Virus record (IMG/VR): IMGVR_UViG_3300025141_013870
Coordinates: 1 to 64,000 of that record
Origin: a virus
Reading direction: 5' to 3' (one strand)
DNA length: 64,000 nt
A program made the position numbers and the translations under genes. This document shows, in pieces, positions 1-64,000 of this stretch. The first letter of the stretch is position 1. Each line of letters starts with the position of its first letter. The notes under the pieces are model-generated. The model worked only from the letters and a program-made list of their open reading frames with translations, was not told where the DNA came from and made no database searches.

Positions 1-1
1 G

Positions 2-2449
2 ATCGAAGCACCACGCGCTTGGAGATATTCCATGGAGAATCCAGCTTCATTTTTTCAAAGAACTTGGGAGAGTATCTGTGATGGACTACACACATACAAG
101 TTGGGCTATATAGGACCAAACAGCCAGTATTATGATAATAGGGTATATATGGGTGTGCAGTATTCTGCACTGATGGCTTCAGCGACAAACGAAACGGCTG
201 CGTGGAGAGGCTTGCAGTGGATATGGGCATACAAAAAATATAAATATAGCAAATCACCCTCTACCAAAGAGCGCCTAAATAACGCTTCACAACTTTACTA
301 TGAATCTATTAGAACTGCATTTGGTATGGATGTGGGTATCTGGAGTGATGGTAAACATGGAGGTGAGCTTCAGTTCTATGGAAATGGCTGGGATGGAGAC
401 GAGGCACCGATGGATTTCGCTGCAACAGGAACAGCGCATGATGATGGAAGCGCGGCCCTAGCATTTAATGATATACTATGGGCAGGCAGCGGTGTATTCA
501 TGGATGCTCCCCACCAAGCAAATACAGGAATAGCGAGACTATCATGCGACTATAATGGCGACTGGCTTCAGACCCAGCTTAGGGAGGGAGATTCTGACTC
601 CGACACCTACACCGATGCTTTATCAGCAGACCCTATGGATCATGTAGGCATCGTTTACCCGTTACACATAATAGAGCTTATAGACGAGGCTGTTAAAGAC
701 TGGGATGAGGCAATAATAGCAGAATATGAGGTGTCAGACAGTGTAAACCCTGGCGAAAAGACGACAGATCTAAAGATAGATAGATATGGAAGGCTGATGA
801 TGGCGTGGATAACCACGCTAATAGTGTTCAGAGAAACCCTTACACTGGCACTCCCTAGGACCCTGCCCGGGGAGTGGCTCCGCATGGGCTATTCTCGACG
901 TGCTGTTAGATCTCTTCTTATGGCTGATGTTATTAAGGGAAAAACTCCGTCGGAAAGAACAAGCTCGATATCTGGCGAAGCATACGGTGAGATCAATCAC
1001 GGAGAGTGGGATCCAAATGATGAAGGAAGAGGATATAGAGATGCAGTATTAGATTGTCTTGATCTCTTTTACACATATCACATTCCGCTTCTAGAGTACG
1101 ACATTTTGATGTGGAATAGTTTATTTTATCTTACTTCAGCAACAAAAAATGTCATTTCGACATCAAATCAAATAGTGTCAACATTTGGAGATTCAAAAAC
1201 AGGAAATGCTCTTATCACACAGATGAAGACCCTTCAAAAAGATCCGAAGATAGGTGACATAGTTTTTTCCACGATATCAACTGAGCAGGTGAGGCTTTCA
1301 AGGTATCTAGCTAGCTCGCTCGGAGGAGAAAATAGAAAGTATCCTTACCTTCCAGCATCTTCTGCTGTTGTTCCTAATACACCAAAAAATCTTGCAACAA
1401 TATCAAAACTACCAAATCTTTTAGACACAGAAGATTCCGGGGCAAAGAGAATATTTGTTGTAGGAATTCCTGCTGGCATGATAGAGTTTTTAAGAAGATC
1501 TGCATCTAGGGAGCTTGTAAGTTCTGATTTTGATGCATCATCAATCATAAAAATATCTGTGTGGAGAAGAAATCTATTAACTGAAACAACTGCAGAGATT
1601 CCAGTAGACTATCTTTTTGCGATGGACAAATTTATGCTTGATGGGAGAAGAACGTGGGGATCAACGGCATCACAAGGCCTATCAGAAGGAAATCCCAAGG
1701 AGATAGACTCTGCATGGCAATGGAAAAAAGGTCAGACTATAAGGAGAATGCTTAAAGAGTCAGTCATACTAAAATACAAGAGACAAGGTCTATCCGCTAT
1801 ATATCAAGGAAGAGCATTTTCAAGGAAGGTTATTAAAAAAGTCCAGCCTGGCGGAGATGCAGAATCTCTTAGCAAAAAACTAATGACGACATGTGTCAAT
1901 ATCACTGGAAAATCTGATAATATATTAGATGAAGTGTTTCATAATCATGTTGTTGATTACTACTTGAAGCAATATTTAAAGATGACAATGGGAGTAGACG
2001 TTAGAGAAGAGGTCTTTTGCTTTCAAGATGAGTCAACAGAGATAAAAGGGCCAGACACTGATATGCAAAGTAAAAGAGAGGAGTGGGCGACACTTCTCAA
2101 GAGTATGTATGGAACTAGAGACATGGCTAGCAGTCTGACGTATCAAAGAGTGCTTGGTGAGCTTGATAGATCTATATTTTTGAGTCCTGAAAAATACAAA
2201 AATAGAATAATCTATCCAAAGATATTCGATAGGGTTTTTTGCATTCTCATAGATGAGTCGTGGTGGAAGGATGAGAAATCTGAAGCTTACGACACGCTAG
2301 ATATCGTCACAGGAGAAGGTACTTCTGAAAATGTCGCAAGCATGAGCGAAGCAACGCTGCAAGGTCTAAAGTCGTCAGAGGACCCAACATATTATCAGTA
2401 TTATGTCACAGTTTCTATACTTTCAGAGATAGCCAGTGTATCATACTAG
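2..2449 (+). CDS. Large hypothetical virion-associated protein, 5' end probably outside the window
   Basis: Frame is open from position 2 (IEAPRAWRYSM...), so the ATG at 32 may be internal. Lies upstream of baseplate-type genes; no recognisable catalytic motif. Confidence 0.55.
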   Translation: MEAPRAWRYSMENPASFFQRTWESICDGLHTYKLGYIGPNSQYYDNRVYMGVQYSALMASATNETAAWRGLQWIWAYKKYKYSKSPSTKERLNNASQLYYESIRTAFGMDVGIWSDGKHGGELQFYGNGWDGDEAPMDFAATGTAHDDGSAALAFNDILWAGSGVFMDAPHQANTGIARLSCDYNGDWLQTQLREGDSDSDTYTDALSADPMDHVGIVYPLHIIELIDEAVKDWDEAIIAEYEVSDSVNPGEKTTDLKIDRYGRLMMAWITTLIVFRETLTLALPRTLPGEWLRMGYSRRAVRSLLMADVIKGKTPSERTSSISGEAYGEINHGEWDPNDEGRGYRDAVLDCLDLFYTYHIPLLEYDILMWNSLFYLTSATKNVISTSNQIVSTFGDSKTGNALITQMKTLQKDPKIGDIVFSTISTEQVRLSRYLASSLGGENRKYPYLPASSAVVPNTPKNLATISKLPNLLDTEDSGAKRIFVVGIPAGMIEFLRRSASRELVSSDFDASSIIKISVWRRNLLTETTAEIPVDYLFAMDKFMLDGRRTWGSTASQGLSEGNPKEIDSAWQWKKGQTIRRMLKESVILKYKRQGLSAIYQGRAFSRKVIKKVQPGGDAESLSKKLMTTCVNITGKSDNILDEVFHNHVVDYYLKQYLKMTMGVDVREEVFCFQDESTEIKGPDTDMQSKREEWATLLKSMYGTRDMASSLTYQRVLGELDRSIFLSPEKYKNRIIYPKIFDRVFCILIDESWWKDEKSEAYDTLDIVTGEGTSENVASMSEATLQGLKSSEDPTYYQYYVTVSILSEIASVSY

Positions 2450-2463
2450 TCAGGAGATTACGA

Positions 2464-4488
2464 ATGGGTAACAAAAGATTTTTTGGTTCATCATTTTCAT
2501 CAGATAAAGATTATTCTGATTACGCTACAGTGGTCGAAAGGGCTACAGCTGGTCTAGATGAGCTTTCAGATGACTGGGGATTCATAAGCTATCCAAGCAC
2601 TCCTGTAACACAGATAGATATACCAGAGGTTTTAACTGTTGAGGCAAATTTTACATACAACTATTACACAAAAAATGAAAGAACAAGCGGCGCAGGAGTG
2701 TTTGCAGTTTTAGACATAAACAACCTAACGCAGGAAGATGAATTTATTAAAAAGGCTGATAGATTTCCAAGATACAATAGGGTCTACATTCAGCCTACAA
2801 CTTTTAAACATGAAGACAGATATCTAAAAGGTCTTGCTAGCACACTAGGTAGAAGAGCAATACAAGATAATCTGTCCAATCTACAATACGAGGAAGCAAT
2901 ATCTACAGCTAATTTTTCAGCAATAAGGCTAAAAGACGATTTCATAGATGATGAATTTTATAATAGTTTGTCAGCATCAATATCATTTTTTGGCCTGAGT
3001 CAAGAAACTAGCGGAAATCAACAGTCAACTGAGCTTGAAAATGAACTATCAGGATCTACATTTACAACTGCAGGTTCAAAAATAAGATCTTCACTTTCAA
3101 ATGTACAGTCACAAGGTGTAGCATACGCTCCGACTGATACAAGAAAAGAAACATCAGACAATGCTTTTACAAGCGTGAGAGATCTAGATTATTCTGCAAT
3201 GATAAACAATAAAGTTGTTAAAAATATCATCCAGGCATCTATAGAAGACAAGTCAAATATATATGAAAATGAACTTAGATCTGTTTTAGAGGCTGCAGAG
3301 TCTATTCAAGATTCTGCTGTAGCAGATTCAGTTCCCGGAGAGATTAGCTCTGATGAATTTGAATTGAGCATCGGTGGCGCAATAGACATGATAGTTTTAG
3401 ATGCAGAGACAACCAAGGACATGCAAGGAGATATTGATAATGCTGTTGAGATGAATGAAAGTTCATATCCAATAGGCTTCATTATAGAAAAGATAGAACT
3501 TGCTCGAGATGGTGATAATGTTGAAAGAATCGAGCATGAGCCGATGATAATTGAAGGATATAGGCCTATTAACTTACTAGACAAAGATGTAAGGTACGGG
3601 GGAACGTATATCTACAGAGTGAGAACAATAGCTCTCACGAGAATTGAGATGCTACGACGAGATGACTCTGATGAGGTCGAAGATCAGATCGTTATGGCAG
3701 TAGTAATGGTAGCCTCCTCTGGAAGGTCTACTAAGGTCGATTGTGTTGAGACAATTCCTCCAAATCCCCCGCAAAATCTTAGATTTCACTGGGATTATCA
3801 GGAGAGAAGCCTAATTCTTTTCTGGGAAGAAGAGCTAAACCCACAACGAGATGTAATAAGATATCAGATACTTAAGAGAAAATCAATTCATGTTCCATTT
3901 ACGCTTATCAAAGAATTTGATTTTGATCAATCGACATCTAAGGTTGCTCCTCTTGAGAAGGTTCCAAAAAGAAAAATAAGAAAAATGCCCAGTCCTAGAA
4001 AGTTTTTTAGAGATAAGTCATTTAAAAAAACTGAATCATGGATATACACGCTCGCTGCAGTCGACGCTAGAGGATTTTCATCTAACTACTCATCTCAGTT
4101 TAAAGTTAGATTTGATGTATCTAGAAATAAGCTTGAAGTTGATGTGATTTCTAGATCAGGTGCACCAAAACCATATCCCAATCTCTATCTTAATCAAGAT
4201 CTCTTTGCAGACACTATGAAAGATTCAGGACATAGCAGAATGAGAATATTTTTTGATCCTGAATATTATGAGGTTTTTAAGACAAATGTCATTAAGACAC
4301 GTAGAAAAAAGAAACCAGCTGTTATAAAAAATACAGTATTTCTAGATCTTATAGCAGATTCGTATAAGTTACAGATAATTAATGTTGATAGTCAACTTAG
4401 TGAGGTTATAGAGATTTCGATATCTGATGATTCTGGTGATATGCTTGAAATTCCTATAACAGATTCAACTTTATTAACCATTTCTTGA
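2464..4488 (+). CDS. Virion structural protein with fibronectin type III-like domain(s)
   Basis: SD CAGGAG upstream. Fn3-like pattern: YGGTYIYRVRTI, PPNPPQNLRFHW...LILFW, YQILKR, YTLAAVDARGFSS. Confidence 0.55.
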   Translation: MGNKRFFGSSFSSDKDYSDYATVVERATAGLDELSDDWGFISYPSTPVTQIDIPEVLTVEANFTYNYYTKNERTSGAGVFAVLDINNLTQEDEFIKKADRFPRYNRVYIQPTTFKHEDRYLKGLASTLGRRAIQDNLSNLQYEEAISTANFSAIRLKDDFIDDEFYNSLSASISFFGLSQETSGNQQSTELENELSGSTFTTAGSKIRSSLSNVQSQGVAYAPTDTRKETSDNAFTSVRDLDYSAMINNKVVKNIIQASIEDKSNIYENELRSVLEAAESIQDSAVADSVPGEISSDEFELSIGGAIDMIVLDAETTKDMQGDIDNAVEMNESSYPIGFIIEKIELARDGDNVERIEHEPMIIEGYRPINLLDKDVRYGGTYIYRVRTIALTRIEMLRRDDSDEVEDQIVMAVVMVASSGRSTKVDCVETIPPNPPQNLRFHWDYQERSLILFWEEELNPQRDVIRYQILKRKSIHVPFTLIKEFDFDQSTSKVAPLEKVPKRKIRKMPSPRKFFRDKSFKKTESWIYTLAAVDARGFSSNYSSQFKVRFDVSRNKLEVDVISRSGAPKPYPNLYLNQDLFADTMKDSGHSRMRIFFDPEYYEVFKTNVIKTRRKKKPAVIKNTVFLDLIADSYKLQIINVDSQLSEVIEISISDDSGDMLEIPITDSTLLTIS

Positions 4489-4519
4489 TAACGATTTACT
4501 TCGAATACATTTTATCTGT

Positions 4520-4526
4520 ATATTTA
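4520..4526 (+). promoter_or_regulatory. Late-type promoter motif ATATTTA (ATAnnTA family)
   Basis: Intergenic, 17 nt before ATG 4544; motif recurs before many structural genes. Confidence 0.5.
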
Positions 4527-4543
4527 AAGACAGGAGCGTAAAA

Positions 4544-5242
4544 ATGGGATTTCTTGATCAAAGCACTAATAATATTATTCTAGACGCAGTATTGACTGAT
4601 TTAGGCCGCGAAGCCTTGGCCAGGAATGACGGTAGTTTTGAAATTTTTAAATTTGCATTTTCCGACGAAGAGGTCGATTATGGTCACATAGTTCATTTTG
4701 GAAGAACAGTCGGAAAAGAAAAAATTGAAAAGAACACGCCGGTTTTAGAAGCTGTTACTCAAGGAAATCTTGCACAAAAATTTAGATGCAGATCCATTAA
4801 TAATGACGCACTCACTAGGCTGCCTGGCATAACAATCACAGAAGGATTAACAGACGATATTCTTTCTCTGTCTAGGACTAGTACAACTGGTGCAACATCA
4901 ACATTTGTTAACTTTAAGCAGGCGCTTGAAGCTGGAACTTTAGATCCAGATTTAACAGATTTTAGTTATAGGGTAACAGTAGATTATCTTTTTCTTGGCC
5001 TCACAAATAGGGTGCCTGACAGCGTCGACGCAAATAATCTTGCTGTGTATACCATACCGTCTGCAGCAGCAATTGATGCTCAGAATCTTTCTTCCGTAGG
5101 CATGACATTTTATGCTAAATCAGTCTCTTCAGATCTATTCTCTTCTTATCAGCAGACTGGTACGAGTGTAGTTGAGAAGGTAGCAACGATTTCTGGGATC
5201 AACTCGGGCGCTACGCTGAGTTTTAGAATTCAGATATCATAA
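4544..5242 (+). CDS. Baseplate/tail-periphery structural protein
   Basis: N-terminal MGFLD...ILDAVLTDLGREALARNDGSFEIFKFAFSDEEVDY is typical of baseplate-associated proteins of large myoviruses. SD CAGGAG; ATATTTA motif at 4520. Confidence 0.6.
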   Translation: MGFLDQSTNNIILDAVLTDLGREALARNDGSFEIFKFAFSDEEVDYGHIVHFGRTVGKEKIEKNTPVLEAVTQGNLAQKFRCRSINNDALTRLPGITITEGLTDDILSLSRTSTTGATSTFVNFKQALEAGTLDPDLTDFSYRVTVDYLFLGLTNRVPDSVDANNLAVYTIPSAAAIDAQNLSSVGMTFYAKSVSSDLFSSYQQTGTSVVEKVATISGINSGATLSFRIQIS

Positions 5243-5264
5243 TTTTTTTTGAGGTATAGTTAAA

Positions 5265-6518
5265 GTGGCAACATTTAAAGAACTCACAACGTCTGATAAA
5301 AAGACAACAAAGTCTTTTCTTAATCAGCTTGTGGATATTATTCAAGAGGACATCTCAGGATCCCTCACGAGAAAAACCTATCAGGTATTTGTTACAGGGG
5401 GCGTCGGCCCTGGTGTGACATCATCTCTTTTTCAAACAGTTTATGATCAAGACTTTTCCTTGCAAACGGCGAACCCAGTTTTTGATTTAGCTGTTGGAAT
5501 ATTTTCAGGAAGCGCTAACGTTTATTCTGCATCTTCAGGGGTTGATTCAACTGGAAAGGTTTTGTTTCCTTCAAATTCGCTAATGATGAGAGAGAAGATA
5601 GCAAATTACAGGCAGTTCTCACAGCTTCTTCTTGGCAATGCTGACTCACAATTTGCAGCGCCGTTCTCTGGGTATGAGTCGACAGATCTAATTGATGACG
5701 CAATGTTCGTGTGCTTCAAGCGATTATTTGCACGTGATCTCATCAAGCGTGAATCATTTGCTATGAGATTCTACACGTCTGCATCACATGATGCAAGAGA
5801 TGGCGGCTGGTCCCTTCATGGACAACCTCCTCCCAACTTAATTCAAACATCTGAGTCAGGATCAACTATATTTACAGACGTAGGATCATCGAATAACCAG
5901 GAATCATCTTTTGGAGGAGCTGTAGGAAATATCGTAAATTCTGGTGACACATCTCAGTCAGTTGGTCTGATGTTTTATGAGCAGGGGATAGCACTCTTCG
6001 ATTTAAAGAAAGTAATTTCAGGATCACAACATGTTTCTGGAGTTATCGCAGCTATGAATGATAATAATCCTGCTAGCGTCGGCGTAGGATATACTCTTTT
6101 AGGATCTGACCAGTTTGGTGAATCTTGTAACCCTGGCGCTAAATTTATTCCTGATTTAATGATATCTGCGTCTATGGATGATATTATTAATCACTTTGCT
6201 AGCTGCAGGTTCAGCTCTGGTTCAAATACAGCGATAACATTTCAAAATCTAACTAATATCAACTCTACGCTTTTATTCTGTAGGGCAACAGCAGATGAAT
6301 TTAACTATTCATCAAACCCGACTTACACAGACACTGCTACAAATAAAATACGTGTAATTGAGACAGGGCAGGAGAACACACAAAAGGCATTCTGTTTTAT
6401 AACAACTGTAGGACTATATGACGCAGCTGATAATCTTCTTGCAGTAGCGAAGTTATCTAGACCCATAGAGAAGAATAACGAGAAGGATATAACGATTAGA
6501 GTTAGGCTTGACTTCTAA
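5265..6518 (+). CDS. Baseplate wedge-like structural protein
   Basis: GTG start with SD GAGG. C-terminal EFNYSSNPTY...FITTVGLYD..NLLAVAKLSRPI.K...IRVRLDF domain. Confidence 0.6.
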   Translation: MATFKELTTSDKKTTKSFLNQLVDIIQEDISGSLTRKTYQVFVTGGVGPGVTSSLFQTVYDQDFSLQTANPVFDLAVGIFSGSANVYSASSGVDSTGKVLFPSNSLMMREKIANYRQFSQLLLGNADSQFAAPFSGYESTDLIDDAMFVCFKRLFARDLIKRESFAMRFYTSASHDARDGGWSLHGQPPPNLIQTSESGSTIFTDVGSSNNQESSFGGAVGNIVNSGDTSQSVGLMFYEQGIALFDLKKVISGSQHVSGVIAAMNDNNPASVGVGYTLLGSDQFGESCNPGAKFIPDLMISASMDDIINHFASCRFSSGSNTAITFQNLTNINSTLLFCRATADEFNYSSNPTYTDTATNKIRVIETGQENTQKAFCFITTVGLYDAADNLLAVAKLSRPIEKNNEKDITIRVRLDF

Positions 6519-6530
6519 TGGAGATGGTGA

Positions 6531-9014
6531 ATGTCTCTTATAAAGATTCTGCCAGAGTATATTGAAAAATTCACCTTAACTCTTCATCCTGAAGTTAGAT
6601 ATACAAGTTCATCTTTTATAGGTGCACAGGCATATCCTACTGGCGCAATGCCTGTCGCTTCTCGCCCAAGCAAGTGTCTGAAGAACTTAACTGATCCTTC
6701 ACAGATGGGTCAAAATTCATTCGCTATCAATAGTCCTGGCGTATCCGGATTTAATGAAGCAGATTTCTCTATGGTAACAAACCTGAAAGAGATTAGAAAG
6801 ACAGTTAAGAAGGCGATGTCTGAAGGGGTTGCAGCAGATGTATCAGGATCGATATCAACCTATATGGATCTTGTCAATTCATCATCTATTATAGCTAGAA
6901 ACTCAAAGAGATTGCAGCTGGTGAGATTTGATCCGCCTTTCTCATTTACAATGAACTCATCTGTAAAAAATTGCATAAGAAGTGTTTTGATGCCATATTA
7001 CGCCTCTTATTATGATGTGTGTGAGTTTGCGTATACGAACTATCACACTCTCAACTTTTTTACAGGCTCACTTGTACCGTCGTCTTCAGCAATAATATAT
7101 CCTAATTTTCAATTTGGTGACAAGCCAAGACCGTATTCTCCATCAGGATCGTTTAGTATAGATTTTTACATCAACCCAAGGTATGCTAACGACCAGGATG
7201 AAAATTTCCATGCTGGAACTATCATGCATCTTTCATCGACGTTTGCATTATCTCTAGTGTCAGGTAGTCTAAAAGATGGAAATGGTCTTGTGGATGGCTA
7301 TAGGATGCTGCTACAACTTAGTCATAGTGCAGATATCACACCGTCTACCATTGACATGTCAATAAAAAATAACAAGAGGTCCTATCCCCAGGATCTAATA
7401 TTCACGTCTGATGATAACTCTCTTAGAAAAAATCACTGGCACCACGTGTGCATCAGATGGGGAGGGAACTTAGTCAATGATGGTACTGGCAGTATAAGAG
7501 TTGATAGTAGTGAATATCTCTTTACAATACCATCTTCTTCAATCTTGCCACCCTCACACGTCAGCACAAATGCACTAGTCATAGGAAATTACTATGAGGC
7601 ATCTGCTGATTCTGACGAAGGTGACTTTTTTAATAGAAATGCAGGAACCAATGAGGGAGTCTATCCTTATGAATGGGGCCGTGTTTCTGGAGATCCTGAC
7701 AACTTTCTTTTTGATCATCCGTTAAACGCAGAGGTTCATGATCTTAAGATATTCAATGATTACATCAAGGGATCAAAAGTAGAGTACAATAAAAAGTATG
7801 GCCAAAGATCGTTTGGAACAAAAATGGGACAAGATAGATTGATGTTTTATGTTCCCCCTCTTTTTGTACAGTCAAGTAAAACTAGAGAGTCATTGATAAC
7901 CCCGTTCCAAACAGAGACGAAGTGGACAAAGCATCCGTTTAATACGACCTTTTCTTTTGGTGTAGGAGGATATCTTATCAATTTACCCAACTTTACAAGA
8001 GAGTTTGTTCAAGGATCATATCCGCGCCTTTATAACCTAACAGCATCAACAATAGATACAACTGTCTTAGACATAACTGCAAATGGATATGTGTTTGGTA
8101 CAGGATCAATAAGAAAGAGAAATCTAACAATACTTCCAAACGATAATGGAATGTTTGTTCCAGATTATGATTTGTTAAGAAGTGGGACAGTGAATACAGA
8201 TATGTCTCAATTTACAAGTGTATATGGTGGGCTAGACCTAAGCCGAATCAATATAAATGAAATGGTAGCAACGTCTTCAGCATTTTCTGGATTATCTACG
8301 GTATCATCAAAAGGTGTAGATGCTGCTGTCCAGGGAGACTCATTAACATTGCCAGATGATACGTCTAGTGATTCAATGGCATCTCAAATAGCAGGAGTGA
8401 CACCTGACAGCATGGGAAATTCTGATTCTACATCAGGCCCAATTTTAACGATATATCAGAGAACTAGAGACCCTAGCTCAAATGAAATTTCTATTTTTGA
8501 CATCTCTAATTTATATTATGGAAATAGAATTCTTCCTGGATCTTTTTACCTAACAGATCCGAATGTAACTGGTTCCGGAGGTAAGGTTAAGATTAGGATT
8601 AGAGATAATGAAAAGGGTGGTCTCTATAGGGCAGATTGTCTGACTAGTCATGCGAAGTGGGCCAATGTTGGAACAATCTTGTATCATGAAGGAATAGCCG
8701 TTGTCAAATCACCACACATAGCGTATTTTGGTAAAAATGAATTTGAAGCATCTTTCAAGGGTGAGCAAAATATTCACATGTTGACTGTTAATATTCCAGC
8801 AGGTGTCGGTGAGTTTAACTCATCTTCAAATCCGCAGTATAAAGTATTATCTGCGTCGCTAGACGCTAATGACAAGGATTCAAGATTTGTTTATATAACT
8901 GGACTAAATCTTCACGATGATAATCTTAATGTTATCATGAGAGGTAATTTAGCCCAGCCGGTTCTTAAGCGGCAAGAAGATGAATTCATGATAAGATTTA
9001 AAATGGATTTTTAA
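6531..9014 (+). CDS. Baseplate-associated protein with LamG/concanavalin-A-like domain; C-terminal domain paralogous to the preceding gene
   Basis: LamG-like FSIDFYINP, WHHVCIRW, LNAEVHDLKIFN. C-terminus EFNSSSNPQY...FVYITGLNLHDDNLNVIMRGNLAQPVLK...MIRFKMDF aligns with the 5265 ORF C-terminus. Confidence 0.6.
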   Translation: MSLIKILPEYIEKFTLTLHPEVRYTSSSFIGAQAYPTGAMPVASRPSKCLKNLTDPSQMGQNSFAINSPGVSGFNEADFSMVTNLKEIRKTVKKAMSEGVAADVSGSISTYMDLVNSSSIIARNSKRLQLVRFDPPFSFTMNSSVKNCIRSVLMPYYASYYDVCEFAYTNYHTLNFFTGSLVPSSSAIIYPNFQFGDKPRPYSPSGSFSIDFYINPRYANDQDENFHAGTIMHLSSTFALSLVSGSLKDGNGLVDGYRMLLQLSHSADITPSTIDMSIKNNKRSYPQDLIFTSDDNSLRKNHWHHVCIRWGGNLVNDGTGSIRVDSSEYLFTIPSSSILPPSHVSTNALVIGNYYEASADSDEGDFFNRNAGTNEGVYPYEWGRVSGDPDNFLFDHPLNAEVHDLKIFNDYIKGSKVEYNKKYGQRSFGTKMGQDRLMFYVPPLFVQSSKTRESLITPFQTETKWTKHPFNTTFSFGVGGYLINLPNFTREFVQGSYPRLYNLTASTIDTTVLDITANGYVFGTGSIRKRNLTILPNDNGMFVPDYDLLRSGTVNTDMSQFTSVYGGLDLSRININEMVATSSAFSGLSTVSSKGVDAAVQGDSLTLPDDTSSDSMASQIAGVTPDSMGNSDSTSGPILTIYQRTRDPSSNEISIFDISNLYYGNRILPGSFYLTDPNVTGSGGKVKIRIRDNEKGGLYRADCLTSHAKWANVGTILYHEGIAVVKSPHIAYFGKNEFEASFKGEQNIHMLTVNIPAGVGEFNSSSNPQYKVLSASLDANDKDSRFVYITGLNLHDDNLNVIMRGNLAQPVLKRQEDEFMIRFKMDF

Positions 9015-9025
9015 TAAGAGAATAG

Positions 9026-9286
9026 ATGCCCAGTTTAAAAGAAATAGCAGAAGGCTGGATAAACTACGTAAAAGACAAGCAGCCAAATGGACTATCTGAT
9101 GAGATGAAAGAGATGTCAATTGAGAGGGCAAAGATTTGTAAGCAATGTCCAAGTCTTACTCTTTCCGAAACTAAGTTCATGAGAAAGGTGCTATATAAAT
9201 TTAAGTGTGCTGAGTGCGGATGTGGATTTCCGATGATGACATACTCAAAGAGTAAAAAATGTCCAAAAGGAAAGTGGCCCCAGTGA
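9026..9286 (+). CDS. Small Cys-rich metal-binding protein
   Basis: CxxC...CxxCxC...CPxGKW pattern; fills the gap between neighbouring genes. Confidence 0.6.
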   Translation: MPSLKEIAEGWINYVKDKQPNGLSDEMKEMSIERAKICKQCPSLTLSETKFMRKVLYKFKCAECGCGFPMMTYSKSKKCPKGKWPQ

Positions 9287-9837
9287 TATTGGGTCTTGAT
9301 ATTTCAACAAGCTGCACAGGGTGGTGTGTCTTGGATAGTGACGGCAGTCTCGTAGACATGGGATTCATACAACTTTCTAAAAATAAAGGGCTATTTGAAA
9401 AGGCAAAGATAGTAAAATCCGAACTTTCAGAAATTCACTTAAACTATGACGTCGATGATATACGGGTAGAAGAAGATTTTCAATCTTATAGGCCAGGATT
9501 TTCTTCTGCAAAAACTCTTTCTACTCTGTCTAAGTTTAATGGAATAGTTTCCTATATGTGTTTTGAAGAGTTTGAAAGAGAACCTATTTTTGTGAATGTG
9601 AATCGCGCAAGAAAATCAGTAGGAATAAAAATAAAAAGAGAGAAGGACTGCGGAAAGACTACAAAGCAGCAGGTTTTAGACTGGGTATCAGCTCATATAC
9701 ACTCTACGGATCATTCGTGGCCCGTCAAAATCTTAAAAAGTGGCCCAAGAAAAGGCAAGACAATTCTTCATCCCGGATGCTATGATATGGCAGATGCATA
9801 TGTGATAGCTGTATCAACTAATCACATGAACACTTAG
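9283..9837 (+). CDS. ruvC: RuvC-like Holliday junction resolvase
   Basis: ILGLDISTSCTGW (RuvC motif I), VEE, DMADAY. Likely GTG start overlapping the upstream TGA (GTGA); the ORF track starts at 9259. Confidence 0.8.
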   Translation: MILGLDISTSCTGWCVLDSDGSLVDMGFIQLSKNKGLFEKAKIVKSELSEIHLNYDVDDIRVEEDFQSYRPGFSSAKTLSTLSKFNGIVSYMCFEEFEREPIFVNVNRARKSVGIKIKREKDCGKTTKQQVLDWVSAHIHSTDHSWPVKILKSGPRKGKTILHPGCYDMADAYVIAVSTNHMNT

Positions 9838-9854
9838 TTATTTTTTAGTATATT
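9826..9854 (+). promoter_or_regulatory. Sigma70-like promoter (ATGAAC-N17-TATATT), probably yielding a leaderless primase mRNA
   Basis: 17-bp spacing; the -10 box ends 6 nt before ATG 9861; no SD sequence. Confidence 0.5.
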
Positions 9855-9860
9855 TTTAAC

Positions 9861-10829
9861 ATGGAGACTTTTACATCAAAGATAGACTTTATCAAGAGTA
9901 TTCTTGGCGATGTTGAAATTGCTAGAGATGGTGTTAATATAGCAGCATCTTGTCCAAACTGTGGATCTAAAGGTAGAAATAAAAAGAAATTTTCAATAAA
10001 CATTGAGAGCTGGAATTGTCACTGTTGGGTGTGCGGAATCAAGGGAAGAAATCCTGGTAATATTCTTTTTAAGCATGTTAGTTCCTCGTCATCAAAGGAG
10101 TTCAAAAGGAGATTTCTTAAACAGGGAGAAATTGATCAAGTATCAATAGTTGATGATATAGAGGCTGTAAGTCTACCAGATAGATTTTCGCCACTCTGCC
10201 TCAGATTAGAATCAAGAGATCCAGATGTGCGAGACTGTCTAAGATATCTAAAAAATAGAGGAATAACTCATAGAGATTTATGGTATTTTAAAATTGGATC
10301 AGTTACCAATGGAAGGCTGAGAAGAAGAGTGATTATTCCATCATTTGACTTAAGCGGAAATTTAAATTTCTTTTCTGCAAGATCAATAGATGATAAATCA
10401 TATAGAAAATATATCAACTCAGATGTTAAAAAAAGCGATATCATATTCAATGAGGTAAACATAGACTGGTCAAAGGAGCTAACTATCGTAGAGGGGCCAT
10501 TTGATCTTTTAAAATGTGATCAAAACGCCACATGCCTATTAGGATCAACGCTAAATAAGAGCTCATATCTATTCAAGAGAATAGTATCAAACCGTACTCC
10601 TATTTTGTTATCACTAGATTCAGATGCAAGAGATAAATCTTTAAAGATAGCTGATATTCTAATAAAATATTCATGCACAGTTCGGATAATGGATTTAGAA
10701 AATTTTCAAGATGTAGGCGAGATGTCAAGGTCTGATTTTGAAAAATTAAAAAACAAAGCAGTCACGTGGTCAAGATATGGATCACTAATGGAAAAAATTT
10801 CAACAATTCGAACAGGATCGTTGTTCTAG
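9861..10829 (+). CDS. DNA primase (DnaG/TOPRIM type with Zn finger)
   Basis: CPNC...CHCWVC Zn finger; RRRVIIPSFD, FFSARSI; TOPRIM IVEGPFD and LDSDA. Confidence 0.88.
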   Translation: METFTSKIDFIKSILGDVEIARDGVNIAASCPNCGSKGRNKKKFSINIESWNCHCWVCGIKGRNPGNILFKHVSSSSSKEFKRRFLKQGEIDQVSIVDDIEAVSLPDRFSPLCLRLESRDPDVRDCLRYLKNRGITHRDLWYFKIGSVTNGRLRRRVIIPSFDLSGNLNFFSARSIDDKSYRKYINSDVKKSDIIFNEVNIDWSKELTIVEGPFDLLKCDQNATCLLGSTLNKSSYLFKRIVSNRTPILLSLDSDARDKSLKIADILIKYSCTVRIMDLENFQDVGEMSRSDFEKLKNKAVTWSRYGSLMEKISTIRTGSLF

Positions 10830-10858
10830 ATCACCATAGTTATGTACGTGAGGATAGA

Positions 10859-11089
10859 ATGATAGATCTTCTGAGAGAACTTATCAGAGAAGAGATTAAA
10901 AAATTAATCCAAGATGATGCACTATTTAGAAGGGGTGAGAATCCTGGAATCTTAAGTCGTAAAGATGATCCGGGAATTGAATCTGACTTTGATGTGCATG
11001 GAGATGAGTGTCCTAGCTGCGGGGAGGTTATATGTGTTTGCCCACCGCCCAGAAATATTTCAGCCGCACAAAGAGCTGATGAAATATAG
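10859..11089 (+). CDS. Small hypothetical protein, possibly an internal head protein
   Basis: Restarted at ATG 10859 (SD GAGG; ATAGTTA motif at 10836). N-terminal LLRELIREEIKKL helix; C-terminal CPSC..ICVC. Confidence 0.55.
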   Translation: MIDLLRELIREEIKKLIQDDALFRRGENPGILSRKDDPGIESDFDVHGDECPSCGEVICVCPPPRNISAAQRADEI

Positions 11090-11142
11090 TCTTGTACACA
11101 TGCTAATATTGTGAAACAATTATATTAATAGAAGAAGGTTTA

Positions 11143-14100
11143 ATGAGAATTATTCACTTGGCAGATATTCACTGGCGAGGACTGTCACGTCACGATGAAT
11201 ATCGAGAGTCTTTTTCACAGTTTTTTAACCAGGCTAAAGATCTTAATCCTGATGTTATCTACATTGGGGGAGACATTGTTCATAATAAGACCCAGGGTAT
11301 ATCCCCAGAGCTTATAGATTGTCTCTGTTGGTGGTTTACTGGACTATCTAATATTGCACCCACGCATATAATTCTAGGCAACCATGATGGTCTGGTGCTT
11401 AATAATGATAGGCAGGATGCAATCTCCCCAATAATAACAGCATTAGAAAATCCCGATATACACCTGTATAAGGAGTCAGGAGTGTATCCTGTTAAAGATT
11501 ATGAGGATTTTAACTGGTGTGTCTTTTCATGCTTTGACGAGAAAGGATGGGGTAAAGTAAAACCAGAGAAAGATAAGATAAACATAGCACTATTTCACGG
11601 AGCAGTGTGGGGGTCAAAAACTGATATAGACTTTAGCATAGAAGGCGACGTCACAGATGACTTTTTTGATCAATTTGACTTCGCATTGCTTGGAGACATA
11701 CACAAGAAACAGTTTTTAAATGAAAAAAGAACCATGGCATATCCTGGTTCATCAATTCAACAAAACTATGGTGAAGACTTAGGCAAAGGATTTTTAATAT
11801 GGGACATTGAAAGTAAAGATAAGTTTACTAGTGAGTTTCATCCTATTCTTCACACAAAACCATTTGTGACAATAGAATGGATGGGAAATGTCCAGGACAC
11901 AGTTGATGAGTCATTTAACTATCCCGATGGTTCAAGATTTAGAATACGATCTAAGAATAAAATAACGCAGTTAGATAGTACTCAGCTACAGCACACGTTA
12001 AAAAGAGAGAAAGAGGCAACAGAGGTAGTTTTTAAGGCAGATAGCTCCTTAGATGTGTCAAAGATAACCACGTCAGCAGGCATATTAAATAAAGAAAATC
12101 TTAGAGATTCAAATACACATAAAAATCTCATAAGAGAATTTTATTCTGATATTAGTTTAAGTGATAGTGATTTTAATAGGCTGGATGGATTAATTGACAA
12201 ATATGTGTCACAGATAACTGATAATCAGGACATACTAAGAAATACTCGATGGCAAATAAATTCTATAAAGTTTAATAATTTATTTGCCTATGGTGATGGA
12301 AACTTTATTAATTTTGAAAACTTGCCAGGGATAACTGGAATTTTTGGAAAAAATAGAAAAGGAAAGTCTTCTATTATTGGATCTTTAATGTATGGACTTT
12401 TCAATACAACTGATAGAGGATCCATCAAAAATCTTCACCTTATTAATAGTAGAAAAAATAGATGCGATGCTGAAATTGATGTAACTGTGAACGGAGATCC
12501 GTTTAAAATCATTAGAGAGACTGTATCACATCAGACTAGAAAGGGAGAAGTTTACGCGTCAACTTCATTAAATTTAATAAAAACTGGTGAAAATAAAGAA
12601 AATATAACTGAAGAGCAAAGAAGAGAAACAGAAAAGATATTAAGAAAGATGATAGGGACTTCTGATGATTTTTTAATGACGTCCTTAGCATCTCAAGGTG
12701 AGATGAACACGTTTATAAGAGAAAAAGCGACAATGAGAAAAATGATTCTCACAAAGTTTTTAGATCTAGTTGTGTTTGAAAAGATGCATGAAATATCAAA
12801 ATCTGAATCATCAAACATAAGAGCCAAGGCAAAATCTTACCCTGACATAGACTGGGATGAGGAAATAGATAATTTTCAATTAGATGTGATAGATTCGATG
12901 TCAGAATTAAAGGAGATAGAACAAGAGATTTCTCAAAAAAGAAAGATATTAAGAGATCTCAATATAGATCTTGCGACATCAGACAACCCTGATGTTGTCA
13001 CAGAGAGTGAATATTCTAAACAAGAGCGTATTGTTGAAAATATTAAAAATAAAATTTATAATTTTGAAAGCTCTATAGAAGACGTTTCTGAAAAGATAAA
13101 TCTTACAATATTAAAAAAGGAAAAAATTGAACTTGTAAAAGCAGATTTTTCTATAGACGAGCTTAAGTCAAAACTTGAGATACAAAAAAATTTAGAAAAA
13201 GTGTGTGTAGAATTAAATTATGAATATGAAAATCACAAGCGCGAGCTTAAAAGACAAAAAAAATCAATAAAAAAACTTAGCGACGTGCCGTGCGGAGACA
13301 GCTTTCCATTATGCAAGTTTATAAGAGATTCTCATAAAGATAAGGGAAAAATAGAATCACAGCACGAAATTGTTAAAAAATCTCTCGATACACTGACAGA
13401 TATTAAAAGTTTGCTCGATGAAATAATCTGTGAGGAAATAAATGAAAAGATTGACAAGTATGATGCTTTCGTTAAAAGACAATCAGAGCTATCCATAGAA
13501 ACTTCTACACTGCAAATAGAGCTGAACAATATTGTAAATGATAAAAATCACAAAGTGTCACAATTAAAAAGTGAAAGTGAAAAATTACATGAAATGGGCT
13601 CCAAGCTGATTCAAGGTGATGAAAGTCCATCTGCAGTTATCAGATCTAGAATTATGTCTCTTGAGAATGAAATTAAAAATCTTGACAAGAAAAGAGTGCG
13701 TCGATTTGAAAAGATGGCTAGATTAAAGGTTGAAATAGCTAGAATAAAGAGTGACAGAAGTGAGCTTGAAAAAATAAAAGATGATTTAAGAATATATGAT
13801 CTCTTTATTCAGGCGGTGTCAAAGACAGGAATACCTCTCCAGATAATGATGTCACAGCTTCCAGTTATTAATGACGAGATATCTAAGATCTTACAGGGAG
13901 TTGTAGGATTTACAGTTGAGCTTGAGGCAGATTCAGACTCAAATTCTATGGATGTCTATATAGACTACGGAGACTCTAGAAGGATAATTGAATTAGCGTC
14001 TGGAATGGAGAAGATGATGTCATCTCTAGCGATTAGAGTTGCACTGATTAATGTATCTTCTCTGACAAAGACTAATATGCTTATAATAGATGAGGGATTT

Positions 14101-14271
14101 GGAGCTCTTGATGAAACTAATATCGAAGCATGCAGTAGACTATTAGAGTCACTTAAGAAATGGTTTAAAAACATTCTAGTCATCTCTCATGTTGATGCAA
14201 TTAAAGATGCAGTAGATAATTCATTAGAGATAACTAAAAATGGAAAAGATGCAAAAGTCTATCACAGATGA
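11143..14271 (+). CDS. sbcCD: Fused SbcD(Mre11)-SbcC(Rad50) nuclease-ATPase
   Basis: Phosphoesterase motifs HLADIH, GGDIVH, GNHD, LFHG, LGDIH; Walker A GKNRKGKSS; coiled coil; signature ASGMEK; Walker B LIIDEGFGALD; H-loop ISH; all in one frame. Confidence 0.9.
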   Translation: MRIIHLADIHWRGLSRHDEYRESFSQFFNQAKDLNPDVIYIGGDIVHNKTQGISPELIDCLCWWFTGLSNIAPTHIILGNHDGLVLNNDRQDAISPIITALENPDIHLYKESGVYPVKDYEDFNWCVFSCFDEKGWGKVKPEKDKINIALFHGAVWGSKTDIDFSIEGDVTDDFFDQFDFALLGDIHKKQFLNEKRTMAYPGSSIQQNYGEDLGKGFLIWDIESKDKFTSEFHPILHTKPFVTIEWMGNVQDTVDESFNYPDGSRFRIRSKNKITQLDSTQLQHTLKREKEATEVVFKADSSLDVSKITTSAGILNKENLRDSNTHKNLIREFYSDISLSDSDFNRLDGLIDKYVSQITDNQDILRNTRWQINSIKFNNLFAYGDGNFINFENLPGITGIFGKNRKGKSSIIGSLMYGLFNTTDRGSIKNLHLINSRKNRCDAEIDVTVNGDPFKIIRETVSHQTRKGEVYASTSLNLIKTGENKENITEEQRRETEKILRKMIGTSDDFLMTSLASQGEMNTFIREKATMRKMILTKFLDLVVFEKMHEISKSESSNIRAKAKSYPDIDWDEEIDNFQLDVIDSMSELKEIEQEISQKRKILRDLNIDLATSDNPDVVTESEYSKQERIVENIKNKIYNFESSIEDVSEKINLTILKKEKIELVKADFSIDELKSKLEIQKNLEKVCVELNYEYENHKRELKRQKKSIKKLSDVPCGDSFPLCKFIRDSHKDKGKIESQHEIVKKSLDTLTDIKSLLDEIICEEINEKIDKYDAFVKRQSELSIETSTLQIELNNIVNDKNHKVSQLKSESEKLHEMGSKLIQGDESPSAVIRSRIMSLENEIKNLDKKRVRRFEKMARLKVEIARIKSDRSELEKIKDDLRIYDLFIQAVSKTGIPLQIMMSQLPVINDEISKILQGVVGFTVELEADSDSNSMDVYIDYGDSRRIIELASGMEKMMSSLAIRVALINVSSLTKTNMLIIDEGFGALDETNIEACSRLLESLKKWFKNILVISHVDAIKDAVDNSLEITKNGKDAKVYHR

Positions 14272-14545
14272 AGAAACAGGAGATAGATATTTTCTAATAA
14301 TAGATGATGACTTTATTAGAGGCGAATTCTTTTGCCCGATATGCGAATTTATTATGAATCAAATGTCAGATCCTGATTTTTATCAGGAGTTTGGATGTTG
14401 CTCATCGTGCGGAATGAAATTTGCACAATCACGAAGAGATGAGTGGAAGAATGGCTGGAGACCTTCAAAAAAACAAATTGATGAACATAAGATGTTCATT
14501 GAAAGCCAACCACTTGGTTTATTTTTAGGCGATGAACATAATTAG
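14240..14545 (+). CDS. Small Zn-finger-like hypothetical protein
   Basis: CPIC...CCSSC; overlaps the end of sbcCD. Confidence 0.55.
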   Translation: MEKMQKSITDEETGDRYFLIIDDDFIRGEFFCPICEFIMNQMSDPDFYQEFGCCSSCGMKFAQSRRDEWKNGWRPSKKQIDEHKMFIESQPLGLFLGDEHN

Positions 14546-14564
14546 TATGTGGGAGTAATTTATT

Positions 14565-14951
14565 ATGCTAAACACAAGTGAAATTAATGCTTTAGGACAG
14601 ATTCTTAATGACACCTGGGGTCAATCAACAAGAGGTGATTTTAGAACGCCTACGATGGCAATGAGATCAACTCTTGAAGGAGATCATCTTTCATGCAATT
14701 ATACAACTGTAGTCCATCTCGCATCTGAAAGAAATGTAAGAGATCAGGTAAAAACATTCGCAGACGAGTCTATCAAATTGACTAGTGATTTTATGAAAAG
14801 TCTTAGAAAGGAATTTAAAGAATCTACAGGACGTGCACTGAAGGTAAAAGAGGTAGGAACTTCTGATAGCGTGGAGCTAATAACTGCTTCACCATTTACA
14901 CCTAGAAAAACTGCATATTATAGACGGTTTACAAGGTTTCAGGTCGAATAA
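14565..14951 (+). CDS. Hypothetical protein directly upstream of the terminase
   Basis: SD GGGAG; ATAATTA motif at 14538; stop overlaps the terminase ATG (TAATG). Confidence 0.6.
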   Translation: MLNTSEINALGQILNDTWGQSTRGDFRTPTMAMRSTLEGDHLSCNYTTVVHLASERNVRDQVKTFADESIKLTSDFMKSLRKEFKESTGRALKVKEVGTSDSVELITASPFTPRKTAYYRRFTRFQVE

Positions 14952-16576
14952 TGTCCACAACTAACAAGTCAAGGCAGATAGCTGAGATTGTTAAGTGTGG
15001 AAAAGATCCTTCTTACTTTTTCAACTCTTACATGAAGATCCAGCATCCTGTAAGAGGATTGATAAAGTTTAATACATATTCGTTTCAAGATGAATGTGTT
15101 GAGACTTTTAATAGTGAAAGATTCTCAATAATATTAAAATCAAGACAGCTTGGAATGTCAACTTTATCAGCTGCGTATGCAGTGTGGCTTGCTCTTTTTC
15201 AAAGAGATAAAAATATTCTTATCATCGCTACTAAGCTGAGTGTTGCTCAAAACTTTATCACAAAAGTAAAGACGATGATAAGAAGTCTTCCAAAGTGGCT
15301 AGTCTTAGCAGAAATTGTCACAAATAATAAGCAGCTAATAGAATTTAGTCATGGATCATCTATAAAGGCAATACCCACATCTGATGATGCTGGTAGATCT
15401 GAAGCTCTTTCTCTTTTGATTATAGATGAAGCTGCATTTGTTAGAAACTTTGATGAATTATGGATGGGACTTTACCCAACAATTTCAACAGGGGGAAGAG
15501 TTATAATTTTATCTACTCCAAATGGTGTCGGTGGTCAATATTATAAGCTATATACTGATGCCGAGGCAGGACTAAATGAGTTTAAAGCGATAAAGATTCC
15601 TTGGGATGATCATCCAGAAAGAGATCAGGCGTGGTTTGATGAAACGACTAAGAATCTATCGGACAGACAAATATCGCAAGAGTATCTATGTGATTTTGCT
15701 TCATCTGGAGAGACATTTTTATCAGCTTCAGATATTGAATGGATAAGAGAGATATGTGTCCCGCCAAAGGAGAGAGCTGGAATAGATAGAAATGTGTGGA
15801 TATGGAAGTATCCTCTCTCAGAGCATAGCTATATTGTTTCCGCAGATGTCGCGAGAGGTGATTCAAAAGATTTTTCTACATTTCATATAATTGATTTAAA
15901 TGAAGGAGAGTGTGTTGTAGAATATAAGGGGAAAATACCTCCTGATAGATTTGGAGAGCTTTTAAATGAATTTGGCTTAAAATATAATAAAGCGCTAATG
16001 TGTCCTGAGAATAACAGCTACGGATACGCGACACTAGTGAAGCTCAAGGAGTTGCAATATCCCAATCTATACTATAGAAAAAGAAAATCAGTCTTTATAG
16101 GTGACTACATTCCTTCAGCCGAAACAGATATCGCAGGTTTTACAACAAGCGGAAAAACTCGTAATTTAATACTAACAAAGCTAGAAGAGATTATAAGAAA
16201 CAAACAGATTAACATCTATTCAACAAGATTCTATGAGGAACTAAAGACATTTGTATGGAAAGGAAATAAAGCACAGGCTATGAAAGGATATAATGATGAT
16301 CTTGTGATCAGCTTTGCTATTTCTACATGGCTCTATGATTCATCTTCTGAATATGGTAAAAATTCCAAAGAGCTTAATTCTGCTATGCTAAAAGCTATGA
16401 AAATGACAAGAAATACATATGATGACATGCCGGGCGCAATAACAGAGGGTAGACCTCATAGTTCTACGTCAAGAAATCCAAACGAGCATCCAGACAGCAT
16501 TAAAAAAAATTCGCTATCATCAGGCTGGAATAAAAAATTGCAAATCATGGCAGATCACGACTGGCTTATTAAGTGA
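14951..16576 (+). CDS. terL: Terminase large subunit (T4 gp17-like)
   Basis: ILKSRQLGMST, LLIIDEAAF (Walker B), STPNG coupling motif, RNase-H nuclease SADVARG..DFS and DDLVISFA. Confidence 0.95.
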   Translation: MSTTNKSRQIAEIVKCGKDPSYFFNSYMKIQHPVRGLIKFNTYSFQDECVETFNSERFSIILKSRQLGMSTLSAAYAVWLALFQRDKNILIIATKLSVAQNFITKVKTMIRSLPKWLVLAEIVTNNKQLIEFSHGSSIKAIPTSDDAGRSEALSLLIIDEAAFVRNFDELWMGLYPTISTGGRVIILSTPNGVGGQYYKLYTDAEAGLNEFKAIKIPWDDHPERDQAWFDETTKNLSDRQISQEYLCDFASSGETFLSASDIEWIREICVPPKERAGIDRNVWIWKYPLSEHSYIVSADVARGDSKDFSTFHIIDLNEGECVVEYKGKIPPDRFGELLNEFGLKYNKALMCPENNSYGYATLVKLKELQYPNLYYRKRKSVFIGDYIPSAETDIAGFTTSGKTRNLILTKLEEIIRNKQINIYSTRFYEELKTFVWKGNKAQAMKGYNDDLVISFAISTWLYDSSSEYGKNSKELNSAMLKAMKMTRNTYDDMPGAITEGRPHSSTSRNPNEHPDSIKKNSLSSGWNKKLQIMADHDWLIK

Positions 16577-16582
16577 GATTAA

Positions 16583-18631
16583 ATGGCAAATAATAATTCA
16601 CAAAGTCTCTTTAGACGTCTGACTCAGCTTTTTAGAAGCGGCCCTGTTATTAAAAGAAAGGTGAGGGACTTCGAGTCTTCTTCTAAGACATCATCTGCTT
16701 TTGAGATGTTTAGAAAGACACAAAGCCATGTCTATAGCACAGCAATGAGTGCATATGGAACGTACGATAGAATGGCGAGATACTCAGATTTCTCAGAGAT
16801 GGAATATACTCCTGAGATCAGCTCGGCATTGGACATATACTCCGAAGAGACAGTTGCAGCAGATGAACATGGGAAAGTTCTTCACATTCACTCTGAAAAC
16901 CCCACCATACAAAAATTACTTGATGAGCTTTTTTATGATACTTTAAATGTTGAATTTAACTTAACATCGTGGGTAAGAAATCTTTGTAAATATGGAGATT
17001 TCTTTCTATTCAACGACGTGAGTCCTGAATATGGAATAATTAGCGGCTACCCAATGCCAGTCAATGAGGTGGAAAGAGAAGAGGGGTTTGATCCCCAGGA
17101 TCCGATGGCTGTTAGATTTAGGTGGGTCACACAAGGAAACCAGGTTCTTGAGAACTGGCAGGTCTGTCACATGAGAGTTCTGGGAAACGATGCATTTCTT
17201 CCGTATGGATCATCTGTCCTTGAGGCAGCAAGAAGAATATGGAGACAATTGATATTAGTTGAAGATGCGATGCTAGTCTACAGGGTTGTAAGGTCCCCGG
17301 AGAGAAGAGTTTTTTATGTTGATGTAGGAAATGTTCCGCCAGAGGAGATACCCAATTATATGGAACAGGTCCAAGCTACTCTAAAAAAGGCTCAGGTCGT
17401 TGATAGAAATACAGGTCGGGTTGATTTGAGATACAACCCGCTTAGTGTAGACGAAGATTATTATCTACCTGTTAGAGGCTCAGAATCTGGAACAAAGATA
17501 GACACACTCGCTGGCGGCGCAAATGCCACAGCAATAGAGGACGTTGAGTATATTCAGAAAAAATTATTTGCTGCCCTTAAAATTCCAAAAGCGTATCTTG
17601 GATATGACGAAGGATTAGGAGCAAAGGCTACTCTTTCTCAAGAGGATATCAGATTTTCAAGAACAATAAACAGAATTCAGAGAACTGTGGTGGCAGAGCT
17701 TAATAAGCTTTCAATTATTCATCTCTTTTGTAACGGTTTTGAGGGTGAAGATTTATTAGATTTTACATTACAGTTATCTAATCCCTCAACAATAGCGCAA
17801 CAGCAAAAGTTAGAGCTATATAGAAGTAGATTTGAAATAGCAACAAGTGCAGCAGGAGTTGAGGGTCTAGTTAGTAGAGACTGGGTAAGAAAACAGCTCT
17901 TTAGTATGACAAATGATGACATAGAGAATATTAGAGAGCAAAGAATAGATGATAAGATGGAAGATCTTGAGATTGAGGCTGTAAAGATTCCCGCCGCAGA
18001 AGGTGAAGAAGCAGATGATATGGGAACAGAAGACATGGGAATGGAAGAAGAGATGCCAGCTGAAGAGATGGAGCTTGCTTCCGACGACATGAATACGCGA
18101 GGATTACCGTTGTTATCAGACGGTGATAACGAATTCAATTTCAAGGATCTTTCAATAAGTGATGATTCAGCGCCAATAAAAGCACAAAATACTGTAAACA
18201 GACTATCAGAAAAGCTAGCTAAATCAGAAGATGATGCTGATGAATCTGATGAAACTCCTGCAGAAAAATCTAATGCAAATAGCAAAAGAAGAAACAAAAA
18301 AGGATATACTGATACAGATCATCTAAAGCTTGTGTCATCTGACCCTAAAGACGTATCAGATTCAATATCACATCCTCACGCAGAAAAACTTAGAAAGCAA
18401 AAAGATAAAAGTGAACGAAAGAGAGATATAAATCCATTAAAAGATTTTCACAAATCGTCGAAAATGACAGAATATGATGATTTTATGATAGATTTTATAG
18501 ACGATAAAATGGAAACACAGGCCAGGATGACTTCCCAGATAAGATCTACGTTAAAATCCCTTGAGAATAAAATAGGTAGTAATAGAACTGTACTTTTTGA
18601 ATCAGACAAATCTCCAGAGGAGGAACTATAG
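16583..18631 (+). CDS. Portal protein (T4 gp20-like) with long acidic C-terminal extension
   Basis: EISSALDIYSEE, RNLCKYGDFF, EDAMLVYRVVRSPERRVFYVDVGN, EDYYLPVRG..SGTKIDTLAGG, KLFAALKIP. Confidence 0.93.
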   Translation: MANNNSQSLFRRLTQLFRSGPVIKRKVRDFESSSKTSSAFEMFRKTQSHVYSTAMSAYGTYDRMARYSDFSEMEYTPEISSALDIYSEETVAADEHGKVLHIHSENPTIQKLLDELFYDTLNVEFNLTSWVRNLCKYGDFFLFNDVSPEYGIISGYPMPVNEVEREEGFDPQDPMAVRFRWVTQGNQVLENWQVCHMRVLGNDAFLPYGSSVLEAARRIWRQLILVEDAMLVYRVVRSPERRVFYVDVGNVPPEEIPNYMEQVQATLKKAQVVDRNTGRVDLRYNPLSVDEDYYLPVRGSESGTKIDTLAGGANATAIEDVEYIQKKLFAALKIPKAYLGYDEGLGAKATLSQEDIRFSRTINRIQRTVVAELNKLSIIHLFCNGFEGEDLLDFTLQLSNPSTIAQQQKLELYRSRFEIATSAAGVEGLVSRDWVRKQLFSMTNDDIENIREQRIDDKMEDLEIEAVKIPAAEGEEADDMGTEDMGMEEEMPAEEMELASDDMNTRGLPLLSDGDNEFNFKDLSISDDSAPIKAQNTVNRLSEKLAKSEDDADESDETPAEKSNANSKRRNKKGYTDTDHLKLVSSDPKDVSDSISHPHAEKLRKQKDKSERKRDINPLKDFHKSSKMTEYDDFMIDFIDDKMETQARMTSQIRSTLKSLENKIGSNRTVLFESDKSPEEEL

Positions 18632-18634
18632 TTC

Positions 18635-19489
18635 ATGTCAAAATCTCACAATAAAAAAAGAAATGTAGGGATTATCTATGAGCTTTTACTTAGAAGCATT
18701 TCTAGCTCACTAATAAACGATGATAAAAAGATTGCTCAAAAAGCTTTAGATATCATTGGTAAAAGATTTGATAAATCAACAGAAATATACAAGGAGTTTA
18801 GGCTGTTTAATGCACTTGCAAAGTCAACTGTAAGTAGCTCAGCTGTGACTGCTGCTATTTTAACGGAAGCAAAACAAGCAGCAAGAAGATGTGATACTTC
18901 AACATTAAATATTGAAAAATCTAATTTGATTAGAGATATAAATCACAATCTTAATGACTCAAATTTTTATTATAGAAGAATACCTGAATATACGGTGTAT
19001 GCTACAATACAAACGCTTCTAAATGACTGGAGACAAAAAGATCAGGCAAGCCTATCAAGAGTTGTTCAATACGAATCAAAAGTGGCTGAGCATCTTTTAT
19101 CTGAGAAGCCTGTTATAGATCTTGAGAAAGATATTGATTCTGACGTGAACTCCTTGGTCGTAGATATCATGACAGAAAAAATTAATAAACGGTATAAAGG
19201 AAAATTAAGTAGCACACAGCGAGACGTTATTAAAGAATACATTTTTTCATTATCAGAAAACAAGAATGATAAAATTTTAAATAAACTAAACGAGATAAAA
19301 AATAGAACGATTTCAAACTTAGAGTCATTTAAAACAGTAACAAAAAACAGCGTCCTTCTTGAAAAGATAGAAGAAGTTAAAGATAAAATAGTTAGTGAGT
19401 CTTTTGATAAAATAGATGATGATTCTATTTCAAGATTTTTGGTTTTAATCCAGCTTCAACAAGAATTAAAGGAGGCTATAGATGGGTGA
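18635..19489 (+). CDS. Hypothetical head-module protein
   Basis: Helical 284-aa ORF between portal and prohead protease (HNKKRNVGIIYELL). Confidence 0.6.
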   Translation: MSKSHNKKRNVGIIYELLLRSISSSLINDDKKIAQKALDIIGKRFDKSTEIYKEFRLFNALAKSTVSSSAVTAAILTEAKQAARRCDTSTLNIEKSNLIRDINHNLNDSNFYYRRIPEYTVYATIQTLLNDWRQKDQASLSRVVQYESKVAEHLLSEKPVIDLEKDIDSDVNSLVVDIMTEKINKRYKGKLSSTQRDVIKEYIFSLSENKNDKILNKLNEIKNRTISNLESFKTVTKNSVLLEKIEEVKDKIVSESFDKIDDDSISRFLVLIQLQQELKEAIDG

Positions 19490-20087
19490 TAATTTAACGC
19501 TGTTAACAGAATGGACACCGCTCTCTTACACAGCAGAGATGATAAAAGAGTCAAAGGACTCTAATAATGGAAAAATAATGCTACGAGGAGTCTTGCAGAA
19601 ATGTAATACACTTAATCAGAATGGCAGAATATATCCTCGTTCAATTTTACAAAGAGAGGTTACAAATTATCAAAAATTTATATCTGAAAATCGTGCTCTC
19701 GGCGAGTGTGATCATCCAGATTCTTCTGTTGTTGAACTTAAAAATGTTTCTCACATTGTTCGTGAGGCAAATCTAGACGGAGACAATTTAGTAGGTGTTA
19801 TTGAGATATTAGATACACCAAGTGGAAATATACTAAAGAGTCTTATTGAAGCTGGAATAACATTGGGAATATCTTCTCGAGGTGTCGGGTCAACAAGAAA
19901 GGAAGGCGATACACAGATAGTTCAGGATGATTTCCAGTTAATCTGTTTTGATATGGTTAGTGAGCCTTCAACCCCAGGAGCATTTATGCTCCGAGAGGGC
20001 GCTAAAATATCAAAGGGAGACTTAAAGAAACATTTTACCACAACAGATAGAATTGATAGGATATTTAACGATATTTTATCTTGGTGA
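19482..20087 (+). CDS. Prohead core protease (T4 gp21-like)
   Basis: GVLQKCNTLNQNGRIYP, ALGECDHP, GISSRGVGS, FDMVSEPSTPGAF. Confidence 0.92.
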   Translation: MGDNLTLLTEWTPLSYTAEMIKESKDSNNGKIMLRGVLQKCNTLNQNGRIYPRSILQREVTNYQKFISENRALGECDHPDSSVVELKNVSHIVREANLDGDNLVGVIEILDTPSGNILKSLIEAGITLGISSRGVGSTRKEGDTQIVQDDFQLICFDMVSEPSTPGAFMLREGAKISKGDLKKHFTTTDRIDRIFNDILSW

Positions 20088-20092
20088 TAAGA

Positions 20093-20587
20093 ATGGCAAA
20101 GTTGACAAAGTCAGTTATAAAATCAATTGTAAAAGAATGCTTGGTTGAAATCTTACAAGAAGGATTGATGTCGGAAACTCCGAACATAAATGAATCTAAA
20201 AGAGCTCGCGCTAGATCAAACAATGCCCCTGGACAAAGAAAACGCCAAGAGTCAGCTAGAAGAATAGGACTTGACAAGATTGAATTTTCTAATCAGAGAA
20301 CGTTACATAATAAAAATCTTGATAAAAACATCAAGGAAGCTGCCAGCAGCATGACATCTGATCCTGTCTTATCATCTATATTAGAAGATACTGCAAAAAC
20401 AACTCTCCAGGAGCAGATTGTAGCAGAGCAAAAAGGTCCCACTGGAATATCAGTTCCTACATCTATGGCAGGAGACACGATGGCAAGAGCAGCTGCCATG
20501 TCGACTCCAGAAGATCTTTTTGGAGAGTCAGCTAATAAATGGGCAGATCTAGCATTTTCAGATCCCATAAGCAGAATACAAAATTAG
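20093..20587 (+). CDS. Hypothetical head-module protein
   Basis: Likely start ATG 20093; LTKSVIKSIVKECLVEIL helix followed by INES. Confidence 0.6.
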   Translation: MAKLTKSVIKSIVKECLVEILQEGLMSETPNINESKRARARSNNAPGQRKRQESARRIGLDKIEFSNQRTLHNKNLDKNIKEAASSMTSDPVLSSILEDTAKTTLQEQIVAEQKGPTGISVPTSMAGDTMARAAAMSTPEDLFGESANKWADLAFSDPISRIQN

Positions 20588-20652
20588 ACTAAATTCATTG
20601 ACTATTTTATTAAATGTCTATATATGTATAGATGTTCTCTAGGAGGTTTAGA

Positions 20653-20907
20653 ATGTCTAGAAGGCTCACTTTTAAAAATCTAAAAAAGATTGTTTTAGAA
20701 GAAAAGAAAAAGATGCAAAAAGCTGGAATCATTCCTGTTGATGATGTCAAGACAGTGGAAAAGGCATGGGCAGGTGGCGATAATCTTGTTAATCAAATAG
20801 ATTTTGTTAAAAAACTAGGTATCAAGGAGTCACGGCTTAGAAGGAAAGCGCAAAAGATATCAAGAATAAGAGCTGAGATTAAGAGAAGATTAGTCAAGGA
20901 GCTTTGA
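20653..20907 (+). CDS. Small basic head-module protein
   Basis: Perfect SD AGGAGG before ATG 20653; ATATGTA motif at 20622; LTFKNLKKIVLEEKKKM. Confidence 0.6.
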   Translation: MSRRLTFKNLKKIVLEEKKKMQKAGIIPVDDVKTVEKAWAGGDNLVNQIDFVKKLGIKESRLRRKAQKISRIRAEIKRRLVKEL

Positions 20908-20914
20908 TTAGAAA

Positions 20915-21562
20915 ATGTCTGATCTCGAGCCACTACCCGACGGATATCACTCTAAAAATCAAACGATGGTTGAACCTGACCCTCCTCGTGAGGGGTACGC
21001 TTCTGGAGGAGCTCTTGTAGGATATAGAAGTAACGTGATTCTTAAGGGGTCATTTCCTAACTCACCAGTGATGTGGAGTGACAATGCAGACGTTATCTTG
21101 ACTGATAAGAAACAGACAGAGATGTATAGAGATGATCTCTTGGAGGGTGGCATTTCTGGAGCTGGCTACCTATTTCCTGAGGGTGTTAGCTTTAACTACA
21201 GTGATTCTCCTGATATGGCTGATGTTGCAGGAGGAAACTTGGGCGGTGATGGAAAACCTGTTGGAGGAAAAACAGATTCAGATGTTCCATGGCCAGTTCC
21301 GACACCGGTTAACTCTTTAGGTACACCAACCGCTGCTGGATCTTATGGAATAGGCGCAACACCAGCATACCAGCTTGAATATGGCGGCCCAGCAATAAAG
21401 CAAAAGTCTATTAATTTTGGCGCGGGGCCATCATCGCCAGTAAATCCGTCTGCATCATCGGAAGATACAGCTTCACAAGACTTTACTAGTCTAGCGTTAG
21501 GTAAATCAAATTCTTTAAGGGTTGGATCGTACACGCCGTCAGATGATACAGGAGCCTCCTGA
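20915..21562 (+). CDS. Gly/Pro/Ser-rich head-module protein, paralogue A
   Basis: Shares QTxVE, GxR, LKxSF, SPD, NFGAG and PSxSSxD motifs with the next two ORFs. Confidence 0.65.
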   Translation: MSDLEPLPDGYHSKNQTMVEPDPPREGYASGGALVGYRSNVILKGSFPNSPVMWSDNADVILTDKKQTEMYRDDLLEGGISGAGYLFPEGVSFNYSDSPDMADVAGGNLGGDGKPVGGKTDSDVPWPVPTPVNSLGTPTAAGSYGIGATPAYQLEYGGPAIKQKSINFGAGPSSPVNPSASSEDTASQDFTSLALGKSNSLRVGSYTPSDDTGAS

Positions 21563-22098
21563 TGTCAAGTGAGAATCAGACTATAGTTGAGCTTGAGCCA
21601 TCTTCTACAGGAGGGGCATTGGGTGAGAGAGATGAGTCAAAAATTAAAGCATCTTTTGTCGGATGCCCAACATTTGAGGGAAGCTATAGTATTGACAATG
21701 ATGTTAGACGACTATACATGGCTGAAGCCCTAGAGGCATCAGACGTTGACGGCTACGGCTTCGCAGATTTTAATACAAATTATTTAGAAAACGGAGCACC
21801 AGATCTAAGCACATGCGTAGAAGCAGGAGCAGATAATTCTGGAGGTCCCCAGCTAGGATATGCTTTGACAGCAGAGTCTGATGGTACAAAATCGTGGCCA
21901 ATACCAAACTCAGTATCTGCAAAAGGTGCAACATGGACTGCACAGCCAGCTCCAGTTTATCCAGCAGGCGTCAACCCGCCAACCCAGACAAATATAAACT
22001 ACGGAAGCGGCCCAGATGGACCGACAAGCCCAAGCAAAACATCAGACGATATTGCCACGCAAAACCCTTGGGATCTAGTTCTAGGATCTTCAACATAA
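21562..22098 (+). CDS. Gly/Pro/Ser-rich head-module protein, paralogue B
   Basis: Overlapping TGATG coupling with paralogue A; same motif series (QTIVE, GER, IKASF, FNTNY..NGAPDL, NYGSG, PSKTSDD). Confidence 0.65.
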   Translation: MSSENQTIVELEPSSTGGALGERDESKIKASFVGCPTFEGSYSIDNDVRRLYMAEALEASDVDGYGFADFNTNYLENGAPDLSTCVEAGADNSGGPQLGYALTAESDGTKSWPIPNSVSAKGATWTAQPAPVYPAGVNPPTQTNINYGSGPDGPTSPSKTSDDIATQNPWDLVLGSST

Positions 22099-22122
22099 TC
22101 GTGTTATTTTTTCTAGTTCCTT

Positions 22123-22129
22123 ATATTTA
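22123..22129 (+). promoter_or_regulatory. Late-type promoter motif ATATTTA
   Basis: Intergenic, before paralogue C. Confidence 0.5.
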
Positions 22130-22157
22130 TATTATGAACACATGAGGAGAGTTAAAA

Positions 22158-22652
22158 ATGGCAGAACAACCACAGACAATCGTACAGCCTGCAGCGCCAG
22201 TAGATAAGCCGTATGGCGCAAGAAATGAGAGCAACTTACAATCGATTTTTGGAAGTTCTCCTCTCTATACTGACTACAATAGCGACGAAGAGGTGAAAGC
22301 ACTGTATCAAGATACAGTTCTAGATTCAACTGTTGAAGCCGGTCTAGGATTTGCTAATTTTAATACTGAATATACTGCAAACGGTGCACCCAATTTAGAT
22401 GAGGTCGAGACAGGAGGGGCTGGGAAGCCTGCAACTCCATATACGCCAAATCCATCATCTCCTGGACCGGGAAGTACCTCTGCTGCTGATCAACCTGAAT
22501 TTGCCGGAACAATCCCCGATAGCGCTCCAGAGTTTGGCTCTGGCCTTGGCGGGCTTGTATCTCCTAGCACGACAAGCGCTGAGATTGAAAAACAGACGCT
22601 TGGAGGATATATCAGTAAAAAGTCATACGCAGGCTCCGACGGCCAGACATAG
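22158..22652 (+). CDS. Gly/Pro/Ser-rich head-module protein, paralogue C
   Basis: SD GAGGAG; ATATTTA at 22123; QTIVQ, GAR, LQSIF, FNTEY..NGAPNL, EFGSG, PSTTSAE. Confidence 0.7.
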   Translation: MAEQPQTIVQPAAPVDKPYGARNESNLQSIFGSSPLYTDYNSDEEVKALYQDTVLDSTVEAGLGFANFNTEYTANGAPNLDEVETGGAGKPATPYTPNPSSPGPGSTSAADQPEFAGTIPDSAPEFGSGLGGLVSPSTTSAEIEKQTLGGYISKKSYAGSDGQT

Positions 22653-22658
22653 GACAAC

Positions 22659-23378
22659 ATGGCAACACGGCTTTACTATAATCCTGCCTCTGCGACAGGT
22701 GATCAGAGGACAGGACACGGTTACGGTAAGGCGCAGAAGATACCTAGCATGGGAACCGGATCAGGTTCAGAAACAATTATGGGATCTTCAGAGACTGGAA
22801 TATATTCTGAACCAGTTGAAGATGACGATGAAGAAGAAGATGCCTTTGATGACAAGGATGAGACAGATAGATTTGTCAAGATGATAAATAAAAATGTTAT
22901 GGATCCTGATCCTGCATTCTGGCCTCGTGCTGATAGAGGTTCTCTGGGACAGACAAGCATAGGCTGGGGTCTTGGTCTCGGAGCAGTTGGAATAGGTGAG
23001 GCAAACTATAGAAGAGCAACTGGACAAAAGCTTCCAGTACAAAAAGGGCAACCTCTTCCGGGTGCATCCAAAGGTATAGCTCCGTTTCCAGGCTCAGTTC
23101 TTTATCCTAGCGGATTTGACGGACCGCCGCTGGGAACTGGAAATGCAAATCAGGCATTTAATACAACAGGGCCATACAAGAGAACAGGCACACAATATGG
23201 CTCATCTAGAGCGCCAATAGATGTCCCGCAGGAAGAAGAGCTTCCCGCAATGAATTATTTGGATATTCTTGATCTAGATGATGACGAGAGATCAATAGTT
23301 AGACAGAGAATTAAAATAATGAAACTATTAAATCGAATTGATGAGCTTGATTTAAATGTAAATTTGGATTCAGCATAA
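22659..23378 (+). CDS. Hypothetical Gly-rich head-module protein
   Basis: SD AGGA; fills the gap before the scaffold gene; contains an acidic tract. Confidence 0.55.
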   Translation: MATRLYYNPASATGDQRTGHGYGKAQKIPSMGTGSGSETIMGSSETGIYSEPVEDDDEEEDAFDDKDETDRFVKMINKNVMDPDPAFWPRADRGSLGQTSIGWGLGLGAVGIGEANYRRATGQKLPVQKGQPLPGASKGIAPFPGSVLYPSGFDGPPLGTGNANQAFNTTGPYKRTGTQYGSSRAPIDVPQEEELPAMNYLDILDLDDDERSIVRQRIKIMKLLNRIDELDLNVNLDSA

Positions 23379-23384
23379 TAATTA
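23378..23384 (+). promoter_or_regulatory. Late-type promoter motif ATAATTA
   Basis: Before the scaffold-MCP operon. Confidence 0.5.
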
Positions 23385-23403
23385 AGAATTAAGAGGGCGC
23401 ACT

Positions 23404-24909
23404 ATGTCACAAACACTTTATACTGAGGCGATAGCCGAAGCGAAACTTTTAAGAGACACAGCTGAACAAAATGCTAAAAATGCTATAATAGAAGCTGTTA
23501 CTCCTAGAATTAGAAATTTTATAGAGGAACAGCTTATAGGGAAAGAGTCTTCATCACAACATGGTGATGACGATATACTCGGAGATGTTGCTTCATCTAT
23601 AGTTTCTGAAAGTAGAGAGGGAGACGTAATGCTGGATGAAGATGCTCTAATGTCTCTTTTAGAGGTTTTCGGAGGAAAGGATATATCGAATACAAGATCT
23701 AATAATGCAGTCAAGAATGCTCTCAAGGAGTCATTTGATTCCTTAAAGCTGTCAGATAAGGAAAAATTGATGCAGGCAGCAAACAAACTTAACGAAAGCC
23801 TAGATCTTTTTGAAGACAGCGTAATACATAATGATGTACGTATTCAACAGGAGAATTCCAGAATGTCCAGATTTAAAGATGTTCTTTATGAGGTAGACCT
23901 CGACGAACTAGCAGATATGGCAGCAGCTATGATGGAACAAGATGACGACGACACCAGAGAAGGTGAAGACAAGCTTGAGCTGGAACAGGATGCTGACGAC
24001 AGCGATGAAGACAGGAAACTTGATGAGATTATGAGTATCTTGGGCTTGAGTCATCTTAATGAAGATGTTATTGAGATCGATTTGGGTGACGCAGAGCTGC
24101 CTGATGATGTCCAACTTGCTGCTCGTCTAGTTGTAGATGAAGAAGAGGGCGAAGAGGTCGAAATAGATGTGGAAGCCGAGGAAGAGATGCCTCTACCCGG
24201 TGAAGAAGAAATAGAAGTAGGTGAGGAAGAGGTCGAGGATCTTGATGAGGTTTTTGATATCGATCCTAACATGCTAAGATCAGAGATCAGACGATTGCGT
24301 CGTGGAATCTCTGAAGCGAAAGATTTAGCCCAGTTAAAGGGTATTAAAAATGACATGGCACATAGCTGGGGCGGAAAAGGCAACAGTAAGGCTGGTCTTA
24401 AAGGCGCTTATGGCGGACCTGGAAAAGGAAAGGCAGGCGTCATTGGTTCGTATGGTGGAGGAAAGGCATCTGGTGATCCTTTAAAGGTGACGCTTAATAA
24501 GCTGTCTGAAGCTATAAAGAAAGAGAGACGCACAAATCGATCTCTCAGTAGAAGGCTCAGTGAATACAGAAGTGCAGTTGAAACACTTCGTGAGCAGTTA
24601 ACAGATCTTAATCTGTTTAACGCAAAACTTCTCTACGTTAACAAGCTTTTGCAAAACAAGGACGTTTCATCCTCTCAGAGGAGAACTGTCGTTGAGTCAA
24701 TTGACAACGCTAAGAGCTTGAGAGAGGTTAAGTTAGTTTATAGGACTTTAACAGAATCCTTTACGAAGGGTAATGGGGGAGTCTTAAGAGAATCTGCGAC
24801 ACGTCGCACACTCGGTTCATCTTCAAGGGTTGCAGGCAGATCTTCATCTGACAATGCTTCAACTGAGGTTAATCGTTGGGCGGTGCTAGCAGGAATTAAT
24901 AATGAATAA
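23404..24909 (+). CDS. Prohead scaffold/core protein (T4 gp22-like role)
   Basis: Acidic coiled coil directly before the MCP; LTDLNLFNAKLLYVNKLL; many [IL]xE[SA] sites. Confidence 0.7.
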   Translation: MSQTLYTEAIAEAKLLRDTAEQNAKNAIIEAVTPRIRNFIEEQLIGKESSSQHGDDDILGDVASSIVSESREGDVMLDEDALMSLLEVFGGKDISNTRSNNAVKNALKESFDSLKLSDKEKLMQAANKLNESLDLFEDSVIHNDVRIQQENSRMSRFKDVLYEVDLDELADMAAAMMEQDDDDTREGEDKLELEQDADDSDEDRKLDEIMSILGLSHLNEDVIEIDLGDAELPDDVQLAARLVVDEEEGEEVEIDVEAEEEMPLPGEEEIEVGEEEVEDLDEVFDIDPNMLRSEIRRLRRGISEAKDLAQLKGIKNDMAHSWGGKGNSKAGLKGAYGGPGKGKAGVIGSYGGGKASGDPLKVTLNKLSEAIKKERRTNRSLSRRLSEYRSAVETLREQLTDLNLFNAKLLYVNKLLQNKDVSSSQRRTVVESIDNAKSLREVKLVYRTLTESFTKGNGGVLRESATRRTLGSSSRVAGRSSSDNASTEVNRWAVLAGINNE

Positions 24910-24948
24910 CACGAACAACTGCACAATCAATCATATAAAGGAGATAAA

Positions 24949-26913
24949 ATGTCTAAGTCGTTCACACTTAATCAGCTAACCGAAGGCATTCGCGAAAGAA
25001 ACGTGGGTGCTGAGGGTATGCGACTTGTAGAAAAGTGGACCAGAACAGGTCTTCTCCGTGGTCTTCACGATCATGGACGCGAGACCATGTCACGTCTTCT
25101 AGAGAATCAGGCTGCACAGCTATTGAGAGAGCAAAACTCTCTCTCAACAGGCGGTGGTAACCTTACTTCTTCTGGAGACATCCGCGGTTTTACAAACATC
25201 GCTTTCCCAATCGTTCGTCGAGTCTTCGGCGGACTTGTTTCAAATGAACTTGTTTCAATTCAGCCTATGAGCCTTCCATCTGGTCTGCTCTTCTATCTGG
25301 ACTACACATATGGATCCAGTGTTGGTGGCGACGCCAGCACAACCACAGGTGCTCCGGGAACCTTGGCTGCATCACAGTTCACTAGAGGCCAATCAATCTA
25401 CAACCTTCCGACAGGTAAGGGTGTCCGCTCAGGATCTCTCGCTGTTGGTGGCCAGTATGACCTGGTTGGATCAACCTATTCTAAGGTCCACGCAAAGGCA
25501 ACAGGCACAAACCTGACGCTTATCGCATCTGGTGCTTATAATGGTAATTCAACTTTGACTGCAAATACTCACCTATGGGCAACAGGATCTGATGGAAAGC
25601 TTCTTCAGTTTGACCCACAGATGACAAATGTTATTGAGGATAACCTCTCTAGCACTGTTCCTGCTGCACTTGGTAAGTTCCAGGCGCTCATATTTGACCT
25701 TACTGCGTGGCCCGCTAACTCTGATCTCTCGCAGATCAAGGGTGTTGGACTCTATTCTAACTCTGGTACCGGCGGTGCAGCTGTTGTTGCAGCGGCTGGT
25801 CTTCACGAGCTTACCATAAATGAGACAAACGTTCTTCAGGGAGGCTCTGGCCTCGTTAACGTTCGTCGTCTTACGCAGCTTGGAACCTACACGGGCGGAG
25901 TATTCACTCCACAGCCTTTGGCTACAACAAACACTGCGAATGGCGCGATCCTAATGGTTGTCACAGGAACACTGCTAGGAAATGCTGCGATGCAGCCAAG
26001 CACTACGGATCATAACCTCACAGCGTCATACGTTCTTGGTGCAAGCCTTAACGTTGACTCAAGTGCGGGTGATACGTTGACAATTCCAGCATTTGAGTCT
26101 AACTTTGGAACAACTCCAGACCCAGTCATTCCTGAAATTGACATAAAGATTGAGTCAATCGCTGTAACAGCTCAGACACGCAAGCTCCGTGCTCGTTGGT
26201 CACCAGAACTCGCTCAGGATTTGAACGCCTACCACAGCCTTGACGCTGAGGTCGAGCTTACTCAGATCCTATCCGAGCAGATCGCTCTTGAAATCGATCG
26301 TGAGATTCTTAATGACCTTCTTACTGAAGCTCGTGGTGCTAACTACTACTGGTCAAGAATGCCAGGTAACTTTGTTAACAAGACTTCTGGCGCTGTTCAG
26401 CAGAAGGCGTCTACGTTAGCAACAGGACCTCAGTTCACCGGTACAGTTCGCGAGTGGTATGAGACTCTGGTAGAGACCATCATAGATGTCGCAAACCAGA
26501 TTCATCGTAAGACTCTACGTGGCTCTGCTAACTTCGTTGTGACGTCACCTGAGGTTTCTACAATCTTTGAAGCTTCGGTGCTTTACAAGCCAAACATCAG
26601 CATGGATGGGCAGGGACAGATGGGTAATCCATTCACTCTCGGTGCAACCCCTGTTGGAACAATTAGCAACCGTTTTACGGTCTACAAGGATCCTTACTTC
26701 CCGCGGAACAAGATCCTCGTCGGTTATAAGGGCGGAAGTTATCTTGAGACTGGGTACGTATACGCACCCTATGTCCCGTTGATTGTTACGCCAACCATCT
26801 TCGCTCCCGAAGACTTCACACCCCGTAAGGGCGTGATGACCCGCTACGGGAAGAGAATGGTTCGCGCTGACTTCTACGGAACAGTTACAGTCATGGATAT
26901 GAATGTAATCTAG
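24949..26913 (+). CDS. Major capsid protein (T4 gp23-like) with ~257-aa insertion
   Basis: LVEKW..TGLL.GL, MSRLLENQA, AFPIVRRVFG, VSIQPMSLPSGLLFYLD, IPEIDIKIES..VTAQTRKLRARWSPELAQDL.AYH.LDAE.EL, EIDREI, YAPYVPL, GVMTRYG. Confidence 0.95.
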   Translation: MSKSFTLNQLTEGIRERNVGAEGMRLVEKWTRTGLLRGLHDHGRETMSRLLENQAAQLLREQNSLSTGGGNLTSSGDIRGFTNIAFPIVRRVFGGLVSNELVSIQPMSLPSGLLFYLDYTYGSSVGGDASTTTGAPGTLAASQFTRGQSIYNLPTGKGVRSGSLAVGGQYDLVGSTYSKVHAKATGTNLTLIASGAYNGNSTLTANTHLWATGSDGKLLQFDPQMTNVIEDNLSSTVPAALGKFQALIFDLTAWPANSDLSQIKGVGLYSNSGTGGAAVVAAAGLHELTINETNVLQGGSGLVNVRRLTQLGTYTGGVFTPQPLATTNTANGAILMVVTGTLLGNAAMQPSTTDHNLTASYVLGASLNVDSSAGDTLTIPAFESNFGTTPDPVIPEIDIKIESIAVTAQTRKLRARWSPELAQDLNAYHSLDAEVELTQILSEQIALEIDREILNDLLTEARGANYYWSRMPGNFVNKTSGAVQQKASTLATGPQFTGTVREWYETLVETIIDVANQIHRKTLRGSANFVVTSPEVSTIFEASVLYKPNISMDGQGQMGNPFTLGATPVGTISNRFTVYKDPYFPRNKILVGYKGGSYLETGYVYAPYVPLIVTPTIFAPEDFTPRKGVMTRYGKRMVRADFYGTVTVMDMNVI

Positions 26914-26934
26914 TCCAAAGGTTAGTGGATAACT

Positions 26935-26965
26935 GAGGCGCCCTTCATCGGGCGCCTCTTTTTTT
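26935..26965 (+). terminator. Rho-independent terminator after the MCP
   Basis: GAGGCGCCC-TTCATC-GGGCGCCTC followed by T7. Confidence 0.9.
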
Positions 26966-27110
26966 GCATATTTTTTATGATAATTTGTTATAGTAAAAAA
27001 AAATCTTAATTTAATATCAACCCTGCGATGCGTGATAACACATAATGCTATTATGTGAAACTTGTCTATTTTTTCACACAATAGAGAGTGAGAAAGTGAT
27101 GAATTAACGA

Positions 27111-27117
27111 ATATTTA
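27111..27117 (+). promoter_or_regulatory. Late-type promoter motif ATATTTA
   Basis: Before the neck genes, downstream of the MCP terminator. Confidence 0.55.
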
Positions 27118-27147
27118 TGATTAAGAGTGTGATCTTAGGAGATACAG

Positions 27148-28329
27148 GTGGCGACATTTTCCAATACAACAAGCCCAACACCGTTTGGATTTTTTGATAA
27201 TGATGCTGATTTTAAACTTGAGGCCAATCATGTTGTCACATTTATCAAGAGAAAACTGGGAGACGATGTCCTTAGTGTTGAGCTAACAAATAAGCAAATT
27301 TGGGCCAGCTTAGAGGAGTCTGCACTAGAGTTTGGATCAATATTAAACCAGTATCAAGCAAAGTCGCAGATGGTCCAGTTTCTTGGAATGCCAACGACTG
27401 GGTCAGATGGAGCAATTTCGGGATCAGAGGGAAAATATCCTAGGGAAAATCTTGACTTTTTAACAAGAGTGGCTGAGCCATATGCTTCAGAGGCTGGCAT
27501 TGGTGGATCATATAACATGATATCAGGATCAATTAATCTCACACAAAGTAAACAAGATTATGATATTTATAAGGATCTTAGAGATGGTAGTGGAAATCTT
27601 GTATTTTCATCAAGTTTAAATCCGCTCAGAACAAAACTACAGATTAGTGAGGTCTTTCACTTCTCTCCTCAGGCTGCATATAGGTTTTTTGATACAACTT
27701 CAGCTATAAACTATCTTAACAATGAGTTTAGCTTTGAATCATTTACGCCTGAAACTATTTTTTACGTTCTTCCAGTTTTTGAAGATATACTAAGAGCAGG
27801 ACAGCTTGATATTTCAAATAGAGTAAGAAGATCAAACTACTCTTACAAGATAGTAGGAACACATATAAGAATCTTTCCTGCACCTACAGATGTCACTCCC
27901 CAGAAGCTATTTTTAAGAGTCAAGTTTTTCTCTAATCCCCTAGATCCGGCATACCAAGATGACACTATAAAAGGAGTGTCTAATCTATCTGACATTCCTT
28001 TTGGAAATCTTGAATATAAAAATATTAATAGCATTGGAAGACAGTGGATAAGACAGTATTCCCTAGCTGTGAGCATGGAGATGCTTGGATTAATTAGATC
28101 AAAATTTGGATCTGTTCCTATTCCGGGTTCTGACTTAACATTAAACGGATCTGATCTTGTTACAAAGGGCAGGGAAGATAAAACTAACCTAAAGACTCAG
28201 CTAAAAGAAATGCTTGAGACAATGACATATGATAAGCTTTTAGAAAATGCGGCTGCACGAGCTGAATCTGTTAATAAACAATTAAAATATGTTCCCATGC
28301 CTAACGGCTGGTCGATCTTCATGGGATAA
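27148..28329 (+). CDS. Neck/head-completion protein (gp13-like)
   Basis: GTG start with SD AGGAG; IKRKLG...VEL..KQI...EE and WIRQYSLA..EMLG.IRSKF...IPG..LTLNG; position after the MCP. Confidence 0.7.
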   Translation: MATFSNTTSPTPFGFFDNDADFKLEANHVVTFIKRKLGDDVLSVELTNKQIWASLEESALEFGSILNQYQAKSQMVQFLGMPTTGSDGAISGSEGKYPRENLDFLTRVAEPYASEAGIGGSYNMISGSINLTQSKQDYDIYKDLRDGSGNLVFSSSLNPLRTKLQISEVFHFSPQAAYRFFDTTSAINYLNNEFSFESFTPETIFYVLPVFEDILRAGQLDISNRVRRSNYSYKIVGTHIRIFPAPTDVTPQKLFLRVKFFSNPLDPAYQDDTIKGVSNLSDIPFGNLEYKNINSIGRQWIRQYSLAVSMEMLGLIRSKFGSVPIPGSDLTLNGSDLVTKGREDKTNLKTQLKEMLETMTYDKLLENAAARAESVNKQLKYVPMPNGWSIFMG

Positions 28330-28332
28330 TAA

Positions 28333-28995
28333 ATGTCAAGACTTTTTATAACGCCTAGGGAAATAAATTTTATAAACGATATAGCAAAAGAGCTTGTAAA
28401 AGATGTCGTAGGCCAAAAAATCTATTATTTCCCAATATCAGAAGTGAAATCAAAAGTGCATGATGTATATGAGGAAGCAATAGACAAGGTTTTTGAAAAC
28501 CCAATAGAGATAAATGCTCTAGTGAAATATGAGCCACAAGAGCTTAGAGCAAATATATTTGGAAGTGAAGAGTTCTATACAATCGAGGTATATGCACAGG
28601 AGAGAGATCTTTTAGACAAGGGCATCACAATATTAGAGGGTGATTTCTTTAGTTACGGGTCAGTATTTTTTGAGGTGATAACAGCTCCAGATTCAAATAC
28701 CATTTACGGCCAAGTTGAACACAAAGGGTTCACTACTATAACCGGTAAGCAGGCACGTCGTGGTCAATTCTCATCCATCACGTTCGGCCCAACTGATGAA
28801 AGCTACTCAGATCCTGATGCTGTTCAGGAAGTATTCGTCCAGCAAAGAGGATTCAGAGAGAATCAGGAAGGGGTAACAGGAGACGTAAGAGCACTACAGC
28901 AAAATGGTGTTCTCACTAAGCCTATAAGTGGGCCAGCAGAAGTTACCCCAAAAGATGCCGGCCCAGCAGGTTCAACATTCTATGGAGATGAGTAA
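28333..28995 (+). CDS. Neck protein (gp14-like head-tail adaptor)
   Basis: MSRLFITPRE..FI.DI..EL..DVVGQKIYY, DVYEEA, EGDFF.YG; position in the neck cluster. Confidence 0.6.
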   Translation: MSRLFITPREINFINDIAKELVKDVVGQKIYYFPISEVKSKVHDVYEEAIDKVFENPIEINALVKYEPQELRANIFGSEEFYTIEVYAQERDLLDKGITILEGDFFSYGSVFFEVITAPDSNTIYGQVEHKGFTTITGKQARRGQFSSITFGPTDESYSDPDAVQEVFVQQRGFRENQEGVTGDVRALQQNGVLTKPISGPAEVTPKDAGPAGSTFYGDE

Positions 28996-28997
28996 TA

Positions 28998-30209
28998 ATG
29001 CCTACTAGAAAGATTGACACGGGATACGAAGGCGCTGTTCCTGAAGACTTCAATATTCCTACATCTGGAATAGAGGAGACTGACAGAGCTTTATTTGAAC
29101 TATTTGATAAACGACTAGCATTTCAAGTAAAGATAAAGGATCAATCTACCAAGGTGCCTGTAGTATTTTCAACTGGAGAAAGGTTTGCGCTAACTAGAAG
29201 GAAAAAAGCCATTAGAGACAGAAATAACGCACTTATACTTCCGTTAATCTCAGTTCACAGAACAAATATCGATACATCACCTACGCAGGGTGGGTATGGA
29301 ACTCCAATTTCATTTAGAGATCAGCAAAGCTATGTTGTTAGAAAACGTCTAGATCCAAAAGATAGAAACTATCAAAAAATTATCAACAAATTGGCACTTA
29401 AAAATCAGCCAAGCGTGGCATCTAGAAGAAACTTTGCAAGATCTGATATCTTTCCTGGAAATATAGCAAAATCAGGATTCTTAGCGTCTAGGAGAAATCT
29501 TAATAATTTATCTCTATTAGATGATCCCAAGGGAAATCTTCTAAGAAATGACATAGGAAACAACATATTTCAGATCATTACAATCCCATATCCCACATTC
29601 ATGATGATCACGTATGAGATAGTATTCTGGACACAATATATGCAGCAGATGAATCAGATGATAGAGATACTCTTTTCTCAATTTGATGGTCAAGATCATG
29701 CATTTCAAATAGAGTCTAGAAATGGACACAAATATACCGCATATATTAAAAGTCCATTTACAAGTCAGGATAATTTTTCTGAATTTGCTAATGAAGAGCG
29801 GGTTATAAAGTATTCGTTTAATGTAAACATACCAACATACCTGCTAGCATCCCAGCACCAGGGCCAGCCAGTTCCATTTAGAAAATTTTATTCAGCTCCT
29901 CAAATAGAGTTTGGGTATAAACAGGTAAGCACACAAGTTATAACCAAGGATGATTCTCCAGAGCAAGTTATAGATACAAATAGATTTATATTGAGCGATG
30001 TTGAAAATATTGCTGTAGATGGAGAGACTCCTTCAATGAGGGGACAGGGTAGCGAGAGGCTGCAAGAGACAATTCAAGATCCGTTTTCTGACAAGGAGGA
30101 AACAAGGTACGTAAAGGTACTGACTAGGAACCAAAGGTCAGGAGAAACAGTGGCTAGTTCAAGAATAGTTATAGATTTACAAACTACTCTAGATACTGCA
30201 TCTGATTAG
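28998..30209 (+). CDS. Tail terminator/sheath stabiliser (gp15-like)
   Basis: VPVVF..GERF, LILPLISVHR, IPYP.F..ITYEI..WT.Y..QMN; directly before the sheath genes. Confidence 0.6.
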   Translation: MPTRKIDTGYEGAVPEDFNIPTSGIEETDRALFELFDKRLAFQVKIKDQSTKVPVVFSTGERFALTRRKKAIRDRNNALILPLISVHRTNIDTSPTQGGYGTPISFRDQQSYVVRKRLDPKDRNYQKIINKLALKNQPSVASRRNFARSDIFPGNIAKSGFLASRRNLNNLSLLDDPKGNLLRNDIGNNIFQIITIPYPTFMMITYEIVFWTQYMQQMNQMIEILFSQFDGQDHAFQIESRNGHKYTAYIKSPFTSQDNFSEFANEERVIKYSFNVNIPTYLLASQHQGQPVPFRKFYSAPQIEFGYKQVSTQVITKDDSPEQVIDTNRFILSDVENIAVDGETPSMRGQGSERLQETIQDPFSDKEETRYVKVLTRNQRSGETVASSRIVIDLQTTLDTASD

Positions 30210-30230
30210 AGACTTTTGACAACTTAAGCG

Positions 30231-30237
30231 ATAGTTA
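30231..30237 (+). promoter_or_regulatory. Late-type promoter motif ATAGTTA
   Basis: Before sheath gene 1. Confidence 0.5.
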
Positions 30238-30270
30238 TAACAGTATAGAGTTATATCAGGAGATTTATTA

Positions 30271-33200
30271 ATGGCCGAACAGACATTCAGATCACCTGGG
30301 TTTTTTGAACGCGAGATAGATCTTTCTCAGAGAGAGAGTGAAATCGTTGGTGTACCAGCCGGCGTCGTAGGAACCGCAGAGATGGGCCCTGCATTTGTTC
30401 CAGTTACAGTTGGATCATTCGCAGATTTTGAGAGAAGATTTGGTTCACTGGATCCTCACAAGTTTGGTCCTTACGCAGTTAGGGAGTTTTTTAAGTATAA
30501 GACTGCTCTCACCTACGTTCGCGTCCTTGGCGCAGGGTCCAATGATACCACGACAGATATATCAAACACCAGAACAGCTGGCATCGTTAAGAATGCAGGA
30601 TTTAGAATAATAGGGACTTTACCAGATAGAGATCAGAGAGACGGTGCTGATCAGCGTCGACAGGGATGTGTTCAGTTTATCGCTGCTCGTCACCATGTAT
30701 CTTCAAGTCAGGAGGGTATTGGGTATCCTATATTCTCTGACAATGATAGTTATCCGGACATAGATGCTAACTCATCAGTGAACCTTGTCAGAGCGATGCT
30801 TTTCTCAACAACTGGGTCGAGGTTCGAGATACTGTCATACGCAACGGCGTCATGGGGAATATCTTCTTCAACACAGAGTGATGTTGCCAATGTAAATACT
30901 GATGGAGAGTTTAAGCTTGTTATATCTTCATCTTCTGGTGCAGCATTCGCTAATGACGAAGGAAATCCTGGAATAAGGATATATACAGCTTCACTAAACC
31001 CAGTGTCTGACAACTATATTGGAAAGCTTCTTAACACTGATCCCGAGAGGTTTGAAAAGGAAGAGCACGTGCTTTACGCTCACTTCCCAGTTGAAGATGA
31101 GGTAGCGTCTGTAATCTATAGTTCAGAGATTGGGTCTGTTGCACTAATGTCAGGATCAACAAATTCATCTTCCAAGTCAGGAATATCTGGCCTTGAATTC
31201 ATAGATGGATATGGAAGATTTGACACTAGATATGCTGCAACACGGACTACAAACTTCATATCACAGCCTTACGGTGATACTGAATTCGATCTATTTTATA
31301 TCGAATCAATCTCTGACGGGTCTGTTGCAAATGAGAAATATAAGGTATCAATTAAGAAACTTAGAAAGTCAAGTGATCCAAAGGATCCATACGGATCATT
31401 CACTGTTGAGATTAGAGATTTCGATGACACGGATACCAGCGCAAAGGTTCTAGAATCATATCCGCTTTGTACTCTAAACCCGCTAGACGACGATTACGTT
31501 GCAAAGAAGATTGGAGATTTCAAGGCATTCTATAACTTTGATGCAGAGAATGCTGATGAGAGAAAGGTGGTGGTATCAGGAAAATATCCAAACATATCAT
31601 CTCGTGTAAGAATTGTTATGAACAATGCTGTGGAATCTGGAGAGGTTCCCAAGGATGCACTTCCATTTGGATACAGAGGGTTTGGTGCCCTTAAGACAAA
31701 CAATACACTGACTGATTCAACTACCACAGCTATTCGTGGAGGAATTGGGTCAGCAGCAGCAGACTCTGTTAGAGTTGGATTCTGGAACTCAGGTGGGGTT
31801 GGAGCGACAGTCGGCTCAGCAAGTCTCAATACAGTAGCAAGTATATCTGGATCGATTCTGCCTCCTGTTCCGCTTAGGTTCAAGGTTACTCGAGGCGCTG
31901 TTTTGAAGTCATCTATACCGTACGTAGGAGCACCTGGCGAGGATGAGAGAGTTGACTCTAGATTCTATTGGGGATCTAAGTTTGACAGGCTTCCAAGAAC
32001 GGGATCTCTTTCAAATTCTATCTTCGATACAAACGTTTCAAGTGAGATTAATGACATCTTTAGAAACTATGCCAAGCTCATTGGAATACTAAAGCTTGAC
32101 AACCTTGTCACTGGATCTGGTGCGGATGCGTTTAATAATAACAAATTTACGCTAGCAAGAGTTGCTCTTTCAAATGGAATTGCAAACGATAGTAGTGGAA
32201 ATCCAAGCATATCAGCTACAGCAAACTCTGTAATAACAGGTTCTGCAAAGGAGCATATGCTTGAGACTTCGTATATTAGAAATGCTACGCCAGATGCAAG
32301 TAACTACACTGTATCTGATGGCGTCGCATCTAGAAGTAGAATGACAATGGCATCTCTATCTGCTTTAACGTCATCTGTCTACTTCAATAGATTTACAGAT
32401 TATAACAAGTTTACCAACTTCATGTATGGCGGATTTGACGGTCTGAATATTCTTGATACGAATATGGGGCGGATGGACGATAAGTCAACATCATCTGACA
32501 CTGGAGGATTAGCTGTCGGAGGAGACCTCGACATAGGCTTGAGTGATACAAATGAGTTTGGAGCGGGAAGCAGGAATAATATAGTCGCTTCTTATAGGGT
32601 TGGTGCGGAGATCCTAACAGATCCAATGGCATCAAGGGTGAACATACTATTGGTTCCAGGAATAAGAGATGGTGCGTTAACCGACTTTATTCAGTCTCGT
32701 CTATCTAGCTATAGCAAGGCATTCTTTGTCATGGATCTTCCTGCATATGATGCTGACCAGAAGAGATTATTTGCTGATAGCGCAAAGGCGCCAAATGTTG
32801 CTAAGACATCAGAACAATTTGACGGAAGGGCACTGAATAATAACTACTCAGCGACGTATTTCCCAGATGTTACAATAGAGGATCCCATTAATAATCAACC
32901 TGTTAAGGTTCCTGCATCCGTTGCAGTATTGGGAGCGCTAGCATATAATGATAATGTTGCATACCCCTGGTTCGCACCAGCGGGATTCAACAGGGCAGCT
33001 CTGGACTTTGTTTCAAATGTAAAGGTGAGGTTGAATCAATCAGATAGAGATACTCTCTATGATGCAAGGATTAATCCCATAGCAACCTTCCCATCAGCAG
33101 GGTATGTGATATTTGGGCAGAAGACCCTACAGCTTGCAAAGAGCGCGCTAGATAGGGTTAATGTTAGAAGGATGCTCCTCGAGGTTAAGAGGCTTGTTGT

Positions 33201-33465
33201 AGATGTTGCAAACAAGATCGTCTTCGAGCAAAACACACCTGAGACACGGGCTAGATTCGTCTCACAGGTGACACCTCTTCTTGCAACCATCCAGAGTCAG
33301 CAAGGAATAGATCAGTTCAAGGTAGTGATGGATGCAAGTAATAACTCACAGGATGATGTTGAGAACAACATATTAAACGGAAGAATCGTTCTTGTTCCCA
33401 CAAGAGCTGTTGAGTTCATAGCAATGGACTTCATCATAACCAACGCTGGCGTAAGCTTCGAGTAG
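30271..33465 (+). CDS. Tail sheath protein 1 (gp18-like)
   Basis: MAEQTFRSPGFFEREID, GTAEMGPAFVP, YVRVLG; C-terminal WFAPAGFNR, RDTLYDARINPI, FGQKTL..SALDRVNVRRML, PTRAVEFI. Confidence 0.93.
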   Translation: MAEQTFRSPGFFEREIDLSQRESEIVGVPAGVVGTAEMGPAFVPVTVGSFADFERRFGSLDPHKFGPYAVREFFKYKTALTYVRVLGAGSNDTTTDISNTRTAGIVKNAGFRIIGTLPDRDQRDGADQRRQGCVQFIAARHHVSSSQEGIGYPIFSDNDSYPDIDANSSVNLVRAMLFSTTGSRFEILSYATASWGISSSTQSDVANVNTDGEFKLVISSSSGAAFANDEGNPGIRIYTASLNPVSDNYIGKLLNTDPERFEKEEHVLYAHFPVEDEVASVIYSSEIGSVALMSGSTNSSSKSGISGLEFIDGYGRFDTRYAATRTTNFISQPYGDTEFDLFYIESISDGSVANEKYKVSIKKLRKSSDPKDPYGSFTVEIRDFDDTDTSAKVLESYPLCTLNPLDDDYVAKKIGDFKAFYNFDAENADERKVVVSGKYPNISSRVRIVMNNAVESGEVPKDALPFGYRGFGALKTNNTLTDSTTTAIRGGIGSAAADSVRVGFWNSGGVGATVGSASLNTVASISGSILPPVPLRFKVTRGAVLKSSIPYVGAPGEDERVDSRFYWGSKFDRLPRTGSLSNSIFDTNVSSEINDIFRNYAKLIGILKLDNLVTGSGADAFNNNKFTLARVALSNGIANDSSGNPSISATANSVITGSAKEHMLETSYIRNATPDASNYTVSDGVASRSRMTMASLSALTSSVYFNRFTDYNKFTNFMYGGFDGLNILDTNMGRMDDKSTSSDTGGLAVGGDLDIGLSDTNEFGAGSRNNIVASYRVGAEILTDPMASRVNILLVPGIRDGALTDFIQSRLSSYSKAFFVMDLPAYDADQKRLFADSAKAPNVAKTSEQFDGRALNNNYSATYFPDVTIEDPINNQPVKVPASVAVLGALAYNDNVAYPWFAPAGFNRAALDFVSNVKVRLNQSDRDTLYDARINPIATFPSAGYVIFGQKTLQLAKSALDRVNVRRMLLEVKRLVVDVANKIVFEQNTPETRARFVSQVTPLLATIQSQQGIDQFKVVMDASNNSQDDVENNILNGRIVLVPTRAVEFIAMDFIITNAGVSFE

Positions 33466-33504
33466 GGAATAGATATTCATGACTATGCATTTTGGAGATA
33501 ATAA

Positions 33505-36500
33505 ATGGCTGAGGTAACTTATAGTAGCGCTGGGGTCTACACCACAGAGATAGATCAAACCGGCCCAACAACATCTGTTCCTTCCGGTGTGCCCGGCGGA
33601 ATCATAGGAACTGCAGACGAAGGTCCTGCATATGTACCGATAACAATTGGAAGCTATAGTGATTTTGCTCGTATTTTTGGAGCGACAGATGGAGAGAAGT
33701 TTGGACCGCTTGCAGTTCATCAGTTTCTAAAGAATGCTCAGTCTCTAACGTATACTAGGGTCCTTGGGATAGGAGATGGCAAGAAGAGAGATACCGGAAC
33801 TGGAAAGGTTACAAACGCTGGATTTGTGGTAGGCGCAAAGACAGTTCAGGATAATGGAAATGTTGGTAGGAATCCCTACGCAATAGATGATGGTGTTCCA
33901 GGAAAGACATACTTCCTCGGCTGTTTCATGTCAGCATCAGCGGGATCAACACTATTCACTGACGCTGGAATTCAGAAGTCGAATGAAAATCAGGCACGAC
34001 CAATCGTTAGAGGCGTGCTAATGGCTCCATCCGGAGTTCTTCTCAGGCTGTCTGGAGCAGGCGCCGTAGGAAACTCACAGGGTGCTCCTTCTGCAATACT
34101 TTCTGCAGTTAATCCAACAGCTGCAGGTGACGAAGGCACTGGCATGGTAGGAGGAATAACTGGGTCTGTAAACATAGCAACGAAACGATTTGTCATGCTC
34201 TTAAACGGTCACCTAAAGACAGGCGACGCTCCCAATGTTATAACAGCGTCATTCGACCTAGAAGACGCCAGCTATTTTGCAAACGTCTTAAATACAGATC
34301 CCGCAAAGATCGAAGAGAAGGGACACCTCCTATATTCTCACTATGACATCCACCCAGCCCTTGCTGCTGTGACAGGAACTGGCGTGTTTGTGGCAACTCA
34401 CGCTTTTCCAAGCGCAAGCGCAGGCGGCCCTGCCTTAGAGCCTCTAGCATTCCTAACAACGGGATCAGCTGGTAGAAATACAGGCACATCCACTGCTCCA
34501 GATTATGAGTCATTTGAGGAGAGATTTACTCACGCAAAATCTCCATTTGTGATATCACAGACGTTCGGTGGAACAAAGTATAGCATAGTGAGAATTCACG
34601 CTCTTGGAGATGGAAGATATACAAATACAAACATAAAGATCTCTATAGAGAACATAAAGCCATCCACATCTGACGCATACAAGTATGGAACATTTGATCT
34701 TCTCGTTAGGAAGTTTGAAGACACAGATCTTGAAAAGAAGGTCTTAGAAGCGTATAGAGGAGCAAATCTTGATCCAAGTAGTGACAAGTTTATAGCAAGA
34801 ATTATCGGAGATATGTATTCATACTTTGACTTCGATCAAGCATCCTCGTCACAAAAGCTTGTGCTTGCAGGAGATCACCCTGTTCGATCAAACTACATCA
34901 GAGTTGAGCAAAGTACTCATCTCAAAAACGGACAGGTTCCAAAGGATGCACTTCCATTTGGATTTAGAGGACCTGATCACCTAGTCACGTCAGGAAGCGC
35001 GCCGCTAGAGGGTGGATTCTATTCAGGTGCTCTCCTCCAGGCTGGCTTTAACGACCGGTCCCTGCTTAACATGGCAGTTGAGCCTCCAGTCCCCCTAAGA
35101 AAGAATATTGTGATGGGATCTTTGCCAAACCTGATCCAGGATGCCACGTGGTATTGGGGAGTCAAGTTTATGCAGACTGTGGCTATTGCAGACGGCGTTA
35201 ATAACACTATAACCCTGAAGAATCTAACAGTTGATAATTTTACAAAGTTCTTCCCGTCTTACGGAGGGTCTAATAGAGACGTTTCAGTTGGAAATAACCC
35301 AGGAGTAGCAGACTCTGGTGGGACAGTATTAGATTGTGATAGGTTTAATAACAATATATTCACACTTGAGAGACTGACTATTAGAACAGGATCTGATGGA
35401 AAAGCAGATCCTAATGAGTGGGTTAGTGCATCATACACGAGAACTGGGAATATAACTGCAAATGAGACAAACAAGACTAGGGCACTAAAGTCATCAGATC
35501 TGTCTGTGCAGGGAAATAGAACCTTCTGCAAGTACTCATTCTTCCTCCAGAGAGGATTTAACGGTAGCAATATTTTCGATAAGGATAAGGAGAAGATGCT
35601 TAATGCAGCAGTTCGTCGAGAGATGGATGACTCAACTGCTCAAGGCGGAACATCAGGACCAACAGTATCAGCCTATAGAAAGGCACTGGATATAATGGGA
35701 ACCAAGTCTGATGTTGACATCAAGCTGCTAGCGATTCCCGGAATAAGACACTCATCTGTGTCAGATTACGCTATTGACACTGTTGAAAGTAGATTTGACG
35801 CCATGTATGTGATGGACATCGAGGAGAGAGACGAGATGAACTCTGTCATAACATCCTCAGTGGGATCATTTGCAAATGTCTCAAACACTGTCACGGAGTT
35901 TAAGGGAAGAGCGCTAGATACATCTTTTGCAGCAGCATATTTCCCTGACGTCATTATGACAGATCCCACGACGCACACAAACGTTCAGTGTCCGCCATCA
36001 GTTGCTGTTATGGGTGCAATGTCGCTGAATGACGCTGTGGGATATCCGTGGTTCGCACCGGCAGGATTCACACGAGGAGCGCTGGGAGACGTTCTCTTTG
36101 CAGACGTTAGTCTAAACAAGACCAATATGGATGATCTTTACGATGCAGATATCAACCCTCTCACAGCATTCCCGAATACAGGTGTGATGGTATTTGGACA
36201 GAAGACACTTCTAGCAGCTGCATCAGCTCTTGACAGGGTTAACGTTAGAAGGCTGTTAATAGACATAAGGAGAAAGGTTAGAAATATCGCTAATCTCATG
36301 CTATTTGAACCTAACAGGCAGGAGACGCTTGACAAGTTCAGTGCTCTAGTTCAGCCGGTCCTTCAAAGCATACAGGAAAAGAGCGGCGTGGATAGATTCA
36401 AGGTTGTTATAGATGCAACAACTACCACACAAACAGACATTGAGAATAACACTCTTCGTGGAAAGATCTTCTTACAACCCACGAGAACTGCAGAGTTTGT

Positions 36501-36552
36501 TGCACTGGACTTCGTCCTAACAAATGCTGGAGATGCATTTGAGAATGCATAA
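33505..36552 (+). CDS. Tail sheath protein 2 (gp18-like)
   Basis: SSAGVYTTEID, GTADEGPAYVP, WFAPAGFTRG, LYDADINP, FGQKTL..SALDRVNVRRLL, PTRTAEFV. Confidence 0.93.
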   Translation: MAEVTYSSAGVYTTEIDQTGPTTSVPSGVPGGIIGTADEGPAYVPITIGSYSDFARIFGATDGEKFGPLAVHQFLKNAQSLTYTRVLGIGDGKKRDTGTGKVTNAGFVVGAKTVQDNGNVGRNPYAIDDGVPGKTYFLGCFMSASAGSTLFTDAGIQKSNENQARPIVRGVLMAPSGVLLRLSGAGAVGNSQGAPSAILSAVNPTAAGDEGTGMVGGITGSVNIATKRFVMLLNGHLKTGDAPNVITASFDLEDASYFANVLNTDPAKIEEKGHLLYSHYDIHPALAAVTGTGVFVATHAFPSASAGGPALEPLAFLTTGSAGRNTGTSTAPDYESFEERFTHAKSPFVISQTFGGTKYSIVRIHALGDGRYTNTNIKISIENIKPSTSDAYKYGTFDLLVRKFEDTDLEKKVLEAYRGANLDPSSDKFIARIIGDMYSYFDFDQASSSQKLVLAGDHPVRSNYIRVEQSTHLKNGQVPKDALPFGFRGPDHLVTSGSAPLEGGFYSGALLQAGFNDRSLLNMAVEPPVPLRKNIVMGSLPNLIQDATWYWGVKFMQTVAIADGVNNTITLKNLTVDNFTKFFPSYGGSNRDVSVGNNPGVADSGGTVLDCDRFNNNIFTLERLTIRTGSDGKADPNEWVSASYTRTGNITANETNKTRALKSSDLSVQGNRTFCKYSFFLQRGFNGSNIFDKDKEKMLNAAVRREMDDSTAQGGTSGPTVSAYRKALDIMGTKSDVDIKLLAIPGIRHSSVSDYAIDTVESRFDAMYVMDIEERDEMNSVITSSVGSFANVSNTVTEFKGRALDTSFAAAYFPDVIMTDPTTHTNVQCPPSVAVMGAMSLNDAVGYPWFAPAGFTRGALGDVLFADVSLNKTNMDDLYDADINPLTAFPNTGVMVFGQKTLLAAASALDRVNVRRLLIDIRRKVRNIANLMLFEPNRQETLDKFSALVQPVLQSIQEKSGVDRFKVVIDATTTTQTDIENNTLRGKIFLQPTRTAEFVALDFVLTNAGDAFENA

Positions 36553-36567
36553 AAAATATGGAACACA

Positions 36568-36588
36568 ATACTTATAGCTGAATAGTTA
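36568..36588 (+). promoter_or_regulatory. Tandem late-type motifs ATACTTA (36568) and ATAGTTA (36582)
   Basis: Before the tail tube gene. Confidence 0.5.
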
Positions 36589-36606
36589 TCTTTAGGAGAA
36601 ATATAA

Positions 36607-37098
36607 ATGGCTGAAACACTTTCCGTCACCGACATGCTTCCCAATAAGTTCGAACCGAAAAGACAATTTCGGTGGATCTTTGCCATAGAGGGAATAGACG
36701 CATTCTTGATGAAGACAACAAATAGACCCCAGGTAACTTTCCAGGTGTCAACACTTAACTTTATCAACGCTAAGAGATACCTAGCAGGAAGAATGGAATT
36801 TTCCACAATGGGACTCACGCTCTACGACCCAATAGCACCATCTGGTGCGCAACAGGTTATGGAGTGGATTAGAACCGCATATGAATCAGTATCTGGTAGA
36901 GCAGGATATGCAGATTTCTATAAGAGAGACATTCAGTGTAAACTTCTTGATCCAATTGGAACGGTTGTTGAGCTTTGGGATATAAAGGGAGCGTTTATCA
37001 CAGATGCCAACTTCAACGCACTTGATTATGGTAATGAGGAAGCACCCATAGAGATATCACTAACACTTCGGTATGACAACGCTGTTCTTCAATTCTAA
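36607..37098 (+). CDS. Tail tube protein (gp19-like)
   Basis: FEPKRQFRWI, LYDPIAPSGAQQVMEW, YKRDI..LLDP.G.VVE.W.IKGAF, LTLRYD; follows the sheath genes. Confidence 0.88.
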   Translation: MAETLSVTDMLPNKFEPKRQFRWIFAIEGIDAFLMKTTNRPQVTFQVSTLNFINAKRYLAGRMEFSTMGLTLYDPIAPSGAQQVMEWIRTAYESVSGRAGYADFYKRDIQCKLLDPIGTVVELWDIKGAFITDANFNALDYGNEEAPIEISLTLRYDNAVLQF

Positions 37099-37120
37099 TA
37101 AATTTTTACATTCATTGATT

Positions 37121-37147
37121 AAAAGACCCGTTTATCGGGTCTTTTTT
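37121..37147 (+). terminator. Rho-independent terminator after the tail tube gene (possibly bidirectional)
   Basis: AAAAGACCCG-TTTAT-CGGGTCTTTT followed by further Ts. Confidence 0.85.
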
Positions 37148-37203
37148 ATTTTACTTATTTACTTTTTTGTATAATGATTATATGAATAAAAATCGGAGAT
37201 AAA

Positions 37204-38010
37204 GTGTCTAGTAATATTCCAATGCAAAACGTCATGAAGGAAACATTTAACTGGGATGTGCCAGTTGAGGCAATCCCCATCCCATCAGAGGGCAGGGTGT
37301 ATCATCCTGATACGTCTCTATACGGAAAGCAAATGCTTGAAATAAAGGCAATGACAGCACAGGAGGAAGACATACTTGCATCACGTGCGCTTATAATGCA
37401 AGGAACTGTCATAACACATCTAATCCAGTCATGTCTTGTGGATAAAACTGTAAATGTTAGAGACATGTTGATCGGGGATAGAAATGCTCTAATGATAGCA
37501 GTTAGGATCACTGGGTATGGAAGTAACTATAGCGCAGAGTCTGTTTGCCCAGAGTGCGATGAGAAAAGTGTTCAGGATTATAACCTTGGAGAGCTTGAGA
37601 TTAAAAGGCTAGACTTGTCACCTGCAAGAGATGGAGAGAATCTATTTTCATTTAAGTTACCAATAACAAAAAAGACAGTTGAGTTTAAGTTTCTTACCGG
37701 CGCAGATGAGGAAGAGAGATCTCTCGTCATGGAGAGAAAGAAGAAGATGATGCCCAACATGAAGGTTGACTCCACTGTGACGTCCAAGCTGGGTCAGACA
37801 ATCGTATCTGTTGACGGAGTGATTGAAAAGAATAAGGTTAATAGCTTTGTTAAGAACATGCCGGCTAGGGATTCTAGATCGCTTAGGACTTATGTTCAAA
37901 AACACGAACCTGGCATAGATATGAATGTGTGGATGAAATGTCCACACTGTTCTGAGTCATCTAAGGTATCACTCCCGATCGGAGGCAATTTTTTTTGGCC
38001 TGATGAGTAA
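37204..38010 (+). CDS. Baseplate-hub/tail assembly chaperone (gp26-like)
   Basis: IPIPSEG..Y, MTAQEEDIL, GDRNALMIAVRI..YG, CPEC, FKFLTG.DE, CPHC; located between tube and tape measure; ends ...GGNFFWPDE. Confidence 0.75.
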   Translation: MSSNIPMQNVMKETFNWDVPVEAIPIPSEGRVYHPDTSLYGKQMLEIKAMTAQEEDILASRALIMQGTVITHLIQSCLVDKTVNVRDMLIGDRNALMIAVRITGYGSNYSAESVCPECDEKSVQDYNLGELEIKRLDLSPARDGENLFSFKLPITKKTVEFKFLTGADEEERSLVMERKKKMMPNMKVDSTVTSKLGQTIVSVDGVIEKNKVNSFVKNMPARDSRSLRTYVQKHEPGIDMNVWMKCPHCSESSKVSLPIGGNFFWPDE

Positions 38011-38260
38011 TTGGAGAGAGTCTTTTTTAGAAGAGGCATTTCTATTACAATATCACCTAAAAATGAGTTACTCTGATGTGAGAAGTCTACCTGTACCTTA
38101 TCGTAGGTGGTTTTTAGATAGGCTAGCGACAGAGTTCAACAATCAAGCAGAGGCTGCTAAAAAGTCTCGCAACAGTGATCCAGGAAGAACGTCAGTCACA
38201 CAGGACATCCCAATGGGTGAGGTGATGGAAAGATTAGCCTCTAGAGAAAAGAAGTTTTAG
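38003..38260 (+). CDS. Second tail chaperone ORF (probable frameshift extension)
   Basis: EEAFLLQYHLKMSYSDVRSLPVPYRRWFLDRL; frame is open upstream across the T8 run at 37989-37996. Confidence 0.7.
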   Translation: MSNWRESFLEEAFLLQYHLKMSYSDVRSLPVPYRRWFLDRLATEFNNQAEAAKKSRNSDPGRTSVTQDIPMGEVMERLASREKKF

Positions 38261-38278
38261 GGGACTTTCACCTGCCTA

Positions 38279-38285
38279 ATATGTA
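38279..38285 (+). promoter_or_regulatory. Late-type promoter motif ATATGTA
   Basis: Before the tape measure gene. Confidence 0.45.
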
Positions 38286-38305
38286 TAAGAGAAGGGTAGT
38301 GTCGC

Positions 38306-41300
38306 ATGGGCAAAGACGATCTTAAATCTCAGTTAGAATTTACAAAACAGATTAAGGCGAACATAGGAGCCATAAATCTTAAGCTAGCTGATCAGATAAA
38401 GATGCAAAATCTTGTTAATCTATCCCTAAAGGGCCAGCTTGACAAGGCAGCTGAAGCAGGAAACATAACCGACGAGGCTATGAAAAAGGCGGGCATAAGT
38501 GCAACAACTGCCTCGGGAGCAGTGGGATCAGTAGCGGGATCTCTTGATGCAACAGGTGTAGCTGCTGATGAGGCTGGCGCAAAGACAGAGGGACTGGCTG
38601 CAAAGGCTATTAACGCTGCAGACGCCACCATGCAGGCGTGGGATGCCACAGGAGATTTTTTTAATGGTCTCATCTCAAAACCTGTTGCGAATGAGCTAGA
38701 CACCATACAGACCCTGTATGGCGGACTTACTGGTCCAGGTGGTCCGTTTGCATCAAGAAATCAACTCTCAAAAAAGCTTGTAGATACAACTATGGGTCTG
38801 AATCGTGAGATGACGGACATGGATGGGAAGTGGGCCAAGCTTTTCGGAAGAGATCCGAGAGATTCAATTGGTGAACTTTCCGATGTAATGGGTGAATTCA
38901 ATACGCTAGTAACAGGAGATCAGGGAGTCGTTGATGGCCTTCGCATAGTCAATGACCTTTCAGCTGATAATGTAATAGCGATGAAGGCATACTCAAAGGC
39001 AGCCATGCTTGACATAACTGATGTACAAAACATCATGTCACGTGAGATAAGCCGGACAGGAAAAGCAGGAACTTCGATGATTGAAGAGGTAGCTGTCTTC
39101 TCTAAGAAGCTAGCTGCAGCAACAGGCGATTCAGCCAAGCAGATATCACAAAACATGGTCAAGATAATTGACGATACAGATAATTTTGCCAATGTCACTG
39201 TCGCCCAGGCTGCAAGAATTAGCGTCACGCTCCGACAATTGAGCCTAAGCTATGAAGATCTCGCTGGAGCAACTGGTCAATTCATGGACTTTGAGGGAGC
39301 TGCTGATAGTGTGTCAAAGCTAACGTCAGTGTTCGGCATACAGATGGATGCAATGGATATGATGATGGCTGCGCAGGAGGATGAGGATACGCTTCTAATT
39401 AAGATGAGAGACTCATTCCTCAATGCAGGAATCTCAGCTAGAGATCTCACAAAGTCGCAGAAGGCAGTCATAAAGGAGGCACTGAACCTGACAGACATCC
39501 AATCTGTCGAAAGATTGCTTGATCCAACAAAGGCCATATCAGGAATGGCAGACCTCGCAGCTGTCACAGATGAAGGTGTAGGCTCCATGGAGGAGAATAT
39601 GGAGCTCCTTCGAGAGGACATCAACGACCTTGACTCGGCTATGCGTCACACGTCGAAGAAGATGGCTGCTCACATAAAGGAAAGCTTCCTAGCTCCTACA
39701 CAGCAGAGTCTAATTGAGTTTGATGTCGCGATGGGAGGTGTAGGACGAACAATAAAGTCAGCTATTCCAAAGTCTGCTGCAATGTCGATGAAGTTCTTTG
39801 GAAAGAGTCTATCAGAGGTTGCTGGGATAGATGAGGCCAAGCTCAAGATGCTCAAGGAGAACCTCGGCGGAATAGCTAATCTACTTAAGGAGGCTGGAAT
39901 AGCCCTTAAGGATAGTGATCTAGGAAAGGAGCTTGGAGGGCTGTTAGAGAAGACAGGCATGAAGAAGGACATGGAGTCCATAACTGGCGGAATCCAGAGC
40001 TCTCTTGGTGAGATGACAACGGCATTCTCAAAGTCAGTTGATAACATGATCAAAGCTCTCGATAAGGCGGGTCTTCTAGGGGAATCTCCGTCTCCTATCG
40101 GTAGAAACATAGCCGGAGGAATTGAGACTCCGTTTACGATGGCTTTTGAGTCGATGAAGGTAACACAGCTCAAACACGCAAAGTGGACAGAGAAGCAGAT
40201 AGCAGTAGGAATGCTTGACGCAAATAAGGACAAGGACTACAGAGAAAAGCTTGTTAAAAAATATTATAAGAAAATACAGAAGGAGCAGACAAAGTCTGAA
40301 AATGTACACAAAAAGGCTAAAGAGAAGCTGCAAAAGGCAGATGCAAAGCTTGCTGGTGATGCGGATAATAAGAGGCTCCAGGAGGCAGCCAAGGTAGCCA
40401 AGAAAAAGGCAGATATAACTGGCAATGCCATGCACGATGCTCAAAAGGCAGTGCAACTTTTCGAGAACAGGAAGGCAACCACAGACTGGAAGGATGCATC
40501 AAGATCATATGAGGTAGCAAAGGCTAAGATCGACGCAGAGCAGGAGCTCACGAGGGGGATCATTGACCAGAGCAAGGAACAGCTCAAGGTCAAGAAGAAG
40601 ACTGATTTGCAGATTATTGAGTCAGCAAAGGCTAAGGCTGCTGCGGAGAAAAAGGATGCCCAGGTAGCTGTGAAGAGACGGTCTGCTATGCTTGGTCGAG
40701 AACTTAAGGATAGAGAGAGCTTCTACGGAGCTGAGGCTAGAAAGCTCGGAGCTTCTGGCAAGACATATGATCAGCTATCAGAGAAGGATAGGGAGTTCTA
40801 TAGAGACAAGCTCAACCTTGGAAAGAACTATCAGGCTGAGCTCCAGAAGATAATGTCTGGAGAGACATTCCAGGAGGGACAGGCTGAGTTCAAGCAGAAG
40901 CAAAAGTCAGTGAAAATTCTTGAAGGTATGAAGGCTCGCGCTCTGAAAGGAGATTTCGATGCCGACAAGCTTAGTGAAAAACAGCTAAAAGATCTGAAAG
41001 AGAAACACGGACTAACAAAGGAGATGATTAAGGAGGCGACGGCGAAAGGAAGCAACATCACAGATATCGCCACCACGGGAGCATCAGCGAAACACGCATC
41101 TCTAATATCGAAGGAGAAGGAGAAGACAGAGGAGAAGGGAGAGAGTAAGTCATCAAAGGCTGCTGCCCGTGCGAGTCGTGCCCAGGCAAAACAGTTACAG
41201 GCGCTTACTGAGGTAACCGAGCATAACGGGAAGCTGATAGAGATCGTGGCTACAGAGATCGATAAGCTTTACACCATGCTTGATAAGAAACAGTTCACTC

Positions 41301-41395
41301 AGGATGTTGAGGTTCAGCTAGGAGGAAAAGATATCGTAGACTATATAGTAGATAATTCACGGGGAAACAAGGGCCAGATCGCTCTAGTCACATAA
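38306..41395 (+). CDS. Tape measure protein
   Basis: 1029-aa Ala/Gly/Lys-rich helical protein after the chaperones; FMDFEGAADSVSKL..VFG; ATATGTA motif at 38279. Confidence 0.75.
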   Translation: MGKDDLKSQLEFTKQIKANIGAINLKLADQIKMQNLVNLSLKGQLDKAAEAGNITDEAMKKAGISATTASGAVGSVAGSLDATGVAADEAGAKTEGLAAKAINAADATMQAWDATGDFFNGLISKPVANELDTIQTLYGGLTGPGGPFASRNQLSKKLVDTTMGLNREMTDMDGKWAKLFGRDPRDSIGELSDVMGEFNTLVTGDQGVVDGLRIVNDLSADNVIAMKAYSKAAMLDITDVQNIMSREISRTGKAGTSMIEEVAVFSKKLAAATGDSAKQISQNMVKIIDDTDNFANVTVAQAARISVTLRQLSLSYEDLAGATGQFMDFEGAADSVSKLTSVFGIQMDAMDMMMAAQEDEDTLLIKMRDSFLNAGISARDLTKSQKAVIKEALNLTDIQSVERLLDPTKAISGMADLAAVTDEGVGSMEENMELLREDINDLDSAMRHTSKKMAAHIKESFLAPTQQSLIEFDVAMGGVGRTIKSAIPKSAAMSMKFFGKSLSEVAGIDEAKLKMLKENLGGIANLLKEAGIALKDSDLGKELGGLLEKTGMKKDMESITGGIQSSLGEMTTAFSKSVDNMIKALDKAGLLGESPSPIGRNIAGGIETPFTMAFESMKVTQLKHAKWTEKQIAVGMLDANKDKDYREKLVKKYYKKIQKEQTKSENVHKKAKEKLQKADAKLAGDADNKRLQEAAKVAKKKADITGNAMHDAQKAVQLFENRKATTDWKDASRSYEVAKAKIDAEQELTRGIIDQSKEQLKVKKKTDLQIIESAKAKAAAEKKDAQVAVKRRSAMLGRELKDRESFYGAEARKLGASGKTYDQLSEKDREFYRDKLNLGKNYQAELQKIMSGETFQEGQAEFKQKQKSVKILEGMKARALKGDFDADKLSEKQLKDLKEKHGLTKEMIKEATAKGSNITDIATTGASAKHASLISKEKEKTEEKGESKSSKAAARASRAQAKQLQALTEVTEHNGKLIEIVATEIDKLYTMLDKKQFTQDVEVQLGGKDIVDYIVDNSRGNKGQIALVT

Positions 41396-41408
41396 GAGGT
41401 ATATAAAA

Positions 41409-41651
41409 GTGGGATTGATTGACGATGTATTACAAGGTGAGCTATTTACTCACTACGCAGACCAGCTCACCGAGGAGGAAAGGGCTCTCGTGGAGGATAA
41501 TGTGAGAAAGATGTTGTCAACCGCTGAAGGTGTCTATTCTAATCTAAGGTCAGTCATGGCAGATGAGCAAGGAAGAAATGCCATATCTGACGCATTGGAA
41601 TATTTAATCTCTGAAGAGGGACAGAAGACGTGGCAACAAGACAAAAGCTAA
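41409..41651 (+). CDS. Small hypothetical tail-module protein
   Basis: GTG start with SD GAGG; acidic helical 80 aa. Confidence 0.5.
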   Translation: MGLIDDVLQGELFTHYADQLTEEERALVEDNVRKMLSTAEGVYSNLRSVMADEQGRNAISDALEYLISEEGQKTWQQDKS

Positions 41652-44600
41652 AGGACTTCCTTAGCGACCAGGGATATGTCACAACAGTTGATCGAATCGG
41701 TATAACAATCGACGCTGAGGATATGGGTCCAGCCGACCAATTCAACGAGGGAGACGATCTTGGTGTTGATCCCGCTACAGGGCAGGAGCTCTTAGGCCTA
41801 AATCCAGAGACGACTGGCGGTCTAATAGGAGACTTCCTTAAGTACATCGTAGACCTAACTGACAATGCATATAAGCTAAAAGGAGGAAACACGCTCGCAA
41901 TAAAGCTTGGAAAGGAACTTGAGGGAGCTGATCAACAAGGTGCAGAGGACGTATTCGTCAAGACGTCGGAGTCAGAGAGAAACACTCTCGGATCCGTGAT
42001 GGCCTCGTACTCAAATGGGTATTTCCCTCCCCAGGATCTTCAAAATATAATCAGCAAAGATAGCTCAAATCCCGAAGCAAGCGGAAAGCACACACAGGAG
42101 CTTCTGTCGAATATTGAGGGATCTACCAGTCTCCCAGGGACTGGTCGTACATATGGAGGAAATGCTGGGACAGATGGTCAGGGAGCACCGTTCGCTAAGC
42201 TTTCTGCACAAACAATGCTTATCAATAATAGCAGATTTTCTCCAGGACTATCTGACGGCGAGCAGGGAGCTGCATATGTTCCAGCATATGATTCAAATGT
42301 ATCTCAGTTTGAGTCTGGTGAAGATAAAAGGGGAACCACGACAGAGCAGAGCGGATATGGCGGATACGACAAAGATGCGCAGGCTGTAATTCTTGATGAT
42401 CTTAAGGATGTGGGAAAGTCTCTTCTCTTGAGATCTGCAAACTGGGACAAGGGAGAGGTCGCACAAGATCCTAGCACATTTACATATGATGATACATCAA
42501 ACATATACGAGGCTGGCGATTTCTCTGTGGGCAACAACCAGGCAAAAATCCGTCGCGGGCAGCTTAGAGCAAAAGAAGCGTATGGCGCACCCGATACAAC
42601 TCTTACTGGTGAGAACTACGTCACACTAGATCCAAGCGAGTCATCCAGGTCATTTGGATCCATGACGACAGATGGAGTAATGTTCAATAGCGAGACCAAT
42701 AAGACTATATTGATCGCCCAGGCTGCAGCAGCAATAGCGGCTATGATAACCATATGCAAGGAAACCTGGGATCTAATTGATACGGGTGTCAACTCAATGG
42801 TCAATCTTGAGAGAGGTCCGTATTTTAAAGGCCAGCCAACAGCAATTCCAAAGAAAGCAAAATTCGCTCTTCTTAGAAATATGGCTCTTGTGCCAACTAA
42901 AAATCCATACACAGACTGTGTTGATGTGGGATTTAAGGTGTTGTTTGACACAGGGATATCAAGCCCAGACGCAGATAAGTCTGCAAAATATCAGCAGGTG
43001 GTAGAAGCTCCGGGATTTTGGTTTGGCGTAGCTAGAAAGATTCTTAGAGGGTTTGTCGGGCTGAGCTCTGGGGGTGATGAGCTGGCACAGACTTTTGTCT
43101 CAACAAGCACAGCATCGGGCGGAATGTCAACAATTCTTCACCAGCTTCAAAATAATGACATTATAAGGATCATGAATGTTGCAGCGATGATAGGGGATGT
43201 ATCAATAACGATTGGTGGAAAGATCGGTGTTCCATCTGGAGGTGATGAGATCGGACCCTGGAATATTGATAGGCTTCCTGACGGACCGGCAACAATCATA
43301 TCAAAGAGTAGAACACAAAAGGGAATGACATCCAGTGCTCTGGCGTGGAGAGGAAACTCAGTTCCAGCTCTATATATGATACCTCGAAATGTTATGATAG
43401 CGGCTATACAGATGGGAACGCTAGCTAACGGTTCGAATCCTCTAAAAGGAATGCTGGGGTCTACACTTGCTAAAAATACGTATATAGACGTTTCCGGTGA
43501 GGGTCCTGCAGCTAGAATTCCAGGAGACGTTGTTGAGAGATTCGAGAATCTATTGGATTCTGAGTACGTTCCATTTTACTTTCACGACTTGAGAACAAAT
43601 GAGATAGTGACATTCCACGCGTTCTTAGATAGTCTGTCTGATAGCTTTAACGCGGAATATACCGAGGCTTCAGGTTATGGAAGAATTGATTCTGTTAAGA
43701 TATACAGGGCGACGACTAGAAAGATAAGATTCACCTTTAACGTAGCTGCCACGTCAAAGGAAGATTTCAATGAGATGTGGTGGAAGATAAACAAGCTGAC
43801 AACTCTTGTCTATCCATCGTGGACAGAGGGAACAAAGCTATCAACAAATGAGGGGAAGTCCACATTCATTCAGCCCTTTAGTCAGGTACTTGGCGCGTCA
43901 CCTGTTATTCGACTGAGAATAGGTGACGTCATCAAGTCCAACTTTTCAAATTTCAATTTAGCGAGGATATTTGGAATAGGAAACTCCGGAATATGGCCGA
44001 CTATAGACGAGTATGGATTTACGGATATGCTCTCTCAGACGATGACAATGTTACAGTTTGAGTCTATATTTGCTCTCTTATACGGGTCTCCTATGGCGAC
44101 GCTTTTAGGAGGTGCTGATAGGGCTATACGTGCGGTTGGAGCTCAGCTTTTAAAGAATGGTTTCGCCAATCCTCTTGGCCTTTTAATTCTTATGCGTGAG
44201 CTCTCCGACCCTGACTCTGATATCAATCCCACACCCATGAGCATAACTGCAGCTGGTGCTCTAGGGGGAGTCTTCGGAGGAGAGGGGACAAATAACATTA
44301 GGGGATACACAGTTCTATCATTCCCATACCTTAAAGCAAGCATAAATGATGGCTACGTAATGGAGAAGGATGGAATAACAAAGTGGAGAATAACTAGACC
44401 AATTAGAGTTATGGTTCTTAAGAGGGATCAAGTCATACTTGTAGATGGTCCTGGAAGAGAGTCCTGGAAAAACTGGTCTTCACTACGTTCAGCCGGATCA
44501 TCAGTTCAAAAGACTCAGTACACTGTGATGATCATGGATTTCAATGCTCCGGCTAGCATATTCGGAAGAAAGTTTATTGTCGGTCACTCTGATCTCATGC

Positions 44601-45115
44601 CAAATCCAGATACACTATTCAACACATATGTTCTACCTGCTATATCACTAGCTGGTCTTTTAGATGCGCTAGTCCAGGGATTGGCTAACGAGGTTGCAAC
44701 AGTTACAGGTATCCCTGCAGACACACTTGATGTCTTTGTCTCAAAGCAGGCTGAGTTCATGCACCCTGACAATAACCCGTTAGCTAAGTCGTTTGAATCA
44801 ACAGCAGGTAGAGGGCTTGCCGGAGTGATAAGAGCCATAAACTATGAGTGGCTAGATGGCTCTAATGTCTGGGAAATAGATTGGAATTCTAGAGCTCCTA
44901 AATTTTTCAAGGTAAGCATTGATTTTGATCCAATTCACGACATTCCGCCAGGGCTCGACTACTCTGGATACAACAGAGCCCCGCTCTACAATGTTGGAGA
45001 TACTATGCAGAAGATAGCTGGAGATCCCTACCGCGATGAGGGTCGGGCATCTCACGATAGCTATAAGAATCAAGGCAGGCTGGCAGCACAGTCTAACAAC
45101 CCAGATGAGGATTAA
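41630..45115 (+). CDS. Baseplate hub/tail-tube initiator-like protein with large insertions
   Basis: YVPFYFHDLR....FHAFLDSLSDSF...Y....GYGRID.VKIY..TTRKIRFTF and PVIRLRIGD are tube-initiator-like; follows the TMP. Confidence 0.55.
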   Translation: MATRQKLKDFLSDQGYVTTVDRIGITIDAEDMGPADQFNEGDDLGVDPATGQELLGLNPETTGGLIGDFLKYIVDLTDNAYKLKGGNTLAIKLGKELEGADQQGAEDVFVKTSESERNTLGSVMASYSNGYFPPQDLQNIISKDSSNPEASGKHTQELLSNIEGSTSLPGTGRTYGGNAGTDGQGAPFAKLSAQTMLINNSRFSPGLSDGEQGAAYVPAYDSNVSQFESGEDKRGTTTEQSGYGGYDKDAQAVILDDLKDVGKSLLLRSANWDKGEVAQDPSTFTYDDTSNIYEAGDFSVGNNQAKIRRGQLRAKEAYGAPDTTLTGENYVTLDPSESSRSFGSMTTDGVMFNSETNKTILIAQAAAAIAAMITICKETWDLIDTGVNSMVNLERGPYFKGQPTAIPKKAKFALLRNMALVPTKNPYTDCVDVGFKVLFDTGISSPDADKSAKYQQVVEAPGFWFGVARKILRGFVGLSSGGDELAQTFVSTSTASGGMSTILHQLQNNDIIRIMNVAAMIGDVSITIGGKIGVPSGGDEIGPWNIDRLPDGPATIISKSRTQKGMTSSALAWRGNSVPALYMIPRNVMIAAIQMGTLANGSNPLKGMLGSTLAKNTYIDVSGEGPAARIPGDVVERFENLLDSEYVPFYFHDLRTNEIVTFHAFLDSLSDSFNAEYTEASGYGRIDSVKIYRATTRKIRFTFNVAATSKEDFNEMWWKINKLTTLVYPSWTEGTKLSTNEGKSTFIQPFSQVLGASPVIRLRIGDVIKSNFSNFNLARIFGIGNSGIWPTIDEYGFTDMLSQTMTMLQFESIFALLYGSPMATLLGGADRAIRAVGAQLLKNGFANPLGLLILMRELSDPDSDINPTPMSITAAGALGGVFGGEGTNNIRGYTVLSFPYLKASINDGYVMEKDGITKWRITRPIRVMVLKRDQVILVDGPGRESWKNWSSLRSAGSSVQKTQYTVMIMDFNAPASIFGRKFIVGHSDLMPNPDTLFNTYVLPAISLAGLLDALVQGLANEVATVTGIPADTLDVFVSKQAEFMHPDNNPLAKSFESTAGRGLAGVIRAINYEWLDGSNVWEIDWNSRAPKFFKVSIDFDPIHDIPPGLDYSGYNRAPLYNVGDTMQKIAGDPYRDEGRASHDSYKNQGRLAAQSNNPDED

Positions 45116-45130
45116 TGATAGGAGGTTTAT

Positions 45131-45427
45131 ATGGCACTAAGTAGATATGCATTTACGCCGAGGGTGAGCGGAAGAACGAGAATCGCTACATCTGCTGTGG
45201 GTGCTAGAATATATAACGCAGTCGCAAATGGAAATGTTTCATTCTCTTCGCACATCCTTAAGGGTGGAGAGAGAATTGAGCACATAGCTGGACAGGCATA
45301 TGGTTCTGCAAGCTATTGGTGGGTCATAGCAGCTGCATCTGGGATAGGATGGTCTCTACAGGCTCCTCCTGGCACAATTCTAAGAGTTCCAAAAAGACTT
45401 GGTGAAGTCTTGGCACTTATACGATAA
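45131..45427 (+). CDS. LysM/tail-X-like baseplate protein
   Basis: HILKGGERIEHIAGQAYGSASYWWVIAAASGI...GTILRVP; SD GGAGG. Confidence 0.75.
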   Translation: MALSRYAFTPRVSGRTRIATSAVGARIYNAVANGNVSFSSHILKGGERIEHIAGQAYGSASYWWVIAAASGIGWSLQAPPGTILRVPKRLGEVLALIR

Positions 45428-45449
45428 AACGTGATAATATAGGATAGAC

Positions 45450-48400
45450 ATGGCAGACGTACCAGTAAGCACCGTAGATCTAGAGATAGCAGCATCTAAC
45501 AATCTTGCTGCAGCGATGCGCTTGCTCAGACAATATTACACCATGACGGGAAGACGCGACCTAACAGAGACACCCGCAAATCTAGAGCTGTCAATTAGAC
45601 AGGGGCAGAGAGAGCCCGACCCTGCAGATGAGCCAGCAGGAGAGACAATAACTCCAGTTGTTCCAGCCGGGGTTGTCGAGGATTTAATGTTTCTTCTTAT
45701 GGACAATACTGAAGGTGCTTATTTCACTAGAGATCTCATACTCACACAGGAGATGCGTTCAAAATTTACGTCAGAACCGGGAAAGGAGAATTATGCGGGA
45801 GTTGAGAACTATGTCCAGATATTTTACGAGCCCGTTGTTGGTGACGCTCCAGTGGGAGACATGGATTTTTATAGAGATACGACAAATTCTACGACACCGG
45901 CACCACCCGTTGTAGATCCTGATAATCCTCCTCCTGCTCCATCAGGAGCGCCTCTAAGCATAAAGGAGATGGTTGCTCACGGAGAGACTGCAACAAAATT
46001 CAATGTCAATGAAGACCCTCTAGTGTCTGATCGGTATGTCCAACCAACACTCTCAGCGTTTGTGTTTCCTAATCACAGGCTATCCCCCTCCACCCGAGCT
46101 GCTGGTGCAGTGTCACTATTTGTTAATGCAATACCAAGCGTTGAGATGTCTAGATGTGTTCCTCACATAAAGGTCACATTTATCTCTGCTGTTCCGTATG
46201 GTGTGGGACAAAAACAGAGACAGATGGGAATCTTAAGATTTCTTGGAATGCATGGATCAGACGGAGAATACGATAAGATCAACATGAGAAATTCCAGACC
46301 AGAGAGAGCTGGAAAGACTGGAACCACACTAGAGGAATATGTGGATAGGGTGATGGATGCAATAATGCCAGGAGATGATATCATCACGCTGTCTGATCAG
46401 ATCACAGCTGCTGGAATGGAGCTCTTTGCATCTCCGCAGACTATGGTCAATGCCAATATAAACAATGAGGAAGGCGCATTCAGCGGAGCATCTGGAACCG
46501 TTCTTGATCCATTTCTACCGTTAATGACGCTAGAGAAACTAAGCATTAGAGTGGCAGGTCTTGGATCTGCATTGCACTCTAACAAGACAGGGAATCTTAG
46601 TTTTGTTCTTCACGATAGATCGAGAATGGCAGACATAGCACCCCTTCTAGCTGTTGATGCCTTCTCACAGACACACCTTGTTATCGAGTGGGGGTGGAAT
46701 CATCCAGACGGAATGGTTGCCACAGGCAATGCGTATGGATCACTGCTTAACTCAATGAAATCAGTAGGGGCATTTAACATAGTTGCATCTAATTTCACAA
46801 TAGGCAATGATGGACAGGTGAGAGTTGACATGCAGCTTGCATCAAGAGGGTCTAGTGAGATACAGGTGTTCCCAATAGCCACGGGTGCTCTCATGCCAAT
46901 CACTCCGTTTAAAAGCATGCTAACGTCTTACCTTGCAAAGAAGCTAGAGAAGATAAATGCTGAGGCGGCTGGAACGGGATCTTCTGAAGCTGAAAAGACA
47001 AAGCTAGCTGAGATAAGATCAAGCCTGACTCTCACAATGAACAATGCATCCTCACCATCAACAGTTATAGGAAGAGATAAATTTTTAAAATTTCTTAATA
47101 TTTTAAACCCTCCTCCTGATACAGAGATAGTTCCCACAGAGCTGACAGAGCTTCTCGCAGAGCTTGTGGGAGATCCCGGAAAGTCTGCGGGTTTGATATC
47201 CACTAGCAACCAGAGCCTAACTGCAGAGGTCAGCAAGAAGACGAGTGATATGATGCTCACTCTTGATCCATTCTACCCAGCTGTGATTAATAAGCACATA
47301 GGTGAATCTATGAAGAAGGGGACTGAGAAGGATTACATATCTCTTGGAAAAATCCTCATGACATTTGTTGGTGCACCTTTAGCTGGATCTTCTAGATTCG
47401 ATGAGGTTCAGATGATGTTTTATAGGTTTAATCTCAATTCTGGATCAGCTAGCAAGCTAGATTCAGTAGCTAGCTTTCTAGTAAGTAAGACTGACTTTGA
47501 TATTACCATGCAGGATCTAGCTGTTGAGAATCCATCTCTATCAATTCAGGGATTCATAAACACAATAAATCAGCTTATCATAAGTGTCCCGTCAGACGTA
47601 AATTATGGACTAACATCACTTTCAAATGAGCTATCTGCTTTAGATAAGAAATCTGCAGAAGAGAATAAAAATCCAACGGAGGTTGTAAAGACAGACCTTC
47701 AGCAGCAGACCCAAGAGCTGAACGATAAGGTTGAGGCACGGCTCAAGGCCATCTACATGGATGGCCCACCTGTAGAGCCAACGTTTAGATTGCCAAAGCT
47801 ATCAATGCTATTTGAGGCAGTTCCAGCATTTGTCCCTTCTGATCCGCCTGATGAAAAACCACAGTTTGAGATAGACAATAGCAAGGTAATACTAAGGGTT
47901 CACCTATTTGATCAGAATGCGTCTCCTCACACAAATGAGATGTTTCTCATAAATTGCATGAATGATAGCGACCTTGCTATTCACTTTAAGACAGCAAGTG
48001 ATACAACAACAGCTGAGGCTGTGACGGGAGAGGGAAATACAAAGGGCGGCGGCGAGTCAGGTGAGGTTGATACCCAAACAGAGGCTGGAAATCTCAATGC
48101 TCTTGAAGGTGACGACTATCTGGTATACACGTCAAATATTCCAAATACTGAGATAAAGAGGGTGATAAAAAATACTGTGCCAAGTCTGACATATGGAATG
48201 GGATGGTCAGCGTTAACAAATTTTAGCATGAGATCAACAACAGGAGGAGCAGTTGGTACAGCTATGCTTGTTAGCGCTGTGAAAAACAAACCTTCAAAAC
48301 CCGGAGAGTCAAAAGGAGCTACGAATAGTCTTGAAGATATTACAGTTATTCCTGCAAATGCTACCATGTCTCTTTTAGGCTGCCCTCTATTTGAGTACGG

Positions 48401-48614
48401 ACAGCAATTCTTTATAGACCTTGGAACTGGGACAACAGCTGATAATATGTATCGCGTTATAGGTATCGAGCACAGTCTATCTCAAGGTGAGTTCACCACA
48501 AATATAACGCTAGGGTTTAATGGAACGGGAACCATGAAGGTGTTTAGAAGCATAATAGCAGCAGCCATGCCCGCACTTGAGGCAGATGTCACTGAGGAAG
48601 AGTCAGAAACTTGA
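45450..48614 (+). CDS. Baseplate hub protein (gp27/VgrG/late-control-D-like role)
   Basis: IEWGW, and C-terminal ATMSLLGCPLFEYGQQFFIDLGTGT..DNMY.V.GIEHSL.QGEF.T; follows the LysM gene. Confidence 0.55.
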   Translation: MADVPVSTVDLEIAASNNLAAAMRLLRQYYTMTGRRDLTETPANLELSIRQGQREPDPADEPAGETITPVVPAGVVEDLMFLLMDNTEGAYFTRDLILTQEMRSKFTSEPGKENYAGVENYVQIFYEPVVGDAPVGDMDFYRDTTNSTTPAPPVVDPDNPPPAPSGAPLSIKEMVAHGETATKFNVNEDPLVSDRYVQPTLSAFVFPNHRLSPSTRAAGAVSLFVNAIPSVEMSRCVPHIKVTFISAVPYGVGQKQRQMGILRFLGMHGSDGEYDKINMRNSRPERAGKTGTTLEEYVDRVMDAIMPGDDIITLSDQITAAGMELFASPQTMVNANINNEEGAFSGASGTVLDPFLPLMTLEKLSIRVAGLGSALHSNKTGNLSFVLHDRSRMADIAPLLAVDAFSQTHLVIEWGWNHPDGMVATGNAYGSLLNSMKSVGAFNIVASNFTIGNDGQVRVDMQLASRGSSEIQVFPIATGALMPITPFKSMLTSYLAKKLEKINAEAAGTGSSEAEKTKLAEIRSSLTLTMNNASSPSTVIGRDKFLKFLNILNPPPDTEIVPTELTELLAELVGDPGKSAGLISTSNQSLTAEVSKKTSDMMLTLDPFYPAVINKHIGESMKKGTEKDYISLGKILMTFVGAPLAGSSRFDEVQMMFYRFNLNSGSASKLDSVASFLVSKTDFDITMQDLAVENPSLSIQGFINTINQLIISVPSDVNYGLTSLSNELSALDKKSAEENKNPTEVVKTDLQQQTQELNDKVEARLKAIYMDGPPVEPTFRLPKLSMLFEAVPAFVPSDPPDEKPQFEIDNSKVILRVHLFDQNASPHTNEMFLINCMNDSDLAIHFKTASDTTTAEAVTGEGNTKGGGESGEVDTQTEAGNLNALEGDDYLVYTSNIPNTEIKRVIKNTVPSLTYGMGWSALTNFSMRSTTGGAVGTAMLVSAVKNKPSKPGESKGATNSLEDITVIPANATMSLLGCPLFEYGQQFFIDLGTGTTADNMYRVIGIEHSLSQGEFTTNITLGFNGTGTMKVFRSIIAAAMPALEADVTEEESET

Positions 48615-48618
48615 AAAG

Positions 48619-48647
48619 TGATACAATTGTCATTATGGCAATATACT
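48619..48647 (+). promoter_or_regulatory. Sigma70-like promoter (TGATAC-N17-TATACT), probably leaderless
   Basis: Strong -10 TATACT ends 6 nt before ATG 48654; weak -35. Confidence 0.4.
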
Positions 48648-48653
48648 TTCATT

Positions 48654-49844
48654 ATGCACATTGTAGTATCTAAAAATACACTTGGAACTGATGATAATCT
48701 TGTATATGATGGAAAAAACTTTCACTGGAGCAAGTCAGCTCCACTAGATTCATGGAAACTAGGGTTTGACGATGAGATTAAAGATATTTCAATTATTGCA
48801 TCTGCAATTGGTGAGTCACTTTTAACATTTGACTCGACACCCGGCGGCAAAGCTGCTCGGTTTGTGTATGGAGACGCAACAATACCGTGGGCGTATGTAT
48901 TGCCTCGAGATGTATTTCAAAAGCAGCTGATACGGCTTCTAGATCAGCTCTGGTTGATTCTTAATGATGAATCCAACGGTTACTATATGGATCAGTTTTT
49001 GATTAACAGAGAGGTTCTTATGTCACTTTCTCCTCCAAGGGTAGATCTAAGAAAAGCAAACAATATAATCAATCGTGATGATAGCCCAAAGGCCCTAGAG
49101 ATAGAAAGGTTTTTACCAATATCAGGAGAAATAGCGCCAAAGACGACGTATAGCCAGACTGGATCAGTGACAGGCAGATTAACTGTTAAATCTGGCCCAA
49201 ATATCCTTACACTTAAGAAGGAATATAGAAAAATATTAAAATCTAGATTCAAAGGCGGAAAGATAATTCAGATAGATATTTCATCTCTTGAGCCAAGGAT
49301 AGCGCTTGCTATCGCAGAAAAAGCAGCCCCTCTCGATATATACGACCATATAGGAAATACAGTTCTTGAGAAAAACCTTTCTAGAGATGAGGTAAAGATA
49401 GCTGTCTTTAACTGCATATATGGAGGATCTGAGTGGTCTCTTTCACAACGTCTCCCTAAATGTCTTGATGCCAAGTCAATCATGTCATCAATTATAAAAT
49501 ATTTTAAAATAGACAGCTTAAAGACAAAGCTAGAAAAAGAAGCAAACAGCAGCGGATTTATTGAAAACTTATACGGTAGACGAATTGATTCAAATAGTGC
49601 AGTTGTAAATCACTATCTACAATCCTCTGGAGTTGATGTATCTTTTAACGTTTTCTCACAATTAATTAAAAAAATTGCAGATAAAGATGTGGGATTTTAT
49701 CCCATTTATATCATTCATGATGCCATAGTTGCAGACATATCAAAAGACTCATACAGAGAAATCAAAGAGATCTGCTCAGAAGGCTTTAACATTGACAAAC
49801 TGGATTGTAAATTTCCAGTCAAAATTGAAATCATTAAGGAGTAA
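48654..49844 (+). CDS. Compact family A DNA polymerase (polymerase domain only)
   Basis: TGRLT..GPNILTL, motif A DISSLEPR, motif B RDEVKIAVFNCIYG, motif C IHDAIV. Start moved from 48618 to ATG 48654. Confidence 0.8.
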   Translation: MHIVVSKNTLGTDDNLVYDGKNFHWSKSAPLDSWKLGFDDEIKDISIIASAIGESLLTFDSTPGGKAARFVYGDATIPWAYVLPRDVFQKQLIRLLDQLWLILNDESNGYYMDQFLINREVLMSLSPPRVDLRKANNIINRDDSPKALEIERFLPISGEIAPKTTYSQTGSVTGRLTVKSGPNILTLKKEYRKILKSRFKGGKIIQIDISSLEPRIALAIAEKAAPLDIYDHIGNTVLEKNLSRDEVKIAVFNCIYGGSEWSLSQRLPKCLDAKSIMSSIIKYFKIDSLKTKLEKEANSSGFIENLYGRRIDSNSAVVNHYLQSSGVDVSFNVFSQLIKKIADKDVGFYPIYIIHDAIVADISKDSYREIKEICSEGFNIDKLDCKFPVKIEIIKE

Positions 49845-49846
49845 AA

Positions 49847-50428
49847 ATGTCAATATCTTTAGAAAAATTAGAAAAAAACTGGGAGACCTTTCAAAGTCTC
49901 ATAATAAAATCTTGTGGTGATTCGGGAGAGAAGCTTCTTAGTGAGCTTGGTGAAAGAATGATAATGTGTCCTTCATCTATGAAATTAGATCAGCACGGAG
50001 CATATCCCGGAGGAATGATCAAGCATGTTCTTGACGTGACAATGCAAATGAGAAATTTAAATGAGTCTGTTGGTCTATGCAAAGATCCTATGTCTATTCT
50101 TAAGGTAGGCCTTTTACATGATCTAGGGAAGGTAGGAGATGAAAGTTCTGACCTGTTTCTAGAGCAAGATTCAGAGTGGCATCGCGATAAACTGGGTCAG
50201 ATGTATAAGTACAACGAAAACCTTAGAAAGATGTCAATTTCTCATAGAACGCTATGTCTTCTTCAAAAATATGGCATACCTCTTTCACAAGACGAGTGGA
50301 TATCAATTCAGCTTTCGCAAGGGTCTCATTTTGAAGAAAATAGATTCTATGTAGGACATGAACCTTCACTTGGAATACTTTTACAGCAGTCTAAATCTCT
50401 AGTCATACACAAAGAAAAAAATCTATAA
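49847..50428 (+). CDS. HD-domain phosphohydrolase/nuclease (YhaM-like)
   Basis: HGAYPGGMIKHVLDV ... LLHDLGKVG. Confidence 0.8.
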   Translation: MSISLEKLEKNWETFQSLIIKSCGDSGEKLLSELGERMIMCPSSMKLDQHGAYPGGMIKHVLDVTMQMRNLNESVGLCKDPMSILKVGLLHDLGKVGDESSDLFLEQDSEWHRDKLGQMYKYNENLRKMSISHRTLCLLQKYGIPLSQDEWISIQLSQGSHFEENRFYVGHEPSLGILLQQSKSLVIHKEKNL

Positions 50429-50473
50429 TAAGCACCGGTATGTAATTACTTTGTTCACATAGTTATTACTAAC

Positions 50474-51199
50474 ATGGCACGTTTAAAATCTAAACAATTT
50501 AAGAAAAAATATGCTACCACGATGGATAACATACCTGAAAAGGGTGTTTGGTCAGGTAGGGGAATTGGAATTCCTGCGGCTGGAGCCATCGGCGGCGGAG
50601 ATGACTATAAGCAAAAGATAGGAAGAGGAAAGCTACCTGACTTTAGAACTGGAAGACCCACGCAGGGTGCAGATTCTACATTTTCATCATATCTTGCAAG
50701 GGTGAATACTGGATATGATGACTATGATAAGTCTATTGAATATATGCCAATGTTTCCTGAGCAAGAACCTGAGTTAGAAGATACTTATTATGGAGATGAT
50801 GATGATATTTCTAGAAATAGAAAGCTTCCAAAAGATTTTAAGGTTTCAAGACCCAGGATAAAAGGACTTAAAGAGATGAGTTTTGATGATGAAAGTCTAG
50901 ATGAAATTATGGCATTCATTCAGGAATCTATATATCCTGACTATGAATCATACCACCCTCCTCTTCCAGCGGGATATGAATACAGAGGAGTTCCAACTGT
51001 AGTTTCTAAAGATTCTGAAAAAGATGATTTTGATGTGCTAGAGGATTATGGTGATACAGCTGTTTCTTATAAGGCAGACGGCGGAGTTACAACGTATCAA
51101 GATAGAAACAAGCTTGTCAAAGAGATGGCACTTAGAAGAATTATCAGAGAGGATATTGCAGCTATATTTGAATCGAGCACAAAAAAAAACAGGTACTAG
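50474..51199 (+). CDS. Hypothetical protein, N-terminal part (late-type motif, head-protein-like IxES sites)
   Basis: ATAGTTA at 50459; ends just after the A9 run (…ESSTKKNRY*). Confidence 0.6.
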   Translation: MARLKSKQFKKKYATTMDNIPEKGVWSGRGIGIPAAGAIGGGDDYKQKIGRGKLPDFRTGRPTQGADSTFSSYLARVNTGYDDYDKSIEYMPMFPEQEPELEDTYYGDDDDISRNRKLPKDFKVSRPRIKGLKEMSFDDESLDEIMAFIQESIYPDYESYHPPLPAGYEYRGVPTVVSKDSEKDDFDVLEDYGDTAVSYKADGGVTTYQDRNKLVKEMALRRIIREDIAAIFESSTKKNRY

Positions 51200-51468
51200 A
51201 TAGTATAGATGATAACGATGAAGACGAAAGAGAAGATGAGCAATCAACCCTCGCAGGAGGAAGCATCACAGGCTGGACAGGTCCGATGGGATCTGGTCCA
51301 AATTATACAAAGCTCGCTCAGCAAAATGCTAAATTTTTTGGCGGCGGGAGTCTCGTTAATCCAGGAGAACCTGCACGGATTGTTAAACGTGCAAAGGAAT
51401 TTGCAACCGGTGCGGCTGGATTCAAATCGAAAAAGAAAAGAATTAAAAAAAAGAAATCTAAGAAATAA
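51181..51468 (+). CDS. -1-frame continuation of the 50474 ORF (frameshift, slippage or homopolymer error)
   Basis: Open frame KKKQVLDSIDD...EQSTLAGGSITGWTGPMGSGP...KKKKSKK* begins in the A9 run; the ORF track shows only 51286-51468. Confidence 0.55.
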   Translation, partial: KKKQVLDSIDDNDEDEREDEQSTLAGGSITGWTGPMGSGPNYTKLAQQNAKFFGGGSLVNPGEPARIVKRAKEFATGAAGFKSKKKRIKKKKSKK

Positions 51469-51471
51469 TTT

Positions 51472-51500
51472 TTGAACATTAGAATATAATAAGTTAAACT
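51472..51500 (+). promoter_or_regulatory. Sigma70-like promoter TTGAAC-N17-TAAACT before SSB
   Basis: Canonical 17-bp spacing; TTGAACATTA recurs at 51537. Confidence 0.6.
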
Positions 51501-51570
51501 TACCTGTGCTTGGTGCACAGAATAAAACAAATCAAATTGAACATTACAAACTAAAAAATTGGAGGTTAAG

Positions 51571-52347
51571 ATGGCAGTTGATTTTGATGCAATTCGCAAG
51601 AAGCTAGATCGATTAAGTGGGAATAACAGGAATCGATCGGTGATGTGGCGACCAACGGAGGGAGAGGAACATACAGTTCGACTTCTTTCCTTTCCGGATA
51701 ATGATGGTCAGCCATTTAAGGAACTTTGGTTCTACTATAACATTGGAAAGGAGAGAGGACTTCTAGCTCCAAATCAGTTTGGAGATCCTGATCCTATTCA
51801 AGAGCTCATTACAAAACTTCGCGAGGAAGGTTCTAAGGAGTCTTATGAGCTTGCGAAGAAGCTATATCCGAAGATGCGGACATACGCTCCTGTGATCGTA
51901 CGAGGCGAGGAAGATAAAGGTGTCCAGGTCTGGGGATTTGGAAAGATGGTGTATCAAGCACTATTGGGACTTATGCTTGATGAAGACTACGGAGATATCA
52001 CTGATCCTCTCAGCGGTCGTGACGTGAAGGTGGTTTGCTCAAAGCAGCCAGGAAAGATGTGGGCAATGACAGAAGTTAGGCCGAGAGGAAAACAGTCAAA
52101 GTTGACTGATAATGCCAAGGAGGCAACTGAGTGGCGAGATTCCATACCTAATCTTGATGATATTTTCCAATGCAAGAGCTATGATGAACTCTCAAAGATC
52201 ATAAATGACTGGCTCGGAGGGGAAGACAATGCCTCAGATACAGCTCCTAGCTCATCTGGAGTATCTTCAACTGAATCTGATCAATCTGGAACAGCGTCTG
52301 GGTACAAGAGCATCGATGATGCCTTTGCAGATCTTATGTCTGATTGA
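51571..52347 (+). CDS. Single-stranded DNA-binding protein (T4 gp32-like)
   Basis: SD GGAGG before ATG 51571; VRLLSFPD..GQPFKELWFYY, DPIQE, APVIVRGEE..GVQVWGFG, DITDP.SGRD; acidic C-tail DDAFADLMSD. Confidence 0.8.
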   Translation: MAVDFDAIRKKLDRLSGNNRNRSVMWRPTEGEEHTVRLLSFPDNDGQPFKELWFYYNIGKERGLLAPNQFGDPDPIQELITKLREEGSKESYELAKKLYPKMRTYAPVIVRGEEDKGVQVWGFGKMVYQALLGLMLDEDYGDITDPLSGRDVKVVCSKQPGKMWAMTEVRPRGKQSKLTDNAKEATEWRDSIPNLDDIFQCKSYDELSKIINDWLGGEDNASDTAPSSSGVSSTESDQSGTASGYKSIDDAFADLMSD

Positions 52348-52373
52348 TAGAAGCGATCTATCTTTATAAATTT

Positions 52374-52402
52374 ATCAAGGGACGATTCGTCCCTTGATTT
52401 TT
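52374..52402 (+). terminator. Rho-independent terminator after SSB
   Basis: ATCAAGGGACG-ATT-CGTCCCTTGAT followed by TTTT. Confidence 0.8.
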
Positions 52403-52413
52403 ATAAAATGTAA

Positions 52414-52443
52414 TTGAACATCACAGCAAAGTTTTAGTACCTT
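52414..52443 (+). promoter_or_regulatory. Sigma70-like promoter TTGAAC-N18-TACCTT before recA
   Basis: Same TTGAACA -35 as the SSB promoter, directly after the terminator. Confidence 0.45.
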
Positions 52444-52459
52444 ATATTAAAGGTAAATT

Positions 52460-53623
52460 ATGTCAAAAAAAAATAATGAAATAGAGGACTTTACATCTGA
52501 ACTGATATCTTCACTAAACAAGGAGCACGGATCAAGAGTTGCATATAATCTTAGTCAAGATGAATCGCCCACGCACGTAAAGCGATGGATATCAACTGGA
52601 TCAAAATTATTAGATTATATTTGCTCTAATAGAAGAAATGGTGGACTTCCTGAAGGAAGAATAGTAGAGATATTTGGTCCACCATCTATTGGAAAGTCGC
52701 ACATAGCAACACAAATAGCGAGATCTACCCAGAAAATGGGAGGAATAGCTGTCTACATAGATACAGAAAACGCAACATCAGTGGAAAATCTACAAATGCT
52801 GGGAGTTGATGTATCTAATAGATTCGTGTACGTAGACACACATTGTACAGAAGAGGTTTTTAAGGTAGCAGAATCTGTGATTCTTAAGTCAAAAGGAATG
52901 CACAAGGATGTTCCTGTTACTATCATTTGGGATTCTGTGGCAGCATCGTCACCTAAGGCAGAACTTCTTGGGGATTATGATAAGGAATCTATTGGCCTTC
53001 AAGCAAGATCAATATCTAAAGGCATGAGAAAGATAACAGGTGTTATTGGCGATCAATGTGTTTTATTTGTGATATTAAATCAAACAAGAATGAAGATAGG
53101 TGTGATGTTTGGTGATCCAACAACTACACCTGGCGGCAAGGCGATTCCATTTCATGCATCTACAAGAATAAAGCTAGGAGCTGGACAGCAGATAAAGGAT
53201 GGTGATGATGTGATTGGAATTCACGTTTCAGCAAAGACTATCAAGAACAAGGTAGCTGCACCTTTTAGAACTGCTAATTTCGAGATTCACTTTGGAGTCG
53301 GAATAAAAGAGCACGAGCAGATCTTTGATCTTTTGAGAAAGCACGGTCCAGAAACTTTGAACAATAAGGAGATATCTCTTTCAGGAACCGGAGCGTGGAA
53401 AACACTTAATGTTGTAGATACAAATACTGGCGAGATTATAATAGAAAAGAAATTTAGAAAAAATGAATTTTATCAGATATTAGAGAGCGATGAATACGGA
53501 AAATATATAGATGACTTTTTAGAGATGGCTATGGTGAAGAAATTTGCATCTGAACCTCCTGACATAGATAACGAATCATATATAGAGATCGAAGCCCTAT
53601 CTGATAGTTTGAGAGGAGACTAG
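52460..53623 (+). CDS. recA: RecA/UvsX recombinase
   Basis: GLPEGRIVEIFGPPSIGKS (Walker A), YIDTENA, IIWDSVAA, LNQTR, TPGGKAIPFHASTRI, KNKVAAPF. Confidence 0.95.
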   Translation: MSKKNNEIEDFTSELISSLNKEHGSRVAYNLSQDESPTHVKRWISTGSKLLDYICSNRRNGGLPEGRIVEIFGPPSIGKSHIATQIARSTQKMGGIAVYIDTENATSVENLQMLGVDVSNRFVYVDTHCTEEVFKVAESVILKSKGMHKDVPVTIIWDSVAASSPKAELLGDYDKESIGLQARSISKGMRKITGVIGDQCVLFVILNQTRMKIGVMFGDPTTTPGGKAIPFHASTRIKLGAGQQIKDGDDVIGIHVSAKTIKNKVAAPFRTANFEIHFGVGIKEHEQIFDLLRKHGPETLNNKEISLSGTGAWKTLNVVDTNTGEIIIEKKFRKNEFYQILESDEYGKYIDDFLEMAMVKKFASEPPDIDNESYIEIEALSDSLRGD

Positions 53624-53630
53624 ACTGAAA

Positions 53631-54593
53631 GTGAATAAAACAAATTGCGAGTTTGTCTTATTAGTTGATGGGTTGAATTTGTTTACAAGACACTTTGTAG
53701 CGCATCCCGCAACAGCTTCAACTGGAGAACATGTCGGCGGAATAGTTGGATTCCTATACGCTATTATTGAATTTGCAGAGAGGTTTAAGCCCAATCAGAT
53801 TTTTGTGGTATGGGAAGGCGGCGGCTCATCTCGAAGAAGATCCATCTATAGCGAATATAAACAAAAGAGAAGGCCAGAAAAATTAAATAGATTCTATGAT
53901 GATGACATTCCCGATACAATTGAGAATAGAAATAACCAGATATCAACAATAGTTGATATTCTTAAACAGTCTCCAGTTAACCAGATTTATGTTCCAGATT
54001 GTGAAGCAGATGATGTGATAGGGTATCTCTGCAAGTATAGATTTAAAAACAATAGAAAGCTAGTAGTTTCTTCTGATAAGGATTTTTATCAACTTTTAGA
54101 TAGTAATACGATAATATATTCTCCAACATGGAAGAAGCTTGTTACATCAAAAGATGTCGTAGAGAAGTTTGGAATATCACCTGAAAACTTTTGTTTGGCA
54201 AAATCTATTTGTGGTGATGCATCTGACAATATCAATGGTGTAAAAAATGTTGGATTTAAAACTTTATCAAAAAGATTTCCAGATTTTTCAAAAAGAACGC
54301 CACTCATGATACAGGACATAGTAGATTTGTGCGATGACATGATCAAAGAGGGCGTAAAGCTAAAAGCCATCACTAACATATCAGAGTCAAAAGATCTAAT
54401 TAAGAGAAATTGGAAATTGATCTATCTAGATACAATAAGCTTATCATCAGATCAAATTTCTAAAATAAACTATTTGATTGATAATTTATGTGTCTCTAGA
54501 GATAAAGTTACTATGATGAGAATTTTCATAAGAGAAGGAATTCAAACATTCAATGTGGATAGATTTTTTCTATCTTTAAATCATATTAGGTAG
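53631..54593 (+). CDS. 5'-3' exonuclease / flap endonuclease (T4 RNase H-like)
   Basis: LLVDGLNLF, YSEYKQKR, EADDVIGY, SSDKDFYQL, GDASDNINGV. Confidence 0.9.
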   Translation: MNKTNCEFVLLVDGLNLFTRHFVAHPATASTGEHVGGIVGFLYAIIEFAERFKPNQIFVVWEGGGSSRRRSIYSEYKQKRRPEKLNRFYDDDIPDTIENRNNQISTIVDILKQSPVNQIYVPDCEADDVIGYLCKYRFKNNRKLVVSSDKDFYQLLDSNTIIYSPTWKKLVTSKDVVEKFGISPENFCLAKSICGDASDNINGVKNVGFKTLSKRFPDFSKRTPLMIQDIVDLCDDMIKEGVKLKAITNISESKDLIKRNWKLIYLDTISLSSDQISKINYLIDNLCVSRDKVTMMRIFIREGIQTFNVDRFFLSLNHIR

Positions 54594-54596
54594 GGT

Positions 54597-55985
54597 ATGA
54601 GCGAGACAACATCACATTTCAGTAGATATGGAAAGTCCTTTCAGGAAAAGATTTTCCAAGCATTTATCACAGATCAAAACTGGGCAGCACAAATGACAGA
54701 GGTGATGGACTCTTCATTTTTTGAACAGAAATATTTACAATATTTATCTAAAAAATATTTTGATTATTACTGTAAATACAAGTCATTTCCAACTCTTCCG
54801 CTATTGATAACAATAATAAGAGATGACCTTAGAGAGGGAAGTGACATTATCTTAAGAGATCAAATTATTGAGTTTCTTCATAGAATTAAGGTAAATCCTG
54901 ATGTGGGAGATCTTGAATTTGTTAAAGAGAAGTCACTTGATTTTTGTAAAAAACAAGCTCTTAAAAATGCCCTTGAGGTATCTGTTGATTTGATAGCAAC
55001 AGAGAAATATGAGTCAGTCATAGAAGTTATGAAAGATGCCATATGCAAAGGGATGCCTTCATCTATTGGTCATAACTTTTTTGAGGATTATGAATCACGA
55101 TTTACGAGATTTAGTCGTGTCACTTGCCCAACTGGGATACCAGAAATAGATAAAAAAGATATATTAAATGGCGGTCTCGGAAGAGGCGAGATAGGTGTCA
55201 TAACTGCTCCCACAGGTGTCGGGAAATCTCATTTTTTGGTTCATGTTGGATCTGAGGCACTAAGAGTTGGTAAAAATGTCATACATTATACGTTTGAACT
55301 ATCAGAGAGAGCTGCAGGATTAAGATATGATAGTAATCTTTGCGACATACCCAGCAATGAAGTGATAGATAGAAAGGATGAGGTCTTAAAAAAGTATGAT
55401 GATTCAGATTTTGGAAGGCTTATTATCAAGGAGTACCCTACTGGATCTGCTACAGTTACAACTATTAGAAATCACATTGAAAAACTTTTACTCAAGTCTT
55501 TTGTTCCCAGCTTGATAATTATTGATTATGCAGATATCATGCGATCATCAAGAAAATATGACTCTCTTCGTCACGAGCTAAAGTTAATTTATGAGGAATT
55601 GAGGAATCTCTCTATGGATATGAATATACCAATCTGGACAGCAAGTCAGGCGAATAGAGATGCAGCAAATGCGTCAGTTGTCGGATTAGAAAATATGGCA
55701 GAGGCGTACGGGAAAGCAATGGTGGCAGATGTAGTTTTATCGTTATCTAGAAAACCTATGGAAAAAGCATCTGGCTGCGGAAGGTTGTTTGTTGCCAAGA
55801 ATAGAGCAGGAAGAGATGGAATACTTTTTCCTATTCACCTAGATACAGCAAGGTCAAAAATCTATGTTGTAGAAAATGGTGATGAGATGTCATTAAGCGA
55901 TGTTGTCAAAACTGACGCTAATGCCATGAAAAATCTTTTAAAGCAGAAGTGGAAAGAAGTTAACGGTGACAGCCGCACGCAGTAA
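54597..55985 (+). CDS. Replicative DnaB-like helicase (gp41-like)
   Basis: APTGVGKS (Walker A), HYTFEL, IIKEYPTG, IIIDYADIM, WTASQANR, VAKNRAG. Confidence 0.92.
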   Translation: MSETTSHFSRYGKSFQEKIFQAFITDQNWAAQMTEVMDSSFFEQKYLQYLSKKYFDYYCKYKSFPTLPLLITIIRDDLREGSDIILRDQIIEFLHRIKVNPDVGDLEFVKEKSLDFCKKQALKNALEVSVDLIATEKYESVIEVMKDAICKGMPSSIGHNFFEDYESRFTRFSRVTCPTGIPEIDKKDILNGGLGRGEIGVITAPTGVGKSHFLVHVGSEALRVGKNVIHYTFELSERAAGLRYDSNLCDIPSNEVIDRKDEVLKKYDDSDFGRLIIKEYPTGSATVTTIRNHIEKLLLKSFVPSLIIIDYADIMRSSRKYDSLRHELKLIYEELRNLSMDMNIPIWTASQANRDAANASVVGLENMAEAYGKAMVADVVLSLSRKPMEKASGCGRLFVAKNRAGRDGILFPIHLDTARSKIYVVENGDEMSLSDVVKTDANAMKNLLKQKWKEVNGDSRTQ

Positions 55986-56006
55986 AAATTATTATCGGAG
56001 AATTTT

Positions 56007-58466
56007 ATGAAAGTGTCTTTTAATAAAGCTCTGTCAGAAAGTATTGAATATTTTGGTGGTGATGAACTTGCTGCTAATATTTTTGTAACAAAATACGCAC
56101 TTTGTGATGAAGCTGGAAATTTTTATGAAAAGACGCCTGATGATATGCATAAAAGACTTGCATCTGAGTTTCATAGAATTGAAAAAAATTATCCCAATCC
56201 GATGACAGAGGATGAAATATATCATCTTTTTAAAGATTTTAAATATGTTATTCCACAAGGAAGCCCGATGGCTGGAATTGGAAATAACTTTAGAATTCAG
56301 TCTTTGTCAAATTGTTTCGTCATAGAGTCTCCACATGACTCATATGGTGGAATTCTTAAGTCAGATCAAGAGCTAGTACAAATAGCAAAAAGAAGAGGAG
56401 GAGTAGGCTTTGACATTTCGACAATACGACCAAAAGGGTGCACGACATCAAATGCTGCCAGAACTACTGACGGCATCGAAGTATTTATGGATAGATTTTC
56501 AAATTCGTGCAGAGAAGTGGCTCAGGGTGGACGCCGCGGAGCCCTTATGCTTACTATCTCTATTCATCATCCTCAAGTTAGAGATTTTATAAGAATTAAA
56601 AGAGATCTTTCTCGAGTGACAGGTGCCAACATATCAGTAAGACTAACAGATGAATTTATGAATGCTGTAGAAAATAAATCTGAAGTTGAGCTAAGATTTC
56701 CAGTTGATAGTGAATTTCCTGAAATGTCAGAGTCTGTAGACGCATCCGAGCTTTGGGATGAGATAATAGAGTCAGCACATGAATCTGCTGAACCAGGAAT
56801 TCTTTTTTGGGACACGGCGAAAAGATTAACACCTTCCGACATCTATGAAAAAGAAGGGTTTGGGTCAACATCTACAAATCCTTGCGGCGAGATAATTTTA
56901 AGCCCTGGAGATTCGTGTCGACTGATGCTAATAAATCTACTTTCATTTGTTGTCAATCCATTTAAAGATGATGCATTTTTTAATTTTAACAAGCTATCAG
57001 ATATCACCACAAAGGCGCAGAGGCTCATGGATGATATGGTCGATCTTGAAATAGAACAGGTTGATAAGATACTTGAAAAAATATTTGCTGATCCCGAACC
57101 TGAAAAAGTAAAAAAGATAGAAAAAGATCTATGGAAAAACATCAAAGAGCAGGCAATTAGAGGCAGAAGAACAGGATTGGGAATAACAGCTGTAGGTGAT
57201 ACACTCGCAGCGCTTAATGTAAGATATGGTTCAGATGAGTCAATTGATATAATTGAAAACATATACAAGACTCTTTGTGTCAATGCATATAGATCATCAT
57301 GTGTGATGGCAAAAGAGAGAGGGGCATTTCCAGTTCATGATTTTGCAAAAGAGACATATCATCCATTTTTAAGAAGAGTGTGGGAAGAAGATCCAGAACT
57401 CTTACAAATGAATGAAAAGTGGGGAAGAAGAAATATATCTCTTACAACTACCGCACCTGCAGGATCTGTGTCTACATTAACGCAAACAACATCCGGAATA
57501 GAGCCTGCCTATCTTCTTAAGTACACTAGAAGGAAGAAGATAAACCAATCTGATGAATCTGCATCTGTTGATTTTGTCGATGCTGTGGGAGATTCATGGC
57601 AAGAATATGATGTTTATCATCACGGATTCAAAAAGTGGATGGACATAACAGGAAAAACATCAGTTAAAAAATCACCATATTGGAAATCTACATCAAATGA
57701 TATTGACTGGGTCTCTAAAATAAAAGTTCAAGCTGCAGCACAGAAATGGGTATGCCATGCAATATCAAATACAACAAATGTTCCAGCAGACATAGACGTT
57801 GACACTGTTAAAAAAATCTATATTGATGGATGGAAGCTAGGTTGCAAAGGCGTAACAGTATATAGAGAAGGATGTAGATCGGGCGTTCTTGTTCCTACGG
57901 TTAGAGAAGATAAAAGTTTTGAATCTCATGATGCTCCATCTAGACCCGATGAGCTAGATTGTTCTATTCACCACGCGACAATTAAAGACGAGGCATGGAC
58001 AATTCTTGTAGGATTACTAGATGGAAGGCCATATGAGGTAATGGGAGGTCTCCAGAAGTATATTGAAATTCCGCGCAAGTACAAAGATGGAACAATTATC
58101 AAGCATCACTATAAGACAAAAAATTCTAGATATGATCTTCGTATTGGAAAAAACGGAGATGAAATTTTGATAAAGGATATTGTTTCAGTTTTTGATAATC
58201 CTAATCATGCTGGGTATACTAGGACGATATCCCTTGCACTTCGTCATGGAGCAAACATACATTATGTTGTTGAACAGCTGCAAAAAGACAGAGAGATGGA
58301 CATGTTCTCATTCTCAAAGGTTATTGCTAGAGTTCTTAAGAATTACATCAAGGATGGAACAGTACCAGGAAAGACGACATGTCAAAATTGTGGCGCTGAA
58401 GATACGCTGAGATATCAAGAAGGGTGTGTCATGTGCACAGCATGCGGATCATCCAAGTGTGGATAA
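56007..58466 (+). CDS. nrdJ: Class II (adenosylcobalamin-dependent) ribonucleotide reductase
   Basis: PQGSPMAGIG, SLSNCFV, TNPCGE, RRTGLG, TTAPAGSVS, TTSGIEP, C-terminal CQNC..EGCVMCTACGSSKC; no beta-subunit gene follows. Confidence 0.88.
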   Translation: MKVSFNKALSESIEYFGGDELAANIFVTKYALCDEAGNFYEKTPDDMHKRLASEFHRIEKNYPNPMTEDEIYHLFKDFKYVIPQGSPMAGIGNNFRIQSLSNCFVIESPHDSYGGILKSDQELVQIAKRRGGVGFDISTIRPKGCTTSNAARTTDGIEVFMDRFSNSCREVAQGGRRGALMLTISIHHPQVRDFIRIKRDLSRVTGANISVRLTDEFMNAVENKSEVELRFPVDSEFPEMSESVDASELWDEIIESAHESAEPGILFWDTAKRLTPSDIYEKEGFGSTSTNPCGEIILSPGDSCRLMLINLLSFVVNPFKDDAFFNFNKLSDITTKAQRLMDDMVDLEIEQVDKILEKIFADPEPEKVKKIEKDLWKNIKEQAIRGRRTGLGITAVGDTLAALNVRYGSDESIDIIENIYKTLCVNAYRSSCVMAKERGAFPVHDFAKETYHPFLRRVWEEDPELLQMNEKWGRRNISLTTTAPAGSVSTLTQTTSGIEPAYLLKYTRRKKINQSDESASVDFVDAVGDSWQEYDVYHHGFKKWMDITGKTSVKKSPYWKSTSNDIDWVSKIKVQAAAQKWVCHAISNTTNVPADIDVDTVKKIYIDGWKLGCKGVTVYREGCRSGVLVPTVREDKSFESHDAPSRPDELDCSIHHATIKDEAWTILVGLLDGRPYEVMGGLQKYIEIPRKYKDGTIIKHHYKTKNSRYDLRIGKNGDEILIKDIVSVFDNPNHAGYTRTISLALRHGANIHYVVEQLQKDREMDMFSFSKVIARVLKNYIKDGTVPGKTTCQNCGAEDTLRYQEGCVMCTACGSSKCG

Positions 58467-58480
58467 ATTTTCAAAAAATA

Positions 58481-58487
58481 ATACATA
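58481..58487 (+). promoter_or_regulatory. Possible late-type motif ATACATA heading the metabolic block
   Basis: In the 39-nt gap between nrdJ and iscU; fits ATAnnTA but is a less common variant. Confidence 0.3.
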
Positions 58488-58505
58488 GTGCTAGGGGGAA
58501 AATTT

Positions 58506-58892
58506 ATGTCGTATTCAGATAAGGTATTAGATCATTTTAGCAACCCCCGTAATGTCGGAGCGATGGATAAAGATGATATCAATGTAGGCACAGGTATGGT
58601 CGGTGCTCCAGCGTGCGGCGATGTGATGAAGCTTCAGCTCAAGATCAATGACAGCGGCATCATCGAGGATGCCAAGTTCAAGACATTCGGCTGCGGTTCT
58701 GCTGTTGCATCAAGCTCTTTAATAACAACATGGGTAAAAGGATTGAATATAGCAGAGGCTGAGAAGATAAAAAATTCATCAATTGCAGAGGAGCTTTGCT
58801 TGCCGCCTGTGAAGATTCACTGTTCAGTTCTTGCTGAAGATGCTATAAAGGCTGCGATTAAAGATTACCGGATCAAGAATGACAAGAAGTGA
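58506..58892 (+). CDS. iscU: Fe-S cluster scaffold IscU
   Basis: YSDKVLDHFSNPRNVG, GAPACGDVMKLQ, FKTFGCGSAVASSS, LPPVKIHCSVLAE (three conserved Cys). Start moved to ATG 58506. Confidence 0.95.
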   Translation: MSYSDKVLDHFSNPRNVGAMDKDDINVGTGMVGAPACGDVMKLQLKINDSGIIEDAKFKTFGCGSAVASSSLITTWVKGLNIAEAEKIKNSSIAEELCLPPVKIHCSVLAEDAIKAAIKDYRIKNDKK

Positions 58893-59145
58893 TATACAAA
58901 AGCTCATTGATGAAGAAATCAACTCTGCCTTATCAATGCACGGAGGCCATGTTTCAATTCATGAATTTGACGAAGAGAGCAAATCTTTGAAATTAAAAAT
59001 GGGCGGTGGGTGTCATGGATGCTCATCATCAAGAATGACTATGAAAGTGGGAGTTGAAAATCTTCTCAGGGAGGTGTTTCCTGATATTGGAGAAATTGAG
59101 GATGTCACTGATCATTCAACAGGTGAAAATCCATACTATGACTAA
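58879..59145 (+). CDS. Nfu/NifU-C-type Fe-S carrier
   Basis: INSALSMHGGHV, LKMGGGCHGCSSSRMTMKVGVE (CxxC). Confidence 0.88.
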   Translation: MTRSDIQKLIDEEINSALSMHGGHVSIHEFDEESKSLKLKMGGGCHGCSSSRMTMKVGVENLLREVFPDIGEIEDVTDHSTGENPYYD

Positions 59146-59154
59146 GGAACAAAT

Positions 59155-59481
59155 ATGGCAATAACAGTTACAGAGAAAGCAAGAATCAAAATAAAATCTC
59201 TGCTTAATCAGCGTCAAACTCCTGATCATTTTCTAAGGATAGGGTTAAGAGGAGGTGGCTGCTCTGGGTTTATGTATAAATATGAATTCATCGACAAGAC
59301 AGATGAGAAAGATAAGATATTTGAATTTGATGACATTAAAATTTGCATCGATATAAAATCCTATTTATTTCTTAATGGAATAGAGATAGATTATCAAGAA
59401 GACTTACTAAAGTCAGGCCTTGTGTTTAATGCTCCGGGAGCATCGCGAACGTGTGGCTGTGGTGAGTCAGTAACATTTTGA
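59155..59481 (+). CDS. iscA: A-type Fe-S carrier IscA/HesB
   Basis: ITVTEKA, LRIGLRGGGCSGFMY, YLNGIEIDY-like segment, CGCGES. Confidence 0.92.
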   Translation: MAITVTEKARIKIKSLLNQRQTPDHFLRIGLRGGGCSGFMYKYEFIDKTDEKDKIFEFDDIKICIDIKSYLFLNGIEIDYQEDLLKSGLVFNAPGASRTCGCGESVTF

Positions 59482-59488
59482 GGTATTG

Positions 59489-60091
59489 ATGAAGTGGATT
59501 ACAAAAGTATCTCCATTAATTAAGGAAATTGAATTAAGAAAAAATCCAGTAGTCATACGTGTTAATAAGTTTGATGAAAAATCATCAAAAGAATTTGATA
59601 ATCAAGTTGCTTTAGCGCATAATACTGGGCAAAAGGTTATTCCTATTGTCATTGACTCTTACGGCGGACAGGTTTATAGCTTGATGTCAATGATAAGTGC
59701 CATTAATCATTGTGAGATTCCAGTTGCTACAATAGTAGAAGGGAAGGCAATGTCATGTGGAGCTATACTTTTTTCATGCGGTGAGCAAGGCTTAAGGTTT
59801 ATGGATCCTGATGCGACAGTCATGATTCATGATGTTTCATCTATGGAGTATGGAAAAGTTGAAGAGATAAAAGCGTCAGCTGAAGAAACAGAGAGGCTTA
59901 ATCAAAAAGTCTATACAATTATGGCTAGAAACTGTGGAAAAAAAGACGATTATTTTTTAAAGCTCGTTCATAAAAAAGGACACGCAGATTGGTTTTTAGA
60001 TTCAACAGCTTGCAAAAAACACGGACTGGCTAATCAGATTCGTGTACCAAAGTTTAATATCAGCATTTCTGTTGATATAGATTTCGAATAA
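59489..60091 (+). CDS. clpP: ClpP-like serine protease
   Basis: IDSYGGQVY, EGKAMSCGA (catalytic Ser), VMIHD (His), DWFLD. Confidence 0.82.
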   Translation: MKWITKVSPLIKEIELRKNPVVIRVNKFDEKSSKEFDNQVALAHNTGQKVIPIVIDSYGGQVYSLMSMISAINHCEIPVATIVEGKAMSCGAILFSCGEQGLRFMDPDATVMIHDVSSMEYGKVEEIKASAEETERLNQKVYTIMARNCGKKDDYFLKLVHKKGHADWFLDSTACKKHGLANQIRVPKFNISISVDIDFE

Positions 60092-60101
60092 GGTAATATA
60101 A

Positions 60102-61649
60102 ATGTTATTTCAAGATTTGAATATAGAAAAACAAGATACAGATATTTTAAGCGACGACGCTGTAAAATTTTTATCTGATCTAACAAGAATGTTTAGACAA
60201 AGTCTGATATCACTTCTTCAAAGAAGAAACCTGCGTCAGGCATTTTATGATGAGAATCACTTTCCTAATTTTTTATCTGAGACAGTAGCTGTTAGACAGG
60301 GTGACTGGTCTGTTTGTGACATTCCAAATAGCATAAAAGATCGTCGAGTTGAGATAACGGGCCCTCCCGATAGAAAGATGATAATCAACGCTTTAAACTC
60401 TGGAGCAAAAGTGTATATGGCGGACTTTGAAGATTCAATGTCACCAACATGGGAAAATGTCGTCGATGGTCATGTAAACTTAATAGATGCAACAAGAAAG
60501 ACCATAACATACGAACACCCAAAAAAAGGAATGTATGAACTTAATGACGACGTAGCAGTGCTCTTTGTAAGGCCAAGGGGTCTTCACTTAAATGAATCTA
60601 ATTTTATAGTTGACAATAAGCCGATTCCAGCATCATTATTTGATTTTGGATTATTTTTATTTTACAATGGGAAGCTTCTAGCTGATAAAGATGAAGGACC
60701 ATATTTTTACATACCAAAATTAGAACACTATCTTGAAGCTAGATGGTGGAATGAGGTATTCACATGGTCACAAGAGGCTTTGGGCATACCGCATGGATCG
60801 ATAAAGGCAACAGTTCTAATAGAGACTCTACCGGCAGCATTTCAGATGGATGAGATACTATATGAGCTAAGAGACCATTCAGCTGGCTTAAACTGCGGAA
60901 GGTGGGATTATATCTTTAGCTATATAAAGACATTGAGAAATCATGATAACAGAATTCTACCAGATAGAAATACTGTCACGATGAATACACATTTTATGAA
61001 CTCATATGCAAAATTGTTGGTAAAGACATGCCACAAGCGCGGTGCACATGCTATGGGTGGAATGGCTGCACAAATTCCCATAAGAGGAGATCAGGAAAAG
61101 AATATTAAGGCATTGAACAAAGTCCGCGGAGATAAGATAAGAGAGGTTAATCTTGGACACGATGGAACGTGGGTCGCTCATCCAGGACTTGTAAAAATTG
61201 CAAAAGATGTATTTGATGAATATATGCCAGATGAAAACAATATTGAAAAGAAGATAGATTTTGTATGCTCAAGAGAAGACCTTCTTGATACACCCCAGGG
61301 TGAGATAACAGAGGAATGTTTAAGAAGCAATATCAATATCGGTATTCACTATATAGCAGCGTGGCTATCTGGCCAGGGATGCGTTCCTCTTTATAATCTA
61401 ATGGAGGATGCAGCAACTGCAGAGATATCTCGGGCTCAAACTTGGCAGTGGCTAAAACATGACAAGATTAGTATTGATAGATTTGAAGAAATTTTTATTG
61501 AAGAAATTAATAAAATAAGACATGAAGTTGGTGATTTAACATTTAAAAATTCTAATTATGAAAGCGCTTCACAGCTATTCGAACGCTTATCTGTATCTGA
61601 TGAGCTTGATAATTTTTTAACCTTAAAGGCCTATGAGCTAATATCCTAA
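60102..61649 (+). CDS. aceB: Malate synthase A
   Basis: [83 protein letters not shown]. Confidence 0.96.
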
Positions 61650-61660
61650 GGATCGTCTAT

Positions 61661-62899
61661 ATGACAACAGTCAAAAGAGATTTACCCCCCATTAAGAGAA
61701 CCTGGAACCAGGAAGATGTCAACAACCTCAGGGGTAATGTTAAAATTGAATATTCACTAGCCAGGTCAGGAGCTAACAAGCTATGGAATCTACTTCTAGA
61801 AGATGATCCCGTTACTGCGCTAGGAGCGTTAACTGGAAACCAGGCAATTCAACAAGTCAGAGGCGGCTTAAAGTCAATATATCTTAGCGGATGGCAGGTA
61901 GCAGCTGATGCAAATCTTTCTGGTAACATGTATCCAGATCAAAGCCTATATCCGGCAAATAGCGTGCCATCAGTCGTGAAGAGAATAAATCAAGCTCTGC
62001 AAAGAACAGATCAGGTTGAGAGCGTTGAAGGGAATATAACTAGAGACTGGATGGTTCCCATAGTTGCAGATGCTGAAGCTGGATTCGGAGGGCCTCTAAA
62101 CGCGCATGAGCTTATGAAAGGAATGATCGAAGCCGGCGCAGCAGGTGTACACTTTGAGGATCAATTATCTTCAGAAAAGAAATGTGGGCACCTGGGCGGA
62201 AAGGTTCTAGTTCCAACATCACAGTTTGTAACAACGTTAAAGGCTGCTCGTCTAGCTGCTGATGTTATGGACGTACCGACCGTTTTAATTGCAAGAACAG
62301 ATGCAAATAGCGCAAGATTAATGACATCTGACATAGATCCATATGATCACCAGTTTATGACAGGAGAAAGAACGCAGGAAGGATTTTATCGAATCACAGG
62401 CGGAATCAATCAGGCAATATCCAGAGGGCTGGCATACGCACCATACGCAGACTTGCTTTGGTGTGAGACATCTACTCCTGATCTTCACGAAGCTAAACTG
62501 TTTGCAGATGCAATTCATGAGAAATTTCCAGGAAAGATTCTAGCATACAATTGTTCACCATCGTTTAATTGGAAGAAAAATCTTGATGATGAGACAATAG
62601 AGATATTTCAAAGAGAGCTAAACGGTATGGGATATAAGTTTCAATTTGTAACTCTTGCTGGATTCCACTCACTTAACTACTCAATGTTTGATTTGGCTGA
62701 TAGATATCGAGATGGCGGAATGACAGCGTACGTTCAGCTTCAGGAGAGAGAATTTTCAGCAGAGGAAAGAGGATACACGGCGACAAAGCACCAGAGAGAG
62801 GTAGGGACTGGATATTTTGATGCAGTTAAGAATGCTCTGTCTGGGGGAGACTCTTCAACTCTTGCTATGACTGAATCTACAGAGTCTGATCAGTTTTAA
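61661..62899 (+). CDS. aceA: Isocitrate lyase (short bacterial type)
   Basis: [32 protein letters not shown], signature [53 protein letters not shown]. Confidence 0.97.
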
Positions 62900-62901
62900 T
62901 T

Positions 62902-63834
62902 ATGGATAAGGACTTTTACAACAAGTCGAGCTCAGACAGCCTTGGGTGGAAACCTGAGTGGTTCGGGTGTAAATATTTCGATGAGGATCTTGTTAAAGCT
63001 GTAAGAAAGTGGCAGCGGGAGAACGGATTAACAGGCGACGGTCTTGTTGGTCCGATGACATATAGAAGAATATGGACAGAGAGAGAATCTCAAATTGATG
63101 AATTTAGACCCTATATCTATAGCCCCAAAGACAGTGCTTTCATAGTTCATAATGGAAAATTTATTCCTATAGACTGGGGAAAGGTGATTCTATGGTCTGA
63201 TACGGGTGGTCTCAAAGCTGCACCAGGAGCCTACTATAGCTATGGGGGATCAGAAGATAGAAATCCAACAATGTTTGTAAACCACTGGGATGTCTGTCTA
63301 TCAGCTGAGAGCTGTGCGAAGGTTCTTGCTAGAAGGGGCGTCTCAGTTCATTTCTGCATAGACAATGATGGAACGATCTATCAACTTCTTGATACACAGC
63401 ATGCAGCGTGGCATGCTGGAAATTCAAAGGTAAACAGAGCTAGTGTAGGTGTGGAAATCTCAAATGCATATTACACAAAATATCAGGACTGGTATGAGAG
63501 ACACGGGTTTGGAGAGCGACCACTATGGACAGACGCAGAGGTCCACGGAAAGACGCAGAAACCATTTTTAGGATTCTATGACGTTCAAATAGAGGCAGCT
63601 AAAGCTCTATGGAGAGCTATTCATGACGGGCTAGGCATTCCGCTAGAGTGCCCAGTAGATTCTTCTGGAGATATGGTTACAACAACAGTGAGCGAAGTGG
63701 CTTCTGGTAAGTTTAAAGGATTTATTCATCACTTTCATGTAACAAGAGGAAAGATCGACTGCGCAGGATTCGATCTAAAGAATCCTCTTGATGAAGTTAG
63801 AACAAGTAGAAAATATTGTATTGATAAGGAATAG
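62902..63834 (+). CDS. Peptidoglycan-binding N-acetylmuramoyl-L-alanine amidase (endolysin-like)
   Basis: PGBD AVRKWQRENGLTGDGLVGPMT; Amidase_2-type VNHWD, SVHFCIDNDGTIYQ, AWHAG, VGVEI, IHHFHV..GKIDC. Confidence 0.85.
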   Translation: MDKDFYNKSSSDSLGWKPEWFGCKYFDEDLVKAVRKWQRENGLTGDGLVGPMTYRRIWTERESQIDEFRPYIYSPKDSAFIVHNGKFIPIDWGKVILWSDTGGLKAAPGAYYSYGGSEDRNPTMFVNHWDVCLSAESCAKVLARRGVSVHFCIDNDGTIYQLLDTQHAAWHAGNSKVNRASVGVEISNAYYTKYQDWYERHGFGERPLWTDAEVHGKTQKPFLGFYDVQIEAAKALWRAIHDGLGIPLECPVDSSGDMVTTTVSEVASGKFKGFIHHFHVTRGKIDCAGFDLKNPLDEVRTSRKYCIDKE

Positions 63835-64000
63835 ATGAAAATGAGACATATGAAGATAGAATATGTGTGGATCGATGGTTGCAACCCATGGGGATTAAGA
63901 TCAAAGGTGAAGGTTTTAAAATTGTCAGATGCCAACTTTAATGACACAATAGAAGGGAGCATTGATAACATTCCTGAGTGGGGGTTTGATGGATCGTCAA
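63835..64000 (+). CDS. glnII: Glutamine synthetase type II (GlnII), N-terminal fragment running off the window
   Basis: My translation from ATG 63835: MKMRHMKIEYVWIDGCNPWGLRSKVKVL...IPEWGFDGSS, matching the GSII motifs EY(I/V)W(I/L)DG, LRSK and W.FDGSS. Absent from the ORF track. Confidence 0.85.
   Translation, partial: MKMRHMKIEYVWIDGCNPWGLRSKVKVLKLSDANFNDTIEGSIDNIPEWGFDGSS

What the first reader, a model, noticed from the sequence alone, without database searches (positions are those of the whole stretch)
60102..62899. Complete glyoxylate shunt (aceB-aceA) encoded in a T4-like myovirus
Seen: full-length malate synthase A and isocitrate lyase, 11 nt apart, with intact catalytic motifs (ICL KKCGH; MS RPRG Arg and LMED Asp). 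They share strand and contig with terminase, portal, capsid and tail genes and are followed directly by a phage-type amidase. Established: ICL plus MS bypass the two decarboxylating TCA steps and allow net C4 synthesis from acetyl-CoA; aceB-aceA is the order in the E. coli aceBAK operon. To my knowledge this pair is reported from some eukaryotic giant viruses but is not a standard bacteriophage auxiliary gene set (needs a literature/database check). Inference: the phage forces carbon-conserving anaplerosis to supply oxaloacetate/aspartate and gluconeogenic precursors for nucleotide synthesis in a host living on acetate or fatty acids. No aceK is visible in the window.
Basis: partly seen in the sequence, partly recalled or inferred. 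Interest (0 to 1): 0.92.

Follow-up and report, generated by a model that had tools for sequence, protein, structure and literature searches.

The report
Glyoxylate-shunt gene pair in large phage
An uncultured large T4-like phage carries intact genes for both glyoxylate-shunt enzymes, conserved in dozens of related phage contigs, but the same pair was already published for marine and huge phages, so this is a solid example and not a discovery.

Summary
ORF 60102-61649 is a full malate synthase A and ORF 61661-62899 a full isocitrate lyase. Both score above NCBIfam equivalog cut-offs and keep their catalytic motifs. They lie 11 nt apart on the + strand of a 118-kb IMG/VR virus record that also encodes terminase, portal, capsid, two tail sheaths, UvsX and gp32. 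It is not a chimera. Their composition and codon usage match the phage. The block DnaB-NrdJ-(Fe-S genes)-ClpP-aceB-aceA recurs in about 25 independent viral contigs, and aceB-aceA adjacency in 40. The viral malate synthases form one clade. dN/dS is about 0.1 or lower. The novelty claim fails. An aceBA operon in a complete 179-kb T4-like marine viral genome was published in 2017, aceAB in viromes in 2013, and 22 huge phages with both genes in 2025. This scan has also noted the pair before on other DNA. The proposed role, carbon-conserving anaplerosis during infection, is plausible and fits the phage GlnII and AsnB genes, but it is untested. Nothing shows a host living on acetate or fatty acids. 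No aceK, integrase or other TCA gene is in the contig. Read mapping could not be run. Verdict: real, a new member of a known kind, of modest interest.

The parts
60102..61649 (+). aceB, malate synthase A (515 aa)
   Evidence: Pfam MS_N, MS_TIM-barrel and MS_C. TIGR01344 equivalog 730 bits against cut-off 594.5. Best solved-structure matches are the malate synthase entries 3cux (E 2.7e-185) and 3cuz (E 3.8e-170), with RPRG and [11 protein letters not shown] conserved. These motifs are invariant in 12 viral homologues.
61661..62899 (+). aceA, isocitrate lyase (412 aa)
   Evidence: Pfam ICL. NF011645 equivalog 732 bits against 562; the prpB models score far below their cut-offs. Best solved-structure matches are the isocitrate lyase entries 6lrp (E 3.7e-191) and 7cmx (E 4.7e-190). 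[21 protein letters not shown] and NCSPSFNW are invariant in 13 viral ICLs.
62902..63834 (+). cell-wall amidase (endolysin-type), 2 nt after aceA
   Evidence: Pfam Amidase_2 and PG_binding_1. PHROG endolysin and amidase families. It flanks aceBA in many related contigs, either upstream or downstream.
63835..64000 (+). start of a GlnII-type glutamine synthetase gene (runs to 64884 of the record)
   Evidence: Pfam Gln-synt_N and Gln-synt_C. NCBIfam GlnII 435 bits, below the cut-off of 500.
59486..60091 (+). ClpP-family protease, 10 nt before aceB
   Evidence: Pfam CLP_protease, E 2.7e-27. PHROG and NCBIfam cannot separate an ATP-dependent ClpP from a head-maturation protease, and all NCBIfam scores are below cut-off.
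58488..59481 (+). Fe-S cluster assembly genes: IscU (58488-58892), NifU-domain protein (58879-59145) and IscA-type protein (59155-59481)
   Evidence: Pfam NifU_N, NifU and Fe-S_biosyn. IscU TIGR01999 221 bits against cut-off 192. In the nearest relatives L170 and L171 this block is deleted to a single 92-aa IscU-IscA fusion remnant.
56007..58466 (+). NrdJ, B12-dependent (class II) ribonucleotide reductase
   Evidence: Pfam RNR barrel domain. TIGR02504 NrdJ_Z 467 bits against cut-off 400.
54597..55985 (+). DnaB/gp41-like replicative helicase
   Evidence: Pfam DnaB_C. PHROG 19, E 1.6e-72.
52374..52398 (+). only strong terminator-like hairpin on the + strand upstream of the block
   Evidence: 11-bp stem followed by a T run. 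No other + strand terminator-like site lies between it and 64000, so UvsX through aceBA may be one transcription unit. This is inference.
14951..36552 (+). phage structural module: TerL, portal, major head protein, adaptor and two tail sheaths
   Evidence: PHROG hits.

Best explanation
aceB and aceA are long-resident, functional auxiliary metabolic genes of a clade of large, distantly T4-like phages whose relatives turn up in marine data. They sit in the replication and nucleotide-metabolism module, packed with gaps of 0-21 nt (one 14-nt overlap) behind DnaB, NrdJ, the Fe-S assembly genes and ClpP. They are probably transcribed with that module during lytic infection. The phage supplies only the two shunt-specific enzymes. 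The host must supply citrate synthase, aconitase, malate dehydrogenase and acetyl-CoA. Isocitrate lyase splits isocitrate into succinate and glyoxylate, and malate synthase condenses glyoxylate with acetyl-CoA to malate. Isocitrate therefore bypasses the two CO2-releasing, NADH-forming steps. The infected cell gains C4 acids, which can feed oxaloacetate, aspartate, asparagine and pyrimidines, fitting the phage GlnII and AsnB genes. It also makes less NADH per turn. Shown here: identity, integrity, phage residence, conservation, purifying selection and mostly vertical descent. Inferred: expression timing, enzyme activity and the physiological gain.
For: Identity and active-site motifs are confirmed. 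For phage residence, 120 of 124 ORFs lie on one strand, with hallmark genes on both sides. GC, GC3 and codon usage of aceB and aceA lie within 1.03 sd of the phage's genes, with RSCU correlations of 0.92 and 0.90 against a genome mean of 0.87. Of 52 IMG/VR contigs with malate synthase, 40 have aceB directly before aceA, 6 have aceA upstream of aceB, and 25 carry NrdJ, ClpP and aceB together in the fetched locus. All 15 viral malate synthases form one clade with support 99. Across contigs, malate synthase identity to the window tracks DnaB identity (rho 0.82, n 20) and NrdJ identity (rho 0.62, n 24). Synonymous sites are saturated while dN is 0.09-0.31, giving dN/dS of about 0.05-0.13, like DnaB and NrdJ. 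Other nitrogen and C4 users in the same record are GlnII at 63835-64884 and AsnB at 110521-112119. The same reading has been published for phages (PMC4053976, PMC5332604, bioRxiv 10.1101/2025.02.27.640493).
Against: There are no expression or enzyme data. The host is unknown, so it cannot be said whether the host lacks or already has a shunt. No AceK or other means of holding back host isocitrate dehydrogenase was found, so the flux split is open. More than 60 viral contigs carry isocitrate lyase with no malate synthase detected in the fetched flanks, so the lyase may be the primary asset. Promoter-like and terminator-like sites are no more frequent than in shuffled sequence, so the operon structure is inferred from spacing only.
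Confidence: 0.72

Rival explanations
1. Iron-sparing or redox-sparing module. The shunt is carried not mainly to save carbon but to keep the cycle turning with less NADH. That lowers the load on iron-rich respiratory complex I in iron-poor sea water. It would work together with the iron-free B12 reductase NrdJ, the Fe-S scaffold genes and the phage superoxide dismutase.
For: aceBA lies directly behind NrdJ, IscU, NifU and IscA, and an Fe/Mn SOD lies at 88218-88928 of the record. Fe-S genes accompany aceBA in many related contigs. In the ICL-only contig L041, IscU and IscA sit directly before ICL. Marine bacteria raise glyoxylate-shunt expression under iron limitation (PMC11069385 and the works it cites).
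Against: In the nearest relatives, L170 and L171, the IscU-NifU-IscA block is deleted to a 92-aa remnant while aceBA is kept. Several aceBA contigs show no Fe-S gene in the fetched locus. L041 carries an iron-dependent class I reductase. Only about 4 of some 63 ICL-only contigs have Fe-S genes nearby. Gene clustering behind nrd genes may just mark a cargo slot.
Confidence: 0.15
2. Lysogenic or pseudolysogenic host-fitness genes. As proposed for the Tara genome, the pair is expressed from a resident phage to help the host grow on C2 compounds.
For: The authors of PMC5332604 proposed this for TARA_ERS478052_N000008.
Against: No integrase is in the 118 kb. The genes lie inside the replication and nucleotide module on the common strand, with gaps of 2 to 11 nt and no promoter or terminator of their own above chance. 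The backbone is of the T4 type, which is lytic in known members (own knowledge). Only 37% of the genome is in hand, so a lysogeny module elsewhere is not excluded.
Confidence: 0.07
3. Isocitrate lyase is the real asset, supplying succinate or glyoxylate for another use such as glycine. Malate synthase in this clade serves mainly to clear toxic glyoxylate.
For: Isocitrate lyase alone is far commoner in viral contigs than the pair: more than 60 against about 17, and 98 against 22 in the 2025 preprint. ICL is more conserved than MS within the clade, with dN 0.095 against 0.157 versus L011.
Against: In this clade MS is kept intact, adjacent and under purifying selection in every contig that is not cut at its end. 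Clearing glyoxylate by malate synthase is itself the shunt.
Confidence: 0.05
4. Assembly chimera or host DNA joined to a phage contig.
For: None was found.
Against: The same gene order occurs in about 25 independently assembled viral contigs, at 53-77% MS identity. Codon usage is phage-like. The best bacterial ICL in the species-level genome set is only 73% identical, and the best named cellular MS only 58%, against 85% and 82% in viral or metagenomic relatives. Phage genes lie on both sides.
Confidence: 0.01

Closest known systems
aceBA operon of the complete marine viral genome TARA_ERS478052_N000008 (Nishimura et al. 2017, PMC5332604)
   Same: Malate synthase A sits directly before isocitrate lyase (502 and 411 aa, 15-nt gap) in a large marine virus with T4-like structural genes. 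Its GC content is 37.5%, against about 38.5% here.
   Different: In the Tara genome the pair lies among small unknown ORFs, with no NrdJ, Fe-S or ClpP genes beside it. That genome is 179 kb. The record here is estimated at about 320 kb (118 kb at 37% completeness). The authors argued for a lysogenic role, and nothing here supports that.
Isocitrate lyase and malate synthase genes of huge phages (bioRxiv 10.1101/2025.02.27.640493)
   Same: 98 ICL and 22 MS genes were found in 98 phages of 200 kb or more. The two genes are adjacent in 20 of them, and the MS carriers come from marine, soil and plant-related samples. Relatives of the window's MS lie on contigs of 254-309 kb.
   Different: The preprint gives counts and an AMG reading only. 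The conserved DnaB-NrdJ-ClpP-aceBA block, the single viral MS clade and the selection estimates were worked out here. I could not check whether this very record is in their set.
E. coli/Salmonella aceBAK operon
   Same: The order aceB then aceA is shared. MS is 50% and ICL 64% identical to the Salmonella proteins.
   Different: There is no aceK and no IclR-type regulator was seen. The genes are embedded in a phage replication module.
Glyoxylate-shunt genes of giant viruses of eukaryotes (Mimiviridae; reviewed in PMC9270025)
   Same: Virus-encoded ICL and MS, reported as expressed in marine metatranscriptomes.
   Different: A different virus realm and different hosts. One giant-virus MAG contig with MS (L214, 48-52% identity) turned up in the IMG/VR scan, but no ICL was detected in the fetched locus.
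Phage C48C1 (OQ984149.1, Kyanoviridae, 156 kb, complete)
   Same: A T4-like phage genome in GenBank with an intact ICL (57% identity) a few kb behind a DnaB helicase and a NifU-like gene.
   Different: It has no malate synthase. The ICL is annotated only as a hypothetical protein and sits on a long branch apart from the window's clade.

Membership tests
Malate synthase A (AceB, EC 2.3.3.9; TIGR01344) | Score above the curated equivalog cut-off, over the full length | tested here: met
   730.2 bits against cut-off 594.5, residues 15-514 on model positions 1-510 of 511. The malate synthase G model scores only 24.8 bits.
Malate synthase A (AceB, EC 2.3.3.9; TIGR01344) | Three-domain build: N-terminal domain, TIM barrel and C-terminal plug | tested here: met
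   Pfam MS_N, MS_TIM-barrel and MS_C are all above cut-off.
Malate synthase A (AceB, EC 2.3.3.9; TIGR01344) | Catalytic Arg (RPRG), catalytic Asp ([11 protein letters not shown]) and the acidic metal ligands (LIET, GRWDY) | tested here: met
   The motifs align with E. coli MSA 3cuz. R159, E241, D269 and D436 are invariant in 12 viral sequences. The roles of these residues come from my knowledge of the MSA structures.
Malate synthase A (AceB, EC 2.3.3.9; TIGR01344) | Enzyme activity | not testable with these tools
   Needs expression and an assay.
Isocitrate lyase (AceA, EC 4.1.3.1; NF011645 / TIGR01346) | Score above the curated equivalog cut-offs | tested here: met
   NF011645 732.2 bits against 562, and TIGR01346 564.7 bits against 275.9.
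Isocitrate lyase (AceA, EC 4.1.3.1; NF011645 / TIGR01346) | KKCGH catalytic loop and the other family motifs | tested here: met
   K173-K174-C175-G176-H177 are invariant in 13 viral ICLs, as are [16 protein letters not shown] and NCSPSFNW.
Isocitrate lyase (AceA, EC 4.1.3.1; NF011645 / TIGR01346) | Is not a methylisocitrate lyase (PrpB) or a PEP mutase | tested here: met
   prpB models score 103 and 88 bits against cut-offs of 354 and 353.
Enterobacterial aceBAK operon | aceB directly before aceA | tested here: met
   11-nt gap on the same strand.
Enterobacterial aceBAK operon | aceK (isocitrate dehydrogenase kinase/phosphatase) downstream | tested here: not met
   No PF06315 match at E up to 1 in the 118-kb record. 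An amidase follows aceA.
Phage auxiliary metabolic gene | A cell-type metabolic gene inside a viral genome, with viral genes on both sides, conserved in related viruses | tested here: met
T4-like phages (shared core genes) | gp17, gp20, gp23, sheath, gp32, UvsX, gp41, gp61 and gp46 homologues | tested here: met
   PHROG and Pfam hits. TerL is only 33% identical to T4-like cyanophages.
T4-like phages (shared core genes) | Family-B DNA polymerase (gp43) | tested here: inconclusive
   No PF00136 match in the 118 kb. DnaE-type and PolA-type genes are present. Only about 37% of the genome is held.

The most novel reading that the evidence does not exclude
In this clade aceBA is one part of a conserved module made of NrdJ (an iron-free reductase), an Fe-S scaffold, ClpP, the shunt and GlnII. 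The module lets a giant phage replicate in iron-starved or energy-starved deep-ocean hosts by running the TCA cycle in a low-NADH, carbon-conserving mode. If so, phage glyoxylate-shunt genes would mark iron-limited infection rather than growth on C2 substrates.
Probability: 0.15. Interest if true: 0.55.

Novelty: new member of a known kind. Interest (0 to 1): 0.3.

Why it matters
Phage-encoded glyoxylate-shunt enzymes would let a virus decide whether host carbon is respired to CO2 or kept as biomass precursors. That choice matters for carbon budgets in the sea. The idea and the gene pair are already in the literature. What is still missing is any test of activity, timing or benefit. This record and its roughly 25 syntenic relatives are a good, well-conserved set from which to pick genes for such a test, but they do not change the picture.

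Tried and rejected
The T4 late-promoter motif TATAAATA gives 4 matches against 4.07 expected by chance. Sigma-70-like promoters and terminators occur at chance level. No tRNAs are in the record, so there is no host clue from them. PHROGs v4 has no family for either enzyme, which says only that the library lacks them. INPHARED hits to Salmonella and Escherichia 'phages' are bacterial DNA or short unannotated fragments, not phage examples. I considered a single origin for all viral ICLs and rejected it: the AU test gives p 0.006. I also considered a tight Fe-S/shunt partnership and downgraded it because the nearest relatives have deleted the Fe-S genes. The supplements of the 2025 preprint that are held as text do not contain the gene lists.

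Full report
**What is there.** The window is the first 64 kb of a linear IMG/VR virus record of 118,248 b, which CheckV rates 37% complete. That implies a genome near 320 kb. ORF 60102-61649 (+, 515 aa) carries the three malate synthase domains (Pfam E 9e-110). It passes the NCBIfam equivalog for malate synthase A, at 730 bits against a cut-off of 594.5. ORF 61661-62899 (+, 412 aa) is an isocitrate lyase (Pfam E 1e-100). It scores 732 bits on NF011645 against a cut-off of 562, while the methylisocitrate lyase models stay far below their cut-offs.

Against solved structures, the lyase aligns without gaps over residues 11-412, and the KKCGH loop is intact. The synthase aligns over its whole length with E. 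coli malate synthase A. RPRG, LIET, GRWDY and [11 protein letters not shown] are all conserved. The two genes are 11 nt apart. ClpP ends 10 nt before aceB, and an Amidase_2/PG_binding_1 gene starts 2 nt after aceA.

**The setting is a phage.** 120 of 124 ORFs lie on the + strand. The window holds these phage genes:
- large terminase, portal and major head protein
- a head-tail adaptor and two tail-sheath paralogues
- a gp46/SbcC-like nuclease, a primase and a gp32-like protein
- UvsX, an exonuclease and a DnaB/gp41-like helicase

The rest of the record adds a DnaE-type polymerase, DnaJ, DnaK, GroEL, a sigma-70-type factor, ThyX, thymidine kinase, superoxide dismutase and asparagine synthase B. 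A GlnII-type glutamine synthetase follows directly after the amidase.

TerL is 44% identical to Flavobacterium phage immuto, 42% to Microcystis phage Mel-JY01 and 33% to T4-like cyanophages. No family-B polymerase is in the 118 kb. 'T4-like myovirus' is therefore right only in the broad sense of a distant, very large relative.

**It is not a chimera.**
- Composition: GC, GC3 and codon usage of aceB and aceA fall within 1.03 sd of the phage's own genes. Their RSCU correlations are 0.92 and 0.90, against a genome mean of 0.87.
- Recurrence: a profile scan of IMG/VR found 52 viral contigs with malate synthase. In 40 of them aceB lies directly before aceA, and in 6 aceA lies upstream of aceB. In 25, NrdJ, ClpP and aceB occur together in the fetched locus, in the window's order in the gene maps.
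- Divergence: these contigs come from many samples and differ by 23-47% in malate synthase sequence.
- Nearest relative: L011/L170 has DnaB 95%, NrdJ 89%, MS 76% and ICL 85% identity.

**History of the genes.** In an IQ-TREE tree, all 15 viral malate synthases form one clade against 51 bacterial ones (SH-aLRT 99). The clade has a weak (75) sister link to Acidobacteriota, Eisenbacteria and Myxococcota sequences. Across contigs, malate synthase identity to the window tracks DnaB identity (rho 0.82, n 20) and NrdJ identity (rho 0.62, n 24). These points are not phylogenetically independent. Together this fits one old acquisition and mostly vertical descent.

Isocitrate lyase tells a different story. 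The window sits in a clade of nine viral sequences that all have aceB beside them (support 100). A second aceB-linked clade and an ICL-only clade lie nearby. A 42-member ICL-only viral clade groups with betaproteobacterial sequences instead. An AU test rejects a single clade of all viral ICLs (p 0.006). The best bacterial ICL in a species-level genome set is 73% identical. The best named cellular malate synthase is 58% identical, from a 'Deltaproteobacteria bacterium' MAG. No donor can be named.

**Selection.** Between the window and five relatives, synonymous sites are at or near saturation (pS 0.69-0.80). dN is 0.16-0.31 for aceB and 0.09-0.17 for aceA. Where dS can be computed, dN/dS is 0.05-0.13, the same range as DnaB and NrdJ. 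All catalytic motifs are invariant in 12 viral synthases and 13 viral lyases. The genes are kept for their enzymatic function.

**How it most likely works.** The phage encodes only the two shunt-specific steps. Isocitrate dehydrogenase, aconitase, citrate synthase, acyl/acetyl-CoA synthetase, AceK and integrase are all absent from the 118 kb. The genes are packed with gaps of 0-21 nt (one 14-nt overlap) behind DnaB, NrdJ, IscU, NifU, IscA and ClpP. The only strong + strand terminator-like hairpin nearby is at 52374-52398, before UvsX.

I infer co-transcription with the replication and nucleotide module. During infection this would add lyase and synthase activity to the host cycle. Isocitrate would bypass the two decarboxylations, yielding C4 acids with less NADH. 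The phage glutamine synthetase and asparagine synthase fit a demand for aspartate-family and amide nitrogen compounds. Expression, activity and benefit are all inferred.

An iron-sparing variant of this idea is attractive, because NrdJ needs no iron, Fe-S scaffold genes are adjacent, and marine bacteria induce the shunt when iron-limited (PMC11069385). It is weakened because the two nearest relatives have deleted IscU-NifU-IscA down to a 92-aa fusion remnant and still keep aceBA.

**Comparison with what is known.**
- Hurwitz et al. 2013 found aceA and aceB in Pacific viromes (PMC4053976).
- Nishimura et al. 2017 described an aceBA operon in the complete 179-kb viral genome TARA_ERS478052_N000008, which has T4-like structural genes. 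They called it the first such operon in a complete viral genome (PMC5332604). Their gene table shows aceB (502 aa) and aceA (411 aa) 15 nt apart, among small unknown ORFs. That context differs from the one here.
- A 2025 preprint counts 98 lyase and 22 synthase genes in huge phages, adjacent in 20 genomes.
- Giant viruses of eukaryotes also carry and express both genes (PMC9270025).
- This scan has noted phage ICL and MS repeatedly on other DNA: 62 notes in at least 47 genomes hold the search words. One earlier follow-up, on a 296-kb marine phage, reached the same verdict.

In the papers found I saw no biochemical or infection-level test of any phage aceA or aceB.

**Verdict.** The feature is real and intact, under selection, and typical of a sizeable clade of large phages. 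It is a new member of a known kind, of modest interest. Its main use is as a good source of genes for the first functional test.

Noticed in passing
L170:5103-5381 (IMGVR_UViG_3300002519_002540), also L171; corresponds to window 58488-59481: In the two nearest relatives, the IscU-NifU-IscA block is replaced by one 92-aa ORF. It joins the first ~46 residues of IscU in frame to the last ~46 of IscA. This is a clean deletion remnant, seen in two samples, while ClpP and aceBA stay intact.
   Followed up: partly
L041:3793-12203 (IMGVR_UViG_3300031963_000759): An ICL-only, T4-like contig has the order ThyX, class I RNR large subunit, glycosyltransferase, UDP-galactopyranose mutase, RNR small subunit, IscU, IscA, ICL, SNase, SegE-like homing endonuclease. 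ICL again sits behind nrd and Fe-S genes, although its ICL belongs to a different clade.
   Followed up: partly
window 54597-63834 compared with L011: Divergence from the nearest relative is uneven. DnaB has pS 0.44 (95% aa identity), but ClpP, aceB, aceA and the amidase are saturated (pS 0.69-0.76; 76-85% aa). This suggests recombination within the clade.
   Followed up: no
window 30271-33465 and 33505-36552: Two adjacent tail-sheath paralogues of about 1,000 aa each, roughly twice the length of the PHROG sheath profile (496 positions).
   Followed up: no
record 63835-64884 and 110521-112119 (beyond the window end): The phage encodes a GlnII-type glutamine synthetase (435 bits, just under the NCBIfam cut-off of 500) directly after the amidase, and an asparagine synthase B above its cut-off. 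Together with aceBA they point to aspartate and amide-nitrogen supply.
   Followed up: partly
record 77971-82633, 104312-105913 and 116068-117963: A chaperone set (DnaJ, GroEL, DnaK) and a DnaE-type Pol III alpha subunit are encoded by the phage. No family-B polymerase is in the 118 kb.
   Followed up: no
OQ984149.1 44175-45416 (Phage C48C1, L003:11995-13236): A complete Kyanoviridae genome in GenBank has an intact isocitrate lyase (57% identical to the window's) annotated only as a hypothetical protein. No malate synthase was found in that record.
   Followed up: partly
window 59486-60091: The ClpP-family gene is conserved at 70-85% identity next to aceB. It cannot be assigned either to the ATP-dependent ClpP type or to the head-maturation type, because all NCBIfam scores are below cut-off. 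The ORF after the portal (18635-19489) has no PHROG match, so the prohead protease is not identified.
   Followed up: no
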